The notes beneath the pieces are model-generated. The model was not told the DNA's origin. It made no database searches and saw only the letters and a program-made list of their open reading frames with translations. The position numbers were made by a program, and so were the translations under genes. From the NCBI GenBank assembly GCA_964507055.1, contig CAZDOJ010000001.1:913313-977312 (forward strand): a stretch of DNA of 64,000 nt, given 5' to 3'. This stretch comes from an uncultured Gammaproteobacteria bacterium (GTDB lineage Bacteria > Patescibacteriota > Microgenomatia > Levybacterales > UBA12049). Below, in pieces: positions 1-64,000 of the stretch (positions within the stretch are counted from its first letter, which is position 1; each line of letters begins with the position of its first letter).

Positions 1-234
1 TAAGATAAGAACTGGAGTTTCTTTATCAATCTTAGTTTTATGTCCATAAGCCGCAAATAACTCATGTAAATCAATTTGTGCAGCAAAGTCATAAACGAAT
101 GCATTTACTGGAACATCGGGAAGCGTCTCTTTTAATAGAAAGCGGAATTTATCAAGTGAATCAACCCGAGACATTTCTTCTCGTAGATCTTCACTATCAT
201 AAGGTATGTGTATTATGTCCTCTCGCTCAACCAT
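1..234 (-). CDS. hypothetical protein, N-terminal fragment (gene runs off the window start)
   Basis: Minus-strand ATG at 234..232 opens a frame that stays open to position 1 (78 codons: MVEREDIIHIPYDSEDLREEMSRVDSLDKF...). It is missing from the ORF track because it is truncated. No family recognised. It is not EF-G, which would be expected after rpsG. Confidence 0.3.
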   Translation of the reverse strand, partial: MVEREDIIHIPYDSEDLREEMSRVDSLDKFRFLLKETLPDVPVNAFVYDFAAQIDLHELFAAYGHKTKIDKETPVLIL

Positions 235-272
235 AGTGCCATTATGATAGCATACGATGTCAACTTGAATAC

Positions 273-296
273 AAAAAAACCGCCTTGTAAGCGGTT
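273..296 (-). terminator. Rho-independent terminator downstream of rpsG
   Basis: Read on the minus strand, stem AACCGC, loop TTACAAG, stem GCGGTT (278..296), then a run of 7 T (279..273). It lies 24 nt after the rpsG stop (320). Confidence 0.6.
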
Positions 297-319
297 CAGA
301 ATTAGATATAAACTGCTGT

Positions 320-793
320 TTACCAACGGAATGAACTGAAGGCTTTGTTTGCTTCTGCTTGTTTGAGGGCGATTTCTCGCTTTCGGACTGCTTCTCCTTG
401 ATTTTGAAGAGCATCCATAAGTTCAGCTGCCAATTTTTCGGCAAATGTGTGATATTCTTTGTTTGCTCTCTTACGAGCCGCTTCGATAATCCATCGCAAA
501 GCGAGTGACATACGGCGTTCTGCACGGACTTCAGTAGGGACTTGATAATTCGCACCACCAATACGTCGAGCTTTTACTTCGATTTTTGGACCTACGTTTT
601 GCATAGCTTTTTCAAAAGCCTTTAGTGGATCTTCGCCTTTTGCTTCAATAATCTTGAATGCATTATACACTTGTGTTTGCGCGATTGTCTTTTTACCATC
701 AATCATGATGTAATTGATAAGCTTCGCAACTACAAATGAATTGTAGATTGTATCTGGTGCAATTACTCTTTTTGTTACTTTAGCGTGTCTCAT
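320..793 (-). CDS. rpsG: 30S ribosomal protein S7
   Basis: 157 aa. MRHAKVTKRVIAPD...GGANYQVPTEVRAERR is the canonical S7 signature. It lies 12 nt after rpsL. Confidence 0.95.
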   Translation of the reverse strand: MRHAKVTKRVIAPDTIYNSFVVAKLINYIMIDGKKTIAQTQVYNAFKIIEAKGEDPLKAFEKAMQNVGPKIEVKARRIGGANYQVPTEVRAERRMSLALRWIIEAARKRANKEYHTFAEKLAAELMDALQNQGEAVRKREIALKQAEANKAFSSFRW

Positions 794-805
794 ATATTTT
801 TATAA

Positions 806-1225
806 CTAAGCTGCAGCTTTCTGCATCTTTGTACCATAGATACTTCGTGATGTCTTTCTCTTTTCAACACCAAGAAGATCAAATTTACCTCGAACCGCGT
901 GATATTTTACACCTGGAAGGTCACGAACACGACCTCCACGAACCAATACGATACCGTGTTCAGAAAGAGTGTGTCCTTCACCTTGGATGTACGCCGTAAC
1001 TTCCATTTTATTAGAAAGCTTCACACGAGCAACTTTACGAAGTGCTGAGTTAGGCTTCTTCGGTGTCATTGTTTTAACCAATGTGACAACGCCACGCTTT
1101 TGTGGTGAATCGGCCTCAACGTATGCACGATCTTTTGCATTAAAAAGTCTCTTCAAAGCCGTAGCCTTGGTTTTACCGACTCTTTTTACTCTTCCTCTTT
1201 TTGTTAATTGTGATAATGTTGGCAT
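806..1225 (-). CDS. rpsL: 30S ribosomal protein S12
   Basis: [11 protein letters not shown]...[17 protein letters not shown]...[11 protein letters not shown] is S12. The ORF track extends to 1267 through a non-conserved 14-aa leader. The conserved MPTLSQL start is the ATG at 1225..1223, verified in the sequence. Confidence 0.92.
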
Positions 1226-1235
1226 ATGTTTTGGT

Positions 1236-1244
1236 ATTATAACA
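1236..1244 (-). promoter_or_regulatory. candidate extended -10 box (TGTTATAAT) 10 nt upstream of the rpsL ATG
   Basis: Minus-strand TGTTATAAT at 1244..1236. Spacer 1235..1226. ATG at 1225. Part of a recurring pattern described in the findings. Confidence 0.35.
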
Positions 1245-1272
1245 CATTTACCCTCAGAATGGATCACATTCT

Positions 1273-1285
1273 CGCGAAATTCGCG
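1273..1285. promoter_or_regulatory. 13-nt near-perfect palindrome CGCGAAATTCGCG in the rpoC-rpsL intergenic region
   Basis: GC-rich dyad in an otherwise AT-rich spacer (1268..1372). Could be an operator or a leader hairpin for rpsL. Confidence 0.3.
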
Positions 1286-1372
1286 TGGAGTATTTAGTAG
1301 TTGTATAAAGAATTAAGTAAAACGATTATATGCTTCAGTATCCGTAATACTTACTTCTTAAAACTTTATACT

Positions 1373-4300
1373 CTAGACGGTAGCAGGTGTTTCTTCAACT
1401 TCTGGTTCTTTAACTTCATCTTCAGTTGCTTCTGCAACTTCTTCTTTAACTACTTCAGTATTTTTTTCTTTTGATTCTTCGTCTGAACCATTTGATCCGC
1501 CTTCTTCTTCCTCAGGTTCAAAACTTCCGCTCATACCAGCGACTGGAATCAATCGACCAATGATGACGTTTTCTTTCAAACCAAGGAGCTTATCAACTCG
1601 ACCTTCAAGTGCAGCTTCTGTCAAAACCTTTGTAGTTTCTTGGAATGATGCAGCTGAGAGCCATGAATCTGAGAATAACGCTGACTTTGTGATACCCAAG
1701 ATAACTTGGCGACCTGTTGCTGGTTCTCCGCCTTCTGAGAGAACTTCTGCATTCATTTCTTCAAATCGTGCCTTTGTTACAAAGTCACCAGGAATAAGTG
1801 CTGTGTCTCCGACTGTTTCAACGATGATCTTATCAGACATCTTTCGGATAGTAACTTCAAAGTGCTTATCGTTAATACCAATACCTTGTGATTCATATAC
1901 CTTTTGAACTTCAGTAATGAGGTATCTTTGAACCATTGAGAGTCCACCGATCTTCAAAACTTCTTTTGGATCCAAATCACCTTCTGCAAGAGCTGTACCA
2001 GCATTGATTTCTTCACCATCTTGTACTTTTAATGTCGCTGATAATGGAACGAAGTATTCTTGTGATTCGATTGGTTTGATCTTTGTATTCTTAACTGTAA
2101 TTACGTGTCCTTCGTTATTTGTTTCGATCTTCACTTTACCAGTGATTTCTGAAACCGCTGCCAAATTCTTTGGAGTTCTCATTTCAAAGAGTTCTTCAAC
2201 ACGTGGCAAACCTTGAGTCACGTCACTCATAACAACTCCACCATAATGTCGTACACGCATAGTAAGCTGAGTACCAGGTTCACCGATACTTTGTGCAGCC
2301 ATAACTCCGACTGGAACTCCGAGACCAATTCGCTTCTTTGTTGAAAGATCCCAACCATAACATGAAGCACAGAGTCCGTATGGAAGAGCACATGTCAAAG
2401 GTGATCGTACAACTGCTTCTTCAACTTCGTTTTCTTCAAGAAGGTGGACATTTTCTTCATTAACTTCTTCACCAGCTTTTATAGCAATCTTCTTTGAGTT
2501 CTTCGCCATTGCATTTTCTCCAAGGACACGACCCATGAGTCTGTCTCCAAATGCTGCAGTTCTTTCTTTTTCGCCTCGAACTATAGTGATACCATTTGTA
2601 GTTCCACAATCTTCTTCTCGGATGATAACTTCATGTGCTACGTCAACAAGTCTTCGAGTTAAGTATCCAGCATTCGCTGTCTTAAGAGCTGAGTCGGTCA
2701 AACCTTTACGTGAACCTCTTGCTGAAGCTACGTATTCAAAGATTGAAAGACCTTCTCGGAAGTTAGACTTAACTGGAAGTTCAACGATCTTACCCATAGG
2801 ATCAACGATAAGTCCACGAAGCGCCGAAAGCTGCTTAAGCTGTTCAAGACCTGCACGAGATCCACCAGAATCGATAGAAATCTTAATTGGGTTGTTTGGT
2901 TTCAATGATTTCCATGAAATATCTCCAACAGTATTAGTAACCTTCAACCAAACTTCGTTACTAAGTCTCTTCTTTTCAGAGAGAGTAATAAGTCCTTGCT
3001 GATATTCTTGATCGATTTCTGCAACCTTCTTTTCTCCTTCTCTAACCATTGCATCTTTTTCAGGAACAATTTCATTATCAAACATACTTACAGATACACC
3101 CGAGATAGTTGCTCCGAAGAATCCAAGACTCTTAATCTTATCAATAAGTGCTGCAACAGTATCGCCATCATAGATCTTCATTGATCGAGTGATAAGTTTC
3201 TTAATCCCACCTGCATTGATAGCTTCATTTACGTAACCATAGTCTGCTGGAAGCAATTCGTTGAATTTAATACGTCCAACTGAAGTTTCGATAACTTTTG
3301 CTACACCATCATGAGTCATGATACGAACTGTGATCGGTTGTCTCATACGTACTTTTCCGATGTCATAAGCCAAGAGAGCTGAATTTGGTTCACTAAAGTG
3401 TGCCTGATCTTCTTCACTCTTTCGAAGGGTTTCATCAATTGTTGTAAGGTAATATGTACCCAAAGCCATTTCCTTGTTTGGAAGTGTAATTGGATCTCCA
3501 CTAGCTGGCTTCAAAAGGTTATGATTTGGCATCATAAGTTGGATCGCTTCTTCTTGAGCTTTTGCAGATAATGGGATGTGAACAGCCATTTGGTCACCGT
3601 CAAAGTCGGCGTTATAACCTGCACATACACAAGGATGCAATTGGATCGCTGCCCCTTCAATAAGAACAGGATAGAATGCTTGAATACCGAGTTTGTGCAA
3701 TGTAGGAGCACGGTTCAAAAGAACTGGATGATTCTTTGTGATTTCTTCAAGAATATCAAATACCTCTGGTGGTCGCTTTTCGATATATCGCTTTGCTGAC
3801 TTAATGTTTGTAGCCAAACCTCGAACGATAACTTCTCGAAGGATGAAAGGCTTAAACATTTCAAGTGCCATTTCTTTTGGAAGACCACATTGGTTCAATT
3901 TAAGTTCAGGACCAACTACGATAACTGAACGTCCTGAGTAATCAACACGCTTTCCAAGAAGATTCTGTCTGAATCGTCCCTGCTTACCTCGAAGCATGTC
4001 AGAAAGTGATCGAAGTGCTGATGACATTGTTTGTGAACTTCGCTGTGATGAATCAATAAGTGCATCAACTGATTCCTGGAGCATTCTCTTTTCATTCCTC
4101 AAGATGATTTCAGGAGCACCAAGAGCAAGAAGATGCTTCAAACGATTGTTTCGGTTAATAACTCTTCGGTAAAGATCGTTTAAATCTGATGTCGCAAATC
4201 TTCCACCTGAAAGCTGAACCATAGGTCGAAGGTCTGGTGGGATAACTGGAAGTACAGTCATAACCATAGCTTCTGGAGTGATATCTGCTTTTCGCATATT

Positions 4301-5257
4301 TTCAAGGAGTCGAAGTCTCTTAACGAGCTTCAAGTATCGCTGTGCACTTGCTTTTTCAGATTCAGTTCGAAGATTAGCAATCAATGTAGGGATGTCGAGC
4401 TTTGTGACAACTTCCAAAAGTGCCTCTGAACCAGTCTTAATAGTAAAGAAGATTGGTGTATCGTATTCAAGGAGCTTGAAGTATTCATCTTCTGAAAGAA
4501 CACTTCCAACTCGAAGACTCTTCAAAAGCTTCGTGAATGTATCAGAAATTTCATCCAATTTCTTAAGTTCACCTTCAAGAGATTCAGAATTTCGAGTCAA
4601 TTTTTGTCGTGCTGCGAGATCAATTTCTTCTTCAATCAATTGCTTTTGCTCATCTGAACCTTTACTCTTAATTTCTTTCTTCTTTTCTTCAGCTTCAGCA
4701 TTAATCTTATCGCCTTCTGTATCCATACGTTCTGTCAACGCATCTTTTCGCTTTGTCATTGTTTCGACAAATGTATCAAGAGCTTCTTTCTTCTTTTCCT
4801 CATCAATGTTTGTAATCAGGTATGAAGCATAGTAGATGATAGATTCAAGACTCTTTTGTTGAATATCCAAAAGAAGTGAAAGTGCACTTGATGCTCCCTT
4901 GAAATACCATACGTGGGCAACTGGTGATGAAAGAGTAATGTGACCAAGTCTTTCACGTCGAACACGTGAGAGTGTAACTTCTACACCACATTTATCACAA
5001 ACGATTCCTCGGTAACGGATTCTCTTGTATTTACCACAATAACATTCCCAGTCCTTCGTAGGTCCAAATATTCTTTCGTCAAAAAGACCATCTTTTTCTG
5101 GTCGAAGAGTTCGGTAGTTAATGGTTTCTGGCTTTGTAACTTCACCATATGACCATTGCATAATATCTTCATTTTTAGCCAAAAGAAGCTTCAATGATTT
5201 GAAATCAGCGATATTTAAATCTTTTAATATATTCTTATTTTTGTCTTTGTTATTCAT
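1373..5257 (-). CDS. rpoC: DNA-directed RNA polymerase subunit beta-prime
   Basis: WSYGEVTKPETINYRTLRPEKDGLFDERIFGP...CYCGKYKRIRYRGIVCDKCGVEVT (zinc-binding N-terminus), the NADFDGD catalytic motif, and an acidic C-terminal tail. The ORF track starts at a TTG (5314) that overlaps rpoB. In-frame ATGs lie at 5269 and 5257. The ATG at 5257 is preceded by GAGGGAG (5276..5270) at 12 nt and lies 1 nt after the rpoB stop, so I chose it. The start is uncertain between 5257 and 5269. Confidence 0.92.
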   Translation of the reverse strand: MNNKDKNKNILKDLNIADFKSLKLLLAKNEDIMQWSYGEVTKPETINYRTLRPEKDGLFDERIFGPTKDWECYCGKYKRIRYRGIVCDKCGVEVTLSRVRRERLGHITLSSPVAHVWYFKGASSALSLLLDIQQKSLESIIYYASYLITNIDEEKKKEALDTFVETMTKRKDALTERMDTEGDKINAEAEEKKKEIKSKGSDEQKQLIEEEIDLAARQKLTRNSESLEGELKKLDEISDTFTKLLKSLRVGSVLSEDEYFKLLEYDTPIFFTIKTGSEALLEVVTKLDIPTLIANLRTESEKASAQRYLKLVKRLRLLENMRKADITPEAMVMTVLPVIPPDLRPMVQLSGGRFATSDLNDLYRRVINRNNRLKHLLALGAPEIILRNEKRMLQESVDALIDSSQRSSQTMSSALRSLSDMLRGKQGRFRQNLLGKRVDYSGRSVIVVGPELKLNQCGLPKEMALEMFKPFILREVIVRGLATNIKSAKRYIEKRPPEVFDILEEITKNHPVLLNRAPTLHKLGIQAFYPVLIEGAAIQLHPCVCAGYNADFDGDQMAVHIPLSAKAQEEAIQLMMPNHNLLKPASGDPITLPNKEMALGTYYLTTIDETLRKSEEDQAHFSEPNSALLAYDIGKVRMRQPITVRIMTHDGVAKVIETSVGRIKFNELLPADYGYVNEAINAGGIKKLITRSMKIYDGDTVAALIDKIKSLGFFGATISGVSVSMFDNEIVPEKDAMVREGEKKVAEIDQEYQQGLITLSEKKRLSNEVWLKVTNTVGDISWKSLKPNNPIKISIDSGGSRAGLEQLKQLSALRGLIVDPMGKIVELPVKSNFREGLSIFEYVASARGSRKGLTDSALKTANAGYLTRRLVDVAHEVIIREEDCGTTNGITIVRGEKERTAAFGDRLMGRVLGENAMAKNSKKIAIKAGEEVNEENVHLLEENEVEEAVVRSPLTCALPYGLCASCYGWDLSTKKRIGLGVPVGVMAAQSIGEPGTQLTMRVRHYGGVVMSDVTQGLPRVEELFEMRTPKNLAAVSEITGKVKIETNNEGHVITVKNTKIKPIESQEYFVPLSATLKVQDGEEINAGTALAEGDLDPKEVLKIGGLSMVQRYLITEVQKVYESQGIGINDKHFEVTIRKMSDKIIVETVGDTALIPGDFVTKARFEEMNAEVLSEGGEPATGRQVILGITKSALFSDSWLSAASFQETTKVLTEAALEGRVDKLLGLKENVIIGRLIPVAGMSGSFEPEEEEGGSNGSDEESKEKNTEVVKEEVAEATEDEVKEPEVEETPATV

Positions 5258-5258
5258 A

Positions 5259-8200
5259 TTATTTAACATCTCCCTCAGCTGCTTCCAAATCAGCTTCACT
5301 TGGTTCTTCTTCAATTTCTACTTCAACTTCTTTTTCTTCTGGCTCTTCAGCTACTGGTTCTGCTTCTAAAGTTTCTTCAAGTTCTTTTACTTCTTCTTTG
5401 ACTTCTTCAGATGCAACTTCGGCCTTTTCTTCAACTTCTTCTTTTTCTTCAACTGCTCCGACTGGAATAACATTCAAACCGAGTGACTGCAATTCTTTGA
5501 TCAAAACTTTGAATGATTCAGGAACCTTTGGTGTAGGGATATCTGTTCCCTTAACGATAGCTTCAAAAGCTTTCGCACGGCCGACAACATCATCAGACTT
5601 AATTGTAAGCATTTCCTGAAGGATGTATCGTGCTCGATGAGATTCAAGAGCCCAAACTTCCATTTCTCCAAGTCTCTGTCCACCCATTTGTGCTTTACCA
5701 CCAAGTGGCTGCTGAGTGACAAGTGAGTATGGTCCAGTAGAACGAGCGTGAGTCTTATCCTCAACCATGTGGATAAGCTTCATAATGTATTCTATACCAA
5801 CCACTACCGGATTTTCAAATGGAATTCCAGTTTTACCATCAATCAAGTTCATTTTACCATTTACTGGCAAGCCTGCTTCTTTCAAAAGATCAGTCATTCT
5901 ATTTTCATCAATCTTTTCAAATGCTGGAACTCCAACTTTAAGTCCGAGCTTTTGAGCTGCATATCCAACGTGAGCCTCCATGATCTGACCAAGATTCATA
6001 CGAGCAAGGATAGATACAGGAGAGATAATGATATCAATCGGTGTACCATCTTCCAAATGAGGCATATCCGCAACTGGAAGAATTCTTGAAATAATACCCT
6101 TGTTACCATGTCGTCCAGCAAGTTTGTCCCCAACTGAAACGTGTCTGAATTGTGCAACTTCAACAATGATTTTTCGCATTGTTCCTGGTTCTAATTCATC
6201 ACCTTGCTTACGATCCAAAACTTGGATTGAAATAACTGTTCCTCGTTCTCCGTGTGGCATTCTCAAAGAAGTATCTCGAACTTCTCGTGCTTGCTCACCA
6301 AAGATTGCTCGCAAAAGTCTTTCTTCTGCTGTTAATTCTGTTTCACCTTTTGGTGCAATCTTTCCAACAAGAATGTCTCCAGGTGAGACTTCGGATCCTA
6401 ACACGACGACACCTGTTTCGTCAAGGTTTGCGAGATCTTCTTCACTTACATTTGGAATATCTCGTGTTGTTTCTTCAGGTCCGAGCTTTGTTTCAACTAC
6501 AGCTGCTTCATACTTTTCAATATGGATACTTGAAAGTACGTTTTGCTTCACAAGATTGTCTGAGACAACGATAGCATCTTCATAACCAAGTCCATCGAGT
6601 GATGCATATGCGATCAAAAGATTTCGTCCGAGTGCGAGTTCTCCAAGTTGACTTGAAGGACCATCAATCAAAACATCACCTTTTTTAACCAATTGACCTT
6701 GTGTAACCATTGCTCTTTGTGTGTATGAAGTAGCTTGTGAAGTTCTTTCGAATGCTTCGATTGGGAATGACATTGTATCTCCATTTTGACCTTCGATATT
6801 TACCTTATCAGCGTCAACATACATAACCTTTGCATCAAATGGAGCGTGGATAACCCGACCCATAACTGCTGAAATATCTGCTTCCATACCTGTACCAACA
6901 ACTGGACTTTGTGGATTAACCAATGGAACAGCCTGACATTGCATGTGGGTACCCATCAACGCACGATTAGCTTCATCGTGAGCGATAAAAGGAATCAAAG
7001 ATGCTGATGTACCAACAACTTGTCGTGGAACAATGTCGATGTATTGCAACATTTCTCGATCTACTTCAGTAAAGTCTCCATTGTATCGAACTGGTACACG
7101 CTCATCAAGAATTTCACCTTTATCGCCGATACTTACACCAGCATGAGTAATGTATGCTTCTCTTTCGTCGTCTGCACTGAGGTATACGGTTTCATCACTA
7201 ATTCGGACTTTGTTTCCATCTTTAACAACTTTTCGATAAGGTGCTTCAAGGAAACCATAATCATTTACTCGAGAATAAAGAGCCATGTACGTAACCAAAC
7301 CAATGTTTGGACCTTCAGGACTTCGGATAGGATCAATTCTTCCATATTGTGAAGAATTAATGTCACGGATTGAGAAGGCTGCACGTTCTCGAGAGATACC
7401 GCCTGTACCCATAACGGTCAAACGGTTAAGGTTGTCTATTTCTGAAAGTGGGTTTGTCTGGTCAAGAATTGTGGAGAGCTGAGAGGTTCGGAAGAATTCA
7501 TTAATAGCTGCCATAATTGGACGTGCATTAATAAGGTTTCCAACAGTGACAGGAACATCTGCTTGCAAAAGTGACATCCTTTCTTTGATACTTCTTTCAA
7601 CTCTCAATACACCAACTCTAAATGCATTAATCGCTACTAATTCTCCTACACTTCGAACACGTCGGTTTGAAAGTGAATCAATATCATCTGTGTTACCTTT
7701 ACCAGCTTCGAGCTTCATAAGGTATGAGAGCGTTGCGATAATATCTTCGATAGTCAAAACATGTTCTTCTGATGGTTCAAATCCTTCAACTGCTTTAAGT
7801 CTTTTGTTAATCTTGTATCTTCCAACTACTCCAAGGTCATATCGTCGGTTATTGAAGAATAAGTTACTGAAGTATTCTCGTACCTTATCAAGAACAACTG
7901 GTTCACCTGGATGCATCTTTCGGAAAATTTCGATTAATGCTTCTGTATCACTTGTTGTTTCGTCTTTTGCGAGGGTGTTCTGAATTAATTGTGCTCCTGC
8001 TTCTCCTGCAACATCCTTGAACTTTTCTTTGATCGCATCATTGTCTGAAAGACCAAGTGCTCGAAGGAATGTTGTTGCCAAGAACTTTCGGCGTCGATCA
8101 ATCTTTACCGTAATAGTACCGTATCGAGTTGTTGCAAATTCGAGCCATGAACCGTGTACTGGTCGGATTTCTGTTGAATAAAGAGTTTTTCCAGTAATTG

Positions 8201-8660
8201 GATCTTGTGTTCCTGTGAAGAAAACACCAGATGAACGAACAAGCTGGTTAACAACTGCACGTTCGATACCGTTTACAACGAAAGTACCTCGTACTGTCAT
8301 TTGAGGGATATCACCCAAGAACACTTCTGCTTTGTGGTTTTCGCCAGTCTTTTTATTTGTGAGTGTTACTCCTACTGTTAATGGAGCATTGTAAGTAAGA
8401 CCTTTATATAACGCCATTTCTGGAGTGATAGTTGGTTTACCGATTTTGTGCTCGTGGAATTCTAATGACCAGTTCTTTCCTGTAAAATCATCAACTGGTG
8501 TAATTTCTTGAAGAATTTCTGGAATACCTTTTTCTTGAAAAAGTTTGTACGACGCTTTTTGTACTGCCAAGAGGTCTAACTTTGGTAAGTCTTTATAATC
8601 TTTTCCCCAATTCTGGCGAACGTATTTAATATTGTCTTGTGCGTCTGATTGCTTCGGCAT
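5259..8660 (-). CDS. rpoB: DNA-directed RNA polymerase subunit beta
   Basis: 1133 aa. Conserved RpoB blocks throughout, for example GDKLAGRHGNKG and NLGQIMEAHVG. Glu-rich C-terminal tail (EEKEEVEEKAEV...). Confidence 0.95.
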   Translation of the reverse strand: MPKQSDAQDNIKYVRQNWGKDYKDLPKLDLLAVQKASYKLFQEKGIPEILQEITPVDDFTGKNWSLEFHEHKIGKPTITPEMALYKGLTYNAPLTVGVTLTNKKTGENHKAEVFLGDIPQMTVRGTFVVNGIERAVVNQLVRSSGVFFTGTQDPITGKTLYSTEIRPVHGSWLEFATTRYGTITVKIDRRRKFLATTFLRALGLSDNDAIKEKFKDVAGEAGAQLIQNTLAKDETTSDTEALIEIFRKMHPGEPVVLDKVREYFSNLFFNNRRYDLGVVGRYKINKRLKAVEGFEPSEEHVLTIEDIIATLSYLMKLEAGKGNTDDIDSLSNRRVRSVGELVAINAFRVGVLRVERSIKERMSLLQADVPVTVGNLINARPIMAAINEFFRTSQLSTILDQTNPLSEIDNLNRLTVMGTGGISRERAAFSIRDINSSQYGRIDPIRSPEGPNIGLVTYMALYSRVNDYGFLEAPYRKVVKDGNKVRISDETVYLSADDEREAYITHAGVSIGDKGEILDERVPVRYNGDFTEVDREMLQYIDIVPRQVVGTSASLIPFIAHDEANRALMGTHMQCQAVPLVNPQSPVVGTGMEADISAVMGRVIHAPFDAKVMYVDADKVNIEGQNGDTMSFPIEAFERTSQATSYTQRAMVTQGQLVKKGDVLIDGPSSQLGELALGRNLLIAYASLDGLGYEDAIVVSDNLVKQNVLSSIHIEKYEAAVVETKLGPEETTRDIPNVSEEDLANLDETGVVVLGSEVSPGDILVGKIAPKGETELTAEERLLRAIFGEQAREVRDTSLRMPHGERGTVISIQVLDRKQGDELEPGTMRKIIVEVAQFRHVSVGDKLAGRHGNKGIISRILPVADMPHLEDGTPIDIIISPVSILARMNLGQIMEAHVGYAAQKLGLKVGVPAFEKIDENRMTDLLKEAGLPVNGKMNLIDGKTGIPFENPVVVGIEYIMKLIHMVEDKTHARSTGPYSLVTQQPLGGKAQMGGQRLGEMEVWALESHRARYILQEMLTIKSDDVVGRAKAFEAIVKGTDIPTPKVPESFKVLIKELQSLGLNVIPVGAVEEKEEVEEKAEVASEEVKEEVKELEETLEAEPVAEEPEEKEVEVEIEEEPSEADLEAAEGDVK

Positions 8661-8696
8661 TGGTAGTTAAATTGTAGGCAGGTTTGCTATTCATGC

Positions 8697-8730
8697 AAAA
8701 AAGATACAGAGGGCAATGCCCTTGTATCTT
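8697..8730 (-). terminator. stem-loop plus U-run upstream of rpoB (second terminator or rpoB leader attenuator)
   Basis: Minus strand AAGATACAAGGGCA..TGCCCTCTGTATCTT (8730..8701) followed by TTTTTT (8702..8697). About 14 bp of stem with one bulge. Confidence 0.45.
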
Positions 8731-8805
8731 CATCGGTAAATGAGAGCTATACGTTTATATCATACAATATAATTCTCTGTCAATACTTATTATGTATATT
8801 GGTAC

Positions 8806-8834
8806 AAAAAAGCCACTTTCCTTACAAAAGTGAC
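8806..8834 (-). terminator. Rho-independent terminator of the GH140-like gene
   Basis: Minus strand GTCACTTT-tgtaagg-AAAGTGGC (8834..8812) then TTTTTT (8811..8806). It begins 4 nt after the stop at 8839. Confidence 0.55.
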
Positions 8835-8838
8835 GCAT

Positions 8839-10878
8839 TTATATCCCAGGCGTACTAAAGTTACGTGACGCATCATCAACGATAAGTACCCAATCATTAT
8901 TGCTTCCCTGCGAAGGTGGAATAAATTGGACAGAGGCACCTTTGGTAATATTATTTATAACTGTAGCTGCACCTGTTCTTGGGTTGTACCAGTAAGCTTT
9001 AACTGTGATTCCGGAAAGTTTATTTAAATTTGCATTGAACGTCTGCCCATCAGGACTATATATCATAAGATATGATCCATCTGATGACCTTGTAGCCTGT
9101 ATCCGACTCATCCCGCTTCCTGCTGCTGTTGTAATAATACTTTGATCTGGAATTCTTATTAAGTATGGACGTGATTCTACTAATTTTTTTAGATATTGCA
9201 TCTGCATTGCTCCTGAAGCATTCATTGCCTGAGTCCAATTAACACGTGCTCCTGTAACTGGATTACTCCCACTATAGAATTGCCATACCGAATGATGTCC
9301 ATATGTATGTCCAAATGCACCTGCAAAAACTGACCAATAGGCAAACTTACGAACTTGATGTGGAGTAGAATAACCTTGGGAAGTTTGCCAACAAATCAAA
9401 TGGTCTTCATAAAGAGGTTCCCCATCTATGACAGGCTTGATAGGATTACGGGCATAATCTGTTTGAATAAGGTCATATGAAAGAGCATCATTGAGACAAT
9501 GTCCACTTTGTACCATATCAAAATCAAGCCATGTATCATTATGAAATGTTGTCGCTGAGGTTTGATTACCAATAGGATGATATGTCATAAGCATCTTACT
9601 GTAATCTTCAGTGCCTGTCATACCTATAGCTATACCTTTTGCCATGGCACGCCATATTGCTGCTTGCGTATTTGCATCATCGCCTCCGAAAACCCAAATC
9701 AGATTATTATTCGCATAGCGTTGTCCAAGAAATTGACCATATCCTTCAGCGTTGGAGGAAGTGACAATTGAACCAGCTTGATTGTGTGACCATACAGGAA
9801 GGAAGGCTACGTAGATTCCTCTCTTTTCTGCTTCAGTAATAAAGTAATCTACATGATCCCAATAATCGTATTCTGTAGCATTACTAGGGTTTGAGCCTAT
9901 CGTGGTGATAGGATTTGCAACTGATCCATTAATTGGATTATCTCCATATTTGTTCGGTCCTCTTGGTCCAGCATCAGGAAATATAGCCACCGCTTGAATG
10001 ACATTAAATCCTTGACTCTGCTTCGCATTAAGATAGGTGATCATCTCTTCCCGTGTAAGTTTGGTAAAGACACTCCAAGCAGTATCTCCTAACCAGAAAA
10101 AGGGTGTGCCATCATTTTTTACAAGATATCTTTTATCGGCACTCACATGTAGTGCCCCAGTACTTCCAGTTGGTGGAAGGGTTGGAATGACAACATTTGT
10201 TGGCAAAGGTGTTGTGGAAGCTACTGTCGTTGGAATGACAGCTGTTGGTATAGATGTAGCAGTCAGTGAGGGGATCTCAGTTGGTGAGAGAGTTATTGAA
10301 CCTGTTGCATATATTTCCATTCCAGAAAGGTTAAAATCTCCTCCTGTCTGAAGCAAAGAAACATTCCCATCAGTTATGACCGTAGTATATGGCCCCAGTC
10401 TCTTCCAACTTCCTTTTGCGCCACTATTTAAATTAGAAGCAACAGTTCTGCCTTCGAGAGCAAGTGAAAAAGTCGCAGGTGAGCTATCTTCCCATGAATA
10501 CATATATATATCATATGTTCCATTAGCAATAGGTACATTTACAGTTAAGGTTCCCACAGAGCTTCTCCATACAGATGAGCGGATCATTTGTGCTTTATTT
10601 GTACTAACCGATGGAGAAAGACTAATACTTTGATTTGCAAACCTTCGACCATTTGTGGTTACACCACTAGTACTTTCAGCTTGAAAGACGACACCGTCTA
10701 CTGTTAATTGTGAACCATTAAAGTTGACCGCTTTAATAAGCTGTTCTCCCGCCGCATTCGCACTATACATATGCAATGTAAAAAATGTTGCCATAAAGAG
10801 AAAGGATGAGGAAAAAACAACAAAGAGAAGAAAATGTCTATTAATTATTTTTTTAATCAATAGCAGATTTTTATTCAT
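8839..10878 (-). CDS. secreted glycoside hydrolase, GH140/DUF4038-like catalytic domain with an N-terminal malectin-like carbohydrate-binding domain and a C-terminal collagen-binding-like beta-sandwich
   Basis: N-terminal signal anchor. A malectin-like module (LIKAVNFNGSQLTVDGVVFQAE...GGDFNLSGMEIY). A Pro/Thr linker. KRYLVKNDGTPFFWLGDTAWSVF...GFNVIQAV matches the DUF4038/GH140 signature as I recall it. A C-terminal RPYLIRIPDQS...YWYNPRTG module. Confidence 0.6.
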   Translation of the reverse strand: MNKNLLLIKKIINRHFLLFVVFSSSFLFMATFFTLHMYSANAAGEQLIKAVNFNGSQLTVDGVVFQAESTSGVTTNGRRFANQSISLSPSVSTNKAQMIRSSVWRSSVGTLTVNVPIANGTYDIYMYSWEDSSPATFSLALEGRTVASNLNSGAKGSWKRLGPYTTVITDGNVSLLQTGGDFNLSGMEIYATGSITLSPTEIPSLTATSIPTAVIPTTVASTTPLPTNVVIPTLPPTGSTGALHVSADKRYLVKNDGTPFFWLGDTAWSVFTKLTREEMITYLNAKQSQGFNVIQAVAIFPDAGPRGPNKYGDNPINGSVANPITTIGSNPSNATEYDYWDHVDYFITEAEKRGIYVAFLPVWSHNQAGSIVTSSNAEGYGQFLGQRYANNNLIWVFGGDDANTQAAIWRAMAKGIAIGMTGTEDYSKMLMTYHPIGNQTSATTFHNDTWLDFDMVQSGHCLNDALSYDLIQTDYARNPIKPVIDGEPLYEDHLICWQTSQGYSTPHQVRKFAYWSVFAGAFGHTYGHHSVWQFYSGSNPVTGARVNWTQAMNASGAMQMQYLKKLVESRPYLIRIPDQSIITTAAGSGMSRIQATRSSDGSYLMIYSPDGQTFNANLNKLSGITVKAYWYNPRTGAATVINNITKGASVQFIPPSQGSNNDWVLIVDDASRNFSTPGI

Positions 10879-10986
10879 GAATACAATATGAGCTTAGAGA
10901 AATTCTTTTTCTAAGTCAATAATCAGATTACAAACTTATTAATCTAGTAGTAAGGTTGCCAGTAACTATTATGCGAAGATAATTCC

Positions 10987-12750
10987 TTAAGGAAGGCGCC
11001 ACTGCTGTTGAGGTAATGATGCATTACAAGTTGAGATCCGTAATTTAGTTGTGTCTGCTCCGGTATTGTTAACAGCTGCCAAACATTTGTTTGAATTCGG
11101 ATTACGTAGCGTCCCGTTAGTCTGTGGAACCCATTGTTGAGCAAGCCCTCCATTACAATCCCAGAGCCATACCGGTGTACTTTCAGCAGTTCCACTATAT
11201 TGTATATCCATGCACTTACCAAGAGATTTGAGATATTTGACTTGGTTACCGGTATTTCCAAATACGGTCCATTGTTGTGCACCAGTACCATTACAAGAGT
11301 ATATTTGAAGTAATGTCCCATTTGTTGTATTTGAGCCAGGTATATCAAGGCATTTGCTCGAAATCCCCTTAACAGCTCCTATAACTCGAGTTTGTCCAGT
11401 CATTTGTACCCAAAGTTGATCAAGTGTCTTCCCCCCTGTCGACTGTTGAAAAATTGCTTCACTATATGTACCATTATGCCCTGCTACATTTAATTTACGG
11501 ATGATATTGGGGTCATATGTATTCTTAATCCAATTAAGAAAGTATGCTGAAGTTCCATAACCATCTGTATAGTAGGACATTCCTCCCGGAACAGTTGGAG
11601 TTCTATCCTTATAGATATATTCACGAGTCCAATCAGCTATACCTTCAATAACCCATCCCGGAGTACCACCTGGATAATTTTGCATTATATGTGTGGATTC
11701 ATGAACAAAAAGACCTACGTCAGATGGATTATTTCTTGCATAATCGGCATTGAGCGTGATAGTTCCAGATCCAGCATCTGCTCCAGCTAGTCCATTGAAG
11801 TTAGGATCAATAACAACTTTTATAGTACAGGTGGGTAAATAATTTGGTGCAGCAATTGCATCTCCTACGACAGGATACCAAGTTTTTATTACAGGGATTA
11901 CTGATGTTTGTACCCAATTTTCAGTATCAGGTGCTAAAGAAGTATCACTTGTTACTGTAGGAATACAGGTTTTGTTAGGTTGAGGCGTAGGCGATACTGT
12001 TGGAATAGCTGTAGGGGTTATAGTTGGTACTGTTGGCGTAGGAGTCGGAATAGTAGTAGCTGTCGGAACAATGGTTGGAGCAGTAGTTGGAGCAGTAGTT
12101 GGCAGGGCTGTTGGTGTTGCAGTAGGCACTGATGTCGGAATCATTGTAGGTGTTGCCACCGTATTGAGCTGAAAACTCATATCATCGACATAAAAAACGT
12201 GAGTTCTTGAACCAGGATTTTGTATTACTTGAAAATCAAGAGCAGTACGACCTGTTGATTGAATAATGTACGTGTTTGAAACCTGTTGCCACTGTGTTGT
12301 TAATGTCACTGCAGGTCCATATACTGTGCGGGCGGCTGTGCTTCCTCCTCGCTCTCGAAGAGAGAGATATGCTTTACGACCAGCGTTAGAATCAGATCGA
12401 ACCCAAGCTGTGGCTAGATAGGCTTGTCCTTTTTGAGGATTTGCGATTGATTGGGAAGATTCTATTATATAATATGTGCCTCCAGTCGATGTAACTTTAC
12501 AAGAAGCTGTCCCAGATCGCTTAATAGACGTATTCTTAGAAAGACTCGCTTGATATCCTGTGAAGTAATTGGTCCCAGATTCACAGCCAGGGTTGCTTAA
12601 TACATTAGGACCGGCAGCATTAGCTTGACCATTCATAAAGGTAGAAAAAATAGCCACAAGAAGAAATATAAAAAAGCTGTAAACAACTGTATGAGGAGTT
12701 CGGGTTTTTCTTAAGAAATTTATACTATATTGAAACATAACTTCACTCAA
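10987..12750 (-). CDS. secreted HExxH zinc metallopeptidase (BSP, peptidase-of-plants-and-bacteria-like) with an N-terminal CBM4/9-like module and C-terminal ricin-B (QxW) lectin repeats
   Basis: Signal anchor. CBM-like module NPGCESGTNYFTGYQA...FYVDDMSF. PT-rich linker. HESTHIMQNYPGGTPGWVIEGIADW (HExxH). C-terminal beta-trefoil repeats with QQW or QxW (AQQWTVF, AQQWVPQ, QQQWRLP). The overlapping ORF 10944..11348 is spurious. Confidence 0.5.
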   Translation of the reverse strand: MSEVMFQYSINFLRKTRTPHTVVYSFFIFLLVAIFSTFMNGQANAAGPNVLSNPGCESGTNYFTGYQASLSKNTSIKRSGTASCKVTSTGGTYYIIESSQSIANPQKGQAYLATAWVRSDSNAGRKAYLSLRERGGSTAARTVYGPAVTLTTQWQQVSNTYIIQSTGRTALDFQVIQNPGSRTHVFYVDDMSFQLNTVATPTMIPTSVPTATPTALPTTAPTTAPTIVPTATTIPTPTPTVPTITPTAIPTVSPTPQPNKTCIPTVTSDTSLAPDTENWVQTSVIPVIKTWYPVVGDAIAAPNYLPTCTIKVVIDPNFNGLAGADAGSGTITLNADYARNNPSDVGLFVHESTHIMQNYPGGTPGWVIEGIADWTREYIYKDRTPTVPGGMSYYTDGYGTSAYFLNWIKNTYDPNIIRKLNVAGHNGTYSEAIFQQSTGGKTLDQLWVQMTGQTRVIGAVKGISSKCLDIPGSNTTNGTLLQIYSCNGTGAQQWTVFGNTGNQVKYLKSLGKCMDIQYSGTAESTPVWLWDCNGGLAQQWVPQTNGTLRNPNSNKCLAAVNNTGADTTKLRISTCNASLPQQQWRLP

Positions 12751-13020
12751 GAGTATTCCTTTCTACATACTATGTCAATAGACAGTTTCGTATTTAGCCT
12801 TATTTTTTATTATTAGGAGATCTAAAAGATTTCTTCTAAGGCACTACAATACAAAAATTGTATGCATAGACAGATTCGTGGATTCGCTCAAAGTATGACA
12901 GTTTTCAAATCAGAACATATAGAGAATTACCTAAAGCTCAAATGCTTATCTATCAATTTCTAGCTACTACAAAATATATAAGCACTAGAATAAACTTTCT
13001 TTATTAAACTTACAGTTGCA

Positions 13021-13029
13021 TGCTATAAT
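13021..13029 (+). promoter_or_regulatory. extended -10 promoter element TGCTATAAT, 11 nt upstream of the alaS ATG
   Basis: Exact TGnTATAAT. Spacer 13030..13040. ATG at 13041. No SD, so a leader of only about 5 nt is implied. Confidence 0.4.
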
Positions 13030-13040
13030 AATAGTCTACT

Positions 13041-14888
13041 ATGACCGCATCTGAAATAGTTACAAAATATATTGCATTTTACGAAAGTGAGGAACGAAGA
13101 TCGCATAAAAGAATAGCAAATTCTCCACTCGTACCACAAAATGATCCAACAACATTATTCACTTCTAGTGGCATGCAACCACTTGTACCATATCTGTTAG
13201 GCGAAACTCATCCTTTGGGAACAAAGCTTGTGAATGTTCAGAATTCATTCCGTGCTGTGGATATAGACGAAATTGGAGACAATAGGCACACAACATTTTT
13301 CCGCATGCTTGGGAATTGGAGTTTGGGAGATTACTTCAAGAAAGAACAAATCCCGTGGATTTATGAATTTTTAACACAAGAACTCAAGCTTGATCCTGAA
13401 AAGCTTTACGTCACTGTTTTCGAAGGGACTGATGACGTACCAGCTGATGATGAAGCAATTGCAATCTGGAAAGACCAATTTAAGAATGCTGGGGTTGCAA
13501 GTGAAGGACGAATTTTCTTATATGATGCTTCAAAGAATTGGTGGTCACGATCGGGTCCTCCAGAAAAAATGCCAGCTGGTGAACCAGGTGGGCCAAGTAG
13601 TGAAATCTTCTATGACTTTGGGGCAGATCTCAAGATCCATGAATCAAGTCAATTCAAAGACGAAAAGTGTCATCCAAATTGTGATTGTGGCCGATATATA
13701 GAAATAGGTAACAACGTCTTTATGGCATATAAAAAGCAAGAAGATGGTTCACTCCAGCCATTGCCAAAACCAAATGTCGATTTCGGTGGAGGTTTGGAAA
13801 GACTATTAATAGCTTCTGAACATCAACCAGATGTCTTCCAATCAAGTTTGTTAAAACCCGTCATTAAAGCAATAGAAAAAGAAACGCAGAAAGAATACAA
13901 AGCAAATGAACTTAGCATGAGAATCATTACAGATCATTTCGTCGCAGCAAGCTTTATTACACTTTCTGGAGTTCGTCCATCAAATCGAGATCAAGGATAT
14001 ATTTTGAGGAGATTGATTCGCCGTGGATTTGATCATTTTTCCAAGCTTGCAGGTAACGATGTATCACCTATTATTGAAACAATTGTCGAACAATATAAAG
14101 ACACAGATCCAGAACTTGTTACACAATATGAAGAGATCAAACTCACAATCCTTGAGGAAGTTAAGAAATATTCGACAGCACTTACCAAAGCAAAAGCATA
14201 TATTTTGAAACAGCATAAACAAACTGGAGACGAGCTTATGGGAGTTACCGAAATTACACCAGAAGACGTGTTCTATTTATATTCCTCTCACGGACTTTCT
14301 CCTACGCAGGTTGAAAGTTTGGGATATGTCTTCAATCGCCAAAAATTCGCGGAACTTATGGAGAAGCATCAGAACTTGAGTAAACAAGGTGCAGGACAGA
14401 AATTCCGAGGTGGATTGGCAGATCATCAAGAAAAAACAGTCATGGGACACACCGCAACGCATCTTTTACACCAAGCACTTCGTGATACGTTTGGCAAACA
14501 ATTACACCAATCAGGTTCGAACATTACAACTGAACGTCTTCGATTTGACTTCAACTTCGATCGAAAACTCACGGATGAAGAGATTAAAAAGCTTGAAGAT
14601 GTCGTCAATGGTAAAATTAAAGACAATCTTCGGGTTCATTTTGAAATGATCCCGACTGATGAAGCAAAACAAATTGGAGCAATTGGACTTTTTGAAGATA
14701 CATACGCGGATACATCAAAAATCTATTTCATCGGTGGAGATTCAAGTGACCCCAAGGCTGCATACTCAATCGAATTTTGTGGAGGACCACATGTAGAATT
14801 TACAGGAAAGCTAAAATCGTTTAAGATAATAAAGCAGGAGAACCTTGGCAATAAAATGCGAAGAGTTTATGCTGTTGTTGGAGATTAA
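13041..14888 (+). CDS. alaS: alanine--tRNA ligase (short form: catalytic plus editing domains, no C-terminal oligomerisation domain)
   Basis: TTLFTSSGMQPLVPYL...RHTTFFRMLGNWSLGDYFK (class II AlaRS core). Editing-site HTATHLLHQALR. 615 aa versus about 870 in the canonical enzyme. Confidence 0.88.
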   Translation: MTASEIVTKYIAFYESEERRSHKRIANSPLVPQNDPTTLFTSSGMQPLVPYLLGETHPLGTKLVNVQNSFRAVDIDEIGDNRHTTFFRMLGNWSLGDYFKKEQIPWIYEFLTQELKLDPEKLYVTVFEGTDDVPADDEAIAIWKDQFKNAGVASEGRIFLYDASKNWWSRSGPPEKMPAGEPGGPSSEIFYDFGADLKIHESSQFKDEKCHPNCDCGRYIEIGNNVFMAYKKQEDGSLQPLPKPNVDFGGGLERLLIASEHQPDVFQSSLLKPVIKAIEKETQKEYKANELSMRIITDHFVAASFITLSGVRPSNRDQGYILRRLIRRGFDHFSKLAGNDVSPIIETIVEQYKDTDPELVTQYEEIKLTILEEVKKYSTALTKAKAYILKQHKQTGDELMGVTEITPEDVFYLYSSHGLSPTQVESLGYVFNRQKFAELMEKHQNLSKQGAGQKFRGGLADHQEKTVMGHTATHLLHQALRDTFGKQLHQSGSNITTERLRFDFNFDRKLTDEEIKKLEDVVNGKIKDNLRVHFEMIPTDEAKQIGAIGLFEDTYADTSKIYFIGGDSSDPKAAYSIEFCGGPHVEFTGKLKSFKIIKQENLGNKMRRVYAVVGD

Positions 14889-14909
14889 CGAATAGTAAAA
14901 AACAATTAT

Positions 14910-17270
14910 ATGAAACTGCCCATCCCATTTTTTAATTCAAAGAACGACGACTCTGACTATTACTTAGCATTACTTCTCACGGAAGATAAAGCAAGTGCAG
15001 TCATTCTCAAAGCTACAGAAGAAAAACTTAAACCCCTGAATACTCATTCGGAATTCTTTCCTGAATCAATAGAGCATCTTAATCTTGAAGAGTTTATTAC
15101 CACAATTGATAAAACCATAAGTCGTGCTGAAGAAATCTTGCCACCACAGATTGAGACACATAAAACTGTCTTTGGAGTAAAAGACAAGTGGGTCGATCGT
15201 GAAACAAAAAAAATTAAAAAAGAGTATCTCGATAAACTAAAAAAGGTCTGTGATGCACTTGATCTTACTCCTATCGGGTTTATGGTGACAACGGAAGCAA
15301 TCACTCATTTGATCGAAGATGAAGAAGGTGCACCTGTTTCAGCAGTATTTGCCGAGATTGGTGAAAAACAAATCTCACTGAGCTTGCTTCGCGGTGGAAA
15401 AGTAGTTGAAACGATCAGTAGTACACTAATGCACTCAGCTCCACACACTGTGGATAAACTATTGTCTCATTTTACAGTTCCTGTCTTACCAGCACGAATT
15501 GTGTTGTATTTGAATAAACCTGACGAGGAAGCAAATCAAGCATTTATTTCACATCAATGGAGTAAGAGTTTGCCATTTCTCCATGTACCCCAAGTTACCG
15601 TCCTTCCTGTACATTTTGATACACGATCACTAACATATGGTGCTGCTACACAAATGGGGTTCACAGTATCAGAACCACATCACGAAGCCTTGCCTAAATT
15701 AACGAAAGAAGAGAAGAAAGAGGAAGAAGAAATTGCTGCAGAAGAACCACTTGAGGCAGTGAACGAGGAGGTTGAGAAAGATACAGAAACACCTGAGGAA
15801 GAACAAAGCGAGCTTAAAATGGATAATATTGCACCTGTTCCTGCTTCAGAAGAAAATTCAAGTGATTTTGGATTTGTTGTAGACGGTGAACCAGTTGCAC
15901 AAAAAGCTGTCCATCATGAACCAGAAGGCTCTCATCATTCAGAAATTGAGACCGAAACACATGGACATTCTTCTCACGAATCTCATCATCGAGACGAAGA
16001 TGAGGATGAAGAACGACCTCATAGATCAAAAAGTCTCTCTGAGAGATTACCATTCTTAGCAAACCTTTCACTTCCAAAAAATATAAAGATGCCAAATGTC
16101 AGTGGGATGATGGGTAGCATGAGCGGGAAGAAAGCACCGCTTAAGATTATTGTTCCGCTTCTTATAGTAATCATTCTTTTGGTCGGGACAAGCTTCTTTT
16201 ACATTAATGTCGTGAAAGCAACGGTTTCGCTATCGGTAAAACCAAATATCGTTAACGAACAAGCTTCTGTCACATTTTCAAGTGATGACTCAAACAATTT
16301 TTCCAACAATGTGATCGCTGCAAGAAGTATTTCTGCCTCAATTCAAACAGAATTATCTGGCAATGCTACTGGTAAAAAAGATGTGGGCGAAAAAGCTAAA
16401 GGAACTGTCACATTCTTTAATAATGATAACGACCCAGTAACGCTAAGCTCCGGTGCTGAAATACGTGCAAGTAATGGAGAAGTTTTTGTTTTGGATAAAG
16501 AAGCAAAGATTCCAGCAGCAACTGGTGATATATTCACAGGAACCAAACCAGGAAATGCTGACGCATCAGTAATAGCAAAAGATCTAGGAACAGAAGGAAA
16601 TGTCCCTTCTGGTACACGATTTACTGTGGGTTCCGCCAGTACACTTGCAGCAAGAAATGATAGTGCATTCTCCGGAGGAACGACGAAAAATGTCACGGTT
16701 GTTTCAAAAAGTGATTTGGACAAACTCCGTGCTGACATTTTGAAAAAGGGTCAAGCTGAAGCGCAAGGTAAACTTGCAGAAGAGGCAGAAAGTGGAGAAA
16801 CAGTTCTACCAGTCATAAGCTCACCATCTTTAGAAAACGCGACTTTTGATAAAAAAGAAGGAGACGAGGCAACCAAAGTTACATTAAAAGGAAATGTCAT
16901 ATACCAAGGACTTGCATACAATAATGATGATCTTAAAGAATATGGATTAACTGTACTTAAGTCTCAATACGCTGATGATGTCACATTTGCAGAGAGCAGT
17001 ATAAAAAGTACTGTGGAAGATGTTAATTTAGACGATCCAAAGACTGCAGAAGCACAAGTAACGGTTGAAGGTGGACAACTTCCAGAAATGGATACTGCTG
17101 ATATTATCAAAAACGTCAAGGACCAATCACTTGGACAAGCTCGGGAAACTATTTCAAACCTGCCTCAGGTAACAAAGACTGATATTACGTTTTCTCCTCC
17201 AATATTTATTATTCCTGATTTGTTCCCTCGCCTGCCAAATCAAATTAGCGTAGAAATAAAAACTGAGTAA
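14910..17270 (+). CDS. hypothetical bitopic membrane protein: cytoplasmic N-domain of about 260 aa (weakly FtsA/PilM-like), E/H-rich acidic linker, one TM, extracytoplasmic C-domain of about 370 aa
   Basis: 786 aa. The linker ...HHEPEGSHHSEIETETHGHSSHESHHRDEDEDEERPH is His/Glu-rich. TM segment LKIIVPLLIVIILLVGTSFFYINVV. No family confidently recognised. Lies immediately upstream of the sortase. Confidence 0.5.
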   Translation: MKLPIPFFNSKNDDSDYYLALLLTEDKASAVILKATEEKLKPLNTHSEFFPESIEHLNLEEFITTIDKTISRAEEILPPQIETHKTVFGVKDKWVDRETKKIKKEYLDKLKKVCDALDLTPIGFMVTTEAITHLIEDEEGAPVSAVFAEIGEKQISLSLLRGGKVVETISSTLMHSAPHTVDKLLSHFTVPVLPARIVLYLNKPDEEANQAFISHQWSKSLPFLHVPQVTVLPVHFDTRSLTYGAATQMGFTVSEPHHEALPKLTKEEKKEEEEIAAEEPLEAVNEEVEKDTETPEEEQSELKMDNIAPVPASEENSSDFGFVVDGEPVAQKAVHHEPEGSHHSEIETETHGHSSHESHHRDEDEDEERPHRSKSLSERLPFLANLSLPKNIKMPNVSGMMGSMSGKKAPLKIIVPLLIVIILLVGTSFFYINVVKATVSLSVKPNIVNEQASVTFSSDDSNNFSNNVIAARSISASIQTELSGNATGKKDVGEKAKGTVTFFNNDNDPVTLSSGAEIRASNGEVFVLDKEAKIPAATGDIFTGTKPGNADASVIAKDLGTEGNVPSGTRFTVGSASTLAARNDSAFSGGTTKNVTVVSKSDLDKLRADILKKGQAEAQGKLAEEAESGETVLPVISSPSLENATFDKKEGDEATKVTLKGNVIYQGLAYNNDDLKEYGLTVLKSQYADDVTFAESSIKSTVEDVNLDDPKTAEAQVTVEGGQLPEMDTADIIKNVKDQSLGQARETISNLPQVTKTDITFSPPIFIIPDLFPRLPNQISVEIKTE

Positions 17271-17275
17271 CTGCC

Positions 17276-18007
17276 ATGAAAACACAAATCTATAAAAAGG
17301 GAAACCGAAAAGATGTTCGGAAGATTATTCGTTTCGGAGGATTATTCTCATCTATTCTTGGATTGATCATCGGGATGTACACATTCTTCCCACTTATCTC
17401 GTACGAACTCTATATTAAACCGGCTTTTGCAAGCCAGACATTTGCTGCACCAATACCACAAAAAACAATTATTACGCAGGATTATATTCAGAGCTTATTT
17501 AAAAACACTGCGACATCACTTAGAAATCTGGGCACAAATAATTCTCAAAGTTGGATGCCAACAACATATAAAGAGATGGAAGTTGCGTCACAACTCTCCA
17601 ACTATTACCTTTCAATTCCCAAGCTAGGAATCACAAATGCCAATGTTTCGACAATCAGTAACAATGTTGATGAACACTTAGTTCATTTTCCTGGAACGAA
17701 TCTTCCACCAAATCAAGGGAATGCCGCAATCTTTGGACATTCTACCCTTCCACAATGGTTTGATCCAACCAACTATAAAGCAATATTCGCGACAGCACAC
17801 ACACTTCAGATTGGTGATGCAATCAATGTAACAATTAATAATCAAATCTATACATATAAGATTGTCGACATTTCTATTGTTGATCCAGAGCAAGCAACCT
17901 ACTTTGATCAAAATACTGATGGAAGTTACCTCACGCTTGTGACATGCACACCACCGGGAACGATATGGAAACGATTGCTAATAAAGGCTAAACTTGAGAC
18001 AATATAA
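17276..18007 (+). CDS. sortase family transpeptidase
   Basis: N-terminal TM anchor. Conserved His (AAIFGHST) and the catalytic TLVTC motif (LTLVTCTPPGT). Confidence 0.8.
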   Translation: MKTQIYKKGNRKDVRKIIRFGGLFSSILGLIIGMYTFFPLISYELYIKPAFASQTFAAPIPQKTIITQDYIQSLFKNTATSLRNLGTNNSQSWMPTTYKEMEVASQLSNYYLSIPKLGITNANVSTISNNVDEHLVHFPGTNLPPNQGNAAIFGHSTLPQWFDPTNYKAIFATAHTLQIGDAINVTINNQIYTYKIVDISIVDPEQATYFDQNTDGSYLTLVTCTPPGTIWKRLLIKAKLETI

Positions 18008-18025
18008 AAGAAAGGAGGATGACAT

Positions 18026-18178
18026 ATGCAAGATAATGTACAACAATCACGAGCAATGATTCTATTAAAAAAGGTATGGCCATATCTTAATAGAGTAATC
18101 AACTCCGTGGTCTACTTTATCATTATGATTATTAAAAACTTTTTCAAAAGTGCCATCCAAATGATTCAAGGTAAATAA
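18026..18178 (+). CDS. small hydrophobic protein (50 aa), unannotated in the ORF track
   Basis: ATG at 18026 is preceded by the strong SD AAAGGAGGA (18011..18019) at 7 nt. It encodes MQDNVQQSRAMILLKKVWPYLNRVINSVVYFIIMIIKNFFKSAIQMIQGK. The stop TAA at 18176..18178 overlaps the next start (TAATG). Confidence 0.4.
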   Translation: MQDNVQQSRAMILLKKVWPYLNRVINSVVYFIIMIIKNFFKSAIQMIQGK

Positions 18179-19452
18179 TGACTGAAGACCAACTTGCCCT
18201 GCAAGCTATACAAAAAAAACTCGTTGGGAAAAGACTCAACTACGAAGAAATTTTTGCCGTTATGGATGCAATAAGCCATGAACGCCTTTCGCAAGTACTT
18301 ACCACCTACTTTGCTGCATCTGGCTACTCCAAAGGATTTTCTAACGAAGAAATGTATTTCCTCACCAAAGCAATGATTGAAACCGGTGAGAAGTTAGAAT
18401 TTAAAGGCATTGTCGCAGATAAACATTCTATTGGAGGAGTTCCTGGAACAAGAACAACACTTATTGTTACACCAATCGTGGCAGCCGCTGGATTTACCAT
18501 ACCAAAAAGCTCATCTCGTGCAATCACTACGCCTGGAGGAACTGGAGATGATATGGAAGTATTGGCCCCAGTGACTTTTGGTAAGAAGGATATTTATCGA
18601 ATAGTTGCTCAAACTGGAGCATGTATCGTTTGGGGCGGCGGAGTTGATATTGCACCAGCAGATGATGATTTAATACAAGTTGAAGAACCATTGCTTCTGG
18701 AAAGCTTTGATAAAATTCTCGTATCAATTATGGCAAAGAAGGTTGCGTTTGGATCAAATCATATTGTAATCGATGTCCCCTATGGCAAGCATGTTAAAGT
18801 GCATAATAAGGCGGATGCAATGATCTTGAAACGTAAATTTGAATACTTGGCAAAGCGATTTAACGTAAAGCTTAATGTATACGTTCACGACACTAACGAA
18901 CCAGCAGGTCGTGGAATAGGGCCCCTTCTTGAAACAAAAGAAGCATTGAAGGTACTCGAGCAATTACCTGATAGACCTATGGATTTGGAAGAGAAGGGAC
19001 TCCATCTTGCTGGTATGGTATTGGATCTTTGTCTTGAAGATTCACCAAAGAAGTTGCAAGACAAAATTAAAGAAGAATTTGGTAATGGAAGAAAATGGGC
19101 TGAATATATTCTTTCAAGCGGGCACGCATTGAAAAAGATGCGTGAAATTATTAAAGCACAGGGTGGAAACTCTGGTATAATAAGTACGGATCTTCATCCT
19201 GGTAAACACACATATGAAGTAAAAGCAAAAGTTACCGGGGTAGTGAAAGAGATTGATAGTAAGAATGCTACACTTCTTGCAAAAATATTGGGTGCACCAA
19301 AGGAAAAGAAAAGTGGCATTTATTTACTTAAGAAAAGTGGCGAACATATAAAGCTTGGTGAAACAACCTTTATCATGTATAGTGAAAAAGAACATAACCT
19401 GAATGAAGCAAAGGACTCGTTATCACACTTCCCAATATTCACGTACAAATAG
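18178..19452 (+). CDS. thymidine / pyrimidine-nucleoside phosphorylase family protein (glycosyltransferase family 3; could be an AMP-phosphorylase-type enzyme)
   Basis: KHSIGGVPGTRTTLIVTPIVAAAGFTIPK...SRAITTPGGTGD matches the TP/AMP phosphorylase phosphate- and nucleoside-binding blocks. 424 aa. Confidence 0.8.
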   Translation: MTEDQLALQAIQKKLVGKRLNYEEIFAVMDAISHERLSQVLTTYFAASGYSKGFSNEEMYFLTKAMIETGEKLEFKGIVADKHSIGGVPGTRTTLIVTPIVAAAGFTIPKSSSRAITTPGGTGDDMEVLAPVTFGKKDIYRIVAQTGACIVWGGGVDIAPADDDLIQVEEPLLLESFDKILVSIMAKKVAFGSNHIVIDVPYGKHVKVHNKADAMILKRKFEYLAKRFNVKLNVYVHDTNEPAGRGIGPLLETKEALKVLEQLPDRPMDLEEKGLHLAGMVLDLCLEDSPKKLQDKIKEEFGNGRKWAEYILSSGHALKKMREIIKAQGGNSGIISTDLHPGKHTYEVKAKVTGVVKEIDSKNATLLAKILGAPKEKKSGIYLLKKSGEHIKLGETTFIMYSEKEHNLNEAKDSLSHFPIFTYK

Positions 19453-19453
19453 T

Positions 19454-20407
19454 ATGAAAAAGTTTTCATTTCTTATCGTTATGATTGCACTTATTGTTGG
19501 TGGTATTGGTGCATGGTGGATCAATGGAACGGCACCAGCAGATCCCTCAAACTCTACAACAAAAAGTTTTGTTATTAACAAAGGAGAAGGAGTTCGACAA
19601 GTCGCCAATAACTTAAAAGCTGAAGGACTCATCAAAGATCCAATCATTTTCTTTTTATTCCTCAAACAACAAGGCCTCGATGGTAAAATCCAAGCAGGTG
19701 AATTCACACTCGCACCATCAATGAACGCTTCTGAAGTTGCACAAGAATTACAAACTGCAACAAATGATGTGACTGTCACAATTCCGGAAGGAAAACGGGC
19801 TGAGGAAGTAGCAGATCTCCTACAACAATCTCTCCCTAATTATGATGAATCATGGAGACCACAACTAGTGGCTCAAGAGGGATACCTTTTTCCAGATACA
19901 TATTCATTTCCAAAAGATGCTGATATAGATATGGTTATTACTACAATGCAAGATAATTTCGAAAAGAAATACTCAAGCATTCCAGCAGGAAGGAATAGTA
20001 ACTTACCAAAATCTGAAATTGTAACACTTGCTTCTATGGTAGAACGAGAAGCAAAACATGATGAAGATAGACCAATCGTTGCTGCTATTATGCTCAATCG
20101 AATTAAGGCTGGTATGTCATTGGATATTGATGCAACTGTACAATATGCGACAGGTACATCAAGCGATTGGTGGCCAACACTGAACGATGCTGCAAGAAAC
20201 ATCGCACCTGATTCTTCATACAATACGTACACGCATCAAGGTTTGCCACCTACTCCAATTTCAAATCCAGGACTAGCGGTACTTCAAGCTGTCATCAATG
20301 CACCAGACACAGATTATGTTTTCTATATTACTGACAAGAATGGTATCAATCGTTACGCAAAGACTCTCCAAGAACATAATGCCAATATAGAAAAATACGG
20401 CCTCTAA
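19454..20407 (+). CDS. mltG: endolytic murein transglycosylase MltG (YceG-like)
   Basis: TM anchor MKKFSFLIVMIALIVGG. YceG/MltG blocks (GEFTLAPSM, MVEREAKHDEDRPIVAAIMLNR, YNTYTHQGLPPTPISNPG). The ORF track starts at 19403; the conserved ATG at 19454 follows the upstream stop directly. Confidence 0.8.
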   Translation: MKKFSFLIVMIALIVGGIGAWWINGTAPADPSNSTTKSFVINKGEGVRQVANNLKAEGLIKDPIIFFLFLKQQGLDGKIQAGEFTLAPSMNASEVAQELQTATNDVTVTIPEGKRAEEVADLLQQSLPNYDESWRPQLVAQEGYLFPDTYSFPKDADIDMVITTMQDNFEKKYSSIPAGRNSNLPKSEIVTLASMVEREAKHDEDRPIVAAIMLNRIKAGMSLDIDATVQYATGTSSDWWPTLNDAARNIAPDSSYNTYTHQGLPPTPISNPGLAVLQAVINAPDTDYVFYITDKNGINRYAKTLQEHNANIEKYGL

Positions 20408-20428
20408 AAACATACTTGGCAATAAAGC

Positions 20429-20779
20429 ATGATTAAAGTAGTTATTATTTCGATACTTCTTATTACTTCTATTGTCACCTATGATTTACTTGTTGGGAAG
20501 AAAAGTAATCCGTCATACTATACAGCTCCTGGTATATTTTGTTCTCAGGGCTGGGCAGCAATTACGTTACCTCCTTTCGGAATTTTTATGTGCCCCATGT
20601 ATACAGACAACCAGTCAGTGAAGGCTCATGAGATCGCACATTGGAACCAATACCATCAAATGGGCACATTAGGATTTTATGGAAACTACATTGCAGGATG
20701 GATAGTTGTAGGCTTTAACTATGAGAATAACTGGATGGAAAAAGAAGCTGTTGAAAAATCAAAAGGCTCAGCAATTTAA
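20429..20779 (+). CDS. small membrane-anchored protein with an HExxH motif (putative mini zinc peptidase; function unknown)
   Basis: 116 aa. N-terminal TM. HEIAHWNQYH. Confidence 0.45.
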   Translation: MIKVVIISILLITSIVTYDLLVGKKSNPSYYTAPGIFCSQGWAAITLPPFGIFMCPMYTDNQSVKAHEIAHWNQYHQMGTLGFYGNYIAGWIVVGFNYENNWMEKEAVEKSKGSAI

Positions 20780-21267
20780 CCTTTTTTCTTTAGCCCGCGG
20801 AACCAACGTCGACCTTGAATAGCTTTCTCTGGAGCTTTCACCTCTGGCTCATCAAGAGCTTCAATGCGATCTGCAACTGATGGCTCTTCTTCCTCTTTTA
20901 CTTCTGCTACTTTTTCAACTGGCTTAGGTGCTGCTTTTGGTACTTCTTTTTTAACTTCCTTTACTTCTGCTTTTTTCTCAACTTTTGCGATAGTCTCTTC
21001 TTCCTTTTGAACAGCCGCTGCTGCTTGTGGATTTGATTTTACATAATCTTCTTCTTCATCAATTTCATCAAAGAGTTCTGAAATATCATCAGTCTGATTT
21101 GCATATTGCTCCATTTTTGAGAGCTTACTTATAATTTTTTCTGAAACATCACGTAATATTTCGCGGCCTTTTTTTGTAGTGAAGAGCAGTGCGATAAGTA
21201 CCCCGACGATGACTCCAAAGATGAAGCCGTTTCCTCCGCCTTGTTGTTTTGTTTCTCGTTGATCCAT
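20776..21267 (-). CDS. YtxH-like membrane-anchored stress protein (Gly-zipper TM plus acidic/Lys-rich coiled tail)
   Basis: GFIFGVIVGVLIALLFTTKKGREILRD resembles the YtxH/DUF948-type N-terminus. E/K-rich tail. Confidence 0.5.
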   Translation of the reverse strand: MDQRETKQQGGGNGFIFGVIVGVLIALLFTTKKGREILRDVSEKIISKLSKMEQYANQTDDISELFDEIDEEEDYVKSNPQAAAAVQKEEETIAKVEKKAEVKEVKKEVPKAAPKPVEKVAEVKEEEEPSVADRIEALDEPEVKAPEKAIQGRRWFRGLKKKG

Positions 21268-21311
21268 ATGTATCTAATTGTTGGGATGTATTATTGAGTG
21301 GAAGTATCTAA

Positions 21312-21587
21312 TTATTGTTCTTTACTTCTACCTAATAGGCTCTGTACGAACTTGGCAACAGTCAAAAGTGATGTAGCTTTGGTTCCAAGTGCCAATGATG
21401 AGAGAGCTGAAAGAGGAGCATCAATATTTTCTGTAATTGACTCTGCGTTATCGAGGACTCGATTTGTTTTAACAAGAGTTTCGCGTAATTCTTTCAGAAT
21501 ATAATACACTTGGACTCCTAGAATAACCAATAAAATTGTCAAAACAAGGATGACGAGAAGTAAGACCATTTGGACAGGATCTATCAT
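21312..21587 (-). CDS. DUF948-like small membrane protein
   Basis: 91 aa. N-terminal TM then coiled region (ILKELRETLVKTNRVLDNAESITENI). Confidence 0.45.
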   Translation of the reverse strand: MIDPVQMVLLLVILVLTILLVILGVQVYYILKELRETLVKTNRVLDNAESITENIDAPLSALSSLALGTKATSLLTVAKFVQSLLGRSKEQ

Positions 21588-21700
21588 ACTTAATTAGAGT
21601 AACCTAATGGTAACTCTTCTGTCAAGTAAAAATTAGGAAAGAAATATAACAATTGATATATAAATATCCTTAAAAGCATCAGAGGAATACTAAGCAAGCT

Positions 21701-22330
21701 CTACTTTACGAGAATATTTCTTTGCTCTACTGTTTCTTTACCAAAACGATTTGTTGCTTTAATTGAGATTGTCGTATTTCCAGGAAAGAGGGTTAATCGT
21801 TTACTAAATTTTCCATCACTGCTCACTGTAACTGGTTGATTATTTACATAGACAGTTGCGTTATTATCTGCTTTACCTGAAACCATAATTTCCTTTGTAG
21901 TCGTGCTATTGGGTGCAGGAGAATCAACTGAAAGCGATGGCGGGAAGAATGCTGCACTATATTGAAAGAAGAGGTAAATAAGAAAAAGGACTAAGGCGAT
22001 ACTGGCAATAAGCAGTGATTGCTGAAAGCGAATACGCTGCAACGGAAATTCTTCTTGTTTGACTAATGAATCAGGAAGTACTTTATATGCTTTCTTTTCA
22101 TCAAATTCACGTTTAAAAAGTGCTGTGATCTCAGCTTTGGATAAGCCTAAGTAAGTGGCATAATTACGTACAAATCCTTGAGCATACGCTGGTGAGGGCA
22201 ACTTATTGTACTCCCCTTTTTCAATTGCCGAAAGGAAAATAGGTTTTATTTTTATTGCCTGTGAAACCTCTTCCAAACTTAATTTCTTTTGCACACGTAA
22301 TGTGTGAAGCCTTTGTCCTAACTTAACCAT
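21701..22330 (-). CDS. rodZ: cytoskeleton protein RodZ-like (XRE HTH - TM - C-terminal domain)
   Basis: LGQRLHTLRVQKKLSLEEVSQAIKIKPIFLSAIEKGEY (HTH). Central TM. C-terminal beta domain. Confidence 0.7.
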   Translation of the reverse strand: MVKLGQRLHTLRVQKKLSLEEVSQAIKIKPIFLSAIEKGEYNKLPSPAYAQGFVRNYATYLGLSKAEITALFKREFDEKKAYKVLPDSLVKQEEFPLQRIRFQQSLLIASIALVLFLIYLFFQYSAAFFPPSLSVDSPAPNSTTTKEIMVSGKADNNATVYVNNQPVTVSSDGKFSKRLTLFPGNTTISIKATNRFGKETVEQRNILVK

Positions 22331-22423
22331 ATTATTTTATCCTTGTCTCATTTTCTATATTATAGAGTTTTTTCAATAGGTAAATCCTAAGGCAGCTTGT
22401 AAAGGCAGTAAAAGTCTTTTTAA

Positions 22424-24574
22424 TTATTGTTCTCCTTGCTGTTGACCTGCAAGATAGTCTTGTGCATTTTGTCGCAAAACCTCACGAGGCTTTGCTCCAT
22501 CAGCTGGTCCGATAATACCAATCTCCTCCAATTGATCCATCATACGAGCCGCTCGAGCATAACCAACAGACATTTTTCGTTGCAAGAATGAGGCAGATGC
22601 TGTATTGAATTGTAATACAAGTTGAATTGCTTCTTCAATTTGGCCATCTTTACCATCTGATCCACTTGATGAACCCTTACCGGTTGCACCTTTCATCGGA
22701 AGTGGCTGACTCACAATTTCTTCTGTATATTCAACAGGATAGTTCTTTGACTTCAAAAATTCAACTAGTGTTCTTACTTCTTTCTCAGAAACGAATGTTC
22801 CCTGAATACGACTTGGCTTCGCTTGATCTGGAGGAATATAAAGCATGTCTCCCCGACCAAGAAGCTTTTCAGCTCCAACACTATCTATAATAACACGCGA
22901 GTCAATCATAGAAGATACATTAAAGGCGATACGGCAAGGGATATTTGCTTTAATCAGACCGGTGATGACATTAACCGATGGACGTTGCGTCGCGATTACC
23001 AAATGAATACCTGTTGCACGAGCCATTTGTGCCAAACGAGCAATAGCATCTTCAACTTCAACTGGAGCGAACATCATAAGATCAGCTAATTCGTCAATAA
23101 AAATAACAATATATGGTAACGCCTGGAAACCTGAAAGTTCATTGTACCCATCAATATTACGTACTCCACGCTCCGCAAATATTTTATATCTTCTATCCAT
23201 CTCATTCATCGCCCATTTTAACGCAGAAAGGATCTTCGCAGGATCAACAATAACTGGAGTAAGTAGATGCGGGATACCATTATACATCGTAAATTCAACA
23301 CGCTTCGGATCGATCATGATCATTCTAACTTCTTGTGGAGACGCTCGGAAAAGGATGGATGCGATGAACGCATTACTCAAAACTGACTTACCAGAACCAG
23401 TTGTACCAGCAACAAGAACGTGTGGCATTTTAGCAATATCAACCGCCATAGGATTTCCTGAGACATCAAGACCTAGTGCAACGACTAGTTTGGACTTGGC
23501 TTTTTGCATTGGAGTCGAAGTAAGCATAGAACGAAGTGTCACAACTTCAAGTGATCTGTTAGGAATTTCTATACCGACAAGATTGCGTCCAGGAATCGGT
23601 GCTTCAATACGGATTTGCCCTGTTGGAGCTTCAGTTGCAAGTGCTAAGTCATTTGCGAGTGATGTAATCTTTGATACTTTTGTTCCAAGTGCAATTTCAA
23701 GTGCATATTGGGTAACAGCAGGACCGAGGTTTGCTTCAGCGACTCTGGTATCAATACCAAAACTTTGTAATGTGCTCTCAATCGTAGCAGCCGTTTTCTT
23801 CACATCCCCACGTTCAGCTTTTTTTCCAGGATCTTCGGATAATAAGGATGGAGAAGGATATTCCCATACTCCGGGAGCACTTCCCGCAATAATATTACTG
23901 ACGAGTCTTTCAGGAACAAGCTCTTGATCCTTCTTCGGTGCGGGAGTAACTGGACGAGTATTCTCTTTCATTGGTGCAATCTTGTCTTCATCTTCCTCAC
24001 CCTTTTGTCCTCCTTTAATCTGCAATCCTTTACCTTTTGCGAGTAATGGTTTTTCTCTCTTAAATGAAGCAAAGAGCTGGGTTGGAATAAGCCGACCTAA
24101 GCCCTCTTTAATACCACCCACCGCTTGTAACACTTCATCAATCGAAGTATCAAAGAATACTAAAATACCGACAAGTAATCCTCCAAGAAACACCAAATTT
24201 GCACCAGCTGGAGTAATGATTTCTTCTAAAATCGAATAAATCTCTGTGCCAACACTACCACTTCTGATCAATCCAACTAAAGATACAAAAACCAACATAT
24301 ATCCGACAGTTACATTGAGTTGCGATAGATATGTTTTCAATCTCAGGAAGAGAAAACCAAAGCAGAAAAGTGCAAAAGGGAAAAGGACAGCTAATGGCCC
24401 AAACATCTGCTCAAGCTTAGTACTAGCAACCAGTGTTGACTCGCTTTTATTAATTAAAGCGAACAAGAAAAGCAGCCCAGCCAGGAAAAATCCAAGACTG
24501 AAGATGTTATAAACTGTTTTCTTTTTCAGCTTAAGTTTAAGTGGTTTTTTGCGACTACTACGTTTACCGGGCAT
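22424..24574 (-). CDS. ftsK: DNA translocase FtsK/SpoIIIE
   Basis: N-terminal TMs. HVLVAGTTGSGKS Walker A. FtsK alpha, beta and gamma domains (C-terminal winged helix). Confidence 0.9.
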   Translation of the reverse strand: MPGKRSSRKKPLKLKLKKKTVYNIFSLGFFLAGLLFLFALINKSESTLVASTKLEQMFGPLAVLFPFALFCFGFLFLRLKTYLSQLNVTVGYMLVFVSLVGLIRSGSVGTEIYSILEEIITPAGANLVFLGGLLVGILVFFDTSIDEVLQAVGGIKEGLGRLIPTQLFASFKREKPLLAKGKGLQIKGGQKGEEDEDKIAPMKENTRPVTPAPKKDQELVPERLVSNIIAGSAPGVWEYPSPSLLSEDPGKKAERGDVKKTAATIESTLQSFGIDTRVAEANLGPAVTQYALEIALGTKVSKITSLANDLALATEAPTGQIRIEAPIPGRNLVGIEIPNRSLEVVTLRSMLTSTPMQKAKSKLVVALGLDVSGNPMAVDIAKMPHVLVAGTTGSGKSVLSNAFIASILFRASPQEVRMIMIDPKRVEFTMYNGIPHLLTPVIVDPAKILSALKWAMNEMDRRYKIFAERGVRNIDGYNELSGFQALPYIVIFIDELADLMMFAPVEVEDAIARLAQMARATGIHLVIATQRPSVNVITGLIKANIPCRIAFNVSSMIDSRVIIDSVGAEKLLGRGDMLYIPPDQAKPSRIQGTFVSEKEVRTLVEFLKSKNYPVEYTEEIVSQPLPMKGATGKGSSSGSDGKDGQIEEAIQLVLQFNTASASFLQRKMSVGYARAARMMDQLEEIGIIGPADGAKPREVLRQNAQDYLAGQQQGEQ

Positions 24575-24621
24575 ATCATCATTATAATGCGAACTTAAGG
24601 TTTTAGCAATTTATAATAGGC

Positions 24622-26022
24622 TTATTGTGAGCAAGTGAAGTTAGCGTCTTTTTGAAGTTTTACCATGCCACCCCATTCAACTGCTGTGAATCCTGATCTT
24701 GTTGGTATTGATCCAATTGATGGAGCATCAACAACTTTACGATCTTTTAATGGTTCAAAGTATACTCTTACTCTGATTGTTGTATCTGGTTTTGGAGAAA
24801 TTGTAAGTTTCTCAATTTGGTCTACCACTGATACTGGCATCACACCTACAAAGTAATATGGTGAGTATGGTAGATACTTATTCCAGTATTCTTTAAAGTC
24901 TGCAGTTTCCTTTGCATTCAAACCGAGCTTCGGAAGGATTTCTGAGTACAGAGAATCTAGTTCTGTATACGATGCTACATATCCCTTTGTTGGCTTATCA
25001 AATGAATTATCTGGAATTTCAGCTTCATAGTATAAGTATGGGAATGTTGTACCTTCAGAATAAATCGTTCCATCAGGATCAGCGGTAACATTCCAACCAC
25101 CTTGTGGGTACTGTGGAATGGTATTCTTCAACGGTCCTGTTGCATCAACACGTACAGCAGTTTGTTGTGTTTGCGTTGGATAGAGATAGATCGCAGGCTT
25201 GCAATCAGGCGTGAACCAACTGTAGACGGGAGTATCGACGAGATAGAACCACTTCAATTGAAGATTTTCTTTTGCTTCGCTTGAGAATTGAACGGGTTGC
25301 TGTGTTGGAATATATTCATATGCGTCATTACCATCAATGAGATATACCGTGCCAAGATGGTAGTAAAGAGTATACGCTTGATTTCGAGATTGAACAAAAA
25401 GAGTCCCTCCATTTTGCACACCTTGTCGTGCTTGCAAAGCATTTAATGTACCTTTAATATCTGCATAAATATACGCTGGTTCATTCAATGCTGTTCCAGG
25501 ACTTGTTACATCTGTTGTGTTAAACGCAGCCGGAGGGAATTGACTTGTTCTCCAATAATCAACTGTCTGTCGTTCTCCACCTTTGCTTGTACAATTCTTA
25601 ACAAAGTCTGGAATCGCTATGCCATCTTTGATATAGACATTGAATAAGACCATGTTCTTATTCTTCTTTCCTGAATCAACATACACAAAATCATCTCCAA
25701 TTGGTTGACCATAGTAATTCTTTCCATTAGCTTTATACATATCTTTTCCATTTGCATTTCCACCTGAGGCAACACCAATTTTTGCCATATCACCTTTTAC
25801 TTTATCTTCAGTGATACCAGCATTAATCTTGAGGAGGTTAAACTTAACACCGTTATAGGTAACCTGATCTGCAGTGTTTGGTGGATCGTAATCAACACAA
25901 GCTACAGCATCAACAGCGGTTGTATTGACAGGGTCGTAGTTTGGTTTCATTGCGGTTGTTGCTGAAAGTGCAACAGCAGCTACTGCAACAACTCCAACAA
26001 CGATGATTCCACTATCTTTCAT
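24622..26022 (-). CDS. secreted hypothetical protein
   Basis: 466 aa. Signal peptide IVVGVVAVAAVALSATTA. No family recognised. Confidence 0.5.
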   Translation of the reverse strand: MKDSGIIVVGVVAVAAVALSATTAMKPNYDPVNTTAVDAVACVDYDPPNTADQVTYNGVKFNLLKINAGITEDKVKGDMAKIGVASGGNANGKDMYKANGKNYYGQPIGDDFVYVDSGKKNKNMVLFNVYIKDGIAIPDFVKNCTSKGGERQTVDYWRTSQFPPAAFNTTDVTSPGTALNEPAYIYADIKGTLNALQARQGVQNGGTLFVQSRNQAYTLYYHLGTVYLIDGNDAYEYIPTQQPVQFSSEAKENLQLKWFYLVDTPVYSWFTPDCKPAIYLYPTQTQQTAVRVDATGPLKNTIPQYPQGGWNVTADPDGTIYSEGTTFPYLYYEAEIPDNSFDKPTKGYVASYTELDSLYSEILPKLGLNAKETADFKEYWNKYLPYSPYYFVGVMPVSVVDQIEKLTISPKPDTTIRVRVYFEPLKDRKVVDAPSIGSIPTRSGFTAVEWGGMVKLQKDANFTCSQ

Positions 26023-26092
26023 ACTACATTACCAGTATATTCATTTCTTCGAAGAGTTGTAAAGATATCAAAGAGGGTCAAATCTAATGCAG

Positions 26093-27805
26093 CTATACTT
26101 CTATGACGACAGGTAAGACTAATGGACGTATTTTAAGCTTCTTATATAAGTGTCTTTCAGCAATTTCCCCAATTGACCGACGAACATGAAACCAATTAGT
26201 GACTTCACCTTTTTTTGCAGAAAATACCTTTTCAATCTCAGCGGTAAGCGATTGTGATAATTCCTTGGTATTTGTAATAGATGATCCACGAGCGATAACT
26301 TCAGGCTTTTCTGCTAATTGTCCATCAGAGGATTTCACTTCTGCCATAATAATCATAAATCCTTCCTTGGCAAGCTTTTCTCTATCGCGGATAACAAAAC
26401 TATCAACCTCTTCACCAGAAACTTCATCAACATATACATGCTTTATTGGAACTTTTTTACCGTAGCGAACACTCTGCTTTGAAAAGATAACTTCTCTTCC
26501 ATTTTCGACCAAAAAGATATCATTCCTTTTGTAACCCATTTTTTGTGCTGTTGTACGATAGTTCACCATATGTCGATAAGTACCACTAATTGGTAAAAGG
26601 TAACGAGGTTGTGTTAATGAGATAAGGAGCATATGATCTCCTGCTGATCCATGCCCTGAAACATGAAATGTCCCACCTAGAGGAGAATTATGCAATACTT
26701 TTGATCCTGTCTTGGAAATTGAATCTGTAAGAGCGTTTACTGAAAGTTCATTTCCAGGAATTGTGTCTGAAGAAAAAAGCACACTATCGAGTGGATCTAA
26801 TGCAACATCCTTGTGTTCTCCCTCTGCAATTCTTGTCATTGCAGAATTCTCTTGCCCCTGACTTCCTGCGACTATCATACAAATTTGTTTGCTTTTAAAT
26901 TTGGAAACTTCTGAAAGCGGAACTTCAGTTCCTGGACGCATATGAAGATAGCCCAAACGCTCACCTATTTGCTTTACTTTCAGCATCGAACGACCAACAA
27001 AACAAACTTTTCGTCCAACTTTTTCAGCAGCTTGTATTGCCTGATTCATTCGAGAGATGTTAGAAGAATACGTTGTAATAATAAACTTTCCTGGACATTC
27101 TCTCATCTCACGCTCAAAATTGGCACCTAAATGAGTTTCAGAAGGAGTAAAACCATCTTTTTCTGAACCAAGACAATCAGACATTAAACAAATAAATCCT
27201 TCTTGTGCTGCTTCTGTTATTTTGAGAAATTCAGTTCTTTTACCATCAGCAGGTGTAAAATCAAATTTGAAATCGCTTCCATGAAAAAGATTTCCTGCCG
27301 GTGATTTAATAATGATATTTGCACTGTCAGGAACAGAGTGTGTTACTCGAACAAATGAAACAGTGAAATCTCCCAATCGAACTTCTGAGTCAGTAAACTG
27401 TACTGTATTCACAATAGGTTTCATTTTATAATCGAGGAGTTTTTCATTTGCTAATGCTGCTGTTAAAGGAGATGCGTATACAGGAAATTCTGGAAGTTGT
27501 GGCAATATAAATGGAATTCCTCCGATATGATCTTCGTGTCCATGTGTGAGAACCAATCCAACAATTTTTTTCTTTCCTGACTTTAATGCTTCAAGCAATG
27601 GGGCAATATCTGGTAGTAACAGATTAACACCGAGCATTCCTTCATCGGGAAAACCTATACCACAATCAACAATAAGAATTTGATCTTTATATTCATAAAG
27701 ATACATATTACGAGTGACATCTTCTTCTCCTCCCAATGCCATAAATGAGATTGTTGGAAGATTTGGTGAAGTTTTTTGAGAGTTTATATTTTTCTGATTT
27801 TCCAT
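26093..27805 (-). CDS. rnj: ribonuclease J (metallo-beta-lactamase / beta-CASP)
   Basis: LTHGHEDHIGGIPF (HxHxDH) plus beta-CASP and C-terminal domains. Confidence 0.88.
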   Translation of the reverse strand: MENQKNINSQKTSPNLPTISFMALGGEEDVTRNMYLYEYKDQILIVDCGIGFPDEGMLGVNLLLPDIAPLLEALKSGKKKIVGLVLTHGHEDHIGGIPFILPQLPEFPVYASPLTAALANEKLLDYKMKPIVNTVQFTDSEVRLGDFTVSFVRVTHSVPDSANIIIKSPAGNLFHGSDFKFDFTPADGKRTEFLKITEAAQEGFICLMSDCLGSEKDGFTPSETHLGANFEREMRECPGKFIITTYSSNISRMNQAIQAAEKVGRKVCFVGRSMLKVKQIGERLGYLHMRPGTEVPLSEVSKFKSKQICMIVAGSQGQENSAMTRIAEGEHKDVALDPLDSVLFSSDTIPGNELSVNALTDSISKTGSKVLHNSPLGGTFHVSGHGSAGDHMLLISLTQPRYLLPISGTYRHMVNYRTTAQKMGYKRNDIFLVENGREVIFSKQSVRYGKKVPIKHVYVDEVSGEEVDSFVIRDREKLAKEGFMIIMAEVKSSDGQLAEKPEVIARGSSITNTKELSQSLTAEIEKVFSAKKGEVTNWFHVRRSIGEIAERHLYKKLKIRPLVLPVVIEV

Positions 27806-27857
27806 AATTCGAACTGGTATAGTATACCTTGAGGGATATATTTAAACAAGCTTAGGT

Positions 27858-29207
27858 CTACACTTCTGATGTGAAGAGTTTATGATTATCTGCAGTAATT
27901 TTAATATTCTTTGCTTCTCCTGCTACAATCATTCGTGCGGCTTTTCGACACATCATATTTACAAGTCGTTCAAGTCCACGAATTCCAGGGTCATAACCAA
28001 GAGGGCGGATAATAATTTCCCAAACCGGTTCATCAATTACTAATTGCTCTGGTTTAAGTCCAATTAATTTACTAACTTTAGGAAAGACATAATCTCGTCC
28101 GATATGCATTTTTTCCTCATCATTGTATGAAGGCATTTGGATAATTTCCAAACGGTCGATAACAGCAGTTGAAATAGCAGTCGTATTGTTTGCGGTAGCT
28201 ACGAATAGTGAATTTGAAAGATTGAATGGATAATCCACATAATGATCAGAGAATGCATTGTTCTGTCCAGGATCCAAAAGTTCGATAAGAACACCCATGA
28301 TGTCAGCACGAGCGGCTTCAGTTACACGATCTAATTCATCAAGCAATAGAACTGGATTCTTTGTTTGGGCATGGACAAGTCTTTTAATAATTTGTCCAGG
28401 TTCTGCATCAGGAAAGAAACGTGACTGTCCACGAAGAACACGAGAGTCAGCCATACCTCCAAATGGAATACGTTCAAACTGTCTTCCAAGTGCTTCAGCA
28501 ATAGACATCGCAAATGTTGTTTTTCCTGTACCAGCCAATCCAACGAAACATAGAACAGGCGATTGTGTTGCGAAATCAGGTCCATTATTTTGAATATTAA
28601 GCATGATTGAGGCGATATACTCGAGCATACGGCTTTTTAACATCTCCAAACCGAAATGGTCTCGATCCAGGACTTCTTTTGCTTTCTTTAAGTTTAGGAT
28701 GTCTTCACTTTTACTTATCCAAGGCAAACCAGTAACCCAATTGATATATCGTTGTGTTGATTCATATTCCATAATATACGTAGAGCTCATAAATCCTGCT
28801 CCTGAACGGATTAATGCAAGACGTGCTATACGATCTTCAAGAAGTTTGCGTAAATCATCAGGAACCGGAGCTTTTTCGACTTTTTCACCTAATGCTCTGA
28901 TCTGGTCATATGATTCGCCTTTACTGTTGGTCGTTGTGGGTTGTGTAATTGTTCCTCCGCCACCTGATGCAGCATTCGCAGTTTGTATAACATTGGCGGT
29001 TTGAGCAGCACTTGCGGCTTGCACTTGTACAGCTTCCACTGCTTCTTGTTGTTGAGCTACTTGGCTACTTGGTAATGCAGCAATCGGCTGATCACCGTTA
29101 TTTGCAGAATTGTCACCATTAACTCCCCCTCCAGTTGTTGGAGCTTGAGATTGTGGTGATTGTGGTGCAGCCGGAGCTGAACCTGGTGGTTGGGCAGTTG
29201 GGTCCAT
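27858..29207 (-). CDS. Lon-type AAA+ ATPase module without the S16 protease domain; the LAN N-domain is replaced by an A/Q/P/G-rich low-complexity segment
   Basis: Aligns by eye to the Lon ATPase core: LCFVGLAGTGKTT (Walker A), LLLDELDRV (Walker B), NAFSDHYVDYPFNLSNSLFVATANN, RGLERLVNMMCRKAARMIV. The ORF ends right after the alpha-helical subdomain. Only 52 nt separate it from rnj. Confidence 0.7.
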   Translation of the reverse strand: MDPTAQPPGSAPAAPQSPQSQAPTTGGGVNGDNSANNGDQPIAALPSSQVAQQQEAVEAVQVQAASAAQTANVIQTANAASGGGGTITQPTTTNSKGESYDQIRALGEKVEKAPVPDDLRKLLEDRIARLALIRSGAGFMSSTYIMEYESTQRYINWVTGLPWISKSEDILNLKKAKEVLDRDHFGLEMLKSRMLEYIASIMLNIQNNGPDFATQSPVLCFVGLAGTGKTTFAMSIAEALGRQFERIPFGGMADSRVLRGQSRFFPDAEPGQIIKRLVHAQTKNPVLLLDELDRVTEAARADIMGVLIELLDPGQNNAFSDHYVDYPFNLSNSLFVATANNTTAISTAVIDRLEIIQMPSYNDEEKMHIGRDYVFPKVSKLIGLKPEQLVIDEPVWEIIIRPLGYDPGIRGLERLVNMMCRKAARMIVAGEAKNIKITADNHKLFTSEV

Positions 29208-29311
29208 ATATCTATATTACTACATTTTTGTCTCTTAGGAAATAAATAGCCATAGCTGGGAACATAATAATAACGAGGGATTAATACTCAGTTGGAGAAG
29301 AATAATAAAAC

Positions 29312-31669
29312 TTATCTACTAAATCGTTTCTTTGGACCAAATTTGCCTCTTGGTGCTCTTTTTTCTTCACTTTCTCTTTGTAACTGTCTCGCTAATGGAT
29401 GATCTGATCGTGGTGCACGATCTGCACTTGGTCTGTCATTTCGGTCATTTCTTCGGAACGGAGGACGACTACCACTTTGTGGACGATCAAAAGATCTTCC
29501 TCCACGATCTCCACCACCTTGTGGGCGATCAAAGTTTGGTTGTTTTTCTTCGCCTTCTCCACCTTCATCGGCTGGACCATCGTCATCAAGAAGCATAGTG
29601 AGGTTAATTCTTCCTTGTTGATCTTTCTCTTCAACTCTCACTTTTACGATATCACCAATTGCTACAACTTCTGCTGGATCTTTTACGAATCCTCGCTTCA
29701 TTTTACTGACATGGACCATTCCATCTCTACCTGGAAGATATTCAACGAAAGCTCCAAAAGGAAGGATTCTCTTTACTTCACCTTCAAACTCTTCACCTGG
29801 GACAACTTCTCGAGTCATTCCACTGATCCAATCAACTGCTTTTTGTACTGCTTCTGCAGAAACACCTGTGATACTTACTTTACCATCATCATCGATATCT
29901 ACATCAGCACCTGTTGTAGCGATAATATTTTTGATATTCTTTCCACTCGGTCCGATAACTTCACCAATCTTTTCAACAGGTACATGAATTTGTTCGATCT
30001 TTGGTGCATATTCAGAAACTGCAGCTCGTGGTTCAGATATAGCATTAACAATTACTTCAAGAATCTTCATACGAGCTGTTCGAGCTCGAGCTAAGATTTC
30101 TGAAACTTGCTGATCAGTAAGCCCTGGAATCTTAACATCCAATTGGATTGCGGTAATACCTTTTTCTGTACCTGCAACTTTGAAATCCATGTCTCCAGAA
30201 AAATCTTCAAGCCCGATGATATCAGTCAAAAGAGTATATTTGTCACCTTCTGACATCATACCAATTGAAATACCAGCGACAGGTGCAGTGATTGGTACAC
30301 CAGCATCCATCAATGCAAGTGTTGAACCACAAGTTGATCCCATTGAACTTGATCCGTTCTGAGAAAGAACTTCAGAAACGACACGAATTGTGTATGGGAA
30401 ATCTTCTTTTGCTGGGAGTACTGCTCGCAAAGCTTTTTCAGCCAATGCTCCATGCCCAATCTCTCGTCGGCCAGGAGTTCCAACGCGACCTGTTTGGCCA
30501 AATGAATATGGAAGACCTGAATAGTGGTGCATATAATGTCGTGATTCTTCGCCTTCTGCAGTTTCAATAAGCTGTTCCATTCGTGGAGATCCAAGAGTTG
30601 CGATACTGAGAACTTGTGTCAAACCTCTTTGGAATAATCCTGAACCGTGAACTCGTGGAATAAGACCGACTTCTCCAGTAATTTCACGCAGTTCATCAAC
30701 CTTTCGGCCATCTGCTCGCTTTTGCTTGTTAACGACGTCGGATCGGATCATCTTGAACATAACTTTTTCAAGTGCTGTTGCGAGTGTTTTCTTATCGATA
30801 TCTTCTGTAGGATTCTTTTCTTTGAACTCATCATATACTTTATTAACAAGAAGACCTGTTTCATTTCCGCCACCTTCTTTACCAACTCGGGTTTCAATGA
30901 TCTTTTGGATATCTTCTTTGTATGTTTTTTCAAAAAGTTCAATTGCTTCTGTAAGTTGAGCATCTTGCTCTGGAACTGGAAGTTTTTCTTGGCCTACTTT
31001 TTTAACAAGTTCTTCAATTGCTGCGATAACCTTTCGTGTTTCTTCGTGAGCTTTAACGATACCCTCGTGAACAATTTCTTCACTTACCTGCATTGCACCG
31101 GTTTCGACCATGTTAGTCAAATCTTTTGTTTGTGACACAACAAGATCAAGATCAGAAGTCAATTGTTCAGGACGTGTTGGATTACTGATAAATCCGCCTT
31201 CTTCTGTATATCCCATACGAATACCAGCGATTGGACCATTCCAAGGAATTCGTGAGATAGCGAGTGCAGCAGAAACTGTGTTAAATGCAACCATATCAGC
31301 ATCATTATCTTCATCTATAGAGAGAATTGTGATGATAACTTGGACATCATGTTTGAATGCTTTAGGGAAAAGTGGACGGATTGATCGGTCAATGAGACGT
31401 CCTGTGAGAATACCATCATCAGATGGACGACCTTCTCTTTTAACCCATCGACTACCTTTAATGCGGCCACCAGCGTATAATCTTTCTTGTACTTCAACTG
31501 ATAATGGGAAGTAATCAAGTGAGCTTTCGCCACCTTCAACAACAGTTACAAGAACGACCGTATCACCGACACGTCCGAGAACCGCTGCTGTTGCTTGTGG
31601 AGCAAGTACACCTGTTTCAAATGTTAAAGTCTTTCCTGCAAATTCAGCAGAGACTGAGGTTTTATTCAT
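29312..31669 (-). CDS. pnp: polynucleotide phosphorylase with KH/S1 domains and an R/G/D-rich C-terminal tail
   Basis: PNPase blocks throughout. The tail is ...FDRPQGGGDRGGRSFDRPQSGSRPPFRRNDRNDRP... Confidence 0.93.
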   Translation of the reverse strand: MNKTSVSAEFAGKTLTFETGVLAPQATAAVLGRVGDTVVLVTVVEGGESSLDYFPLSVEVQERLYAGGRIKGSRWVKREGRPSDDGILTGRLIDRSIRPLFPKAFKHDVQVIITILSIDEDNDADMVAFNTVSAALAISRIPWNGPIAGIRMGYTEEGGFISNPTRPEQLTSDLDLVVSQTKDLTNMVETGAMQVSEEIVHEGIVKAHEETRKVIAAIEELVKKVGQEKLPVPEQDAQLTEAIELFEKTYKEDIQKIIETRVGKEGGGNETGLLVNKVYDEFKEKNPTEDIDKKTLATALEKVMFKMIRSDVVNKQKRADGRKVDELREITGEVGLIPRVHGSGLFQRGLTQVLSIATLGSPRMEQLIETAEGEESRHYMHHYSGLPYSFGQTGRVGTPGRREIGHGALAEKALRAVLPAKEDFPYTIRVVSEVLSQNGSSSMGSTCGSTLALMDAGVPITAPVAGISIGMMSEGDKYTLLTDIIGLEDFSGDMDFKVAGTEKGITAIQLDVKIPGLTDQQVSEILARARTARMKILEVIVNAISEPRAAVSEYAPKIEQIHVPVEKIGEVIGPSGKNIKNIIATTGADVDIDDDGKVSITGVSAEAVQKAVDWISGMTREVVPGEEFEGEVKRILPFGAFVEYLPGRDGMVHVSKMKRGFVKDPAEVVAIGDIVKVRVEEKDQQGRINLTMLLDDDGPADEGGEGEEKQPNFDRPQGGGDRGGRSFDRPQSGSRPPFRRNDRNDRPSADRAPRSDHPLARQLQRESEEKRAPRGKFGPKKRFSR

Positions 31670-31719
31670 GTTTTTTTATTATATATCCTTTCGCGTTCGT
31701 CTACAAACAGTAATTTAAA

Positions 31720-31736
31720 ATTTCTTATGAAGAAAT
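31720..31736 (-). promoter_or_regulatory. AU-rich stem-loop (ATTTCTT-ATG-AAGAAAT) between rpsO and pnp
   Basis: 7-bp perfect inverted repeat followed by U-rich sequence on the minus strand. Could be an attenuator or processing site, analogous to rpsO-pnp intergenic hairpins. Confidence 0.3.
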
Positions 31737-31751
31737 ATTCGTAGTCGTAAA

Positions 31752-32021
31752 TTAGTCTTTTAATCCGATCTTAGCCAAGATACCGGAAACTCTTTTGTCA
31801 TCAACCTTTTTCAAGAAGTTAATAAGTCTTCGTCTTTTAGCAATCATTGATAAAAGTCCTCGTCGGCTGTGGACATCATGAGCATGTGCTTTCAAATGTT
31901 CAGCTAGTCTTTGAATTCTTGTTGTAAGAAGTGCAATTTGAACTTCAGGACTTCCTGTGTCGCCTTTCGTTGTTTGGTACTCTGTAATGATTTCTTGTTT
32001 TTGTGTAGTGCTTAATGGCAT
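31752..32021 (-). CDS. rpsO: 30S ribosomal protein S15
   Basis: MPLSTTQKQEIITEYQ...HLKAHAHDVHSRRGLLSMIAKRRRLINFLKK. The ORF track extends to 32060; the conserved ATG at 32021 was verified. Confidence 0.9.
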   Translation of the reverse strand: MPLSTTQKQEIITEYQTTKGDTGSPEVQIALLTTRIQRLAEHLKAHAHDVHSRRGLLSMIAKRRRLINFLKKVDDKRVSGILAKIGLKD

Positions 32022-32031
32022 AACAGAATGT

Positions 32032-32040
32032 ATTATAGCA
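32032..32040 (-). promoter_or_regulatory. extended -10 box TGCTATAAT, 10 nt upstream of the rpsO ATG
   Basis: Minus strand TGCTATAAT (32040..32032). Spacer 32031..32022. Confidence 0.4.
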
Positions 32041-32084
32041 TTTAAATCGACGAACAACAAGTAGCATGTAAGAAATTACCTCTA

Positions 32085-32093
32085 TGCTATAAT
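32085..32093 (+). promoter_or_regulatory. extended -10 box TGCTATAAT, 6 nt upstream of the ATG at 32100 (predicted leaderless transcript)
   Basis: Same 9-mer as at alaS and rpsO. A transcription start 7 nt downstream would fall on the A of the ATG. Confidence 0.4.
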
Positions 32094-32099
32094 CGCAAG

Positions 32100-32984
32100 A
32101 TGTCTTTTTTGGAAAGATTCTCTCAACAAAGAAAACCCATCGAAGCCTCTACCAGTCCACAAGGAATACGTATTGAAAAACATTTTTTGCCTGAGCCATT
32201 AGCTCCACGAGCATCACTTCATAACTTATCCCAGATTTCAGAAGTAGCATCTATTCGTCAAACCGGTACTGAAGTTCTCTACCCAGATAGCGGTGTAAGT
32301 TACACATTTTCACCACCAGATCAAAGCGATAAATATACAAATAATTTGGATCGTTGTATTACAGTAATACTTGCAGGAAAAACTCCAAAAACCCAAGATG
32401 AAATGTCGGCATTGCTCCATATTAGCCCTTTCTTTCTTGTAGATGAACGAGCTCAAGATTCTTTATCGGTTTTACTAGAACAATTTAAAGAAATTACCGC
32501 AAAGGGAGCTCCTAAGGCTATTATTGCTGGTGGATTAGTTATCCGAGGTGGATATACCAACCTAAGCTATAAAGAAGAGTATCAAACACTTATAAGTAAC
32601 GTACAAGCTAACTTAAAAGAGACCTTAGATACTACAGCAGTTGTTGTTAATCCCAAGAGAAAAAATCCACATAATCTTACACATATCTATTATGAAACCT
32701 CCACACAAACCGCTCACATTATCGAATCAGGAGCAGCATCTCGGAGAGAAAAGCGACCACAAATACCGCCAACTGTATTAGGAGATGGAGAGAGAAGTCC
32801 CCTTCGATTAGGACAACAGCGGAGACAGCATACAGTATATGTATGGGATGATCTTGTGATGAATTCACCTAGTGTTTCAGTTGAAGAACCACCGAGAATT
32901 GTAGAAGATATTCCTTTAGAGGAAAATAATAAACAAATTATCTGGGATGAATTTGAAGGACCTGAAAAAGGAAAGACACTCTAA
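32100..32984 (+). CDS. hypothetical protein
   Basis: 294-aa ORF with no recognised motifs. It is the only plus-strand gene inside a long minus-strand block. Confidence 0.45.
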   Translation: MSFLERFSQQRKPIEASTSPQGIRIEKHFLPEPLAPRASLHNLSQISEVASIRQTGTEVLYPDSGVSYTFSPPDQSDKYTNNLDRCITVILAGKTPKTQDEMSALLHISPFFLVDERAQDSLSVLLEQFKEITAKGAPKAIIAGGLVIRGGYTNLSYKEEYQTLISNVQANLKETLDTTAVVVNPKRKNPHNLTHIYYETSTQTAHIIESGAASRREKRPQIPPTVLGDGERSPLRLGQQRRQHTVYVWDDLVMNSPSVSVEEPPRIVEDIPLEENNKQIIWDEFEGPEKGKTL

Positions 32985-32996
32985 ATTTTACTCTAA

Positions 32997-34004
32997 TTAG
33001 ACGTCTGAAGAGCCTTTATAGACTTTTGGTGTCAGCCAATCGAGTGGCGGAGCATCATCTTGTTGATCTGCTGTTTGTGCTGGTTGAGCTGCAGGAGCTG
33101 GTGCAGGTTGTGGTGCTGCTGCTGGAGCAGGTGCTTGTGGTCTAGGCGTAGGTGCTGGCTGTGGTCGTGGTGCCGGAGCTGGTACAGGTTGTGTTACTCT
33201 TGGCTGTTGCTGAGGACGAGGTGCTGGTTGTGGAACTGAATCCTGATCAGCGAATTGTCTTGGTGCTGGCTGTCCACTTACTCTTCGTGCTCCTCGTTTC
33301 ATTAAAAATGCTGAAACTTCAAATGCTAATGAACTTGTTCGTGGATCTTGGAAGTTCTTTGTCGCGGTCATAATACCACTCAACAAATTCTGTGCAGCAT
33401 CTTGTTCTACTTGGAAACCAAGTGTTAATACAATATCTGCAACATGTTCACTTACAGATGAAGCTTGAGGATCGATTAAAACGATATCTCCGTAACCTTG
33501 ATTATTTGCTTTGTTATCAATATTAATGATACTGATATTCGAGAACTTCTGTTCATCAAATACATCACCAAGATCTGAAAGACTTGCTGCACCTACAGTA
33601 ATCAACAAATCAATTGTGCCACTTCCACGTGTGTATTTAACATCTTGCTCATCAAATGAAAGTCCTTGTTCTGAAGCCTTTACAATAATGTTCAGTAAAT
33701 TATTTTCAAGCGTGTATGAGACTTTTTCGATTTCTCCTTCTTGGTATGGGAATGAAACGATCAAATCGCCAGCATCCCCACCAAAAGCATGTTGTACTTT
33801 ATTAATACCTACTAAAGATGAAATTTCAACTATAGGATCTGTTGGACTTGCGATACTAACTTTTTTGTTCGCATTTTTAAGAAGTAAATAAAGTGCAAGA
33901 GCTGCACCCATTTCATCAATTGAAGGTTCACGACCAACTGCAATTCCAATGCTATTTGCTTTGCCGATCGAGTCTTTAAGTTTTTGAATTATAGTTTTAT
34001 CCAT
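32997..34004 (-). CDS. DHH/DHHA1-family (NrnA-like) protein with degenerate catalytic motifs and a Pro-rich C-terminal tail
   Basis: IGIAVGREPSIDEMGAALALYLLLK and IINIDNKANNQGYGDIVLID align to the NrnA motifs, but the Asp pair and DHH are replaced (DHH becomes DNK). Tail PAPRPQQQPRVTQPVPAPAPRPQPAPTPRPQAPAPAAAPQPAPAPAAQ. Confidence 0.5.
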   Translation of the reverse strand: MDKTIIQKLKDSIGKANSIGIAVGREPSIDEMGAALALYLLLKNANKKVSIASPTDPIVEISSLVGINKVQHAFGGDAGDLIVSFPYQEGEIEKVSYTLENNLLNIIVKASEQGLSFDEQDVKYTRGSGTIDLLITVGAASLSDLGDVFDEQKFSNISIINIDNKANNQGYGDIVLIDPQASSVSEHVADIVLTLGFQVEQDAAQNLLSGIMTATKNFQDPRTSSLAFEVSAFLMKRGARRVSGQPAPRQFADQDSVPQPAPRPQQQPRVTQPVPAPAPRPQPAPTPRPQAPAPAAAPQPAPAPAAQPAQTADQQDDAPPLDWLTPKVYKGSSDV

Positions 34005-34032
34005 AAGTTATGCTCAATTCTGCCTAACAGAA

Positions 34033-35508
34033 CTAACTATGGGATATTATCATATCTCCGACCTGGATGTCAAGCCCCCCTGAGAGAACTACTCCAGCCT
34101 CATTACCTTTTTCTACTTTTGAGGTAGGATTTTTGCCGACACGAAGCGATTGCATCGTAGTTTCGCCGACAACATCTTCTCCACGAAGAATTCTCAATCT
34201 ATCCCCTCGAGCAATTCTTCCATCAATTACAGAGATACCAAATGCAAATGTCTTTTCGAAAGGAAATTTTGCAAGCACTTTCGCAGTTCCAAAGACTTGT
34301 TCCATTTGAGACTGTAATTTACCTTCCAGAGCATCACTTACTTCATCCAACATTTCATAAATAATTTCGTAATTTCTCAAGAGTACTTTTTCAGCGAAAG
34401 CAAAACTGATCAGGTCAGGCTTCACTTTGGTATTGAAGCTTAACAAGATGCTTCCGGTTGATTTAGCTAAGAGCACATCAGCCTCACTTACTTCACCGGT
34501 TTTTTGCTGGACAATCTTTATACCTTCGGGGAATGCATTAACGATAGCCTCAAGTGATCCTTGTGAATCAGCAACTAAAACAACAGAAATACCTTTATGT
34601 TCTTCTGCACGTCTATATACTAATTCCTTCTTAAGTGATTGCTCTGCTACTTCAGGAGTCGCTGATTCTGCATGTGCTTTATCTGTAATCAGACTTCCAA
34701 CCTGTGGTACATTTGCAAAACCAAGTATCTCAATAGCTTCACCAACAGTTGCACTTTGTACAGGCTTGCCCAATGTGTTCTGCAGTGTTCGGATCTTAAA
34801 AATTTGGCCGTCAATCTGAACTTCTTCACGCACAGACATACTACCGTTCTTGATAATAGCTGTAGCTTTTGCTCCTGCACGATTATCAAGTCTTGATTCA
34901 ATAACCACTGCAGACAATGAAGCTGTACTCGCAATATCTTCAGAATATGTTGGTGATTTGTGCATATCAAACATTAAGAGAACTAAATCGAGCAATTCTT
35001 TAATGTTCTTCCCAGTTTTTGCAGAAACTTCAATGACAGGTGTTTCTCCACCATAGCCTTCAAGCTGAATCCCTTCTTTCATTAATTCTTGTTTTGCCTT
35101 TTCAGGATTTGCTGTTGGAAGATCTGATTTAGTGAGGACAACAATGTAATTTGTTTTCGCTTCTTGAAGTGCTTGGATACTTTCTTTCGTCTGAGGCTTT
35201 ACACCATCTCCAGCTGAAACGACAAGCAGACTTAAATCTGCAGCCTGCACACCTCGGCCACGCATCTTTGTAAATGCTTCATGTCCAGGTGTATCAATAA
35301 AGGTAATCCATCGATCTTCGCCTTCGTGAACAATTTCGACTTCAGATGCACCAATTTTTTGTGTAATCCCACCTTTTTCCCTATCAGCTATTGAACTCTT
35401 ACGGATTGCATCAAGAAGTGTAGTCTTACCATGATCGACATGACCGAGTACCGCAACTACAGGCGGGAAAATCTTTTGTACTGATGGTTTTGTATCTTTT
35501 TTTGACAT
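34033..35508 (-). CDS. infB: translation initiation factor IF-2 (short form: G-domain to C-terminus)
   Basis: [28 protein letters not shown], and the domain II to C2 blocks. 491 aa. Confidence 0.88.
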
Positions 35509-35616
35509 ATATATTTAGAAGTATGTAGAGGCAATAAGAGGCTTTTGGAGAAGTAAGATTTCTATTTACATGTGATGTTTAGTCGCATTTCTCATAACAT
35601 TCAAGCTTCCCATGTC

Positions 35617-36627
35617 TTACTTCTCATCTGAGGCTGATTTCGCAGCTTCAGATTCCTCAGTTGCTTCTACTGCAACTCCATCTTTCCCTTCAATTTCAAT
35701 TCGATATTTTGTCAATTTGTATGCAAGTCGTACGTTTTGTCCATCTTTTCCGATAGCTAAAGACAATTCATCTTGAGGAACAAAAACGTGAGCAACTTTC
35801 TCAGCTTCATCAATTTCGACACGAACATTCTTTGCTGGAGAAAGAGCTTGTGCGATATAAGTAGCTGTATCTTCTGACCATTGGATAATATCAATCTTTT
35901 CAAGACCACCCAATTCTTGAATAATAGCTTGGACACGAACACCTTTTTGTCCCACACATGAACCTACTGGATCGATCCCTGGTTGTGTTGAGAATACCGC
36001 AATCTTTGCTCTATTTCCAGGTTCTCGAACGACAGCTTTAATTTCAACACTTCCTTGTGCAACTTCTGGAACTTCTCGCTTGAACAAACCTTCAAGTAGA
36101 CCATTGTGGGATCGAGAAACGACTATTTCTTCACCCTTCATACCTTGACGTATTTCTGAAAGATAAAAAGAAAGTCTTTGGTTTAAGTGATATTTTTCAT
36201 TAGAAATTTGTTCTGAAACAGGCATAATAGCTTCAGCTTTGCCTATATCAACAATAACATTTGGCCCTGCAAAACGAAGAACCATTCCGTTTACAATTTC
36301 ACCGATTTTTACTCGATAATCTGTAAATATAGCTTCTTTTTCTTTTTCTCGGATCTTTTGGAGAATAACTTGCTTTGCAGTCTGTGCAGCAATACGTCCA
36401 AATCCTGGAGGCGTGACATCTTTATCGTTCTGGAAGATTTTTGCTTCACCAGAATTAGGATCTAATACAGCACGGTATTCATCCACTTCAACTCCTGGAT
36501 GGTCTTTTCGATATGCTGCTAAGATAGCATTCTGGACGGTATCAAGCACAACATCAACGTCGACCCCACGTTCTGAGGCGACTTGGTTTAAGGCTAATGC
36601 GAATTCACTTCGTTGGATAGCTGGCAT
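35617..36627 (-). CDS. nusA: transcription termination/antitermination factor NusA
   Basis: NTD, S1 and two KH domains (GSCVGQKGVRVQAIIQELGGLEKIDII; LAIGKDGQNVRLAYKLT). The ORF track starts at 36840; the conserved ATG at 36627 (MPAIQRSEFALALNQVA) was verified. Confidence 0.88.
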   Translation of the reverse strand: MPAIQRSEFALALNQVASERGVDVDVVLDTVQNAILAAYRKDHPGVEVDEYRAVLDPNSGEAKIFQNDKDVTPPGFGRIAAQTAKQVILQKIREKEKEAIFTDYRVKIGEIVNGMVLRFAGPNVIVDIGKAEAIMPVSEQISNEKYHLNQRLSFYLSEIRQGMKGEEIVVSRSHNGLLEGLFKREVPEVAQGSVEIKAVVREPGNRAKIAVFSTQPGIDPVGSCVGQKGVRVQAIIQELGGLEKIDIIQWSEDTATYIAQALSPAKNVRVEIDEAEKVAHVFVPQDELSLAIGKDGQNVRLAYKLTKYRIEIEGKDGVAVEATEESEAAKSASDEK

Positions 36628-36679
36628 AGAGCTTAGTATACCAGATACAAGCGTAACCTTCAACCACCGCGTGGGGAGA

Positions 36680-39600
36680 TTATGGAGCAACTTCATTCGA
36701 AGTAATTGATTGAATACGAACAAGTTCTGGAAGATTAACAACAAAATCAAGCCGCTGAACAATTTGCAGTGAAGGGTTCTCGATATTATTACCACAAAGA
36801 TCTCTGTTGTTTTGTAACGCACCACCTGTTTGTGCGGCATTCACAATAAGTACTCCCGCAAGATTTAATCGAAGATCAGCACAACTATTGGTACTTTGCA
36901 TAATAAAGGACTTATCAGTACTGAAAATTCCTGCAAGGTTTGTAGTGGTTGCTGTCGGTGCAGAACCGACAGCTGGCGGAACAATAATATTTCCAGAAAC
37001 TGAGAAAACGACAGTTGAACCTACTGGTGTTAGAATATTTCCTTTAATAGTTAAGTTACCATCGATTATAAAGACATAATGTTGGTTGGCAGGAAATGTA
37101 AAACCATTTAAGAAAACATCACCGGTTGCTGTATAGGTCCCTTGAGGCAAGCTTGCAGGGAGCGTGCAGTTAGAAAGTGTACAAATGGTGGAAAGATTTG
37201 TGGGTGTCGTATCGGATGCTTTTACTTTAGAACTAAGATAGTTATACGATGAAAAAATACCTCCGCTATTTGAAGGAACATATACTTCAGGATAAGAATA
37301 GCCTCCAACTACTTGATTGGTACTTGAAGATTGGCCAGTACCAAATGATGCTTGAGAATCCCCTGAATAAATTATCCCAGGAGTACCACAAGTTACATCT
37401 GAGGTCATCATTGTCTTACCTGCAGGGACAGGATTGTCTATACCGTTATCCATACGCAATTCTCCGCATTGTACCTGCATCCATGGATTAAAGTTGGTAA
37501 GATAATAATTCAAATTTGAGATATCACCAGGAAGTGTTGTAACCGTACCATTTCTGCTTTCTTCATTTCCAAAGGTATTCATAGAGTTTGAATCTGAAGC
37601 ATACTCAGCTTCTATCCAATCTGCAGATCTGGCGATACTTGAAACTCTCACTTCATCAATTTTTCCATCCATACACCACGCATAATTACCTGAACTACAA
37701 GCACCATTTGGATCTGCTCGGCCAATCATATACGGTTCTGAACTTGTATAATTTCTCAGTGTGCCAGAATAAGTGGAGCTATCAAGCAAGACACCATTCA
37801 CATATAGCTTAATACTTTTCGCAACACTATCTATTGTCTGCACAACATACGCCCAGTTACCAGTAGGAAACACTGTCGGCTCTGATTTTGTCACAAAGGC
37901 AGAGCTCGTCGTATTACGACCTGTCGCAAGGTAATACTGCCCATTAACATAGCTTAGTCCACTAAAATTTCCTCGTCTTCCAATAATTGCATAGTCGCTA
38001 AGTCCGGTATTATCGGGAATCGTGTCAGGATTTACCCAAGCACTAAATGTATAACTAGCATTTGTTAGGCCAACAATACTCGCGGGTGAACTTGGGATCG
38101 AAATACCAGTATTTGCAACTTTTCCTCCTGCAAAATCGAGGGCATGTCCAATCTTACCCGTTGTAAAATCTGAAGGCTGAGACGCGGAGACAAGCTTCGT
38201 ACCATTATTTCTATTACTTGTAGAATCGGTAACTGTACTAATATTCCCATCATTTAAATGAGTTACAATTGCATAACTACTATTCCAAACATTGGCGGCA
38301 TTTTGCCCATCAGTTGCCGTCGAGTTGTTATAGTACATCCAAATAAAGTCAGCATTTGAATTTGCATCGATTTGTGGTACTTTCACCCAAAGATCCGAAG
38401 TCCCAGTCTCATCCCATCTTTCAATTTCATGGGACAAGACATTGACGCCATCAGCATCAACAAATCTCACATCTTGTCCCAAATTTTGGGTTTTCGCATA
38501 GTCAATATTTGTACTATTGAGGGAGACTCTCAGTGGGAAATTAACCAAACTTTCAGCGGAAGCTGTATTATTAATAGTAATTTTTCTCCTTGATAGCCAC
38601 TTTGGATCCCACCAATCGGTGGTCGGCTCTTCAGCTGAAATACCATCACTTGTATAGACTTCAATTCCAGAAAGGTTGAAATCTCCTCCAGATTGGAATA
38701 AGGAGAGACTGCCATCACTCACCGTAACATGGTAAGGGCCAAGCTTTTTCCAAGTACCAGCACTCCCGCTTTCGAGATTTGAAGCTTTTGCAATACCTTC
38801 AAAGCCAAGATTATATGTTGTGGATGTAGTATCCTCCCACGTATAGACATATACAGAATAGTCTCCATTTGCAATTGGGATATCAACTGTTAGCTGGACA
38901 TTATTACTCCTCCAAATTGAAGAACGAATCATTTGAGCTTTATTCGTACTAACCGAAGGATTGAGGGTAATACCTTGATTTTGGAAATTCGCCCCGTTAG
39001 TCGTGATGCCAGCTGTCGATTGAGCTTGAAAAGTGACACCATCAACATCAAGTTGTGGTCCATTAAAGTTAATTGCTTTTACCAGTGTTTGAACAGGTAA
39101 TGTCGAACTTGGAGTTCCTTCATAAAGCTGTACATCGTCAACCCAAACAGTTCCTGTTGCTGTCGCAACTTGGAAACCGACAAGTGCATTACTCTTTGTT
39201 TCGGTTGCTTGGAATGTATAGGTAAATTGCTGCCAGTTGGTATTCAGTGATGGAGTCTTTCTCGTATATAGAGTGTATGGCTCATCTGCATCCTGTACTA
39301 CAGCATCAATAGTGCGGTTATTTGACGCCTTAGCCCAAAAGCTGAGTGTATATGTTTTGCCTGAGGTGACAGGGATACCATACGTTGCTAACTCCAGATC
39401 GTGAGGATCTGTAGTGGTGGCTGTCACGGCCACTTGAGCAGAATAAGCACCATGCGTACTCGTAGAATTTGTCGCCGTAAATGTACCATTTGCTGATCCT
39501 CTTTTTTGCAAGAACCAATTTGCAGTTCCTTGTTCAAAACTCCAATTCTGTACAAAATTTTCTCTTGTTGAAGGTGTATTGGTCGGTTCAATTGCCGTTG

Positions 39601-40171
39601 CTCCTGCTGTGAAAACAGCATCGTCAACATAAAATGCATTACCTGCCACGGCTTGTTCCTGTACTACATAAAGTTCAACATTAGTCCTTCCCGAGGATTG
39701 GATCGACATAGTGGAGGTAACTAACTGCCACGAGGTTGTAATATAAACAGGTTGGCCATAAACAGTTCTACTTGCGGAAGACCCACCATTCTCGCGAATA
39801 GCAACATATACTGGCTTACCTGTATTAGAATCCCCACGCACATAGACAGCACCGCTGAATTGTTGACCTACTTGAGGATTTGCAATTGATCCAGCAAATT
39901 GCATCGTGTAGAGATTTCCTGTGGACTGAGTAGCCTTGCACGATCCTGCACCAGAACGAACAGGACTAGTAACACGAGAGATTGTAGCTTGATATCCTGT
40001 AATTCCTGACGTATTTGTGTCGCATGTAGGATTTTGCAATACATTAACGACTGCTGCCCGTGTCCCCGTAAAGAAATCCGAAAACGAAATAATCCCAAGG
40101 AATGTAATGAGAAATGCACTTAGGAAAAACAAAAATGTATGGTGTCTTTTATTAAAGTCTATTTTAAGCAT
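36680..40171 (-). CDS. giant surface protein (1163 aa): signal anchor, CBM4/9-like module, second beta-sandwich, malectin-like domain, DUF2341, LamG/ConA-like lectin domain, C-terminal beta-rich region
   Basis: The N-terminal CBM is paralogous to that of the 10987..12750 peptidase (SGAGSCKAT...AFYVDDAVF). The malectin-like module is paralogous to that of the 8839..10878 hydrolase (LVKAINFNGPQLDVDGVTFQAQ...GGDFNLSGIEVY). DUF2341-like block WDPKWLSRRKITIN...LWVKVPQIDANSNADFIWMYY. LamG block GKIDEVRVSSIARSADWIEAEY. Confidence 0.6.
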   Translation of the reverse strand: MLKIDFNKRHHTFLFFLSAFLITFLGIISFSDFFTGTRAAVVNVLQNPTCDTNTSGITGYQATISRVTSPVRSGAGSCKATQSTGNLYTMQFAGSIANPQVGQQFSGAVYVRGDSNTGKPVYVAIRENGGSSASRTVYGQPVYITTSWQLVTSTMSIQSSGRTNVELYVVQEQAVAGNAFYVDDAVFTAGATAIEPTNTPSTRENFVQNWSFEQGTANWFLQKRGSANGTFTATNSTSTHGAYSAQVAVTATTTDPHDLELATYGIPVTSGKTYTLSFWAKASNNRTIDAVVQDADEPYTLYTRKTPSLNTNWQQFTYTFQATETKSNALVGFQVATATGTVWVDDVQLYEGTPSSTLPVQTLVKAINFNGPQLDVDGVTFQAQSTAGITTNGANFQNQGITLNPSVSTNKAQMIRSSIWRSNNVQLTVDIPIANGDYSVYVYTWEDTTSTTYNLGFEGIAKASNLESGSAGTWKKLGPYHVTVSDGSLSLFQSGGDFNLSGIEVYTSDGISAEEPTTDWWDPKWLSRRKITINNTASAESLVNFPLRVSLNSTNIDYAKTQNLGQDVRFVDADGVNVLSHEIERWDETGTSDLWVKVPQIDANSNADFIWMYYNNSTATDGQNAANVWNSSYAIVTHLNDGNISTVTDSTSNRNNGTKLVSASQPSDFTTGKIGHALDFAGGKVANTGISIPSSPASIVGLTNASYTFSAWVNPDTIPDNTGLSDYAIIGRRGNFSGLSYVNGQYYLATGRNTTSSAFVTKSEPTVFPTGNWAYVVQTIDSVAKSIKLYVNGVLLDSSTYSGTLRNYTSSEPYMIGRADPNGACSSGNYAWCMDGKIDEVRVSSIARSADWIEAEYASDSNSMNTFGNEESRNGTVTTLPGDISNLNYYLTNFNPWMQVQCGELRMDNGIDNPVPAGKTMMTSDVTCGTPGIIYSGDSQASFGTGQSSSTNQVVGGYSYPEVYVPSNSGGIFSSYNYLSSKVKASDTTPTNLSTICTLSNCTLPASLPQGTYTATGDVFLNGFTFPANQHYVFIIDGNLTIKGNILTPVGSTVVFSVSGNIIVPPAVGSAPTATTTNLAGIFSTDKSFIMQSTNSCADLRLNLAGVLIVNAAQTGGALQNNRDLCGNNIENPSLQIVQRLDFVVNLPELVRIQSITSNEVAP

Positions 40172-40173
40172 AA

Positions 40174-43140
40174 TTATTCACATTTGGCCCCTGTTGCACT
40201 ATTGGTATTACATTCTGGTCCAAGCGTAACTTGAAATGATGGAGGGGGTCCATTCAATGGATATGTCATCCTATACCCTGATGTGAGCGGAGAGACAAGT
40301 GAAACTGTATATGTTCCAGGCGGCAAAGCTCCGCTAGAGTATGTTCCATTGGTCGTCTCGACTGTTTTTCTCGCGGGTCCTGAGAAGAAAATAAGCATAG
40401 GATCCGTAATGAGTGTGTCAGGTGAAGCCAATTTTAGATCTTTATCAAAGTCATTTACGATATTTCCAGAAATTGTAAATCCTGTTGCATTTCCAAAATC
40501 AATATTATCGTACGTGTTCCCAGATTCAACGCTTAAGTTATACGATTTGGTATCTGTTGTTTGATACCAGCCTGATTGAACAACTTCCGTAAATACAAAA
40601 TCTTTAGTACACAAACCTGTAAAAGAGAACTTACCTGCTGAATTTGTTTTTGCTGTAATTGGGATATCTAAGTCTTCTGCGGACGCCTGAACTGTCCAGT
40701 TATAAAGAGGGGAATCTCCCCCATCATAAACCTTATTTGTATTTTTGTCTTCAAATATAGTTCCATTAACCACACCTGTTCCAATATCTTCAGCAATACT
40801 TTGGTAAATAGATTCAAGCGTAGAAGTTGATGGAGAATTATAGAATCGTCCTCCATTTGTATCAGCAATCTGCTGCATAAAAATAGGATCGAAAGAACCT
40901 GAACCCTGTCCAATACCAATAACCTGATAGATGATGTTTTGTCCATTAACACCGTTAATTGTCGCAGCCATTGCTGCGTTCTCTGCGGCATCTATTGAGA
41001 CATTGCCACCATTTGATCCTATCATCTGATTTGTCGCACCATCGGTCATGACGATCACAACTTTCTGTGCATTTCTTGTTGAACGTGATAGTTCACCATT
41101 TGCGAGAGCAATACCACATTCTACACATGTTCCTCCACCGCTCGTTGGAATATTTGTAATTGCAGTTTTCATCGCTGAAATATTGGTTGTTAAAGGCTGG
41201 GACACTCTCGTGAAGCTATAATTTGGATAGCTCGTACTTCCTGCGAACTGGACGAGGGAATATTGAGCATTTTTAACATGAGCTGAAACAATATCGATAA
41301 AGCTACTCGCCGCACGTTTTGCAGCAAGAGACTTAGTGAGTCCAGTCGTTGGATCCACTTCGTCCATACTTCCAGAATCGTCAAAGACAAGAACAATATC
41401 AACACCATTTGCACTACATGATCCACCTACTTTTGTTGTCGTTCCTTCTACTATTCCAAAATTAATTGTACGATCTGTGGAAAGTGAGAAATTGAGTGAA
41501 TTTGCAGTAGTACTTCTATATCCTGTTGGTGTATCAACTCGAATTGTATAATCTCCACTTCCTTGATCCGCAAATAAATATGCCCCACTAGCATCAGTCG
41601 TTTTCGGAACTGGCGTACTTTTTGTCAAAGTTACTACCCCACCCTGATAAAGCGGTTCACTAGGGTCAAGCAATCCATTCTTATTTAAATCTATAAACAC
41701 TTTACCAGCAATGTTATAGAGCGTAACCATACCAAATTCAACAGTTTTTGACGTCGTTCCAGTTGATGTCCCAGCTGTAGTAGGATTGGTGAAAGTAACA
41801 GTTTGTGTATTAACTGTCGTACTCTTCTTTTTTGCAGGTAGTGTATAGGTAATTGTATATGTACCAGCGTAAAGATTGGGAAAAGAAAAACTACCAGAGT
41901 TATTCGTAACCGCTGAACCTGTCGCTGTCCCTGAGAGCAAAATATTTACACCTTCTTCAATTGAATCTCCTGACCCCTTTTTACCATCTTCATTTCTATC
42001 TTCGAATATCGATCCTGAAATTGTAAAAAGTGGTATGATTCCAAAATTAAGTGTCCTATTGGGCCCGACTGCAAAATTTTCTTCCGAGGGTGTTGAGGCC
42101 TGATAATTGGCTGGCAAAGGAAACTCCGCATTATATGTACCAGCGAAAAGCTGTGCTGTGTAAGTCCCATCAGAACCACTCCGTGCAGTTATTGTAGCAG
42201 GTCCAGTAAAGGTAATCGTACCACCTGTATAATTGCCATCAGCACTATCATCGGAACCATTTCTGTTGTTATCAAGGAATATTGTCCCAGAAACCGTATA
42301 GTATTGTGCTATACCGAAATTGACTGATTGATTTGCATTCAAAGTCACAGATTTAGGATTTGTACTTGTTGTTTTGTAGCCTCCTGGAACTGCTACTGTT
42401 ACTGTATATGTCCCAGCAAACAAAGAAGGAAATGTGAAGTCTCCGTTGGAATCAGTTGTGGTAGTCGTGGAAGTAGGACCCGAAACAGAAACCGTTATAC
42501 CATTATTTCCAGATTCATCAGTATCTTTTGTTGTATCAATATCGGTATCTGTAAATACATTTCCAGTAAGCGTATGGACAAAACCAATACCAAAGTTTAC
42601 AGTCTTGTTCGACGTTAAAGAAACCGATTGCGGGTTGGTCGAAGTGTTTTTATATCCGTTGGGTACAGTAATCGTCACTGTATAATCTCCTCTTGGTAAG
42701 GTCACTGAGTATCCTCCCGTCAAACTTGTGGTTGTCGTGGTAGAAGATGCACCAGTAATAGTAACTGTCACACTACTAACACCAACTTCAAGAGTATCTT
42801 TATTGCCATTGGCATTGGCATCAACATATACACTTCCCGAAAGAACAGCCGTTGGAATAGGTGTTGGAGTAGGTGTATTAGTCGGAGGAGCTGGTGTCGG
42901 TGTGTTGGAAGGCGTCGGTGTATTGGACGGAACTGCTTGTGCGATAAGATCACCTAATACTCCTTTTTCTGCATTCCTTTCTTTCCCCGGCTGCGGTGAA
43001 ACAAGTTGCTTTACTTGCTGCACCTTTTCAGGATAAAAAATACTTGCTGCACTTGTAATTATGCCTACAAAAACAATTGCTATAAAAATAGTGTTCGTAA
43101 TTTTTAATATATTTAATTGAGGCTTTTTAAACATGCACAA
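40174..43140 (-). CDS. giant surface adhesin-like protein (988 aa): signal anchor, PT linker, tandem SdrD-B/CnaB-like beta-sandwich repeats flanking a von Willebrand factor A domain
   Basis: vWA MIDAS motif VDIVLVFDDSGSMDE...VVIVMTDGATN. At least 8 repeats of the type GxVFxDxNxNGxxD...GV.V.L...TD..G.Y.F. PT-rich linker TPTPSNTPTPAPPTNTPTPTPIPT. Confidence 0.65.
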   Translation of the reverse strand: MCMFKKPQLNILKITNTIFIAIVFVGIITSAASIFYPEKVQQVKQLVSPQPGKERNAEKGVLGDLIAQAVPSNTPTPSNTPTPAPPTNTPTPTPIPTAVLSGSVYVDANANGNKDTLEVGVSSVTVTITGASSTTTTTSLTGGYSVTLPRGDYTVTITVPNGYKNTSTNPQSVSLTSNKTVNFGIGFVHTLTGNVFTDTDIDTTKDTDESGNNGITVSVSGPTSTTTTTDSNGDFTFPSLFAGTYTVTVAVPGGYKTTSTNPKSVTLNANQSVNFGIAQYYTVSGTIFLDNNRNGSDDSADGNYTGGTITFTGPATITARSGSDGTYTAQLFAGTYNAEFPLPANYQASTPSEENFAVGPNRTLNFGIIPLFTISGSIFEDRNEDGKKGSGDSIEEGVNILLSGTATGSAVTNNSGSFSFPNLYAGTYTITYTLPAKKKSTTVNTQTVTFTNPTTAGTSTGTTSKTVEFGMVTLYNIAGKVFIDLNKNGLLDPSEPLYQGGVVTLTKSTPVPKTTDASGAYLFADQGSGDYTIRVDTPTGYRSTTANSLNFSLSTDRTINFGIVEGTTTKVGGSCSANGVDIVLVFDDSGSMDEVDPTTGLTKSLAAKRAASSFIDIVSAHVKNAQYSLVQFAGSTSYPNYSFTRVSQPLTTNISAMKTAITNIPTSGGGTCVECGIALANGELSRSTRNAQKVVIVMTDGATNQMIGSNGGNVSIDAAENAAMAATINGVNGQNIIYQVIGIGQGSGSFDPIFMQQIADTNGGRFYNSPSTSTLESIYQSIAEDIGTGVVNGTIFEDKNTNKVYDGGDSPLYNWTVQASAEDLDIPITAKTNSAGKFSFTGLCTKDFVFTEVVQSGWYQTTDTKSYNLSVESGNTYDNIDFGNATGFTISGNIVNDFDKDLKLASPDTLITDPMLIFFSGPARKTVETTNGTYSSGALPPGTYTVSLVSPLTSGYRMTYPLNGPPPSFQVTLGPECNTNSATGAKCE

Positions 43141-43229
43141 GAAGAAGAGACTTCTCTCCCTATACTCATTATAGGTACTTACCCCGCCTCAAGCAACGAT
43201 GCATTTTTAGATAAAATTTAAAGAATTTC

Positions 43230-45638
43230 TTAGGAGATATCTGCGTGAAGTGCACCAGTTCCGTCGATTGTAAAGTTTACTTTCTTGCCTCGATCGATTT
43301 CTTTGGTCAATCGTTTCTGAGCAATCATATCTTCAACAGTATCCTGTAAATATCGACGTAACGGTCGAGCACCAAAATCTTTATCAAATCCTTCTTGCGT
43401 AATCTTTTCGATGACTGCATCATCAAAAGAAAGTGTAATATCTTGTTTTGCTAATGATTCTATCAGCTGATCGAGTAGCAGCTTTGTCACTGCGATCACT
43501 TGTTCCGGACCAAGTGGTTTAAATGTTACAACATCGTCAAAACGATTAAGTAATTCTGGTTTGAAAATGCCTTTTGTTTGTAGTTGTTCCAAAAGACGTT
43601 GCTCAAATTTCTTATCTATTGGTGTACCCTTTTCAACTTCTTCACGGATGAACTCAGATCCTGCATTTGATGTTGCGATGATAATAGCATTACGGAATGA
43701 AACAGTCGCTCCTTTATTATCTGTTAATCTTCCATCATCAAGCACTTGAAGGAAGAGATTGTGAATAGCAGGATTTGCTTTCTCAAATTCATCAAGAAGG
43801 ATAAGCGAGGCTGGATTATCATGGATTTTATCAGTCAATTGTCCACGATCTTCTCCTTCACCAGGAGCAGCTCCAAGAAGTCGTTTCAATCCATTTTCAT
43901 CTGTATATTCACTCATATCCAAACGAATCATTCGTTGTTCACCACCATAATAGAACTGTGCCAGTGCTTTCGCTGTTTCTGTTTTACCAACACCAGTTGG
44001 TCCCAAGAAAAGGAATGAGATTGGCCGTTCGCTTGTCGTCATCCCAGAGCGAATACGACGCATTGCTTCACTTATTGCAACAACTGCCGTATCTTGTGCG
44101 ATAACTCGTTCATGCAATTTATCTTCCAAATGCAATAATAAATTAATCTCCTGGCCTGTAGGAAGTGCTATGGCGACATGACTTGTTGCTTCTACTTTCT
44201 TTACAACATCTTGCTCACTGACCATTTTGCGATGCGTCTTTTCAAAGGCAGGTCGTTCTTTTTCCTGAGAGACAGCATTGGCTACAGTTTCGAGCAATGA
44301 TACGGCACTTCCCGGAAGTACTTGATCTTGGAAGAACCGTTCTGCTAGCTCAACGGCACTTACAAGTGCTCGATAACTTATAATTACTCTATATTTATCT
44401 TCAATTTTTGCAGCCTCGCCTAACGCCATTTGAATAGCATCCGCAGGCTCAACAGGTTTTAATTCAACAACGGTAAAGGCTTCTTTCAGAGGATTTTTTT
44501 CCATATATTTCTTGTACGTACCAGTTGTCATCGTCGCAACCATGGGAACATTACCGCTTTTTAGATATGGGAGAAGAGCTCCTGAAAGATCCAAACCATA
44601 AGAAGTCGCTCCAAGAATATTTTGGAAATCAGGAATATACATGAAGACATCATTGGCATGAGATATTTCAGCAATAATGTTTTGCAGTCGTGCTTCAAGA
44701 TCATTTCTATTTCCAGCACCCGCAGTCAAAGCACCTACTAATAATTGAAAGATTCGCTTGTGATTCAAATAACCACCCAAATTGCCACTAAAGCTGTGAT
44801 ATGCCAATGCTCTTACTAAATTCTCTTTTCCTGCACCGATATCTCCCACGATCAAAACATTATTATTTTCAATTTTGGTGAGACCTTCAAGCATTGTTTT
44901 AAATTCTGCTTCTCTGCCACCAATATGCGGTTCTGTCTGCAATGCATAATTTGTAAACAGAGCTGTATATTTCTTTGTCTCTGGTGTCCATCCGGAATTG
45001 AGTGCTTCACCGATACCACTTCCAGTAAATTTGATTCGTACAGGTTTGGGATTCTCTTCATCTGGCATATCAAGTCGAACCCAATACAGAATATTGTACA
45101 GATCAGTTATTTTAAGTTGCTTTGCAAAAAGAATCTTTGTGTCTTTTTCAATTAAGAATAAATATGCTACAAGCACATCAAGAGTTGTTACATATTTCGC
45201 TTTAAAAGTTTGTGCTGTTTGAAATGCACTTTGGGCAAGAAGTTTTTTATCAACATCATTTACCACTAATTCTTTACTTGTGATGTTGGCTTTTTGAAGG
45301 ACTAATTTTACTTGAGGGTAAGTGATTAAGCGTTTAATAAGCGTTGACGTATTTGGTTCTGTAATAAATCCATATAAAGCAGCGAGTGTAAACGATTCAT
45401 ACATATTTTCTTCTTTATTCTTTGACACTTCTATTGTTGGAACAGCACGACTCACTTTATAGTGAAAAAATACTTCAAACATTACAAACAAATTAAAAAG
45501 AAATACGCTAACCTTTGGAGGGATATCATATGCGATCTGATAAAGAATAAGCGAAAAAAGCATTGCAAAAATGACAAGCCTAATACTTCGTACAAGTGCG
45601 GTTCGATAAAAACGATATAGTCGGACAGATAATTCCAT
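43230..45638 (-). CDS. membrane-anchored Hsp100/Clp-family AAA+ ATPase with degenerate D1 and intact D2
   Basis: Two N-terminal TM helices (LVIFAMLFSLILYQIAY; VFLFNLFVMFEVFF). A Clp-N-like repeat. D1 Walker A degenerate (IVGDIGAGKEN) with no DE Walker B. D2 canonical ([34 protein letters not shown]). No ClpP-docking IGF loop. No M-domain. Confidence 0.7.
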   Translation of the reverse strand: MELSVRLYRFYRTALVRSIRLVIFAMLFSLILYQIAYDIPPKVSVFLFNLFVMFEVFFHYKVSRAVPTIEVSKNKEENMYESFTLAALYGFITEPNTSTLIKRLITYPQVKLVLQKANITSKELVVNDVDKKLLAQSAFQTAQTFKAKYVTTLDVLVAYLFLIEKDTKILFAKQLKITDLYNILYWVRLDMPDEENPKPVRIKFTGSGIGEALNSGWTPETKKYTALFTNYALQTEPHIGGREAEFKTMLEGLTKIENNNVLIVGDIGAGKENLVRALAYHSFSGNLGGYLNHKRIFQLLVGALTAGAGNRNDLEARLQNIIAEISHANDVFMYIPDFQNILGATSYGLDLSGALLPYLKSGNVPMVATMTTGTYKKYMEKNPLKEAFTVVELKPVEPADAIQMALGEAAKIEDKYRVIISYRALVSAVELAERFFQDQVLPGSAVSLLETVANAVSQEKERPAFEKTHRKMVSEQDVVKKVEATSHVAIALPTGQEINLLLHLEDKLHERVIAQDTAVVAISEAMRRIRSGMTTSERPISFLFLGPTGVGKTETAKALAQFYYGGEQRMIRLDMSEYTDENGLKRLLGAAPGEGEDRGQLTDKIHDNPASLILLDEFEKANPAIHNLFLQVLDDGRLTDNKGATVSFRNAIIIATSNAGSEFIREEVEKGTPIDKKFEQRLLEQLQTKGIFKPELLNRFDDVVTFKPLGPEQVIAVTKLLLDQLIESLAKQDITLSFDDAVIEKITQEGFDKDFGARPLRRYLQDTVEDMIAQKRLTKEIDRGKKVNFTIDGTGALHADIS

Positions 45639-45649
45639 AAATTAAATCA

Positions 45650-46027
45650 CTATAAAAACAATAACCAAATAGTTGCGAATGGCAAAAATATATACCCAAG
45701 AAATATTGTTACCTCAAGCAGCAAAAGGAGTGCGAGCATTAAGACATCAGCAAGGATAAGCCATGTTTTTACAAACATACCCATTGCTCTTGAAAAACCC
45801 ACAAGTCCTTGCCGATATTCATTTTTAATCGGTTGGAAATATGTTTTAAGGAACAACGGTAATGAGAATAAATGAAAGAATGAGCTGTTCAACGAAGCAA
45901 AGAACTGCAGTAATGATAAAGGACTTTCGTAGAACCAAAACTTCAAAAACATAAAAGGAATATTTAAATAACTTCTATGCCAGACAAAATGTGGTACATG
46001 AATTTGGACAGGTTTTACATTTTTCAT
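45650..46027 (-). CDS. small polytopic membrane protein (125 aa)
   Basis: Hydrophobic ORF lying 11 nt upstream of the membrane-anchored Hsp100. No family recognised. Confidence 0.4.
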   Translation of the reverse strand: MKNVKPVQIHVPHFVWHRSYLNIPFMFLKFWFYESPLSLLQFFASLNSSFFHLFSLPLFLKTYFQPIKNEYRQGLVGFSRAMGMFVKTWLILADVLMLALLLLLEVTIFLGYIFLPFATIWLLFL

Positions 46028-46132
46028 ATTTCCAACACAAACATGCCGAACGAGTTCGGACCATACTTTAAGTATATGCAGTAAGCAAGAGAATTACAAT
46101 GGAACGAAGGATGACATGAGAAAATAGAGGGG

Positions 46133-49100
46133 CTATTCAATCTCTTCTTGTCGAGTCTGTGGAGCTACATAATTAACAGGTCTAAAACTGTTAGGAATTC
46201 CAGAGTAATTGTAAGCCGTTTGAGGAGACATTGCCGCACCATTTGAAGCGACTCCATTTGCAGGAGGTGGTGTGCTATCTACTGCACCATTCGGCAAACT
46301 TGTTGGTGCTGGCGTTTGGAATACAGGGCTCGTATTCTCTGCCTGAGCAGGAGCCGCAGGTGATGCCGGAGCAACTGGCACTGCTGCTGGATCATTCACA
46401 ACTGCACCAGCAGGGGCCGGAGCAACTGGTTCTGAACCTACAGGAGTATTCACTGGAGCATCAGCTGGAGTTGTTGAGTCTGTTGGTTGTTGAGATTGAT
46501 CTTGTGTCGAACCTTGTGCATCCTGCGGTGCATTAGGATCTGTTCCTTCGACAGGTTTATCTGTTGGAGGTTGATCTCCACCATCGGTAGGTTGTCCTTC
46601 TTGTGCTGCAGGTGCATCATCGACTGCGATATTCTTCACACCAGCTGTCTCGAGAACGAGAATAGCAATCTCATCCTTTTGTCCTGCAGCTGCCACCATA
46701 TCTTCAACCATCTTTTCTAGTTCCTCATATTTAACGGTATCCTTAACAGCCAATACTGCTGCTGCTAATTGATTGCCTTTTTGACTTGCTTCATTCAATT
46801 TCGCTTGAACTGATGTGTACTTCTCTTTATCAGATGGTGTCTCTGCTGTAACAGGATTATTGATAAGCAAGAGGTGCTTCTTAAAGTTACGCAGTGGTTC
46901 ATGTGCTAATTCTTCTTCGATAACTTTGAGAATCTCAGTAGCCAATGGATCGCCTGAGTCTTTTGCAGCTTGTAGTTCTTTCTGAATAGCTGCGATGTCA
47001 TCATCAGAAGTTATATCTGTAATTGCCAAGATCTTACTTGCAAGCTCATTATTCTCTTTCTTTGCCTTCTGCATCTTTTCATATACAAGATTAAACTGGT
47101 CTTTCACTTCAGGATCAGCGAGATAAAGTGGATTAATAAGCTGCTTTAGAACATTCTTGAATTTCGTGACAGGCTCTTCGTTGTGTGCTTCTTCCGCTTC
47201 TTCTACAAGCTCACTATTTACTGCTGCAAGGATATCTTCAGCCAAGCTATCTTCATTTTCTTTAGCAGCCTTCAAATCTGTCATCAAATCCTCAATTGCA
47301 GAATCGGAAGTTGTATCATTAACCGCGAGAATCTTAGTAGCCAAAGCATTTCCTCGTTGGCTCTCCATATTGAGTTTCTCATGGAGTTCCATGAACCGGA
47401 TCTTCTTATTATTATCTTTGATATCGTCAGGGTGAATGATTTCAAGAAGGATCTTTTTTAGCTTCAAAGACGCTTGGATCTGTTGTGCCATACTATTGGC
47501 AAGCTCAATAATTTCAAATGCTAAATTGTCACCCTTTGCCTTTGCTTCTTCAATCTGTTTACGCAATGTTTGAATCTGTTTCAAATCAGTAGAGACAGTC
47601 ACTTCTAAAATACTGCTTGCCATTGCATTCTTATCTGTTCGAGCTTGGATTAACTTGTCATGAAGGACAATAAATCGTGACTTATCAACTGTACTTGTAA
47701 TGTTGTCTGGATTTGCCAAGTTGATCAAAACAGTTCTGAACTGTTCATCAGATAATGGCATAACTGTTGCACCAGCTCCACCTTTGTTAAAGACGAACTC
47801 ATTTGTATTATCACTGTAATCAATAACAATCGTGTCCCCAGCAACAAATTTCTTTGAAATGATCGCTAATGCGATAGGATTCTCAATCGCTGTTTGGACA
47901 AGTCTTCGGAGAGGTCGAGCACCATAGACAGGATCATATCCATCTTTCGCAAGCTGATTGATAGCCTTTTCTGTGATCTGCAGATTGTAGCCTTGCTCTT
48001 TCAAAAGCTTTGCAGTCTTTGCGATCGCCAAACGTGCGATTCCAGCCATATGTTCTGGTTGCAATGGCTTAAAGATAACAACTTCATCAAAACGATTAAG
48101 GACTTCCGGACGGAAGAATTTAATAAGTTCTTCGCGAACTTTAACCTGCATATCCTTAAAGATTTTTTCAAACTCTTCTGGAGTTCTCTTTGCTTTTGAA
48201 TCCACGTTGCTCAAAAATTGCTGGATAATGCCACTTCCGATATTGGAAGTACAAATAACGATAGTATTCTTAAATGAAATTGTATTACCTTTGTTATCAG
48301 TCAAACGTCCATCTTCAAGCAGTTGGAGCAAGATATTAAATACATCAGGATGAGCTTTTTCGATTTCATCAAGAAGTACGATAGAATAAGGTTTCTTTCG
48401 AACAGCTTCAGTTAATTGGCCACCTTCTTCATATCCAACGTATCCTGGAGGTGCACCAATAAGTTTTGCAACTTCATGCTTCTCCATGTATTCAGACATA
48501 TCCATACGAGCCATTGCATCATCACGTCCGAAAAGAAGTTCTGCAAGTGTCTTTGCAAGTTCGGTTTTACCTACACCGGTAGGACCAAGGAATACGAAAG
48601 ATGCGATAGGGCGATTTGCTGCAGCTAAACCGATTCTTCCACGTCGTACAGCTTCCGAAACAGCACCAACAGCTTCTTCTTGATCAACCATTCTATGATG
48701 GATTCGGTCCTCAAGCTTAAGAAGCTTTTCACTTTCATCTTCAGTAAGCTTCGTAATTGGAATACCAGTCCAAGCACTGACGACTTTTTCAATATCAGCC
48801 TTTTTGATTGATGTATCTCCTCCACCACGATTACCACCGTCTATTTGGAGCTTAACTTCAGAAGCAGCTTCATCGAGAAGGTCGATCGCCTTATCTGGAA
48901 GGTATCTTTCACCAATATATTTTTTAGAAAGTTTGACACACTCTTTCAAAGCATCATCTGGGATTTGAATTCTGTGGAATTTCTCGTACTTTGGTCGAAT
49001 AACCTTAAGCATCTCGAACGCATTCTCTTCACTTGGTTCATCTGCAGTGACAGGCTGGAATCGTCGTTCAAAGGCCTTATCTTTCTCAAAATTCTTTCGA

Positions 49101-50428
49101 TATTCAATAGTTGTTGTTGCACCAATAAGCTGGAAATGACCACGTGCCAAATGAGGCTTGATGATGTTTGCTGCATTCATACCTTCACCCTCGCCAGTTC
49201 CCATCAAAGCATGAATTTCATCAATAAAGAGAATGATTCGATTATTTGAACCAAGTACCTCGTTAATAACACCTCGCATACGTTCTTCAAATTCTCCTCT
49301 GTGACTTGCACCAGCAACTAACGACGCCACATCAAGTTGGAAAATCCTTTTTTCCTGAAGATCTTTTGGAACTGCACCCTGTACAATTTTTTGTGCAAGC
49401 CCTTCGACTAATGCTGTTTTACCAACACCAGGTTCACCGATAATAATCGGATTATTTTTTGTTCTTCGAAGCAAAACATGGACCATACGATCAACTTCTT
49501 TATCACGCCCAGCAACGGGGTCAAGGCGTCCCGCTCGAGCTTCTTCAGTAAGATCAATACCATATTTTTCAAGAACTGTCTTCTTCCCAAAATTGCTATT
49601 AGGGTTTTTTGAAAGCTTCTCGACCATTTGCTCTTTCTTTAAGTTGTGCTTTTCCAAAAGTTTACCAGTGGTATATTTAGGATCAAAGAGTACTATTAAT
49701 ATATCTTCAGGTGCTATAAAGTTTGCTCCATGCATTTTTGCATCTCGATATGCTTGATCGAATACTTCTTGAGCGGTTTTACTCAGCGTTGGTTGGCCTT
49801 TATAAACCCCCATTTTTTCAGATGCTTGAATTTCTTTAGAAATTTGTCCACCATCAGCATTCATTTCCCCAAGCATTGCATACAACTGTTGGTCATAAAG
49901 AAGTCCAATAAGAACTTGATCAGGTTCAATGAACTGTTGCTTTATACGCTTTGTCTCTTCTTGAGCGTGTGTCAAAGCTTGTGTTGCACGAGGGTCAAGG
50001 TGACTGAGAGCTGAAAGATCCGATTGACCTGCTGCGGGATGTGCTGTTGCACCATCAGATCCTGCAGGTGCTTGTCCCGGTTGACCTGGCTGAGCAGCCT
50101 GACCTGGTTGTGCGTTTGGATCTGGTTGTCCTTGTTGTGGGTTTTGACCATCTTGAGATGCTCCTTGTTGTACTGGCTGACCGGAAGCATCGGTTTGAAC
50201 AGGAGCATTTGGATCAGCAGGACCTGATGAAACTGGGGTTTCGTTTGTCGGAGACTGTACTGCATTCGGATCAGATGGAGCCCCAGTTGGGACAGGAGCA
50301 GCAGTGCTTGCATTTGGGTCAGCAGGAGATTGAGCCTGTGTATTTTGAGGCTGATTTTGAGCACCATTTGGTTGAGGAGTTATACCATCTGGTTGATCTT
50401 TTTTCTGGTTAAAAATGTTTCCGAACAT
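46133..50428 (-). CDS. giant Hsp100/Clp-family double-AAA+ ATPase (1431 aa) with low-complexity termini and four C-terminal repeats of about 95 aa
   Basis: Clp_N repeats. D1 [17 protein letters not shown] / [11 protein letters not shown]2 [19 protein letters not shown] / [15 protein letters not shown] / GARPLRR. Only about 20 aa separate the D1 small subdomain from D2, so there is no ClpB or ClpC M-domain. No IGF/IGL ClpP loop. PQG-rich residues 1-140 and 1270-1431. Confidence 0.75.
46619..47776 (-). repeat. intragenic tandem protein repeats (4 x about 95 aa) in the Hsp100 giant; same family as in the adjacent membrane protein tail
   Basis: Units begin L[AI]NP or IIHP and contain GN.LA..IL.V.D.TS...I..L...L.AAK..GD.LA.EIL (residues about 898-1270). 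Confidence 0.7.
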
Positions 50429-50528
50429 AGTCCTATTATCTATTAAATACTAAATTTTCACAAAGAACAAGCCCCCCTAAAAAGAGTTATTCGTTCTTGT
50501 TGTCTTTACAGACTTTTCTATTATTTGC

Positions 50529-53500
50529 CTAATTTTTAGCACTTTCGTCTTCTTTTTTATCATTCTCTGTTGCAGACAATTCTTGTGCTGATTCAGACTT
50601 ATTTGTATCGACTGTAATAGCAACTTTACCTTCTTCGTCTTTTTGCAATTCTGCTATAACATTCTTTCCGGCTTCTGCCTTGGCTTTTAAGTAGCCCATA
50701 ACTTCTTGTGATGAGAATCCTCCAAGCATAAGCATTGGCAATATCTCAGAGACCTTCTCCATTCCTTCTGCTTGCTTTTGCGTATCAGATGAACCGAGCA
50801 ATTCAATAGTTTCTTCTACCATCTTTACATCGGATTCGATCCATGCGATACGACCTGTTGCTTCACTACCAAATTCTGCAGGAACTGGAAGTGTTCTATA
50901 ATTTTCTTCCCATAGCTTTTTAACTTCTTCATAATCTTCATCAGAAACTGGTTGAAGTTTGTTATCTTCAGGAGCGATACTATCATCAGGGAGATGCTCA
51001 AGAATTGATTGAGCAACTGGTTCTCCCTTTGCGTTTGCATCTTTTAGTTTCTCACTAAGTTTTTCTATGTCATCTACTGAAGTAACATCTTTTGTAGCAA
51101 GAATCTCTTTTGCTAACTCATTTCCTTCTTCACTCGCCTTAGTGAGAGAATCATGTAATTCAGTAAATCGTTTCTTATCTGCCTCTACCGTCGACTTTGT
51201 AGGATCTGCAATCTGAGAAAGAACAGTCTTTACAGTATCAGATTTCTTCCCTTGAGCCTTCATTGATGCTCGAAGAAGAACCGCAGCAGTAACATTACCT
51301 TTCTGTTTTTCATCTAATAGGGTCTGGCGTACGTTCTCAAACTTAGATCTTTCAGTGCTATCTGTTATCGCTGAAGGATTTGCAATCTTACTAAGAACGC
51401 TTTGTACTTTCTCTATCTCTGCTGTCCGTGAAGCATCTTTCTTCAATGCTCTTGTTTCAAACTGTGCAATATCTCTCAGTTTTGGAACCTGTAAATTAAC
51501 CATATTGAATATTTCATTCGAGATTTGAGGAGCAGAGATAGTTGTATGATTTGTGACATTTGTTACATTTCCGAGAGAACTAAGAGGACTCTCATCTTCA
51601 TCATCAGCAGAACTCGAGCTTGAACCAGCTGAGCTACTTGAATCAGATGAATCTGTTTGCTCCATAGATGCAACCATAGTCTTTGCAGCATGAGTGGATG
51701 TTGTATTAACACTAATCTTATCTTCTTCGTCTGCAGCCAATGTCTTGGATACATCTTTCGCAGCATCCTGCTTTGCTTGGAGATACGAGACGATTTCATT
51801 TTGTGAAAAACCTCCAACCATAAGGAAAGGTAAAATGTTTGAAACTTGCTGCATACCTTCTTTGACTTCTTCCTCATTGGTTGACGAGAGTAATCCAATA
51901 GTTTCATCAATACTTTCGATATCATCTTTAATCCACTCTGATCGAGTACCAGCCATACCTTGAGGTACTTCGAGGTTTTGGTAGTTCTGCTTCCACATAT
52001 CTCGAACTGCCTGATAGTCTTCTTTACTAACATTCTGTACCCGATTAGTAGTAGGCAATGAAGCAGTCTTTTGTGCCAATGCCGCAACTTCTGCTGCCAC
52101 TGGTTCACCTTTTACTTGAGCCTCTTGAATCTTCTGTTGTAATGCCTCAATTTCAGACACTGATGTTTTATCACTTACTTTAAGAATTGATGTAGCAAGT
52201 TGGTTTCCTTGAGAGCTTGCTTTTTCAAGAGTTGCTTTCAATTTGGTAACAGCCTGTTTATCTGCAGTGTGTGTTACAGAACCAGGATTCGCCATCTGTG
52301 AAAGAACATTCTTAATTGATGAAGTTGCTTGAGCTTGTTGCTGTACTGTTGTTGAAACTGATTTTCCAAGATGAGTATTAGAGACTTGACTCAATTGCCC
52401 CTGAATCTTCTCAATTTCTTTATCTGATGTCTTATCACTTACTTTAAGAATTGATTGAGCAAGTTGACTTTTTTCTGTGGTCTTTGCCCCCTGGCTTTCT
52501 TTAACAAGCATTCCATTGAGCTTTGTCATCTTGTCACGATTAGTTACGTTCGCAAGTGAAGGGTTTGCCATTTGCTTTAAGGATTCACGCATCTGTTGAT
52601 TTGAGACTTGTGTATTGCGTTTCGCAGTTACGCTTGCAGCATTCATGATTGAGTTAGCAAGAAGATTACCTTTCTCATTATTTGTAGAGATATTCTCATG
52701 AATCTCAACATATCTATCTCTTTCTACAGTATTTGTAACTGATACCGGATTTGCGATTCTCTCAAGAGTCTGTGTCATTCGAGTAGTTTCTTGTTGCTTC
52801 GATTGGTCACGAGACATAAGAGCCGCATCGTATTTAGCAATGTCACGAAGACTAGGAACTTTAACATTTGCAGCACTGAGCACTTGGGCATTAACAGTTG
52901 CACTATTAATATTTGCCAATGGTATGGAGGTCGGCTGTGCAAAGGTTGCCTGCATATTCTGAACATTCAATTCCTTAGCTGCACCTGCAGGTCCAGGACC
53001 CAAATCCTTTGGTATTGCAAATTTCTTGGCAAAAGGTAATGCAATTGCGGCACCACCAGGAGATTCGGACTTACCACCGCCTCCAGGAGGTTGCTTATTC
53101 GTTGATGCCATATTAACAAGTGTTTTCATCACTGCTGTATCACCAGGAGCGAAATTGGAAGCATAATCCAGGAAAATCTGTAGCAAAATCCATGGAAGCA
53201 GAATAACAATCCACAACATGATAAGAGAAACAACATAAAGTGCGAAAGTTTCGATCAAGTTAACACTATTCGTAGGCGTAACGAACTGTCGTGGTCCACC
53301 AAGAAGAATATTAACAGCAGTAGGGAAGACAATTTGGCTTGCATTACCAATATTTGAATTAACGAATACAAGTGGGATCTGATTCTTCCAAAGATACACT
53401 AAACCATTAAGGAAGATCGCAAATAAAGGTGCATACAATAACCATCGGAAAAATTCTCCGATCCAGATCTTTGCTGTATTTCGAACAGGATAATAAAGGA

Positions 53501-54275
53501 GCAAGATTGGGAAAATTGGAGAAACAATAATGAAGAACCAAAGAATAATTTTTCGGACCAAAAGTAAGAAGACCATTACGAAATATGTCAGTGCAGTTAG
53601 TTTGGTCAATAAGAGAGAGATAAATGCAGACTCAGCATATTGATCCCCAAGCAAACGTAAACCTACAAAAGTTCGATAATCCCATCCTACATAAAGAAGA
53701 TCCTTTTGTGAGATACAATCCGGTGGACATGGATTATTGATATTTGAACGTAGAAAGAAACCTTGGATCAAATCGGTAAACTGATAGAAGAACTGCAGTA
53801 ACGAGTACGAGAATACAATAAGTAAGACAACAGCCACAAATCGTGGAATAAAACGCATGATTGTAAGACTTTTACCTCTGGTAATAATAATAACCATTGA
53901 GGTTGCAAGAATAACAACAAATAAGAGTGGTACTACGATATAAAGAACGATCAATGACCAATACTGTGCGATTGGATTGTTACTGTCATCGCATTGTCTG
54001 TCGGTTACACGATTTACACAAACCCAGTTGTAATTCTTCAACGTCCAGTCAAGAAAAAGTCCTGCACGAGCAGCGTTCTTACCGATAAATGTAACTTCAG
54101 GATCAATAACCCAAATAGACTGAGAGGCTGCAGAAGATCCAGTTGTAGGTTGCTGTTGTCCAGGCTGCAATTGCGTACCGGGACCAGGACCACCGGCAGC
54201 AAAAGTATTAGCTGGAGAAGAAAACGCGATAATCGCAAAAATGAACGTGAATAGAATGGACAGAATTCTTTTCAT
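50529..54275 (-). CDS. large polytopic membrane protein (1248 aa): signal peptide, Cys-containing exo-domain, about 7 TM, then a hydrophilic tail of about 870 aa built from two duplicated super-units. Tentatively VirB6/TrbL-like
   Basis: TM segments lie between residues about 105 and 370. A Gly-rich linker (PPGGGGKSESPGG) follows. The tail carries ANP...GN.LA..IL.V.D.TS repeats (ANPVSV, ANPSLAN, ANPGSV, ANPSAI, ADPTKS). The motif W..NY..L.VP...G....WI..D....EETI.LL.S.....EGM..VS.ILP.LM.GGFS is duplicated (755-842 and 1113-1205). Confidence 0.6.
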   Translation of the reverse strand: MKRILSILFTFIFAIIAFSSPANTFAAGGPGPGTQLQPGQQQPTTGSSAASQSIWVIDPEVTFIGKNAARAGLFLDWTLKNYNWVCVNRVTDRQCDDSNNPIAQYWSLIVLYIVVPLLFVVILATSMVIIITRGKSLTIMRFIPRFVAVVLLIVFSYSLLQFFYQFTDLIQGFFLRSNINNPCPPDCISQKDLLYVGWDYRTFVGLRLLGDQYAESAFISLLLTKLTALTYFVMVFLLLVRKIILWFFIIVSPIFPILLLYYPVRNTAKIWIGEFFRWLLYAPLFAIFLNGLVYLWKNQIPLVFVNSNIGNASQIVFPTAVNILLGGPRQFVTPTNSVNLIETFALYVVSLIMLWIVILLPWILLQIFLDYASNFAPGDTAVMKTLVNMASTNKQPPGGGGKSESPGGAAIALPFAKKFAIPKDLGPGPAGAAKELNVQNMQATFAQPTSIPLANINSATVNAQVLSAANVKVPSLRDIAKYDAALMSRDQSKQQETTRMTQTLERIANPVSVTNTVERDRYVEIHENISTNNEKGNLLANSIMNAASVTAKRNTQVSNQQMRESLKQMANPSLANVTNRDKMTKLNGMLVKESQGAKTTEKSQLAQSILKVSDKTSDKEIEKIQGQLSQVSNTHLGKSVSTTVQQQAQATSSIKNVLSQMANPGSVTHTADKQAVTKLKATLEKASSQGNQLATSILKVSDKTSVSEIEALQQKIQEAQVKGEPVAAEVAALAQKTASLPTTNRVQNVSKEDYQAVRDMWKQNYQNLEVPQGMAGTRSEWIKDDIESIDETIGLLSSTNEEEVKEGMQQVSNILPFLMVGGFSQNEIVSYLQAKQDAAKDVSKTLAADEEDKISVNTTSTHAAKTMVASMEQTDSSDSSSSAGSSSSSADDEDESPLSSLGNVTNVTNHTTISAPQISNEIFNMVNLQVPKLRDIAQFETRALKKDASRTAEIEKVQSVLSKIANPSAITDSTERSKFENVRQTLLDEKQKGNVTAAVLLRASMKAQGKKSDTVKTVLSQIADPTKSTVEADKKRFTELHDSLTKASEEGNELAKEILATKDVTSVDDIEKLSEKLKDANAKGEPVAQSILEHLPDDSIAPEDNKLQPVSDEDYEEVKKLWEENYRTLPVPAEFGSEATGRIAWIESDVKMVEETIELLGSSDTQKQAEGMEKVSEILPMLMLGGFSSQEVMGYLKAKAEAGKNVIAELQKDEEGKVAITVDTNKSESAQELSATENDKKEDESAKN
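50646..52868 (-). repeat. intragenic duplicated super-units (2 x about 330 aa) carrying the ANP/GNxLAxxIL repeat family in the membrane-protein tail
   Basis: Super-unit A is residues about 470-845 (VKVPSLRDIAKYD...). Super-unit B is about 927-1210 (LQVPKLRDIAQFE...). Confidence 0.65.
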
Positions 54276-54283
54276 AAATATGT

Positions 54284-54586
54284 TTAACTAAACCCAGGAA
54301 CTCTCAAGATATCAACGACTACTACTTGAATAAATACATAACCGAAAATAGCTAATAATAACCCGGTAATCGCATAAAAAATATAGCTTTTTCCTACGTT
54401 TACTCTTTGTGGGTCCCCTCTTGAAGTCATAATAGTATATCCTCCAAGGATGAGAGCAATGAGAGCAACCCCTCCTACAAAACTTAACCCAATAGGGTAA
54501 AACTCTTGAACGAATCCAATTGGATCATTCGGCAAGCATCCGAAGTCAGTTGCGACACGATCCAATGGGCATGTAGTTGCAGCCAT
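54284..54586 (-). CDS. 100-aa two-TM hairpin protein, VirB2/TrbC-pilin-like architecture (tentative), with the conserved C-terminal motif DILRVPGFS
   Basis: N-terminal 30 aa with two Cys (CPLDRVATDFGC). TM1 IGLSFVGGVALIALILGGYTIM. Short basic loop. TM2 IFYAITGLLLAIFGYVFIQVVVV. Start verified at 54586..54584. It lies 8 nt upstream of the 1248-aa membrane protein. A paralogous module forms the C-terminus of the 58892..60154 protein. Confidence 0.45.
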   Translation of the reverse strand: MAATTCPLDRVATDFGCLPNDPIGFVQEFYPIGLSFVGGVALIALILGGYTIMTSRGDPQRVNVGKSYIFYAITGLLLAIFGYVFIQVVVVDILRVPGFS

Positions 54587-54652
54587 ATATTAACACTAAC
54601 ATATATTGAAATCGAAACACAATAGGTTTTACTGAGGAAAGTATGTACAGAA

Positions 54653-55537
54653 TTAGAACCAGCTTTTTTTTGAAGACTCACCCTTTTCTTCTTTCAGAAG
54701 GTCTTCCAGGAGTTGTTTCTCTTTATGACCTAATTTCTTTGGAACAACAACTTTAATCTTTACATAGTGATCACCTTTGCCACCGCCTCTAAGTCGTGGA
54801 ACTCCACGTCCTGAAAGTCTAATTAGTGTTCCTGGTTGCGTCCCAGCTGGAACACGAATTTTAACATCGCCTTCAATAGTTTTGATAGAAAGTTCAACAC
54901 CTAATGCAACCTGCGGATAAGAAAGTTCTTCTTCTGTGACAATATCATACCCTTCGCGTCCAAACTTTTTATCAGGTAGTACATCAATCAGAACATCATA
55001 GTCATCAAATCGAATCCGTGAACCTCGATCAACACCGGCTGGAACTTTGATCTTTTGCTTTTTCTCATTAATTGTTACATTCTTTTCTGCACCATGAACG
55101 GCTTCATCAAAAGACACTGTGAGAGAATAAACCGGTCTTCGAGGACGTTGTGCTCCAAAACCTCCACCAAAAAATTGCTCAAAAATATCAAATGGGTCAG
55201 AAAATCCACCAAAATCAGCACCTTGACCGTTCGAAGTATATGTATAACTAAATGGACCTTGCTGTCCTCCAAATGGCCCTCCTCCACCGAATGGTCCTTG
55301 TCCTGCTCCTTGCTCAAAGGCAGCATGACCAAACTGGTCATATTGTTGGCGTTTTTGTACGTTTGATAAGACTTCGTAAGCTTTCGTTACTTCTTTAAAT
55401 TTAGCTTCCCCTTCTTTTGTCTTATTTCGATCAGGATGATATTGCATAGCAAGCTTACGATATGCCTTTTTTATATCATCAGCACTTGCACTTTTCGTGA
55501 GGCCTAATATTTCGTAATAGTCTTTGGAATCTGCCAT
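54653..55537 (-). CDS. dnaJ: DnaJ-family co-chaperone (J-domain plus G/F region plus C-terminal domains; no CxxCxGxG zinc-finger module)
   Basis: [33 protein letters not shown] (HPD). G/F-rich stretch. 294 aa. Confidence 0.8.
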
Positions 55538-55600
55538 AGGTCATTATTATACTAAAAAAGCGCTCCTCGCGCCCTTTTCTTATTTATATCTAGACTGCAA

Positions 55601-57514
55601 TTAATCTACAACTTCGCCTTCCGCTGCTTTGTCTTTTTTATCTTTATCTTTTGGTTCTCCTTCAGCCGGTTCACCGTCTTTTTCTTCTTTCTCTATTTCT
55701 TCTGTATTTTGTGCTTGCTGTCCTTGTGCATATGCAGCTTCACCAATCTTTGAAAGCGTATCTGAAAGCTCTTTCGTCTTTGCTTCAATATCTTCTTTGC
55801 TACCAGTTTCTAGGATGTCTTTCAGTGCTTTAATCTTTTCTTCAACCTCAGTCTTTATCTCTGCTGGGACTTTGTCTCCGCCATCTTTCAATGATTTTTC
55901 TGCTGTAAAGATAAGTGCATCAGCATGATTTTTTGCTTCAATTACTGCTTTTTTCTCTTCGTCTTCTTTTGCATGAACTTCAGCATCTTGTGTCATCTTT
56001 TCTACTTCTTCTTTCGAAAGTCCTGTTGAACCAGTAATCTTAATACTTTGTTCTTTGCCTGATGCTTTATCTTTTGCTGTAACACTTACAATACCACTCG
56101 CATCAATATCAAATGTAACTTCAACTTGTGGAACACCTCGAGGTGCTGGTGGAATACCATCAAGAATAAACCGTCCAAGTGATTTATTATCTGCCGCCAT
56201 TGGACGTTCTCCCTGAAGAACATTAATTTCAACTTGTGTTTGATTGTCTGCTGCGGTTGAGAATGTCTGAGACTTTGATGTAGGAATTGTCGTATTTCGG
56301 TTAATTAATGGTGTTGAAACGCTTCCCAAGGTTTCAATTCCGAGCGTTAATGGAGTTACATCCAAAAGGAGGACATCTTTTACTTCTCCACCAAGAACAC
56401 CCGCTTGTACTGCTGCTCCTACTGCTACTACTTCGTCGGGATTTACTGATCGATTTGGTTCTTTACCAAAGAACTTTGTAACTGCATCAACAACTTTTGG
56501 CATACGAGTCATACCACCTACCATGATGACTTCATCGATTTCTGACTTTTGCTTCCCTGCATCACTTAATGCTTTTTCGACAGGTTTGAGTGATTTTTGG
56601 ATAAGATCATCGACAATTTGCTCAAGCTTTGCTCGAGTCAAAGTCATTGTTAAATGAAGTGGACCATCTTTGCCTTGTGTAATAAATGGCTGATTAATTT
56701 GTGCTTCTTGTGAAGTAGAAAGTTCGATCTTTGCTTTTTCAGCAGATTCTTTCAATCGTTGCAATGCTTGTGGATCTTTTCGAAGATCGATATTGTTTTC
56801 TTTATTAAATTCTTCAGCGATGTAATCGATAATTTTCTTATCGAAATCATCTCCACCAAGATGTGTATCACCATTTGTTGATTTCACTTCGTAGACACCT
56901 TCACCAAGTTCAAGGATTGAGATATCAAATGTACCTCCACCTAAGTCATAAACTGCGATTGTATGTGCGTTCTTTTTATCCAAACCATATGCAAGTGCTG
57001 CTGCTGTAGGTTCATTAATAATACGAAGGACTTCAAGACCTGCAATCTCACCTGCTTGTTTGGTTGCTTGACGCTCACTATCATCAAAGTACGCTGGCAC
57101 TGTAATAACAGCTTGTGTTACTTTATCACCGAGATATGATTCTGCGTCCGCTTTGATCTTCTGGAGAATCTGTGCTGAAAGTTCTTGTGGAGTGTAAGTC
57201 TTTCCATCAACTTCAACAACAGCCATATCATCACGACCTGCTTTAATTGTGTATGGAAGCCATTTAATATCTTCCTGAACTGTTGGGTCGTTGAATTTCT
57301 TACCCATTAATCTTTTGATAGAGAAGATTGTCTGTTTTGACTTCAAAACTAATTGTCTTTTCGCTACATCTCCAACCACATGAGATTTTGGATCTACGAC
57401 TGATGGTATAGTGTTGCGACCTTCTGCAGAGTGGATTACTTTTGGTGCTCCACCTTCCATAACGGCTACACATGAATTTGTTGTTCCTAAATCAATACCA
57501 ATTATTTTTCCCAT
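55601..57514 (-). CDS. dnaK: molecular chaperone DnaK (Hsp70)
   Basis: [33 protein letters not shown] and other Hsp70 signatures. Acidic C-terminus. Confidence 0.95.
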
Positions 57515-57526
57515 AAATTTCCTTTC

Positions 57527-58000
57527 TTAGTTCTTTTCAGAACCGACAGTCACTTGTGCTGCCCGTAATAATTTTTCGTTAAGCATAAATCCTACTCGTG
57601 TTTCTGAAACCACTTTGCCTTCTTTTCCTTCTTCGGTCGCAATTGCCTCCATTATTGATGGATCGAAGTCTTTGCCGATAGTTTCAATTTTTGTAACCCC
57701 TTCGGATTTTAAGATATCAAAGAAATGATTTGTGGTCACTTCTAGATTTTTATCTTGAACATGCTGTTGAGCAAGTAACAGTGTATCTAAAACTGTCAAA
57801 ATTCTCAAGAGCAAATCTTTGTTTGCTGATCTTATTAATTCTAATCGTTCGTCTGACGTTCGCTTTTGCAAATTTTGATAATCAGCAAGAGCTCTCTTAT
57901 ATTTGTTCTCTGACTCTTCCAATCGTTGCTCTAACTCTTCAATCTCTTTCGAGACTTCATCTACTTCTTGATCTTGTTGTGTTGTTTCGTCTTGTGTCAT
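57527..58000 (-). CDS. grpE: nucleotide exchange factor GrpE
   Basis: YKRALADYQNLQKR...VGFMLNEKLLRAAQV. Confidence 0.85.
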   Translation of the reverse strand: MTQDETTQQDQEVDEVSKEIEELEQRLEESENKYKRALADYQNLQKRTSDERLELIRSANKDLLLRILTVLDTLLLAQQHVQDKNLEVTTNHFFDILKSEGVTKIETIGKDFDPSIMEAIATEEGKEGKVVSETRVGFMLNEKLLRAAQVTVGSEKN

Positions 58001-58018
58001 GATCGTAATCCAATTATT

Positions 58019-58750
58019 CTACCAGCCCTTTGCACTCGTTTCAATAAGATCAGAGAAGTATCGAACTGTTGGAATAATTGTCGTATAGCGTAGACGTGCT
58101 GGTCCCAGTACTCCAATTCTTCCTTTTACATTCAATGGTGTTGTATATTCTGTGAATATAAACCCATATGGTCCACGAAGTCGTGTACCAAGCTCATCTT
58201 CAATTAAGATATGTACTTCTTCATCATCATGAACTGTTGCAAATATCGTTTCAAAGTTATCATATTCATCAAGTGCTTCAAGTAATGTTTTGGTAACATC
58301 AATGTCGTAAAACTCAGGCATCTCCAAAATATTTGCATATCCTGAACAATAGATTTCACCTTCATTCGTTGTCGCAATCGCTAATGTATTCGTCTTTTCA
58401 GCAAGTGAGCGTGTTGTTTCTTTTAAGAAACGCTGCATGCGTTCTCGATAATCCCAAACTTTTTCTTTTAACGCAACTTCTTCGACAGTCGAAAGTTCTT
58501 TTTCTTTCATCAACTCTCTGACGTAGAATTTCATTCCCTGTGCTGTTGGCACACGTCCAGCTGATGAATGAGGTTTTTTGAGATAACCATACTCAGACAA
58601 TCGAACCATTTCGTTTCGGATTGTCGCAGGACTAGCACTTAAATTATGCTTTTTTTCAATTGTTTCAGATCCGACAGGATCAGCAGTTTCTATGTATTCC
58701 TCTATGATACTACGAAGAATCTCAATTTGGCGTTGCGTTAAGTTATGCAT
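58019..58750 (-). CDS. hrcA: heat-inducible transcriptional repressor HrcA (short, 243 aa)
   Basis: LTQRQIEILRSIIEEYIETADPVGSETI...IRNEMVRLSEYGYL (winged-helix N-terminus). First gene of the hrcA-grpE-dnaK-dnaJ operon. ATG verified at 58750. Confidence 0.8.
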   Translation of the reverse strand: MHNLTQRQIEILRSIIEEYIETADPVGSETIEKKHNLSASPATIRNEMVRLSEYGYLKKPHSSAGRVPTAQGMKFYVRELMKEKELSTVEEVALKEKVWDYRERMQRFLKETTRSLAEKTNTLAIATTNEGEIYCSGYANILEMPEFYDIDVTKTLLEALDEYDNFETIFATVHDDEEVHILIEDELGTRLRGPYGFIFTEYTTPLNVKGRIGVLGPARLRYTTIIPTVRYFSDLIETSAKGW

Positions 58751-58768
58751 ACTTTCAAACGAACAGAA

Positions 58769-58795
58769 TTAGCAATAATATATCACGAGTGCCAA
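58769..58795. promoter_or_regulatory. CIRCE-like operator (TTAGCAATA-N9-GAGTGCCAA)
   Basis: 15 of 18 positions match the consensus TTAGCACTC-N9-GAGTGCTAA with the exact 9-nt spacer. It overlaps the hrcA promoter and lies 18 nt upstream of the hrcA ATG. Confidence 0.45.
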
Positions 58796-58805
58796 ACACT
58801 GTCAA
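58777..58805 (-). promoter_or_regulatory. sigma-70-type promoter of the hrcA operon (-35 TTGACA, 17 nt spacer, extended -10 TGATATATT)
   Basis: Minus strand TTGACA at 58805..58800. TATATT at 58782..58777, preceded by TGA. The CIRCE-like dyad occupies the spacer and the -10, which is typical for HrcA-repressed promoters. Confidence 0.5.
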
Positions 58806-58891
58806 GCCCTCTCCTTACTATAAAAATAATAGCTGTTAACTAAATAGACCTTTCTATTGATTTTTAGTGAGGTATTTGTCATGCTGAACAG

Positions 58892-60154
58892 GTGAGAAAA
58901 TATTTAAACTTTGTTACTGTATTTCTTTCCTTCATGTCTTTCCTTCTCTTCTTTAGTGTTGCGTCTGTTTACGCGGGTAACGCCGGTGAAATGGACGAAT
59001 GTAGCACAAGTGGTGTAAATCTTAATGCTGACCAAACGTGCATGGCTGGACTTAAATGTAATACTACTGACTACGATGATGAAATAGCAAAGAGACACGG
59101 ATGGGGTTACATTGTTCTAGGTTGGGAAGGACTTTGCGTTAAAGAAAAATTTGTGGACTGCACATGTGCAGGTGGTGGTGGTAAGGCAGGAATCGGACAA
59201 AATGGGATAGAATGTCCTGGAAAACCAACGGTGTATTGCAGTGACAAAGATGATGCCTGTTATTCACAAGGCGGAGCAACTATTGATAGAGGCGAGATTA
59301 ATTTTAATAAGAACGATGCAGCGTATACCGATACTGCTATAAGAAATGTCGCATGTACGCCTGTAAAACCAGAAGCAACTTGTACATGTATCGGCAACGG
59401 GACAGTAAATGAAAATAACTTTAGCTGTACTGCACCTGACGGTACGACAGGTACTGGAACATGCAAAAGCCAATTTCAATGTCAGCCTAACGACGGACAA
59501 ATCATACCACAAGATCAAATTGAAAATGCTCGGGGTAATGTTGACGGAAGTCACGTATTAAAAAACATTAAATGTGACAGACCTATGGCAGAATGTACAT
59601 GTGATCCAAATGTTGCAGCGAATGGTTTTCATTGTACACAATTTGGAAAGACAGAAACAGACACATGTGATACGCCAGAACAAAAATGCATTACAGATCC
59701 AAACTCAATACTTCTCAACGGAGAATCTACAGAGAATCAGCTTTTTGGTGGTGCACCATTAAAAGGTATTAGATGTGAATTACCAAATTTAGCAGACAAA
59801 CAAAAGATCTATCCAACAACGCCACCTCCACCTCCTCCTCCTTGTCTTGATAATTTGAATCCAGAAGGCTGTCCGACATTCAGTACAGCAGTTGGTAAAT
59901 TAGGCACTAAACCTGAGGAATTTATTAAATCGCTCTTTGCTGTGCTCTTGAGTGTTTCTGGAGGTATCGCGATTCTTCTTATCATGAGAGCTGGTTATCA
60001 AATGATGACATCTCAAGGAGAACCTCAAAAACTTAATAATGCACGGGACCACCTCGTTGCTGCTATTGTTGGACTTATTTTTCTTATCTTCTCTTTTGTA
60101 ATATTGCAGATTATTGGTTTTGATATCCTCCGTCTCCCTGGTTTTGGCGGCTGA
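58892..60154 (+). CDS. secreted Cys-rich repeat protein, poly-Pro linker, C-terminal two-TM hairpin module paralogous to the 54284..54586 protein (ends DILRLPGFGG)
   Basis: GTG start (an ATG lies in frame at 58934). Signal peptide. About three Cys-rich repeats with C[TS]C motifs (DCTCAGGGG; ATCTCIGNG; AECTCDPN). PTTPPPPPPPC linker. Hairpin module about 45% identical to the 100-aa protein, including GY..MTS.G.PQ and DILR.PGF. Confidence 0.5.
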   Translation: MRKYLNFVTVFLSFMSFLLFFSVASVYAGNAGEMDECSTSGVNLNADQTCMAGLKCNTTDYDDEIAKRHGWGYIVLGWEGLCVKEKFVDCTCAGGGGKAGIGQNGIECPGKPTVYCSDKDDACYSQGGATIDRGEINFNKNDAAYTDTAIRNVACTPVKPEATCTCIGNGTVNENNFSCTAPDGTTGTGTCKSQFQCQPNDGQIIPQDQIENARGNVDGSHVLKNIKCDRPMAECTCDPNVAANGFHCTQFGKTETDTCDTPEQKCITDPNSILLNGESTENQLFGGAPLKGIRCELPNLADKQKIYPTTPPPPPPPCLDNLNPEGCPTFSTAVGKLGTKPEEFIKSLFAVLLSVSGGIAILLIMRAGYQMMTSQGEPQKLNNARDHLVAAIVGLIFLIFSFVILQIIGFDILRLPGFGG

Positions 60155-60184
60155 TTTATCTCTCCGTAATATTCAATACAGTTT

Positions 60185-60556
60185 ATGAAAATTCAGTTCC
60201 ACTCAAAAGAGAAAGACAGTATTGGCAAAAGAAAAAGATCAATTCTATTTTTGGTTATCGGCCTTATTTCGCTTTTTAGTTTGGGTTTTCTTGTCTATGC
60301 TATTGATCCAAATTTTCAAATAAACATCCTTACCCTTTCAATACCTATGCTGCCAATCTTTATGATCTTACTTTTTGCAACGCTTTTCTTTCTTGGCTCT
60401 TTTGCCTTTAAAAGCAAAACGCATGGTGTGCTTATTGGAGTTTTTGTCATTATTTACCTACTGTTCAGATTAAATCATCTTACGCATCCATTTTTCCTCA
60501 TTTTACTTTTTGCATTGTTTCTTACTCTTGAACTATTCGTTTCATACAGAAGATAA
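60185..60556 (+). CDS. small polytopic membrane protein (123 aa, about 4 TM)
   Basis: Hydrophobic ORF 30 nt downstream of the Cys-rich / hairpin fusion gene. Confidence 0.4.
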   Translation: MKIQFHSKEKDSIGKRKRSILFLVIGLISLFSLGFLVYAIDPNFQINILTLSIPMLPIFMILLFATLFFLGSFAFKSKTHGVLIGVFVIIYLLFRLNHLTHPFFLILLFALFLTLELFVSYRR

Positions 60557-60578
60557 GGTAGTATCAGCCTCGTAAGTG

Positions 60579-60587
60579 TGATACAAT
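60579..60587 (+). promoter_or_regulatory. extended -10-like box TGATACAAT, 11 nt upstream of the metG ATG
   Basis: Same spacing as the alaS promoter. Weaker hexamer (TACAAT). Confidence 0.3.
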
Positions 60588-60598
60588 TTGTGGATATT

Positions 60599-62044
60599 AT
60601 GGCAAAATTTTATATTACTAGTGCAATCCCCTACGTTAATGCGAGACCTCATATCGGTTGGGCTTTGGAAATCGTTCAAGCGGATACGATTGTTCGATAC
60701 CGCAGGCAACAAGGAGACGAAGTCCGATACCTTTGTGGCTCAGATGAAAACTCATTAAAGAATGTTCAAGCAGCTGAAAAGGCTGGTAAACCGGTTCAGG
60801 AATTTGTTGATGAATATAGCTCATACTTCACTGCTTTGGCAAAGAATCTTAATGTAGCATTTGATGTTTTCCAAAGAGGAAGTAACAAAGATCATCATAA
60901 AGCTTCCCAGGAATTATGGAAACGTTGTTACGAAAATGGAGATATTTATAAAAAAGCATACACAGGTTTATATTGTGTCGGCTGCGAAATGTTCTATACA
61001 AAGGATGAGTTAAACGAAAATGGTGAATGTTTTGAACATCCGGGGAAAAAACTTGATGAAGTAACTGAAGAAAATTATTTCTTTAAGCTCTCTGCATATA
61101 AAAAGCAACTTATCGATTTAATCAAATCCGATACATTAGCAATTATTCCAGCATTTAGAAAGAATGAGATTCTTTCATTCTTAGATGGTAATTTGGAGGA
61201 TATAAGTATTTCTCGATCTAATGAACGTGCAAAGAATTGGGGAGTAACAGTACCAAATGATGATACGCAAAAGATGTATGTTTGGTTTGATGCTCTAAAC
61301 ATTTACCAAAGTGGTGTTGGATTCGGAAATGATGAAGAAAGCTACAAAAAATGGTGGCCAGCAGATGTCCATGCAATTGGTAAAGGTATTATCCGCTTCC
61401 ATGCAGTGTATTGGCCAGCATTTCTTATTTCTGCAAAACTTCCTTTGCCTAAGAAATTATTTGTCCATGAATATATAACTGTAAATGGGCAAAAGATGTC
61501 TAAGTCATTAGGAAATGTTGTAGATCCAAATGACTATGTCCAAAAGTATGGTGTAGATGCTTTGCGTTATTATCTTCTCGCAAAACTTTCTCCGTTCTCT
61601 GATGGAGATTTCTCTGAAGAGAAGTTTACGCTCGCATACAATGCAGATTTAGCAAATGGCTTAGGAAACCTTGTGGCACGAGTCGCAAAATTGAGCGAAA
61701 CTATCGATATTACGCTTGAAGAAACAGATAGGGAATCTCTTAAGGAAGTATTAAAAGAAAAAGCATACATTGAAGCTTGGGATGCATACAAATTTAATGA
61801 TGCTCTTTCATTCATTTGGCAAAGGATTACAGCAGTAGATAAATATATTAATGATGAGAAACCTTGGGTACTTGTTAAATCTGATACTGAGAAAGCTAAA
61901 GAGGTGCTGACGAAATGTATAGATGAGATTCGAAAAATTGCAATAGCACTTGAACCATTCTTACCTGAAACCGCACAGAAGATTCAGGAACAATTTAAAG
62001 GACCAAAGATTGTATCAAGCAAACCATTATTCCCTAGACTGTAA
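60599..62044 (+). CDS. metG: methionine--tRNA ligase (short form)
   Basis: YITSAIPYVNARPHIGWALE (HIGH-type), KMSKSLGNVVDP (KMSKS), zinc knuckle CVGCEMFY...C. The ORF track starts at GTG 60578; the conserved ATG at 60599 was verified. Confidence 0.88.
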   Translation: MAKFYITSAIPYVNARPHIGWALEIVQADTIVRYRRQQGDEVRYLCGSDENSLKNVQAAEKAGKPVQEFVDEYSSYFTALAKNLNVAFDVFQRGSNKDHHKASQELWKRCYENGDIYKKAYTGLYCVGCEMFYTKDELNENGECFEHPGKKLDEVTEENYFFKLSAYKKQLIDLIKSDTLAIIPAFRKNEILSFLDGNLEDISISRSNERAKNWGVTVPNDDTQKMYVWFDALNIYQSGVGFGNDEESYKKWWPADVHAIGKGIIRFHAVYWPAFLISAKLPLPKKLFVHEYITVNGQKMSKSLGNVVDPNDYVQKYGVDALRYYLLAKLSPFSDGDFSEEKFTLAYNADLANGLGNLVARVAKLSETIDITLEETDRESLKEVLKEKAYIEAWDAYKFNDALSFIWQRITAVDKYINDEKPWVLVKSDTEKAKEVLTKCIDEIRKIAIALEPFLPETAQKIQEQFKGPKIVSSKPLFPRL

Positions 62045-62051
62045 TATATAA

Positions 62052-62915
62052 ATGATTGATGTACACTGCCATCTCCAATTCCAAAAGTTCGAAGAGGACT
62101 ACGACATTGTTATTCGTGCAGCTTTTGAGGCAGGTATTACCAAAATAATTAATACAGGAACACAATTGTCTTCTAGCCGTAAAGCTATAGAGTTTGCAGA
62201 AAACTATGACCAACTATATGCTATTGTTGGTGTCCATCCTCATCATGCGGATAAAATAAAAACACATCCCGAAACAGTTGAGCATACGGAGACAAAAGCA
62301 AAAGATACTCATATACAAACCACAAATGAAAATTATTGGCTTGAAGAACTGGAAAAAATGACAAAGCATCCAAAAGTCATTGGCATTGGAGAGATAGGGA
62401 TGGATTACTTTGCTTACAAATCAAACGGTATTGTTGATCAGAAAGTACAGCAGGAAATATTTGAAGCACAAATTGAATTAGCACATAAAGCAAAACTTCC
62501 ACTACAAATTCATAATCGTCAGGCCGGTGAAGATGTTATAAGAATTCTAAAAGCAAAAAAGCACATGTTGCAATCAGTTCCAGGGATGTTCCATTGTTTT
62601 GCTGGAACAAAAGAAGTACTAAAAGATGCACTGGATTTAGGCTTCTTTATAGGTTTTGATGGAAATACAACATATAAAGGTATTGCACCAGGCGAAACAG
62701 TGGAATTATCAGAACTAGCGAAAAGCACTCCACTTGATAGAATTGTTATAGAAACGGATGCACCATACCTTACCCCGGTACCATATCGTGGAAAAAGGAA
62801 TGAACCACAGTATGCTATACTCACTGCGAAATACATTGCTGATCTTAAAGGTGTTCTTTATGAATCACTAGTGGAACAGACAGACAAAAATGTCTATACT
62901 ATTTTTAATATATGA
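62052..62915 (+). CDS. tatD: TatD-family metal-dependent hydrolase / DNase
   Basis: MIDVHCHLQF (HxH), GIGEIGMDYF, HNRQAGED, FHCFAG, ETDAPYL. It carries an insertion of about 30 aa (THPETVEHTETKAKDTHIQTTNENY). Confidence 0.8.
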   Translation: MIDVHCHLQFQKFEEDYDIVIRAAFEAGITKIINTGTQLSSSRKAIEFAENYDQLYAIVGVHPHHADKIKTHPETVEHTETKAKDTHIQTTNENYWLEELEKMTKHPKVIGIGEIGMDYFAYKSNGIVDQKVQQEIFEAQIELAHKAKLPLQIHNRQAGEDVIRILKAKKHMLQSVPGMFHCFAGTKEVLKDALDLGFFIGFDGNTTYKGIAPGETVELSELAKSTPLDRIVIETDAPYLTPVPYRGKRNEPQYAILTAKYIADLKGVLYESLVEQTDKNVYTIFNI

Positions 62916-64000
62916 CAAGTTTTTTTGAGAAGATATTCACCCGCTATCCAAATAAAACAAGACGCCTTCTTGAGATTTTTCCTGGACTTATGGCTTGGAC
63001 GCTTATTACTGCACCGATTTGGGGTTCATTTCTTATTCCAACTGCACTTGCATACTTTATCCTTTTCTTCGACGTCTACTGGCTCTACAAATCATTTAAT
63101 CTTGTCTATACAGCATCGATCTCTTCAAAGAAGATAAAACAAGCTGAGCAAACAGATTGGTATGCAAAAGTAAAAGATTTAGAGCATGTTCGCAAAGTTC
63201 ATCACACACTTATTATTCTTAATTATAAAGAATCTGTTGAGAAAGTAAGCAAAACACTTGATATCTTAGCAAATCAAAGTTTCCCTGCAAAACAATTACA
63301 TATTGTTCTTGCTATGGAAGAACGAGAAACTGAAGCAAAAGAACGTGGAGCTGCACTTGTGAAGAAGTACAAAGACGTTTTTGGAAATATCTTCCCGACA
63401 TTCCACCCTGACGTCCTAGGCGAAGTAAAAGGGAAATCTTCAAACGAGGCATACGCAGGACGTGAAGCATATAAACGATTGTATGAAGAAGGCAATCTTG
63501 ATATTAATTATGCAACAATCTCATCCGTAGACGCTGATTCTCTTTTCCATAAAGAGTATTTCGCATATTTAACATATAAATTCTTAAAAGATCCAAAACG
63601 CCATAATAAATTCTGGCAATCAGCAATTGTATTCCATAATAATATTTGGGAAGTTCCAGCACCAACTCGTGTCACATCTTTCTTTGGTACGTTGTATAGA
63701 ATCGCACTCCTTGTTCAAGGAGATAAGCTTCTCACTCACGCAACATATTCATTATCTTTTAAACTACTTAAGGAAATTGACTTCTGGGATGTTGATGTCA
63801 TTCCAGAAGATTATCGCATATTCTTTAAAGCGTTTTACCAGAAAAAAGGTGAGATCTGGTGTGAGCCTATTTTCCTCAAGACAGGTATGGACGCTGCACA
63901 ATCAAAAGGATACATTGATAGTTTGAAGAATAAATATCATCAAGAGAGAAGATGGTCTTGGGGCGTTTCGGACAATCCTCTTTTTATTAAATGGTGGTTT
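62912..64000 (+). CDS. membrane glycosyltransferase family 2 (processive, cellulose/chitin/hyaluronan-synthase-like), 5-prime partial; gene runs off the window end
   Basis: The ATG at 62912 overlaps the tatD stop (ATGA). My own translation gives MTSFFEKIFTRYPNKTRRLLEIFPGLMAWTLITAPIWGSFLIPTALAYFILFFDVYWLYK...HHTLIILNYKESVEKVSKTLDILANQSFPAKQLHIVLAMEERE...RRWSWGVSDNPLFIKWWF, open to position 64000. The listed ORF 62925..63137 is an out-of-frame artefact inside it. Confidence 0.55.
   Translation, partial: MTSFFEKIFTRYPNKTRRLLEIFPGLMAWTLITAPIWGSFLIPTALAYFILFFDVYWLYKSFNLVYTASISSKKIKQAEQTDWYAKVKDLEHVRKVHHTLIILNYKESVEKVSKTLDILANQSFPAKQLHIVLAMEERETEAKERGAALVKKYKDVFGNIFPTFHPDVLGEVKGKSSNEAYAGREAYKRLYEEGNLDINYATISSVDADSLFHKEYFAYLTYKFLKDPKRHNKFWQSAIVFHNNIWEVPAPTRVTSFFGTLYRIALLVQGDKLLTHATYSLSFKLLKEIDFWDVDVIPEDYRIFFKAFYQKKGEIWCEPIFLKTGMDAAQSKGYIDSLKNKYHQERRWSWGVSDNPLFIKWWF

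Follow-up and report, generated by a model that had tools for sequence, protein, structure and literature searches.

The locus at 27858..29207 (minus strand) raises the question of what a Lon-type ATPase can do when its protein ends at the point where the S16 peptidase domain should begin. Three roles were offered in the original prediction: a stand-alone unfoldase or chaperone, a partner of a separately encoded protease, or a decaying gene. We examined the gene within its 64-kb window (the whole stretch of DNA that was analysed), in related genomes and metagenomes, and against known Lon proteins. Here we refer to it as LonAAA.

A LonA-type ATPase without protease and LAN domains

The ORF starts with ATG, has an unbroken frame and encodes a protein of 449 aa (about 48.8 kDa), which its ORF, Pfam domains and LonA matches identify as a protease-less LonA-type AAA+ ATPase. 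Pfam placed an AAA domain at residues 219–357 and a Lon_lid domain at residues 383–433 of the protein and found in it neither Lon_C nor the LAN domain (PF02190), which bears out the predicted Lon ATPase core devoid of S16 and LAN. The match spans residues 99–445, corresponding to the ATPase part of LonA (E. coli Lon 249–577). Against the TIGR00763 'lon' model, residues 99–435 covered positions 251–572 of 795 and scored 305.7 bits, which is below the curated equivalog cut-off of 608.05 and about half of it, and the NF008053 score of 232.3 was also below its threshold (891).

The top PDB sequence matches were all LonA, the first being B. subtilis 3m6a (E 4.6e-72, query residues 101–444). The PDB sequence matches named Lon were LonA chains, and every chain with a non-Lon molecule name was at E 1e-4 or weaker. 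The top 50 Foldseek structure matches of the predicted fold were likewise all LonA.

When E. coli Lon was searched against the 64-kb window by tblastn, only its residues 249–574 found a match, with zero matches to its P domain (585–784) or its N domain. Its residues 1–200 or 1–300 also retrieved nothing in the window, and LAN was detected in canonical Lon loci. No remnant of S16, LAN or ClpP was present in any frame of the window.

Domain organization and the N-terminal extension

The matched region begins with a helical segment (residues 99–165; 28713..28913, minus strand, as are all features below), which carries an 8-aa insertion in alignments to the B. subtilis, Y. pestis and E. coli Lon proteins. 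Its counterpart in E. coli Lon, residues 249–310, is the helical sub-domain that closes the LonA N-region and bears the name NTD-3H (PMC9569914); AlphaFold2 predicted helices here at 95–112, 117–137 and 142–160 with pLDDT above 80. Thus, the earlier view that the N-domain is replaced holds for the absence of LAN and fails for a full replacement. The segment is followed by the AAA+ alpha/beta (large) subdomain at residues 166–360 (28128..28712), supported by the Pfam AAA hit and by the fold match to LonA structures, and by the AAA+ alpha (lid) subdomain at residues 361–445 (27873..28127), which contains the Lon_lid hit. After the conserved F445, alignment leaves a C-terminal tail of four residues, TSEV, and the stop codon (27858..27872); the stop therefore falls 4 aa past F445, at the position that in LonA opens the linker leading to S16.

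The N-terminal extension (residues 1–98; 28914..29207) was characterized by composition, conservation and AlphaFold2. It consists of A/Q/P/G/T/S/N to 82% and has no aromatic residues, in keeping with the low complexity originally noted; it measures 98 aa rather than about 120 aa and is not featureless. Two motifs are conserved in it, MDPxAQ (residues 1–6) and [NR]GDxP (37–41), with M1, D2 and G38 invariant and D39 and P41 near-invariant. AlphaFold2 predicted a helix at 47–78, with pLDDT below 50 at 1–46 and 77–97. The extension of relatives spans 0–321 aa, and the tail dN/dS is 0.05–0.18.

A conserved family with a shared stop position

A lon gene shortened by a frameshift, by mis-assembly or by recent pseudogenisation has one sign in its favour, namely that the protein ends where S16 should begin. 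The next gene starts 52 nt past the stop, which leaves no space for a remnant. The identical protein was found on 7 independently assembled contigs, the longest of 1,318,932 bp, and the look-up returned 8 contigs that carry it. Complete genomes in which the gene occurs are the 1,318,932-bp contig of this window, OZ246394.1, OY970292.1 and CP066685.1. The best 120 database matches, with identities down to 58%, all had AAA and Lon_lid without Lon_C; they were mostly 420–480 aa long, with a few longer N-tails and a few fragments. The best 80 of 275 loci in GTDB species genomes were also protease-less with the same stop position, and metagenomes contributed 62 further loci, so that more than 140 independent genome and metagenome loci end at the same point.

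The dN/dS of the ATPase core is 0.02–0.07, and the core is under strong purifying selection. Residue conservation was counted over 276 distinct protease-less sequences in comparison with 13 full-length ones, and the catalytic ATPase residues are kept in practically 100% of the 276. The shared stop, the selection and the conserved ATPase residues refute truncation, an assembly artefact and a decaying gene alike; we regard these as having a negligible chance of being right, and the third role offered at the outset falls away.

In a neighbour-joining tree all short forms grouped together, apart from full-length LonA. Identity to full-length LonA was 37–42% versus 44–54% to distant short relatives. 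Named members of the clade include Levybacteria, Gottesmanbacteria, Microgenomates and Dojkabacteria. Judged by sequence comparison, the gene is a member of a widespread LonA-derived family of the ultra-small CPR/Patescibacteria, which is strongly conserved over hundreds of genomes; the family has retained the motor (the last N-region helices, the AAA+ large subdomain and the lid) and lost S16 and LAN. A fused S16 domain or a closer kinship to LonB or LonC paralogues had been named in advance as speaking against the prediction; no fused S16 was found in clade relatives, and the nearest proteins are LonA. The Lon_C-bearing relatives that were found comprised only canonical LonA and unusual proteins with 2–3 tandem AAA modules, from unrelated organisms.

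The closest full-length Lons with names came from Anaerolineales, Binataceae, Clostridiales, Deinococcus and an insect, a set that is uninformative on CPR Lon.

Motor residues and pore loops

LonAAA keeps the full set of ATP-binding and hydrolysis residues, the arginine finger included, and the Walker A, Walker B and RGLERLV...CRKAA motifs quoted originally are all present in the 449-aa protein. The Lys and Thr of Walker A (GLAGTGKTT, residues 223–231; 28515..28541) are invariant in the 276 sequences, and the Asp and Glu of Walker B (VLLLDE, residues 286–291, with D290 and E291; 28335..28352) occur in 276/276. Sensor-1 (N340/N341; 28185..28190) is N in 274/276, the arginine finger R352 (E. coli R484; 28152..28154) is R in 274/276, and sensor-2 R410, within the lid subdomain (27978–27980), is R in 272/276. 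Thus, each of these positions is kept in 272–276 of the 276 distinct sequences.

Pore loop 1, on the other hand, is rebuilt. In a gap-free alignment to E. coli Lon it corresponds to RGQSRFFPDAEPG (residues 259–271; 28395..28433), in which F265 occupies the place of the translocating Tyr of LonA (E. coli Y398) and an acidic P-D-A-E-P-G stands where LonA has I-G-S-M-P-G. Across the clade the loop reads x-F-P-[DE]-A-E-P-G versus T-Y-[IV]-G-[AS]-M-P-G in LonA (276 short and 13 full-length sequences). The P-[DE]-A-E-P-G flank is nearly invariant among the 276 sequences, and the aromatic site is F or Y in 204, the rest having H, L, S, R, N, Q and others; at least 90% of the immediate family has F. 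LonAAA itself has the aromatic residue of the aromatic-hydrophobic-Gly motif (F265), with P-D next to it instead of [IV]-G, and Ala at the pore-loop-2 position. The pore-loop-1 Tyr of LonA touches the substrate and is needed for degradation (PMC8503904).

Since the canonical motif is broken, the aromatic residue is variable and pore loop 2 has Ala, classical hand-over-hand threading is not assured. LonAAA might then be a nucleotide switch or scaffold, in which ATP binding and hydrolysis govern assembly or partner binding with no threading. The F-P-D sequence, the Ala and an aromatic site that varies in about a quarter of sequences beside a nearly invariant flank would all suit such a protein. 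However, F persists in the immediate family, and the arginine finger, both sensors and the Walker B Glu are kept as for a cycling ring motor; we consider a non-translocating role rather improbable. A ring motor that acts on client proteins remains our preferred reading.

Search for a partner peptidase

An intact motor with its pore-loop aromatic residue retained in the immediate family could also dock on a separate peptidase (a free S16, ClpP or another) and supply it with unfolded substrates, in the manner of ClpX with ClpP and HslU with HslV. The C-terminus offers a candidate docking peptide: the tail is 4 aa long in 215 of the 276 sequences, the most frequent endings close with W, V, I, F or Y, and the short conserved ends of the family are hydrophobic or aromatic (PEW, SEV, SEI, PQW, QEF). 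However, tails in the wider clade are dissimilar (IGIVS, QGPLS, NYY, IDTV, VLV).

Besides their absence from the 64-kb window, S16, ClpP and LAN were not found by tblastn within 8–10 kb of about 140 loci, and the same search recovered LAN and S16 in 18 canonical Lon loci used as a control. Nor was there a recurrent peptidase gene beside LonAAA in the annotated contexts, where M23, M16, M73 and S26 peptidases appeared only sporadically. The current classification likewise has no split Lon, every Lon being ATPase and protease in a single chain (PMC9569914). We find a split protease unlikely, and with it the partner role in the original prediction.

Genomic neighbourhood and RNA decay

LonAAA lies between two genes of RNA decay on the same strand. 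Upstream, after a gap of 104 nt, is PNPase (29312..31669, 785 aa), whose C-terminal tail is basic and R/G-rich (pI about 10); downstream is RNase J (26093..27805, 570 aa), separated by 52 nt of intergenic sequence (27806–27857), the distance reported originally together with the intact frame. The gene order at the locus is rpsO-pnp-LonAAA-rnj-ftsK, within a wider conserved eight-gene array, nusA-infB-DHH-rpsO-pnp-X-rnj-ftsK. PNPase was upstream on the same strand in 91/104 related loci and RNase J downstream on the same strand in 101/112, within about 150 nt in 66; in 55 of the 112, RNase J starts before the LonAAA stop or at most 60 nt from it. No terminator-like hairpin was seen in the 104-nt or the 52-nt gap. 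A promoter and terminator scan gave sites no commoner than in shuffled sequence and zero sites in these two gaps. LonAAA, pnp and rnj probably share a transcript.

Perhaps, then, the ATPase is a dedicated accessory of RNA decay: RNase J, PNPase or both would be assembled, remodelled or regulated by it, and the disordered tail would be the scaffold. The conserved rpsO-pnp-LonAAA-rnj array and the flanking gaps free of hairpins point this way. The pairing with rnj persists in seven loci without an upstream pnp and also in a distant lineage whose RNase J is just 36% identical, and basic clients would fit an acidic pore loop, the PNPase tail here being basic. However, the full eight-gene array is conserved, and adjacency may merely reflect slow rearrangement in the class. 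Bacillus subtilis, too, has the order pnp...rnj...ftsK, and the neighbourhood may be inherited synteny with no functional link. Moreover, four clade members have no rnj nearby, and in several genomes unrelated islands are inserted between the array genes. We hold an accessory role in RNA decay to be doubtful, and an action on the RNA-decay machinery or basic RNA-binding proteins is no more than a lead.

Relation to other Lon types and to AAA+ proteins without a peptidase

The ATPase part is homologous to LonA proteases (MEROPS S16; E. coli Lon, B. subtilis LonA, human LONP1) over about 345 residues with 35–42% identity, and it has in common with them the last helical N-sub-domain, the AAA+ large subdomain, the Lon-specific lid, the catalytic residues and the fold. 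Unlike LonA, it has neither the S16 Ser-Lys peptidase domain nor the LAN domain; it has a rebuilt pore loop 1, insertions of 8 aa and about 6 aa, and a disordered tail in place of the N-domain.

LonB, LonC and LonBA likewise have no LonA N-domain (PMC9569914; PMC3391209, PMC13069640), but they keep a protease domain, which LonAAA does not. The AAA+ module of LonB contains a membrane anchor and is joined to a B-type protease domain, both absent here; the stretch from Walker A to Walker B aligns gap-free to E. coli LonA, with no large LonB-type insertion. LonC lost its ATPase activity and kept proteolysis. LonAAA shows the opposite loss: in place of an ATPase-dead module with an active protease, its Walker A and B, sensors and arginine finger are intact and the protease is absent. 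LonBA is defined by a missing N-region and an A-type protease domain (PMC9569914), and LonAAA has no protease domain of any kind.

ClpB/Hsp104 and the plant FtsHi proteins provide functional analogies from other AAA+ families: their motors are related to protease-coupled ones and remodel without proteolysis. Clp-type matches of LonAAA were at E 1e-4 to 1e-3 at best. The FtsHi proteins, described as pseudo-proteases (PMC8197885), are membrane-bound FtsH relatives, whereas in LonAAA the protease domain is wholly deleted. Anti-phage defence AAA+ proteins (PADLOC) were rejected as candidates, with generic P-loop matches only (best DolB, E 2.7e-7, 28 bits, in the AAA core).

An active-site mutant of yeast Pim1/Lon is reportedly proteolytically inactive and chaperone-like. 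LonC is presented as a dual chaperone-protease (PMC13069640). Both are precedents for a protease-independent, chaperone-like activity of Lon, but in both the protease ring is still there to aid assembly, and LonAAA does not have it.

Proposed function and implications

The arginine finger of an AAA+ subunit acts on its neighbour in the ring, and we infer from the conserved finger that LonAAA would work as an oligomeric ring, most probably of six subunits. With the protein-cutting domain lost, its probable task is to remodel proteins, not to degrade them. LonAAA is thus best read as a probable remodeller or unfoldase of the AAA+ type, derived from Lon, that would form rings and work on its own without degrading its clients; among the three roles first offered, the stand-alone unfoldase or chaperone is the best supported, and we infer it from sequence. 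In such a ring, ATP hydrolysis would power an acidic, mostly still aromatic pore loop that grips client proteins, and these would be remodelled or unfolded without degradation, a ClpB-like or chaperone-like use of the Lon motor. The disordered tail with MDPxAQ and [NR]GDxP may take the place of the LAN domain as a tether for clients or partners. The size and conservation of the family, the systematic change of the pore loop, the tail motifs and the conserved pnp/rnj surroundings all go beyond the original prediction. The LonA hexamer is held together partly by its protease ring and N-domains; with both absent, a motor-only ring may require another assembly aid.

A more specific proposal, which we think is unlikely to hold in full, is that LonAAA is a dedicated ATP-driven component of RNA decay in Microgenomatia, co-expressed with PNPase and RNase J, whose acidic pore and disordered tail would assemble, remodel or recycle the nucleases or basic RNA-binding proteins. 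If true, Lon would have given rise to a counterpart of the scaffold or ATPase of a degradosome. The conserved placement with PNPase and RNase J is in any case a testable lead on the organization of RNA decay in genome-reduced bacteria.

In the literature that we searched, a Lon clade devoid of the protease was not described. Proteins of the clade are labelled 'ATP-dependent Lon protease' by JGI and only 'AAA family ATPase' by NCBI, and through the JGI labels reconstructions of CPR metabolism and proteostasis may count a Lon protease that is absent. A large, ancient and strongly selected motor-only clade implies that the Lon motor can exist independently, in a relationship to Lon comparable to that of ClpB/Hsp104 to the Clp proteases, and the clade would serve as a natural experiment on the roles of the Lon pore loop and N-region without proteolysis.

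Domain architecture of the Lon-type ATPase

The Lon-type ATPase gene, referred to here as LonAAA, is located at 27858-29207 on the reverse strand, at which an intact reading frame with an ATG start encodes 449 aa. Pfam annotation revealed an AAA domain at residues 219-357 and a Lon_lid at 383-433, with no match in the protein to the Lon peptidase domain (Lon_C, or S16) or to the N-terminal substrate-binding LAN domain. Residues 99-435 aligned with positions 251-572 of the 795 in the NCBIfam "endopeptidase La" model (TIGR00763), scoring 305.7 bits, below the cut-off of 608. LonA chains ranked first in the PDB sequence search, the best match being B. subtilis 3m6a (E 4.6e-72, query 101-444), followed by Y. 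pestis, E. coli and then human LONP1. When E. coli Lon was used as the tblastn query, only its residues 249-574 matched in the window, and no match to its P domain, its N domain or to ClpP was detected across the whole 64 kb. In the AlphaFold2 model (53-sequence alignment, mean pLDDT 72), residues 1-46 and 79-94 were predicted to be disordered, 47-78 to form a helix and 95-449 to be folded; all of the 50 best PDB matches to this model in Foldseek were LonA.

Pfam, TIGR00763, PDB, tblastn and Foldseek results thus confirm the original prediction of a Lon ATPase core lacking both S16 and LAN, and the motifs quoted there are present in LonAAA. It had also been proposed that about 120 aa of low complexity replace the N-domain. 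A low-complexity tail was indeed found, but it is 98 aa long (82% A/Q/P/G/T/S/N) and contains conserved motifs, and the final helical sub-domain of the LonA N-region is still represented by residues 99-165.

In one published classification, which distinguishes subfamilies A, B, C and BA, every Lon has its ATPase domain ahead of a protease domain on a single chain (PMC9569914). Since LonAAA has neither a protease nor a LAN domain and scores below the TIGR00763 cut-off, it is a LonA-derived ATPase and not a Lon protease. LonC is the mirror image, keeping the protease while its ATPase activity is lost. Public annotations of LonAAA are "AAA family ATPase" (NCBI) and "ATP-dependent Lon protease" (JGI), and the latter is misleading for these proteins.

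A conserved protease-less clade

The 120 best matches to LonAAA among 5.8 billion proteins, with identity reaching down to 58%, were mostly 420-480 aa long and all had AAA/Lon_lid without Lon_C. When 50%-identity representatives were searched exhaustively, the immediate family comprised two clusters; next came other short proteins (350-550 aa, 40-54% identity) ending at the same point, while full-length LonA showed only 37-42% identity (about 230-255 bits). One short relative came from Dojkabacteria. By neighbour-joining on the AAA+ core, in a distance tree lacking support values, all short forms fell into one clade separate from full-length LonA. Scanning one genome per GTDB species identified 275 loci; of the best 80, those with a named record belong to Levybacteria/Levyibacteriota, Gottesmanbacteria, Microgenomates and "Patescibacteria group". 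Distant members used as seeds in a metagenome scan added 62 protease-less loci; 18 canonical Lon loci from the same scan, in which tblastn detected LAN, S16 or both, served as a positive control for that detection. Beyond the conserved aromatic position (F445), 215 of 276 distinct short sequences have a tail of 4 aa, and only two have one longer than 9 aa. No clade-specific model was found in Pfam, NCBIfam or PADLOC, and no description of the clade in the literature searched; the clade is real and conserved, and apparently undescribed.

Walker A Lys/Thr, Walker B Asp/Glu, sensor-1 Asn, the arginine finger and sensor-2 Arg were retained in 272-276 of the 276 short sequences. Relative to the closest orthologue, which is 94% identical, dN/dS was 0.024 in the core and 0.051 in the tail; relative to more distant ones it was 0.04-0.07 and 0.12-0.18, and dS in these pairs is high, with partial saturation. 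Because of this selection and catalytic-residue conservation, a decaying gene, one of the possibilities first raised, and an assembly artefact were both ruled out.

Among the GTDB records carrying the CPR LonAAA gene, the title is "uncultured Gammaproteobacteria bacterium" in about half, and a few bear other non-CPR names (e.g. Sulfotelmatobacter, Methylomirabilota); such taxonomic labels are probably placeholders or wrong. Outside the window, eight proteins of ~950-1700 aa (P0122-P0127, P0141 and P0157) contain Lon-type AAA+ modules in tandem, two or three per protein, ahead of a single C-terminal Lon_C (S16) and with no LAN domain, which looks like an unusual multi-AAA Lon architecture; their named sources are mixed, one Dependentiae and one Brassica napus.

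Genomic context

The window contains housekeeping genes, including rpoB/C and alaS, together with ftsK, rnj, LonAAA, pnp, rpsO, a DHH protein gene, infB and nusA, as well as two Clp/Hsp100-type ATPases and dnaJ-dnaK-grpE-hrcA. The order nusA-infB-DHH-rpsO-pnp-LonAAA-rnj-ftsK was found across the 80 genome loci wherever the contig was long enough, the few exceptions having one member missing or displaced. Neighbours were counted in 146 loci, downstream only where at least 2.5 kb was present (112) and upstream where there was enough sequence (104). RNase J lay downstream on the same strand in 101/112, within about 150 nt in 66 and overlapping or within 60 nt in 55 of the 112; PNPase lay upstream in 91/104. 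In the window, RNase J starts 52 nt downstream, as first reported. The LonAAA-rnj pairing was kept in seven loci without pnp upstream and in two distant lineages (P0133 and P0233), while other distant members are located elsewhere, outside the pairing.

No terminator-like hairpin was detected in either gap flanking LonAAA in the window, and its co-transcription with the flanking genes is likely. These neighbours would fit a rival reading of LonAAA, as a dedicated RNA-decay accessory. However, a functional link with pnp and rnj is only suggested, since the whole array is conserved and the pnp...rnjB...spoIIIE order occurs in Bacillus subtilis too.

The PNPase C-terminus (29312-29600, reverse strand) extends beyond the S1 domain as a ~95-aa low-complexity tail, first acidic and then R/G/D/P-rich (pI about 10). 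In three related loci, small, unrelated islands separate pnp from the Lon-type ATPase gene, namely a NUDIX gene, a TIR-domain (CAP12-PCTIR_TIR) gene and a Peptidase_M73 plus signal-peptidase cluster (L004 6697-7951, L005 6284-7824 and L006 5672-7927), and the junction seems to tolerate insertions. The DHH-family protein (32997-34004, reverse strand, 335 aa, weak Pfam match) lies between infB and rpsO in nearly all related loci, an interval occupied by rbfA/truB in many bacteria. Two ORFs of the conserved array had no Pfam match, 32100-32984 (forward strand, 294 aa) and 24622-26022 (reverse strand, 466 aa), the latter confined to close relatives. One Clp/Hsp100-type protein (46133-50428, reverse strand) has 1431 aa, with a double-AAA core (AAA, AAA_lid_9, AAA_2, ClpB_D2-small) at residues about 300-870 only and no Pfam match in its C-terminal ~560 residues; its gene adjoins an 802-aa ClpB-like gene (43230-45638, reverse strand), near dnaJ-dnaK-grpE-hrcA.

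Pore loop 1 and the putative function

Pore loop 1, the substrate-gripping loop, is the clearest clade signature. It reads T-Y-[IV]-G-[AS]-M-P-G in 13 canonical Lon sequences and x-[F 70%, H, Y, L, S, R...]-P(86%)-[D/E](96%)-A(93%)-E(99%)-P-G in the clade; the window copy, RGQSRFFPDAEPG, places F265 where the canonical sequences have Tyr. Degradation by LonA depends on this Tyr, which contacts the substrate in a spiral arrangement (PMC8503904). The pore-loop-2 position is Ala, and the family has insertions relative to LonA of 8 aa in the helical segment and ~6 aa ahead of Walker A. N-terminal extensions in the clade are A/P/Q/S/T-rich and span 0-321 aa (median 91), those of Levybacteria type starting with MDPxAQ and containing an invariant [NR]GDxP.

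Arginine fingers act across subunits in AAA+ rings. Since the arginine finger is conserved, an aromatic pore-loop residue is kept and no protease was found in the window, the most economical reading of these sequence features is that LonAAA may be a ring-forming AAA+ ATPase that would remodel or unfold proteins without degrading them. A rival reading is a split protease, whose partner peptidase would be encoded by a distant gene. Another rival, a non-threading nucleotide switch, would be in line with the loss of the aromatic-hydrophobic-Gly motif and with the variation at the aromatic position across the wider clade. For the ring-forming remodeller, the acidic P-[DE]-A-E-P-G loop might change client preference, perhaps towards basic proteins, and the disordered tail, with its short conserved motifs, would likely act as a tether in place of the LAN domain.

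Loss of the protease domain is easily understood by itself; it is the age and strict conservation of the family, its rebuilt pore loop and its placement between PNPase and RNase J that make it worth the attention of AAA+ and CPR biologists.

Follow-up and report, generated by a model that had tools for sequence, protein, structure and literature searches.

A putative two-protein glycan-binding adhesin of Ca. Levybacteria with a reshuffled lectin head and a constant beta-solenoid

How Microgenomates-type Patescibacteria make contact with their surroundings is experimentally almost unexplored. The 64,000-nucleotide stretch of DNA analysed here (the window) raises this question at a single locus: what are the two large modular proteins encoded side by side and flanked by clp, nusA and infB, and do they belong together? 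Gene A (36680..40171; 1163 aa) and gene B (40174..43140; 988 aa) are open reading frames on the minus strand, as are all features of A and B given below, and both lie where a sequence-only reading of this DNA had placed them; gene callers start B two codons later (986 aa, ATG at 43134). The TAA stop of B is followed by 2 nt and then by the ATG of A, and upstream of B a promoter-like TTGCTT-17 nt-TATAAT can be read (43168..43196, minus strand), which is missing from the automatic scan because its -35 hexamer is only a 3/6 match. A Patescibacteria origin of this DNA is supported by the window's RpoB, which falls into one 90%-identity cluster with an RpoB of Ca. Levybacteria. Our preferred explanation, held with middling conviction, treats B and A as the halves of a single glycan-binding adhesin on the surface of a Ca. 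Levybacteria cell, for which we infer the surface location, the physical association of B with A, the binding of glycans and the role in adhesion. The canonical signal-peptidase site in A means that A could also simply be released into the medium.

A stalk-like protein and a partner with predicted sugar-binding modules

Protein B consists of an N-terminal hydrophobic segment, a Pro/Thr linker, five SdrD-B repeats, a vWA domain and two further SdrD-B repeats. The hydrophobic segment (aa 9-38; 43027..43116), the sole one of B by Kyte-Doolittle analysis, may act as a signal anchor or be cleaved off as a signal peptide. The SdrD-B/CnaB-type beta-sandwich repeats 1-5 (aa 99-575; 41416..42846; Pfam SdrD_B), which would form the stalk, begin by motif at aa 102, 193, 285, 376 and 479, and repeats 6-7 (aa 790-988; 40177..40773; motif reading) run to the terminus '...NGPPPSFQVTLGPECNTNSATGAKCE*'. 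SdrD_B (PF17210) matches B at E 3.4e-55 (185.5 bits) in 6 stretches, and the stalk repeats match SdrD in the PDB at E 2.5e-11. The repeat family named by the sequence-only reading therefore stands, whereas its count of at least eight repeats does not, as Pfam gives 6 stretches and motif reading 7 repeats, five before the vWA domain and two after it. The vWA domain (aa 581-780; 40801..41400; Pfam and motif reading) is well above threshold (VWA, E 3.1e-15, 57.3 bits versus a cut-off of 23.8; VWA_2, E 5e-13), and the MIDAS with its DxSxS motif, likewise proposed before, is complete by reading (D587-x-S589-x-S591, T671 and D700), the metal site itself being predicted from sequence. Orthologues of B in four syntenic genomes are 57-86% identical.

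Protein A begins with a putative Sec-type signal peptide (aa 1-39; 40055..40171; ...TGTRA/AV cleavage, from alignment and sequence reading) that can be aligned with the signal peptide of a peptidase encoded elsewhere in the window (D, see below). It is followed by two CBM4_9 copies, copy a (aa 41-195; 39587..40051; Pfam, BLASTP, tblastn), the paralogue of the N-terminal CBM of D, and copy b (aa 199-358; 39098..39577; best Pfam stretch 205-335), by a module that we call X (aa 359-512; 38636..39097), by DUF2341 (aa 565-629; 38285..38479), by a Laminin_G_3 domain of concanavalin-A-like lectin fold (aa 698-853; 37613..38080) and by a C-terminal beta-solenoid (aa 880-1163; 36683..37534). The earlier assignments of CBM4/9, DUF2341 and LamG are borne out by Pfam scores above the gathering cut-offs, with CBM4_9 present twice: CBM_4_9 (PF02018) matches A in 2 stretches at E 9.7e-17 (62.1 bits versus 25.9), DUF2341 (PF10102) at E 6.8e-13 (49.3 bits versus 23.4) and Laminin_G_3 (PF13385) at E 2.5e-20 (73.6 bits versus 27.6). 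CBM4 modules in the PDB match at E 2e-9 to 1e-6, copy b reaching the CBM4 of laminarinase 16A at E 2e-9. Module X, a malectin/CBM35/CBM6-type beta-sandwich according to BLASTP, AF2 and Foldseek, had been called malectin-like, and this may hold as a resemblance in fold, one that CBMs share: the AF2 model (pLDDT 94.6) finds the malectin-like domains of plant ANX1/2 and FER as its best Foldseek matches (E 2e-6, TM 0.73-0.74), followed by CBM35, CBM6 and CBM61 at E 1e-5 to 1e-4, and a profile search against the PDB shows a weak preference for the CBM35 2vzp (E 0.17). It does not hold at the level of Pfam, which has no model for X and where neither X copy in the window matches the Malectin models (PF11721, PF12819) even at E<=10 and only one of 14 homologous X modules has a Malectin match (E 0.1). 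Through these predicted sugar-binding modules, A would bind carbohydrate.

The same modules recur in two predicted enzymes of the window. Enzyme C (8839..10878) is a GH140-like hydrolase by predicted activity (Pfam Apiosidase/GH140, PF13204, E 1e-102, 344 bits; the usual C-terminal companion Collagen_bind_2, 98 bits) with an X module at its N-terminus (10291..10746, minus strand; BLASTP, tblastn), and enzyme D (10987..12750) combines in Pfam a CBM_4_9 (41.1 bits) with a BSP peptidase (HESTH at 350) and a ricin-B domain, the CBM4_9 module of this BSP/HExxH peptidase being likewise N-terminal (12148..12612, minus strand; Pfam, BLASTP, tblastn). A361-512 and C45-196 share 61% identity over 152 aa without a gap (BLASTP, E 1e-58), A4-202 and D10-207 share 44% over 200 aa (E 2e-43), and the globular CBM alone shares 49% between A and D (tblastn, E 2e-42). 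The proposed paralogy of A with C and D thus lies far beyond chance, the matched regions are globular modules and not low-complexity linkers, and the conserved strings quoted for it are found with minor substitutions (L[IV]KA[VI]NFNG...; GGDFNLSG[IM]E[VI]Y).

The copies have a nucleotide identity of 62%, and of 42% at third codon positions, and the sole DNA-level match between them covers 68 nt at 76% identity. To judge from these sequences, the module duplications are ancient and belong within this lineage, in place of the duplication within this genome that had been suggested. A search for DGR-like template/variable repeats and for recent DNA duplications found no inverted repeats in the window and, between the module copies, only that single 68-nt match, so that hypermutation and recent gene conversion are rejected. 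An X module next to GH140 also occurs in unrelated bacteria (e.g. P0011). The episymbiotic lifestyle proposed before may apply, but the same CBMs are carried by a GH140-like hydrolase and a peptidase, and polysaccharide scavenging would fit this equally well.

The constant end domain of protein A

The family that defines protein A is its C-terminal beta-solenoid, which the sequence-only reading overlooked. The domain, recognised by HMMER, AF2 and Foldseek, is about 285 aa long and closes with an invariant ...E-V-A-P end. At E<=1e-3 an exhaustive HMMER search returned 970 cluster representatives, of which 380 reach E<=1e-30, and in 145 of 151 family members the domain sits at the extreme C-terminus. 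No model in Pfam (E<=10) or NCBIfam matches the domain of A; among 19 members, DUF7305, which is mentioned in no paper that we found, gives weak matches in four (best E 0.0015). The only named member in cluster look-ups is a Ca. Levybacteria hypothetical protein, and a genome scan that used a single protein of the family as query gave only 2 loci. The core of the AF2 model has a pLDDT above 85, and paired conserved cysteines fit with an extracellular protein. Of 67 members, 40 have SdrD_B as partner domain and 3 have vWA, and the domain also occurs as a stand-alone secreted protein of ~310 aa (signal peptide and domain).

Could this constant domain be the active part of A? It is far more conserved than would be expected of a ligand-specific tip, and an enzymatic or otherwise autonomous function fits this at least as well. 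Protein A would then be a secreted multi-CBM enzyme whose C-terminal beta-helix acts as a catalytic module of a new kind, for instance a polysaccharide lyase or hydrolase, targeted by the variable CBMs, while B would be a separate vWA adhesin or display scaffold. Variable CBMs around one constant domain are the standard layout of CAZymes, shared by C and D with the same CBMs, and the high conservation of the domain includes the invariant polar residues R254, D273, E291 and W28/Q30. The existence of the stand-alone form, which directly adjoins GH140 genes at two loci (L017, L012), and a weak Beta_helix match in one member point the same way. However, the domain has no sequence or fold match to a known lyase or hydrolase, the proteins closest to it in fold (DUF3494 ice-binding proteins, the ComZ pilin solenoid) are not enzymes, and in most members a long SdrD-B stalk leads up to it, so that it takes a position more typical of a binding tip. 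We regard a catalytic role as unlikely.

Single chains, paired genes and variable heads

The relation between B and A, which the sequence-only reading also missed, becomes apparent from single-chain homologues, in which the beta-solenoid comes immediately after the terminal SdrD-B repeat. In one such protein (P0228), residues 164-1060 correspond to B aa 96-988 and residues 1063-1354 to the C-terminal domain of A; in another (P0020) the match to B ends at 980 and the domain of A begins at 983, and a third (P0021) shows the same abutment. The consensus of 67 family members likewise has a '...NGPPPSFxVTVGxxC...C' repeat and then at once 'GNIxNLNFGI..PW'. Since B and the end domain of A are collinear with these single chains and abut at the boundary, the arrangement in the window looks like gene fission by insertion of a cassette. 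We infer fission rather than fusion as the direction from the commonness of fused forms, not from a rooted phylogeny.

What lies between the two conserved parts is variable. Compared with its closest orthologue, A retains 90.5% identity in the C-terminal domain, 83.8% in X, 77.5% in CBM4_9 copy b and 63.8% in DUF2341-LamG, but only 40.5% in CBM4_9 copy a. The five syntenic genomes differ in how many lectin modules there are and in how these follow one another (L008, L009 and L010 each have another order), with B and the end domain conserved. Of the earlier proposal that modules were duplicated and recombined within the genome, the shuffling is thus supported, by four syntenic orthologue loci, whereas the 62% nucleotide identity of the copies speaks for old duplications within the lineage.

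It may be asked whether B and A are mere neighbours, B being a vWA stalk protein and A a lectin secreted on its own, whose functions became independent after the insertion and whose gene order reflects no more than core-gene synteny around clp, nusA and infB. The order Clp-ATPase, B, A, NusA, IF2 is indeed kept in the window and in four other genomes (L005, L008, L009, L010), so that in all five the pair sits inside highly syntenic housekeeping genes, and neither protein showed an identifiable docking motif for the other. Against such independence, the gap between B and A measures 2-61 nt in five of five genomes, and single-chain fusions of the two exist. Moreover, at a second, unrelated type of locus, a vWA/SdrD-B gene again lies directly upstream of a beta-solenoid gene (L012, L017), or is separated from it by one gene (L016, which comes from the organism of the window itself). 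We consider functional independence quite unlikely. The membrane-associated Clp-like ATPase upstream of B, although syntenic in five of five genomes, is not counted as a component of the system because the remaining loci with members of the C-terminal family lack it.

The two-halves explanation can be drawn out as follows. The ancestor would have been a single chain with an N-terminal membrane or signal segment, an SdrD-B stalk with an embedded MIDAS vWA domain and a distal beta-solenoid of ~285 aa, a form that relatives still have. A lectin/CBM cassette bringing its own start codon and signal peptide would have entered at the precise junction of the last stalk repeat with the beta-solenoid, yielding B (stalk and vWA) and A (signal peptide, two CBM4_9, the malectin/CBM35-like module, DUF2341-LamG and beta-solenoid), which would be read from one promoter across the 2-nt gap. 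The lectin head would decide which glycan is bound and recombination would reshuffle this head between lineages, and the same CBM types would steer the GH140-like hydrolase and the BSP-type peptidase, presumably to the same glycan-rich target, for which a host envelope, EPS or a plant or algal polysaccharide are candidates. More speculatively, and in our view rather improbably, the beta-solenoid could mark an undescribed surface apparatus common in Levybacteria/Microgenomates, comprising vWA/SdrD-B stalks, the beta-solenoid protein, GH140-like enzymes and cohesin-like proteins, in which recombination would swap lectin heads and so direct the cell towards new glycans or hosts; the beta-solenoid would then be a new, conserved type of module for recognition or anchoring, or else a catalytic fold that is itself new.

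With a conserved stalk/vWA protein next to a partner that differs between close relatives in its reshuffled, predicted sugar-binding head, the locus is a well-defined unit for experiments, and the split indicates which two proteins should be expressed together. Given its exact boundary, this split would be a clean case in nature of a gene divided by an inserted cassette. About a thousand protein clusters, all uncharacterised, are defined by the constant end domain; should it turn out to be a new module for binding or catalysis, a large set of CPR surface proteins now called 'hypothetical' would gain an annotation, and should it not, the locus would be an example of an ordinary modular lectin adhesin.

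Relation to known adhesins and modular enzymes

The fold matches of the beta-solenoid would also allow a true DUF3494-type ice-binding module, with which the pair would attach to ice or cold surfaces in the way of MpIBP or SfIBP_1, a reading that we regard as highly improbable. In Foldseek searches against the PDB, DUF3494 ice-binding proteins account for the top seven and most of the top 15 matches, a weak likeness (best E 7e-3, TM against the target up to 0.50) in which the ComZ pilin solenoid is also among the best; the top match in BFVD is a DUF3494 protein, a 19-sequence profile of the family reaches SfIBP (6bg8) at E 0.025, and Pfam Ice_binding (PF11999) matches one of 19 members at E 0.0039 (17.3 bits versus a cut-off of 28.7). 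However, every one of these matches falls under curated thresholds, the match to 6bg8 is lost with a more diverse 27-sequence profile, which finds nothing among PDB sequences, and a profile search with full-length members finds SdrD alone in the PDB. Because these profile results are inconsistent, we do not claim sequence-level homology to DUF3494. Ice-binding proteins have repetitive Thr/Ser/Ala faces, unlike the strongly conserved specific residues of this domain, and there is no sign of a cold habitat.

Barely credible is the analogy, drawn in the sequence-only reading, of B with the tip adhesin of a sortase-assembled pilus, which fails for want of an LPXTG signal: a vWA domain flanked by CnaB/SdrD-B-type domains does resemble tip pilins of the RrgA/GBS104 type and the window does hold a sortase gene (17276..18007), but A, B, C and D, whose hydrophobic segments are N-terminal only, lack an LPXTG-like motif with TM segment and basic tail (as that reading had noted for LPXTG, A and B have neither such a sorting signal nor a C-terminal hydrophobic segment), the sortase, the only one in the window, lies ~23 kb off and has another gene, of 786 aa, as its partner in an arrangement that recurs elsewhere, and no backbone pilin gene is nearby.

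Among known systems, the tandem SdrD-B repeats of B resemble those of SdrD/MSCRAMM and other SdrD-B/CnaB stalk adhesins of Gram-positive bacteria and would project a ligand-binding domain outward. Unlike MSCRAMM-type SdrD, B lacks an N2-N3 'dock-lock-latch' A region as well as SD repeats and an LPXTG anchor, its MSCRAMM score in NCBIfam is 73 versus a cut-off of 2500 bits, and it is hydrophobic only in its N-terminal segment. A similar layout, a long beta-sandwich stalk with subsequent lectin- or vWA-type modules and a near-distal beta-solenoid, is that of giant repeat adhesins (RTX adhesins such as MpIBP; SfIBP_1, PDB 6bg8), and the best fold matches of the beta-solenoid of A, weak as they are, are DUF3494 ice-binding proteins. 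In contrast to these adhesins, A and B are much smaller, are split into two polypeptides and have neither RTX repeats nor a type-I secretion signal in Pfam, and the beta-solenoid is by sequence no recognisable member of DUF3494. As in modular CAZymes with shuffled CBMs (CBM4/9, CBM35/CBM6 or malectin-like modules), the same CBM types are joined here to different partners within one genome, the GH140-like hydrolase, the BSP peptidase and A, but A has no recognised catalytic domain and its constant domain is an uncharacterised beta-solenoid.

Finally, in the literature we found nothing specific on Levybacteria adhesins or on CPR proteins with vWA and lectin domains. Large secreted proteins with DUF2341/LamG have been described from Patescibacteria as FhaB-type exoproteins of >4000 aa, for which host interaction and rapid reshuffling of domains were proposed in the case of DUF2341 proteins (PMC11809585). 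Protein A is likewise large, of secreted type and DUF2341-bearing, whereas its defining elements, the C-terminal beta-solenoid and the pairing with a vWA stalk protein, are not described in that work. Overall, the pair is a variation on known modular adhesins.

Two adjacent surface proteins and their modules

Two abutting minus-strand genes encode a 1163-aa lectin-module protein (A, 36680..40171) and a 988-aa vWA/SdrD-B stalk protein (B, 40174..43140; 986 aa from the ATG chosen by gene callers), which we give an even chance of forming a bipartite surface adhesin. B would provide a stalk and a metal-dependent vWA site, and A an exchangeable lectin array plus a conserved C-terminal beta-solenoid, while the same CBMs would direct a GH140-like hydrolase (C, 8839..10878) and a BSP/HExxH peptidase (D, 10987..12750) to the same glycan-rich target. 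Both ORFs lie where the sequence-only reading had placed them, and the ATG of A comes 2 nt after the TAA stop of B. A promoter-like TTGCTT-17 nt-TATAAT element, read by eye upstream of B (43196..43168), is missing from the automatic scan because its -35 hexamer matches at 3/6 positions only.

Pfam backs the domains that had been named in A, namely CBM4/9 (CBM_4_9, two stretches, CBMa and CBMb; E 9.7e-17), DUF2341 (aa 565-629, E 6.8e-13) and LamG (Laminin_G_3, aa 698-853, E 2.5e-20), as well as the vWA domain of B (aa 581-780, E 3.1e-15), whose MIDAS residue set is complete (D587, S589, S591, T671, D700). It likewise agrees with the enzymes named at 8.8-12.8 kb: C is Apiosidase/GH140 (E 1e-102) with Collagen_bind_2, and D combines CBM_4_9, a BSP peptidase (HESTH at aa 350) and a ricin-B lectin. 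The "at least 8" SdrD-B/CnaB-like repeats of B come down to seven by motif (starts at aa 102, 193, 285, 376, 479, 793 and 892; five before the vWA domain and two after) or six Pfam SdrD_B stretches (E 3.4e-55).

The proposed paralogy between A and the two enzymes is significant: A361-512 aligns to C45-196 over 152 ungapped residues (61% identity, E 1e-58) and A4-202 to D10-207 (44% identity, E 2e-43), and the globular CBM of A alone, as tblastn query, still matches D (49% identity, E 2e-42). Since these regions are folded modules rather than Pro/Thr linkers, the paralogy does not stem from low-complexity sequence. The copies of module X in A and C share 62% DNA identity (42% at third codon positions), with a sole DNA-level match of 68 nt at 76% identity, and no DGR-like repeat pair was found within the window; the module duplications are old.

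Module X had been called malectin-like, which stands as a resemblance of fold but not as a family assignment. Neither window copy matches a Pfam model, Malectin included, even at E<=10, and 1 of 14 homologous modules matches Malectin (E 0.1). In an AF2 model built from these 14 sequences (pLDDT 94.6), X best matches the plant ANX1/2 and FERONIA malectin-like domains in the PDB (E 2e-6, TM 0.73-0.74), followed by CBM35, CBM6 and CBM61 (E 1e-5 to 1e-4). X is thus modelled as a malectin/CBM35-type beta-sandwich whose membership of the malectin family is not demonstrable. Beyond CPR, it occurs in GH140 + PA14 + T9SS proteins, in proteins with a dockerin and, as tandem copies, in proteins of Bacteroidota type, a distribution that fits a carbohydrate-binding module often travelling with GH140.

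The C-terminal beta-solenoid and the probable division of one chain

No Pfam or NCBIfam model covers residues ~880-1163 of A, and an exhaustive HMMER search with this domain yields 970 cluster representatives at E<=1e-3 (380 at E<=1e-30). The domain ends <=5 residues from the C-terminus in 145/151 proteins of 255-1577 aa, and stand-alone ~310-aa forms consist of a signal peptide and the domain. Two Cys pairs, R254, D273, E291 and a terminal ...EVAP are invariant. A domain of this kind might be a new catalytic module, making A a multi-CBM enzyme, which we consider unlikely. The partner domains of the family are mostly SdrD_B (40/67 proteins), with vWA in 3/67, besides CBM96, F5/8-C and others.

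The bipartite adhesin that we favour draws on single-chain homologues. P0228 matches B aa 96-988 in its residues 164-1060 (44% identity) and the C-terminal domain of A in its residues 1063-1354; in P0020 the B match ends at 980 and the A-domain match starts at 983, and the two abut likewise in P0021. The P0021 junction reads '...NGPPPSYNVTVGATCNTNSAPGAVCTS|GNITTLSFGITDFFPW', whereas B terminates '...NGPPPSFQVTLGPECNTNSATGAKCE*' and A picks up at '...GDISNLNYYLTNFNPW'. A 67-member consensus has the last B-type repeat and the beta-solenoid in the same direct succession. The collinear alignments thus place a signal peptide plus the lectin modules, ~870 aa in all, precisely at the border between two domains that other proteins carry on a single chain. 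Since single-chain forms and those with SdrD_B followed by the domain are the common state, we infer that the window arrangement arose by fission. The products of B and A could by now be independent, but we think this quite improbable. Four further genomes (L005, L008, L009, L010) share the gene order Clp-ATPase, B, A, NusA, IF-2, with B at 57-86% identity.

AF2 models the domain as a helix followed by a beta-solenoid, with a mean pLDDT of 71 (>85 in the core, domain residues 105-280; ~100 conserved N-terminal residues are modelled poorly). DUF3494 ice-binding proteins head the Foldseek matches in the PDB (E 7e-3, TM 0.37-0.50), with the ComZ pilin solenoid eighth, and the top BFVD match is likewise a DUF3494 protein. 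The ice-binding protein SfIBP (6bg8) matches the family profile weakly and unstably (E 0.025 with 19 sequences, gone with 27), and Pfam Ice_binding and DUF7305 weakly match 1/19 (E 0.004) and 4/19 members (best E 0.0015), respectively. On this model the domain is a DUF3494-like beta-solenoid at the level of fold only, and a true ice-binding adhesin is very improbable.

Reshuffled heads and genomic setting

The orthologues of A range from 862 to 1365 aa, and only their C-terminal domain is collinear throughout (57-90% identity). The head modules run CBMa - CBMb - X - DUF2341/LamG in the window and L005, CBMa - DUF2341/LamG - X in L009, CBMb - DUF2341/LamG - CBMa - X in L008 and CBMb - X in L010. 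Measured against the closest orthologue (L005), identity is mosaic as well: 90.5% for the C-terminal domain, 83.8% for X, 77.5% for CBMb, 63.8% for DUF2341-LamG and 40.5% for CBMa. As CBMa is closer to the CBM carried by D within its own genome (47.7%), the N-terminal module has been replaced in one lineage. The module shuffling proposed earlier is thus supported, and it extends to head order among orthologues.

Housekeeping genes flank the pair, with two Clp/Hsp100-type ATPases, DnaK and DnaJ upstream and NusA, IF-2 and PNPase downstream, and GC content is flat across the window (0.36-0.42), so the locus bears no mark of foreign DNA. The nearer ATPase (43230..45638, minus; 802 aa) has a hydrophobic N-terminal segment (aa 13-40) and perhaps another, and so appears to be membrane-associated; L005, L008 and L009 have an 802-aa orthologue directly upstream of B (in L010 that gene is truncated by the contig end), and none was found at other loci holding beta-solenoid family members. 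In the ClpC-like protein (46133..50428, minus; 1431 aa, 1427 aa in L005), the Clp domains finish near aa 870; about four helical-looking repeats of ~90 aa in tandem ('...KILAV.D.TSD...') come next, and then a tail rich in Pro/Ala/Gln. A 1248-aa protein (50529..54275, minus) has a signal peptide, about five hydrophobic segments within its first 375 aa and, as its one family match, Ldt_C below threshold.

The source genome is a single 1.32 Mb contig. Its Patescibacteria origin is upheld by RpoB, which shares a 90%-identity cluster with MBA3724442.1 (Candidatus Levybacteria); the cluster of one beta-solenoid family member includes OGH37688.1 (Ca. Levybacteria). Two public records, L011 and L012 (OZ246394.1, CAZLSZ010000027.1), are titled 'uncultured Gammaproteobacteria', probably a taxonomic mislabel of Patescibacteria MAGs, because gene content, synteny with the window and the window RpoB cluster point to Patescibacteria.

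The 1.32 Mb contig also encodes a second beta-solenoid protein, P0117, whose locus (L016, from the same sample as the window's organism) runs ~400-aa cohesin-like, vWA+SdrD-B, 248-aa SdrD-B protein, P0117, vWA+SdrD-B, ~400 aa, cohesin; the terminal repeat of the 248-aa protein shares 55% identity with the final 66 aa of B. In the same cluster of L017 and L012, a stand-alone beta-solenoid gene directly follows a vWA/SdrD-B gene and has one or two GH140 genes right behind it. vWA/SdrD-B stalks, beta-solenoid and GH140 thus associate in two locus types plus fusions. This conserved cluster (L016 4719..14896; L017 5240..17950; L012 2446..13338) also holds a ~200-aa Pfam Cohesin protein, and the C-terminal ~190 aa of the ~400-aa cohesin-like paralogues match the C-terminal part of neighbouring vWA/SdrD-B proteins. 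A related metagenomic protein, P0010, joins X to a dockerin, and together with the cluster this may point to an assembly of the cohesin-dockerin kind in Levybacteria.

The alaS-rpoB interval (window 8839..14888; L013 1..19807) appears to be a variable island of secreted-protein genes: the window has C and D there, and L013 has P0021 (single-chain, vWA/SdrD-B/beta-solenoid), an M23 peptidase of 1385 aa and a small protein with LamG. Without counterpart in the window, a conserved protein of ~300 aa (L013 7190..8074; L015 647..1570; copies 60% identical) overlaps the start of P0021 and P0020, respectively; it has an N-terminal TM segment and no known domain.

Anchoring, lifestyle and comparison with known systems

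As had been noted for B, that protein carries no LPXTG-like motif with TM segment and basic tail, and the same holds for A, C and D; each of the four has an N-terminal hydrophobic segment only. A, C and D show a classic AxA-type cleavage site immediately ahead of the first module, and the segment of B may serve as an anchor or be cleaved off as a signal peptide. The window does encode a sortase (17276..18007, plus; Pfam E 1.5e-20), but it is partnered with a 786-aa gene beside alaS and A and B have no sorting signal, so the earlier analogy with a sortase pilus tip is hardly tenable. That 786-aa protein, whose gene directly precedes the sortase gene (14910..18007, plus, for the two together), has one central hydrophobic segment, a weak Baseplate_J-like match and no obvious LPXTG tail; L013 has the same trio (alaS, 784 aa, sortase).

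For the bipartite adhesin and its accompanying enzymes, polysaccharide scavenging suits the evidence equally well as episymbiosis. Modular lectin- or DUF2341-bearing surface proteins and domain reshuffling have already been discussed for Patescibacteria (PMC11809585); new here are the C-terminal family (some 970 clusters, matched by no model), the split of B and A at an exact domain boundary and the documented reshuffling of heads at one orthologous locus.

Follow-up and report, generated by a model that had tools for sequence, protein, structure and literature searches.

A candidate T4SS-derived pilin/VirB6-like module of Microgenomatia accompanied by an atypical Hsp100, beside or inside hsp70 operons in Levybacteria

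Genes for a T4SS-type pilin, a VirB6-like membrane protein and an atypical Hsp100, here named ClpBig, adjoin one another in dozens of species-level genomes, an arrangement that is conserved far beyond chance and that was not found in the T4SS literature searched. This conservation suggests an Hsp100-assisted surface machine. With moderate confidence, we interpret the three genes as a chromosomal, T4SS-derived pilin/VirB6-like envelope module of Microgenomatia served by ClpBig as its dedicated stand-alone Hsp100. The evidence reported here comprises family assignments, domain anatomy, motif changes, synteny and domain sharing.

Gene content of the locus

The window, i.e., the whole stretch of 64,000 nt that was analyzed, belongs to an ultra-small, Levybacteria-like Patescibacteria bacterium. 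Five genes follow hrcA-grpE-dnaK-dnaJ head to tail on the minus strand, and their ORF coordinates and spacings in the first-pass annotation all proved exact: 66 nt separate dnaJ from the pilin-like gene, 8 nt the latter from the 1248-aa gene, 100 nt the 1248-aa gene from that of the 1431-aa Hsp100 (ClpBig), 105 nt ClpBig from mem125, and 11 nt mem125 from ClpMem. The features of the locus are as follows.

58892..60154, plus strand: pil420 (PF18895, 33.9 bits, above the cutoff)
58769..58805, minus strand: hrcA promoter-like site, TTGACA-17-TATATT with an upstream TG, the best match of the region (11/12)
58769-58795, minus strand: degenerate CIRCE-like inverted repeat overlapping the hrcA promoter-like site (3 mismatches)
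58019-58750, minus strand: hrcA (Pfam HrcA)
57527-58000, minus strand: grpE (Pfam GrpE)
55601-57514, minus strand: dnaK (Pfam HSP70)
55538..55600, minus strand: dnaK-dnaJ spacer, with a terminator-like hairpin (AAAAGGGCGC/GCGCUUUUUU) and a U-run, then TAGTATAAT
54653-55537, minus strand: dnaJ (Pfam DnaJ and DnaJ_C; no zinc-finger domain)
54284..54586, minus strand: T4SS-type (VirB2-like) pilin, 100 aa (PF18895, 23.6 bits, below the cutoff of 26.6)
50529-54275, minus strand: VirB6-like protein, 1248 aa
53163..54275, minus strand: its VirB6/TrbL-like membrane domain, aa 1-371 (AF2 model, Foldseek, PF04610 in relatives)
50529..53162, minus strand: its tail, aa 372-1248, predicted cytoplasmic, two super-units
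46133..50428, minus strand: ClpBig, class-I Hsp100, 1431 aa (Pfam, NCBIfam and PDB alignments)
45650..46027, minus strand: mem125, small membrane protein, 125 aa, with the conserved motif F.P.KNEYR.GLVGFS (alignment)
43230..45638, minus strand: ClpMem, membrane-anchored Hsp100-like protein, 802 aa
40174..43140, minus strand: surface protein with six SdrD_B domains and a VWA domain, directly downstream (Pfam)

VirB4, VirD4 and VirB11, reported missing from the window at first pass, are indeed not encoded there, and the 82 related loci examined have none of them within 10 kb.

Pilin and VirB6-like proteins

Both proteins had been likened to T4SS components, and remote homology to VirB2 and VirB6, respectively, is present. 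The pilin and the VirB6-like protein of the window itself score under the Pfam thresholds; 44 of 46 pilin orthologues match PF18895, the Patescibacterial T4SS-pilin family (best E 2.5e-8), and 13 of 25 family members of the VirB6-like protein match PF04610. The 100-aa pilin has no signal peptide and consists of two TM helices and a 28-aa N-terminal segment with two conserved Cys residues, predicted to be extracellular. The second pilin-domain protein, pil420, contains a signal peptide, an extracellular domain of ~320 aa and a C-terminal T4SS-pilin hairpin. Its gene is divergent from hrcA and syntenic in relatives, in the order metG(-) p123(-) pil420(-) and then hrcA. Some related loci, L085 and L109 among them, contain pilin arrays.

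The 1248-aa protein is a divergent VirB6/TrbL-like protein. The signal peptide proposed for it was recovered, whereas the approximately seven TM helices were replaced in the AlphaFold model by five long ones, preceded by an extracellular segment of ~80 aa (AF2: pLDDT 78, pTM 0.72). In a Foldseek search of this membrane domain against PDB, the top eight matches are all chains of the R388 TrwJ/VirB5-TrwI/VirB6 stalk complex, with probabilities of 0.51-0.99 (five of them ≥0.93), weak fold-match E-values (0.04-1.9) and TM-scores of 0.4-0.5. A signal peptide followed by five TM helices places the C-terminus inside; thus, according to the model, the helical tail is probably cytoplasmic, in agreement with the fusion of its domain to a cytoplasmic ATPase. 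Each of the two tail super-units contains a "VP.LRDIA.YE" motif, "NP" helical repeats (aa 501-564, 563-649, 655-738, 958-1016, and 1016-1095 over the whole tail) and a C-module, "DYEEVKK.W.ENY...ILP.L.GGFS".

Hsp100 proteins and their common domain with the VirB6-like tail

The atypical nature attributed to both Hsp100s was borne out. Alignment to E. coli ClpA and ClpB confirmed that neither has an M-domain (25 and 20 residues occupy its position, compared with 141 in ClpB) or the ClpA IGL loop. ClpBig begins with a P/Q/A-rich region (aa 1-140), followed by a Clp N-domain, a D1 module with the pore-loop Tyr replaced by His, a canonical D2, four "NP" repeats (aa 897-1263) and a P/A-rich C-terminus. 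The His residue is present in the D1 pore loop of 64 of 66 orthologues (motif alignment), and against each named subfamily model of Pfam and NCBIfam the protein scores under the cutoff. By these sequence characters, ClpBig defines an Hsp100 subfamily without an M-domain, without a ClpP-docking loop and with His for the D1 pore-loop Tyr.

ClpMem, annotated in public sources only as generic ClpA/ClpC, starts with a hydrophobic region in which two TM helices are read at approximately aa 18-38 and 43-60; a 19-residue hydropathy scan resolves the first only. The N-terminal TM helices and degenerate D1 described at first pass were confirmed by the alignment to E. coli ClpA/ClpB. D1 is a pseudo-ATPase (Walker A GDIGAGKE, Walker B YIPDFQ, Arg finger lost); D2 has intact ATPase motifs, but its pore loop, GAAPG--EGEDRG, is without an aromatic residue (33 orthologues). 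A role as membrane-bound regulator, scaffold or partner ring is more likely for ClpMem than one as threading motor, and the protein argues, together with the His in the D1 pore loop of ClpBig, against a simple canonical threading model. Its companion mem125 has no match in Pfam or NCBIfam and is always located 5' of ClpMem (median gap -1 nt; ≤120 nt in 41/41 loci).

The repeat family suspected to be common to the membrane-protein tail and the giant Hsp100 is real (BLAST E ~1e-25; HMM): the unit of ~86 aa is present in four copies in the ClpBig tail and five in that of the VirB6-like protein. Far from generic filler, the repeats form a confidently folded domain, confined to VirB6-like proteins and their partner Clps. 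In ClpBig they are found in 23 of 66 orthologues, limited to the clade nearest the window. Elsewhere, in P0359, a complete tail super-unit is fused to a Clp 54% identical to ClpBig, and this fusion is therefore independent of that in the window's clade; L085 encodes the tail in an ORF of its own. The proposed coupling of Hsp100 and membrane protein thus stands as a functional linkage, supported by synteny and the common tail domain, with the Hsp100-tail repeats being clade-restricted. Physical docking of the Hsp100 on the VirB6-like tail would be consistent with this domain sharing.

Conservation of gene order

Gene order is strongly conserved in the relatives. The pilin gene lies directly 5' of the VirB6-like gene in 74 of 77 loci (median gap 4 nt), and ClpBig directly 3' of it in 68 of 70 (median gap 50 nt). 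The tie to the hsp70 operon was likewise upheld, dnaK being located upstream in 57 of 63 related loci. Two arrangements were observed: dnaJ is upstream in 34 loci and downstream in 20, the latter arrangement (B), in which dnaK and dnaJ flank the trio, being represented by at least 20 species.

The five genes do not, however, constitute a single module, as had been supposed, but two sub-modules: in arrangement B, mem125 and ClpMem directly follow dnaJ, and pilin/VirB6-like/ClpBig also travels without dnaK (L002, L085, and L087, all with the His pore loop). In the converse test, which used 20 metagenomic loci of His-loop Clps flanked on either side by at least 1.5 kb, 15 contained a T4SS pilin, a VirB6-like gene or a tail-repeat protein within 4 kb, and 4 had no pilin or VirB6-like gene nearby. 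The pilin-adjacent Clps include lineages only 45-51% identical and without dnaK linkage.

Regulatory signals

The CIRCE-like element is present 5' of hrcA in approximately 49 related loci, hrcA being its only site; a CIRCE match was obtained in 3 of 100 shuffled sequences. The hairpin in the dnaK-dnaJ spacer has a predicted RNA folding energy of -13.8 kcal/mol (z -1.7), while no hairpin or terminator was found between dnaJ and the pilin gene, in line with the first-pass annotation. Weak promoter-like sites precede ClpBig and mem125. Judging from these signals, transcription of the module by read-through from the CIRCE-controlled promoter is plausible; the hairpin after dnaK and the weak promoter-like sites could uncouple its expression from CIRCE control. 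Since the module of Levybacteria lies inside an HrcA/CIRCE-type hsp70 operon, it is probably co-expressed with DnaK, DnaJ, and GrpE, and co-transcription under heat-shock control may be expected.

Proposed mechanism and alternative explanations

In the proposed machine, the VirB6-like protein would span the membrane, with the N-terminus exposed outside, and extend its long helical tail into the cytoplasm. There the tail, a domain that has been fused to an Hsp100 C-terminus at least twice, would bring the Hsp100 hexamer to the membrane. The canonical D2 motor of ClpBig would then pull on the membrane-embedded pilin, its putative substrate, or on pilin-domain proteins such as pil420, which would be either dislocated for assembly on the VirB6 platform or extracted and recycled. 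This task would correspond to that ascribed to VirB4 for VirB2 in classical T4SS and to ClpV for the T6SS sheath. Levybacteria have the module within the hsp70 operon, after dnaJ or between dnaK and dnaJ, with mem125 and ClpMem as a separate sub-module tied to dnaJ.

Alternatively, the genes may be co-regulated neighbors only, a reading that we consider less probable. Dispersed parts of the usual T4SS of Patescibacteria, which depends on VirB4 and has virB4 near oriC, would lie beside the heat-shock Hsp100s of the lineage in an HrcA regulon, and adjacency would result from common regulation and not from a physical machine. VirB4 is reported from 80% of Patescibacteria assemblies (2,417/3,035), near dnaA in Microgenomatia, where VirB6 is reported as "scarce" owing to divergence (PMC12102498); the family described here could be the missing VirB6. 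Because of this wide occurrence of VirB4, the locus cannot, as was suggested earlier, be called a rewired T4SS remnant that lacks VirB4. This ATPase is probably encoded elsewhere in the genome, and the Hsp100 may therefore be an accessory component rather than the motor. Genes of the clpB type are commonly placed in HrcA/CIRCE regulons, and the restriction of the CIRCE-like operator to hrcA also agrees with common regulation. Against it, the adjacency of Clp and pilin/VirB6-like genes is kept without a nearby dnaK in L002, L085, L087 and many metagenomic loci, intergenic gaps are tight, the tail domain is found in VirB6-like proteins and Clps through at least two independent fusions, and ClpBig lacks the M-domain, which in ClpB is required for DnaK-coupled disaggregation.

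Export of the PTEX type, in which cytoplasmic substrates, unfolded by ClpBig in place of VirB4/VirD4, would be driven through a VirB6-like channel, with the pilin as conduit and adhesins or proteases as cargo, seems very unlikely. The lack of VirB4, VirD4 and VirB11 around the 82 loci would fit it, and Plasmodium HSP101-EXP2 offers a precedent (the sequence matches of ClpBig include PDB 6e10 and 6e11), but VirB4 probably exists elsewhere in the genome. In the solved T4SS (R388 structures), VirB6 is a pentameric pilus-assembly platform, and we know of no protein channel demonstrated for it there. Secreted subtilase, thermolysin or SdrD_B proteins recur directly 3' of ClpBig in the relatives, and secreted proteases or surface proteins also follow a VirB6-like paralogue; as these neighbors have ordinary N-terminal hydrophobic signal or anchor segments, they are Sec substrates, which counts against such export and makes the adjacent adhesins and proteases unlikely cargo for Hsp100 threading.

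Membrane-protein quality control, with the DnaK system, ClpMem/mem125 and ClpBig extracting misfolded membrane proteins under stress to refold or clear them and the VirB6-like protein as membrane receptor, has equally little probability: the location inside the hsp70 operon, the close linkage of dnaJ, mem125, and ClpMem in arrangement B, the membrane anchor of ClpMem and the precedents of FtsH and Msp1 are compatible with it, but ClpMem, with a dead D1 and no aromatic pore loops, would be a poor extractor, the absence of a ClpP loop from both Clps leaves no protease partner, and the specific, much wider linkage of ClpBig is to T4SS pilin genes, not to membrane proteins generally.

Comparison with known systems

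The Patescibacterial T4SS is MPF-FATA-derived and includes VirB4, VirB3/PrgI, VirB6 and VirB2-like pilin arrays (PMC12102498; review PMC12857230). The proposed pilin/VirB6-like/ClpBig module has in common with it the pilin family PF18895, a VirB6/TrbL-like polytopic protein, a chromosomal location and the lack of a relaxase. It differs by having no virB4, virB3, virB8 or virD4 within 10 kb, by Hsp100s as its ATPases and by its setting in the hsp70 operon; the description of the Patescibacterial system, in which VirB6 is reported as scarce in Microgenomatia, does not refer to Clp or to DnaK (Quinonero-Coronel et al., 2025, PMC12102498).

The proposed logic of pilin, platform and cytoplasmic hexameric ATPase is that of VirB4-VirB2-VirB6 (Agrobacterium VirB/D4; R388, 7o3v and 8rt9). 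Here, however, the adjacent ATPase is a class-I AAA+ Hsp100 and not of the VirB4 type, no VirB5, VirB3 or VirB8 was seen at the module, and the VirB6-like protein carries a helical tail of ~880 aa. Extended VirB6 proteins, e.g., of Rickettsiales, likewise carry a hydrophilic extension of great length on a VirB6-like core (PMC12857230); judged by their description, they are set apart by the specific helical repeat domain of the present family and its Clp partners.

ClpV (TssH) of T6SS is, like ClpBig in the proposed role, a specialized Hsp100 of a secretion or surface apparatus. It acts independently of ClpP and DnaK, and through its N-domain it recognizes a structural subunit, which is then pulled out for recycling. 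On TIGR03345, ClpBig reaches 653 bits, under the cutoff of 885, and it is accompanied not by T6SS genes but by a T4SS pilin and a VirB6-like platform; the D1 pore-loop His and the common tail domain are further differences. The likeness to Plasmodium PTEX (HSP101-EXP2-PTEX150), in which an Hsp100 is coupled to a membrane complex for translocation, is by analogy only, as PTEX is eukaryotic, contains an Hsp100 that has an M-domain (HSP101) and uses a pore protein without relation to VirB6.

For ClpMem, an analogy is offered by Torsin/LAP1-type and other pore-loop-less AAA+ proteins (PMC5425593). Like ClpMem, these are membrane-tethered and without aromatic pore loops, and they depend on degenerate partner modules. 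ClpMem differs in being a two-ring derivative of Hsp100 whose D2 ATPase site is intact, and its homology to these proteins is limited to the AAA+ fold.

Genomic context and gene layout

The first-pass annotation had placed a head-to-tail series of five ORFs directly downstream of hrcA-grpE-dnaK-dnaJ; their coordinates and the spacers from dnaJ to the last gene were reproduced exactly, and all four chaperone genes were borne out by Pfam. The current annotation of the proteins encoded downstream of dnaJ is limited to "hypothetical" or generic "ClpA/ClpC".

Genes of the Hsp70 operon and of the adjoining module
58019-58750, minus strand, hrcA (Pfam)
57527-58000, minus strand, grpE (Pfam)
55601-57514, minus strand, dnaK (Pfam)
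54653-55537, minus strand, dnaJ (Pfam), 66 nt to the next gene
54284-54586, minus strand, pilin-like ORF of 100 aa, 8 nt to the next gene
50529-54275, minus strand, VirB6-like ORF of 1248 aa, 100 nt to the next gene
46133-50428, minus strand, ORF of 1431 aa for the Hsp100 ClpBig, 105 nt to the next gene
45650-46027, minus strand, ORF of 125 aa for the small membrane protein mem125, 11 nt to the next gene
43230-45638, minus strand, ORF of 802 aa for the membrane-anchored Hsp100 ClpMem

The closest relatives of the window are Levybacteria/Microgenomatia MAGs, and outside the module it is chromosomal, with housekeeping genes in reduced form (rpoBC, alaS, ftsK, RNase J, pnp, infB, nusA, and metG). 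An origin of the module from a mobile element or ICE is ruled out by the G+C content, which is uniform along the window, the housekeeping flanks, and the chromosomal synteny kept across species. As had been claimed, no VirB4, VirD4, or VirB11 was found across the 64 kb.

Conservation of gene order

A scan of GTDB species representatives with an alignment of the VirB6-like membrane domain identified 80 loci, and two more were obtained from contig look-ups. The pilin gene lies immediately 5' of the VirB6-like gene in 74 of 77 loci (median gap 4 nt), ClpBig immediately 3' of it in 68 of 70 (median gap 50 nt), and dnaK is found upstream in 57 of 63. The gene for mem125 precedes ClpMem in all 41 loci (median gap -1 nt). 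Two arrangements were distinguished.

Arrangements of the Hsp70 and module genes
A, 34 loci including the window: hrcA grpE dnaK dnaJ, pilin VirB6-like ClpBig, mem125 ClpMem, nusA infB
B, 20 loci: hrcA grpE dnaK, pilin VirB6-like ClpBig (exoprotein), dnaJ mem125 ClpMem

In arrangement B the trio of pilin, VirB6-like, and ClpBig genes sits inside the hsp70 operon, with mem125 and ClpMem directly 3' of dnaJ. Therefore, the block that had been proposed as a single five-gene module is better taken as two sub-modules, gene order being kept within the trio and within the mem125/ClpMem pair. Outside Levybacteria, trio genes are found without dnaK in three related loci, namely L002 (VirB6-like, Clp), L087 (pilin, VirB6-like, Clp), and L085 from Daviesbacteria (Clp, four pilins, VirB6-like, tail ORF); the Clps of all three carry a His pore loop. 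The VirB6-like (10001-13865) and ClpBig (14015-18224) genes of L001, an 81%-identical relative from a nanopore assembly, are each broken into two ORFs, probably by frameshift errors rather than by true fission of the genes.

Pilin-like proteins and the VirB6-like membrane domain

The suggested relation of the first two module proteins to VirB2 and VirB6 is supported by matches to PF18895 and PF04610 in relatives and, for the VirB6-like protein, by modest fold matches to R388, whereas the window proteins themselves fall below the Pfam thresholds. The 100-aa protein scores 23.6 bits against PF18895 (T4SS_pilin), under the cutoff of 26.6 bits; 44 of its 46 orthologues, which are 93-137 aa long, match this family (E up to 0.01; best E 2.5e-8), and just two match TrbC (PF04956). 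Its transmembrane (TM) cores (aa 29-47 and 76-94) are joined by a short basic loop with 3 Lys/Arg, and TM1 is preceded by an acidic N-terminal segment of 28 residues with two conserved Cys. VirB2 and TrbC start with an extended leader or signal peptide, which is removed by cleavage, whereas the window pilin has neither, and its ORF cannot extend upstream.

A larger pilin-domain protein, pil420, is encoded on the plus strand at 58892-60154, divergently from hrcA. It matches PF18895 at 33.9 bits; its signal peptide is followed by an extracellular part of about 320 residues and, at the C-terminus, by a T4SS-pilin hairpin. It is followed at 60185-60556 (plus strand) by a gene for a 123-aa protein with four TM helices and no family, and both genes are kept on the divergent side of hrcA, beside metG, in most related loci.

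The membrane part of the VirB6-like protein of the window matches no Pfam family, and for PF04610 (TrbL/VirB6) there is no match at E up to 0.01. This family is matched by 13 of 25 aligned close family members (best E 1.1e-6), and precomputed matches to PF04610 or PF19590 are present on several database homologues. The AlphaFold2 model of residues 1-400 (pLDDT 78, pTM 0.72) contains a signal peptide, a small extracellular segment, and five long TM helices. In a Foldseek comparison with the PDB, each of the top eight matches was a chain of the R388 TrwJ/VirB5-TrwI/VirB6 stalk complex (probability 0.51-0.99, five of them at least 0.93), with modest E-values (0.04-1.9) and TM-scores (0.40-0.50), and all matches beyond these chains had a probability of 0.04 or less. 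Because of the family Pfam matches and these modest fold matches, we regard the 1248-aa protein as VirB6-like, that is, probably homologous to VirB6 but divergent.

VirB6/TrbL of a T4SS is encoded together with the hallmark ATPase VirB4, whereas no VirB4-like gene was found either in the 64-kb window or among the annotated genes of six related loci. Some relatives encode a second VirB6-like paralogue of about 1125 aa (L034, 10001-13381; L037, 9923-13294), the neighbours of which are alaS, a baseplate-J-like gene, a sortase gene, and a PYNP-like gene, followed by two subtilase genes. VirB4 was not found beside these paralogues, the genes there being subtilases, alaS, and sortase instead. The window has the same alaS/baseplate-J-like/sortase block at 13041-19452, but without the paralogue.

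The two Hsp100 proteins

Alignment of ClpBig and ClpMem to the E. coli ClpA and ClpB sequences confirmed that both lack a middle domain (25 and 20 residues, respectively, vs 141 in ClpB) and the IGL ClpP-docking loop of ClpA, as the first-pass annotation had it. The NCBIfam subfamily models for ClpB, ClpA, ClpV, ClpG, and ClpK all score below their cutoffs. ClpBig reaches 880 bits against the ClpB model TIGR03346 (cutoff 1232) and lacks the coiled-coil M-domain of that subfamily; it reaches 697 bits against the ClpA/ClpC model TIGR02639 (cutoff 993), and the region aligned to the KSIGLIHQ loop of E. coli ClpA is ClpB-like, without the tripeptide IG[FL] loop; and it reaches 653 bits against the ClpV/TssH model TIGR03345 (cutoff 885), with no T6SS genes in the window.

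Two-ring Hsp100/Clp class I AAA+ proteins are recognised by two AAA+ modules, each with Walker A/B, sensor, and Arg-finger motifs, and by a ClpB_D2-small domain, and the window proteins fit this class. The motif set is complete in both rings of ClpBig, whereas in ClpMem it is complete only in D2. ClpBig has a ClpB-like N-domain, intact ATPase motifs in both the D1 and D2 rings, and a canonical D2 pore loop (GYVGYEEGG). Its D1 pore loop contains SH in place of the KY of the ClpA/ClpB sequence KYRG, and the His is found in 64 of 66 orthologues. Both ends of the protein (aa 1-140, window 50009-50428; aa 1276-1431, window 46133-46600) are long low-complexity segments rich in P, Q, and A, which is unusual for an Hsp100.

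The first AAA module of ClpMem, previously described as degenerate, is indeed dead (Walker A GDIGAGKE, Walker B YIPDFQ, Arg finger lost). Of the two N-terminal TM helices claimed for its hydrophobic N-terminus, read at about aa 18-38 and 43-60, a hydropathy scan resolves the first only. The D2 ATPase site is intact, and its pore loop (GAAPG--EGEDRG) has no aromatic residue; the dead D1, the intact D2 site, and the aromatic-free pore loops are constant in 33 of 33 orthologues. For mem125, no Pfam or NCBIfam family was found in any of 40 orthologues.

A tail domain shared by the VirB6-like protein and Hsp100s

The 880-aa tail of the VirB6-like protein is built of two super-units, one of which spans aa 924-1225; each contains a VP.LRDIA.YE motif, two or three helical "NP" repeats of about 86 aa, and a C-module with the motif DYEEVKK.W.ENY...ILP.L.GGFS..E...YLKAK. 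The family consensus has one super-unit, which is therefore ancestral. Since five TM helices follow a cleaved signal peptide in the model, the tail is probably cytoplasmic, a placement also supported by the presence of the tail domain on Hsp100s. In the Daviesbacteria locus L085, the tail is encoded separately, by an ORF that closely follows the VirB6-like gene. One NP repeat (VirB6-like aa 1025-1074, window 51054-51203) gives a near-threshold match to the Pfam L,D-transpeptidase C-terminal domain Ldt_C (25.7 bits vs a cutoff of 26.8).

The tallied tail-domain proteins comprise 112 with a VirB6-like TM domain, one Clp ATPase, and 37 without a match to either profile, which are mostly short and therefore probably fragmentary or from split ORFs. 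The repeat family earlier noticed in both the membrane-protein tail and the Hsp100 was recovered, ClpBig having four NP repeats (aa 897-1263). Among all ORFs of the window and 82 loci, the repeat is confined to 81 VirB6-like proteins and 23 ClpBig proteins, the latter being those of the clade nearest the window. Furthermore, P0359, a Clp just 54% identical to ClpBig, ends in a complete tail super-unit of the VirB6 type. Thus, the tail domain was joined to the partner Hsp100 at least twice, which provides a Rosetta-stone-type argument, drawn from sequence, for a functional and probably physical link between the VirB6-like protein and the Hsp100. The view that the repeats are generic coiled-coil or disordered filler is ruled out by their compact all-helical AlphaFold2 model (pLDDT 86) and by the restriction of the family to 332 representatives.

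Converse search with the His-loop Clp

Metagenome contigs were scanned for the back-translated peptide AGA[S/A]HRGEFE, which yielded 80 loci. Three-fourths of those with at least 1.5 kb of sequence on both sides (15/20) encode a T4SS pilin, a VirB6-like protein, or a tail-repeat protein within 4 kb of the Clp, and one further locus has an unclassified small ORF with two TM helices nearby. Where sequence was available on one side only, such genes were present in 19 of 38 loci. Lineages with only 45-51% identity to ClpBig have the His-loop Clp first, then often a protein with five or six TM helices, then a PF18895 pilin (28.7-29.1 bits, above the cutoff), and finally housekeeping genes; therefore, the His-loop Hsp100 and the T4SS pilin are the most widely conserved pair. 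The intervening protein (220-240 aa, no Pfam family; L124, 3433-4155; L122, 4371-5045; L137, 8608-9264) may be a minimal, tail-less VirB6 analogue.

Regulation

The CIRCE inverted repeat was sought as TTAGCACTC-N9-GAGTGCTAA. Upstream of hrcA, a single CIRCE-like match (3 mismatches) overlaps TTGACA-17-TATATT, the best-scoring sigma-70-like site in this region, and a similar element is located 5' of hrcA in about 49 related loci. No CIRCE was found before the pilin, VirB6-like, or Clp genes; one match with 4 mismatches precedes dnaJ in L066. The spacer between dnaJ and the pilin gene, reported to lack a terminator, is unstructured, and therefore read-through into the module is plausible.

The spacer between dnaK and dnaJ (55538-55600, minus strand) contains a terminator-like hairpin (AAAAGGGCGC/GCGCUUUUUU) with a U-run, followed by TAGTATAAT. 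This hairpin may work as an attenuator combined with an internal promoter, which might free dnaJ and the module in part from control by the hrcA promoter. Weak promoter-like sites are found 5' of ClpBig and of mem125, and the intergenic regions contain no Rfam families. Heat-shock control of the module is therefore a reasonable conjecture.

Exoproteins encoded beside the module

In about 35 relatives the gene right 3' of ClpBig codes for a secreted subtilase, for a thermolysin, or for a surface protein of SdrD_B or cohesin type.

Examples of exoprotein genes after ClpBig
L058, 15595-17535
L039, 14710-16461
L062, 15580-17865
L042, 14820-16679
L071, 16263-18233

Subtilases also lie downstream of the VirB6-like paralogue in L034, and an SdrD_B/VWA protein follows ClpMem in the window. 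The adhesins had been put forward as possible cargo or surface partners. These exoproteins have N-terminal signal or anchor segments, which makes threading of adhesins or proteases by the Hsp100 unlikely and favours the second part of that proposal: they are probably Sec-exported surface partners. Many share the Cys-rich C-terminal motif C.FDPSC...SSIQ.C.L.CTP, which could be a lineage-specific sorting or attachment signal; no LPxTG was found in them. The pilin, too, has two conserved extracellular Cys.

Proposed function and alternatives

The superfamilies of all parts are already known. New are the association of pilin/VirB6-like genes with an Hsp100, the His-loop Hsp100 subfamily, the membrane-anchored pseudo-Hsp100, and the shared tail domain. 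We give about even credence to an envelope module of T4SS descent, in which a stand-alone Hsp100 is dedicated to the pilin and the VirB6-like protein. The cytoplasmic tail of the VirB6-like protein would recruit this Hsp100, and pilin-type membrane subunits would be its substrates: it would dislocate them so that they can be assembled, or extract them so that they can be recycled, by analogy with VirB4 on VirB2 or ClpV on the T6SS sheath. The module would be expressed with the Hsp70 system in Levybacteria, and ClpMem/mem125 would provide a dnaJ-linked, membrane-bound, non-threading AAA+ partner.

Mere co-regulation, in which dispersed T4SS parts stand alongside the heat-shock Hsp100s of the lineage, is the strongest rival and seems to us somewhat unlikely. 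A PTEX-like exporter driven by the Hsp100 and a membrane-protein quality-control complex are both improbable.

The envelope module served by a dedicated Hsp100 can be extended to a bolder proposal, for which we hold out rather little expectation: that in Microgenomatia, and probably in wider Patescibacteria, a His-loop Hsp100 replaced VirB4 as the pilin-extracting motor at a VirB6-like platform, together with a membrane-anchored pseudo-Hsp100, in a heat-shock-co-regulated T4SS-derived surface filament or contact apparatus. If true, such an Hsp100-powered apparatus would represent an envelope machine of a new class. A large part of bacterial diversity belongs to the Patescibacteria. In the one species tested, their T4SS is required for growth as an epibiont, yet what this system does has been called completely unknown (PMC11665869, PMC12857230). 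VirB6 was reported to be scarce in Microgenomatia (PMC12102498), and the locus studied here is a candidate for it. In the T4SS and Patescibacteria literature searched, we found no link of Hsp100, Clp, or DnaK to the Patescibacterial T4SS.

T4SS-type pilin genes are genomically tied to a previously unrecognised Hsp100 subfamily in many lineages, and in Levybacteria the trio is placed next to or within the hsp70 operon. Should the coupling prove physical, ClpV of the T6SS would be joined by a second example of an Hsp100 dedicated to a secretion or surface apparatus, and T4SS-type systems would have their first. For the AAA+ field, further points of interest are the changed pore loops (D1 Tyr replaced by His in ClpBig, no aromatic residue in ClpMem) and the half-dead, membrane-anchored Hsp100.

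Other features of the window and related genomes

Several housekeeping proteins of the window are reduced, including DnaJ (54653-55537; 294 aa, without the zinc-finger domain), IF-2 (34033-35508; 491 aa), and AlaRS (13041-14888; 615 aa). A 449-aa AAA+ protein encoded at 27858-29207 on the minus strand has a Lon-type lid domain, and the Lon protease domain is not detectable in it. Many of the GTDB species-representative MAGs with a Levybacteria-type locus (L003, L005, L010, and others) are titled "uncultured Gammaproteobacteria bacterium", which is probably a labelling error by the submitter.
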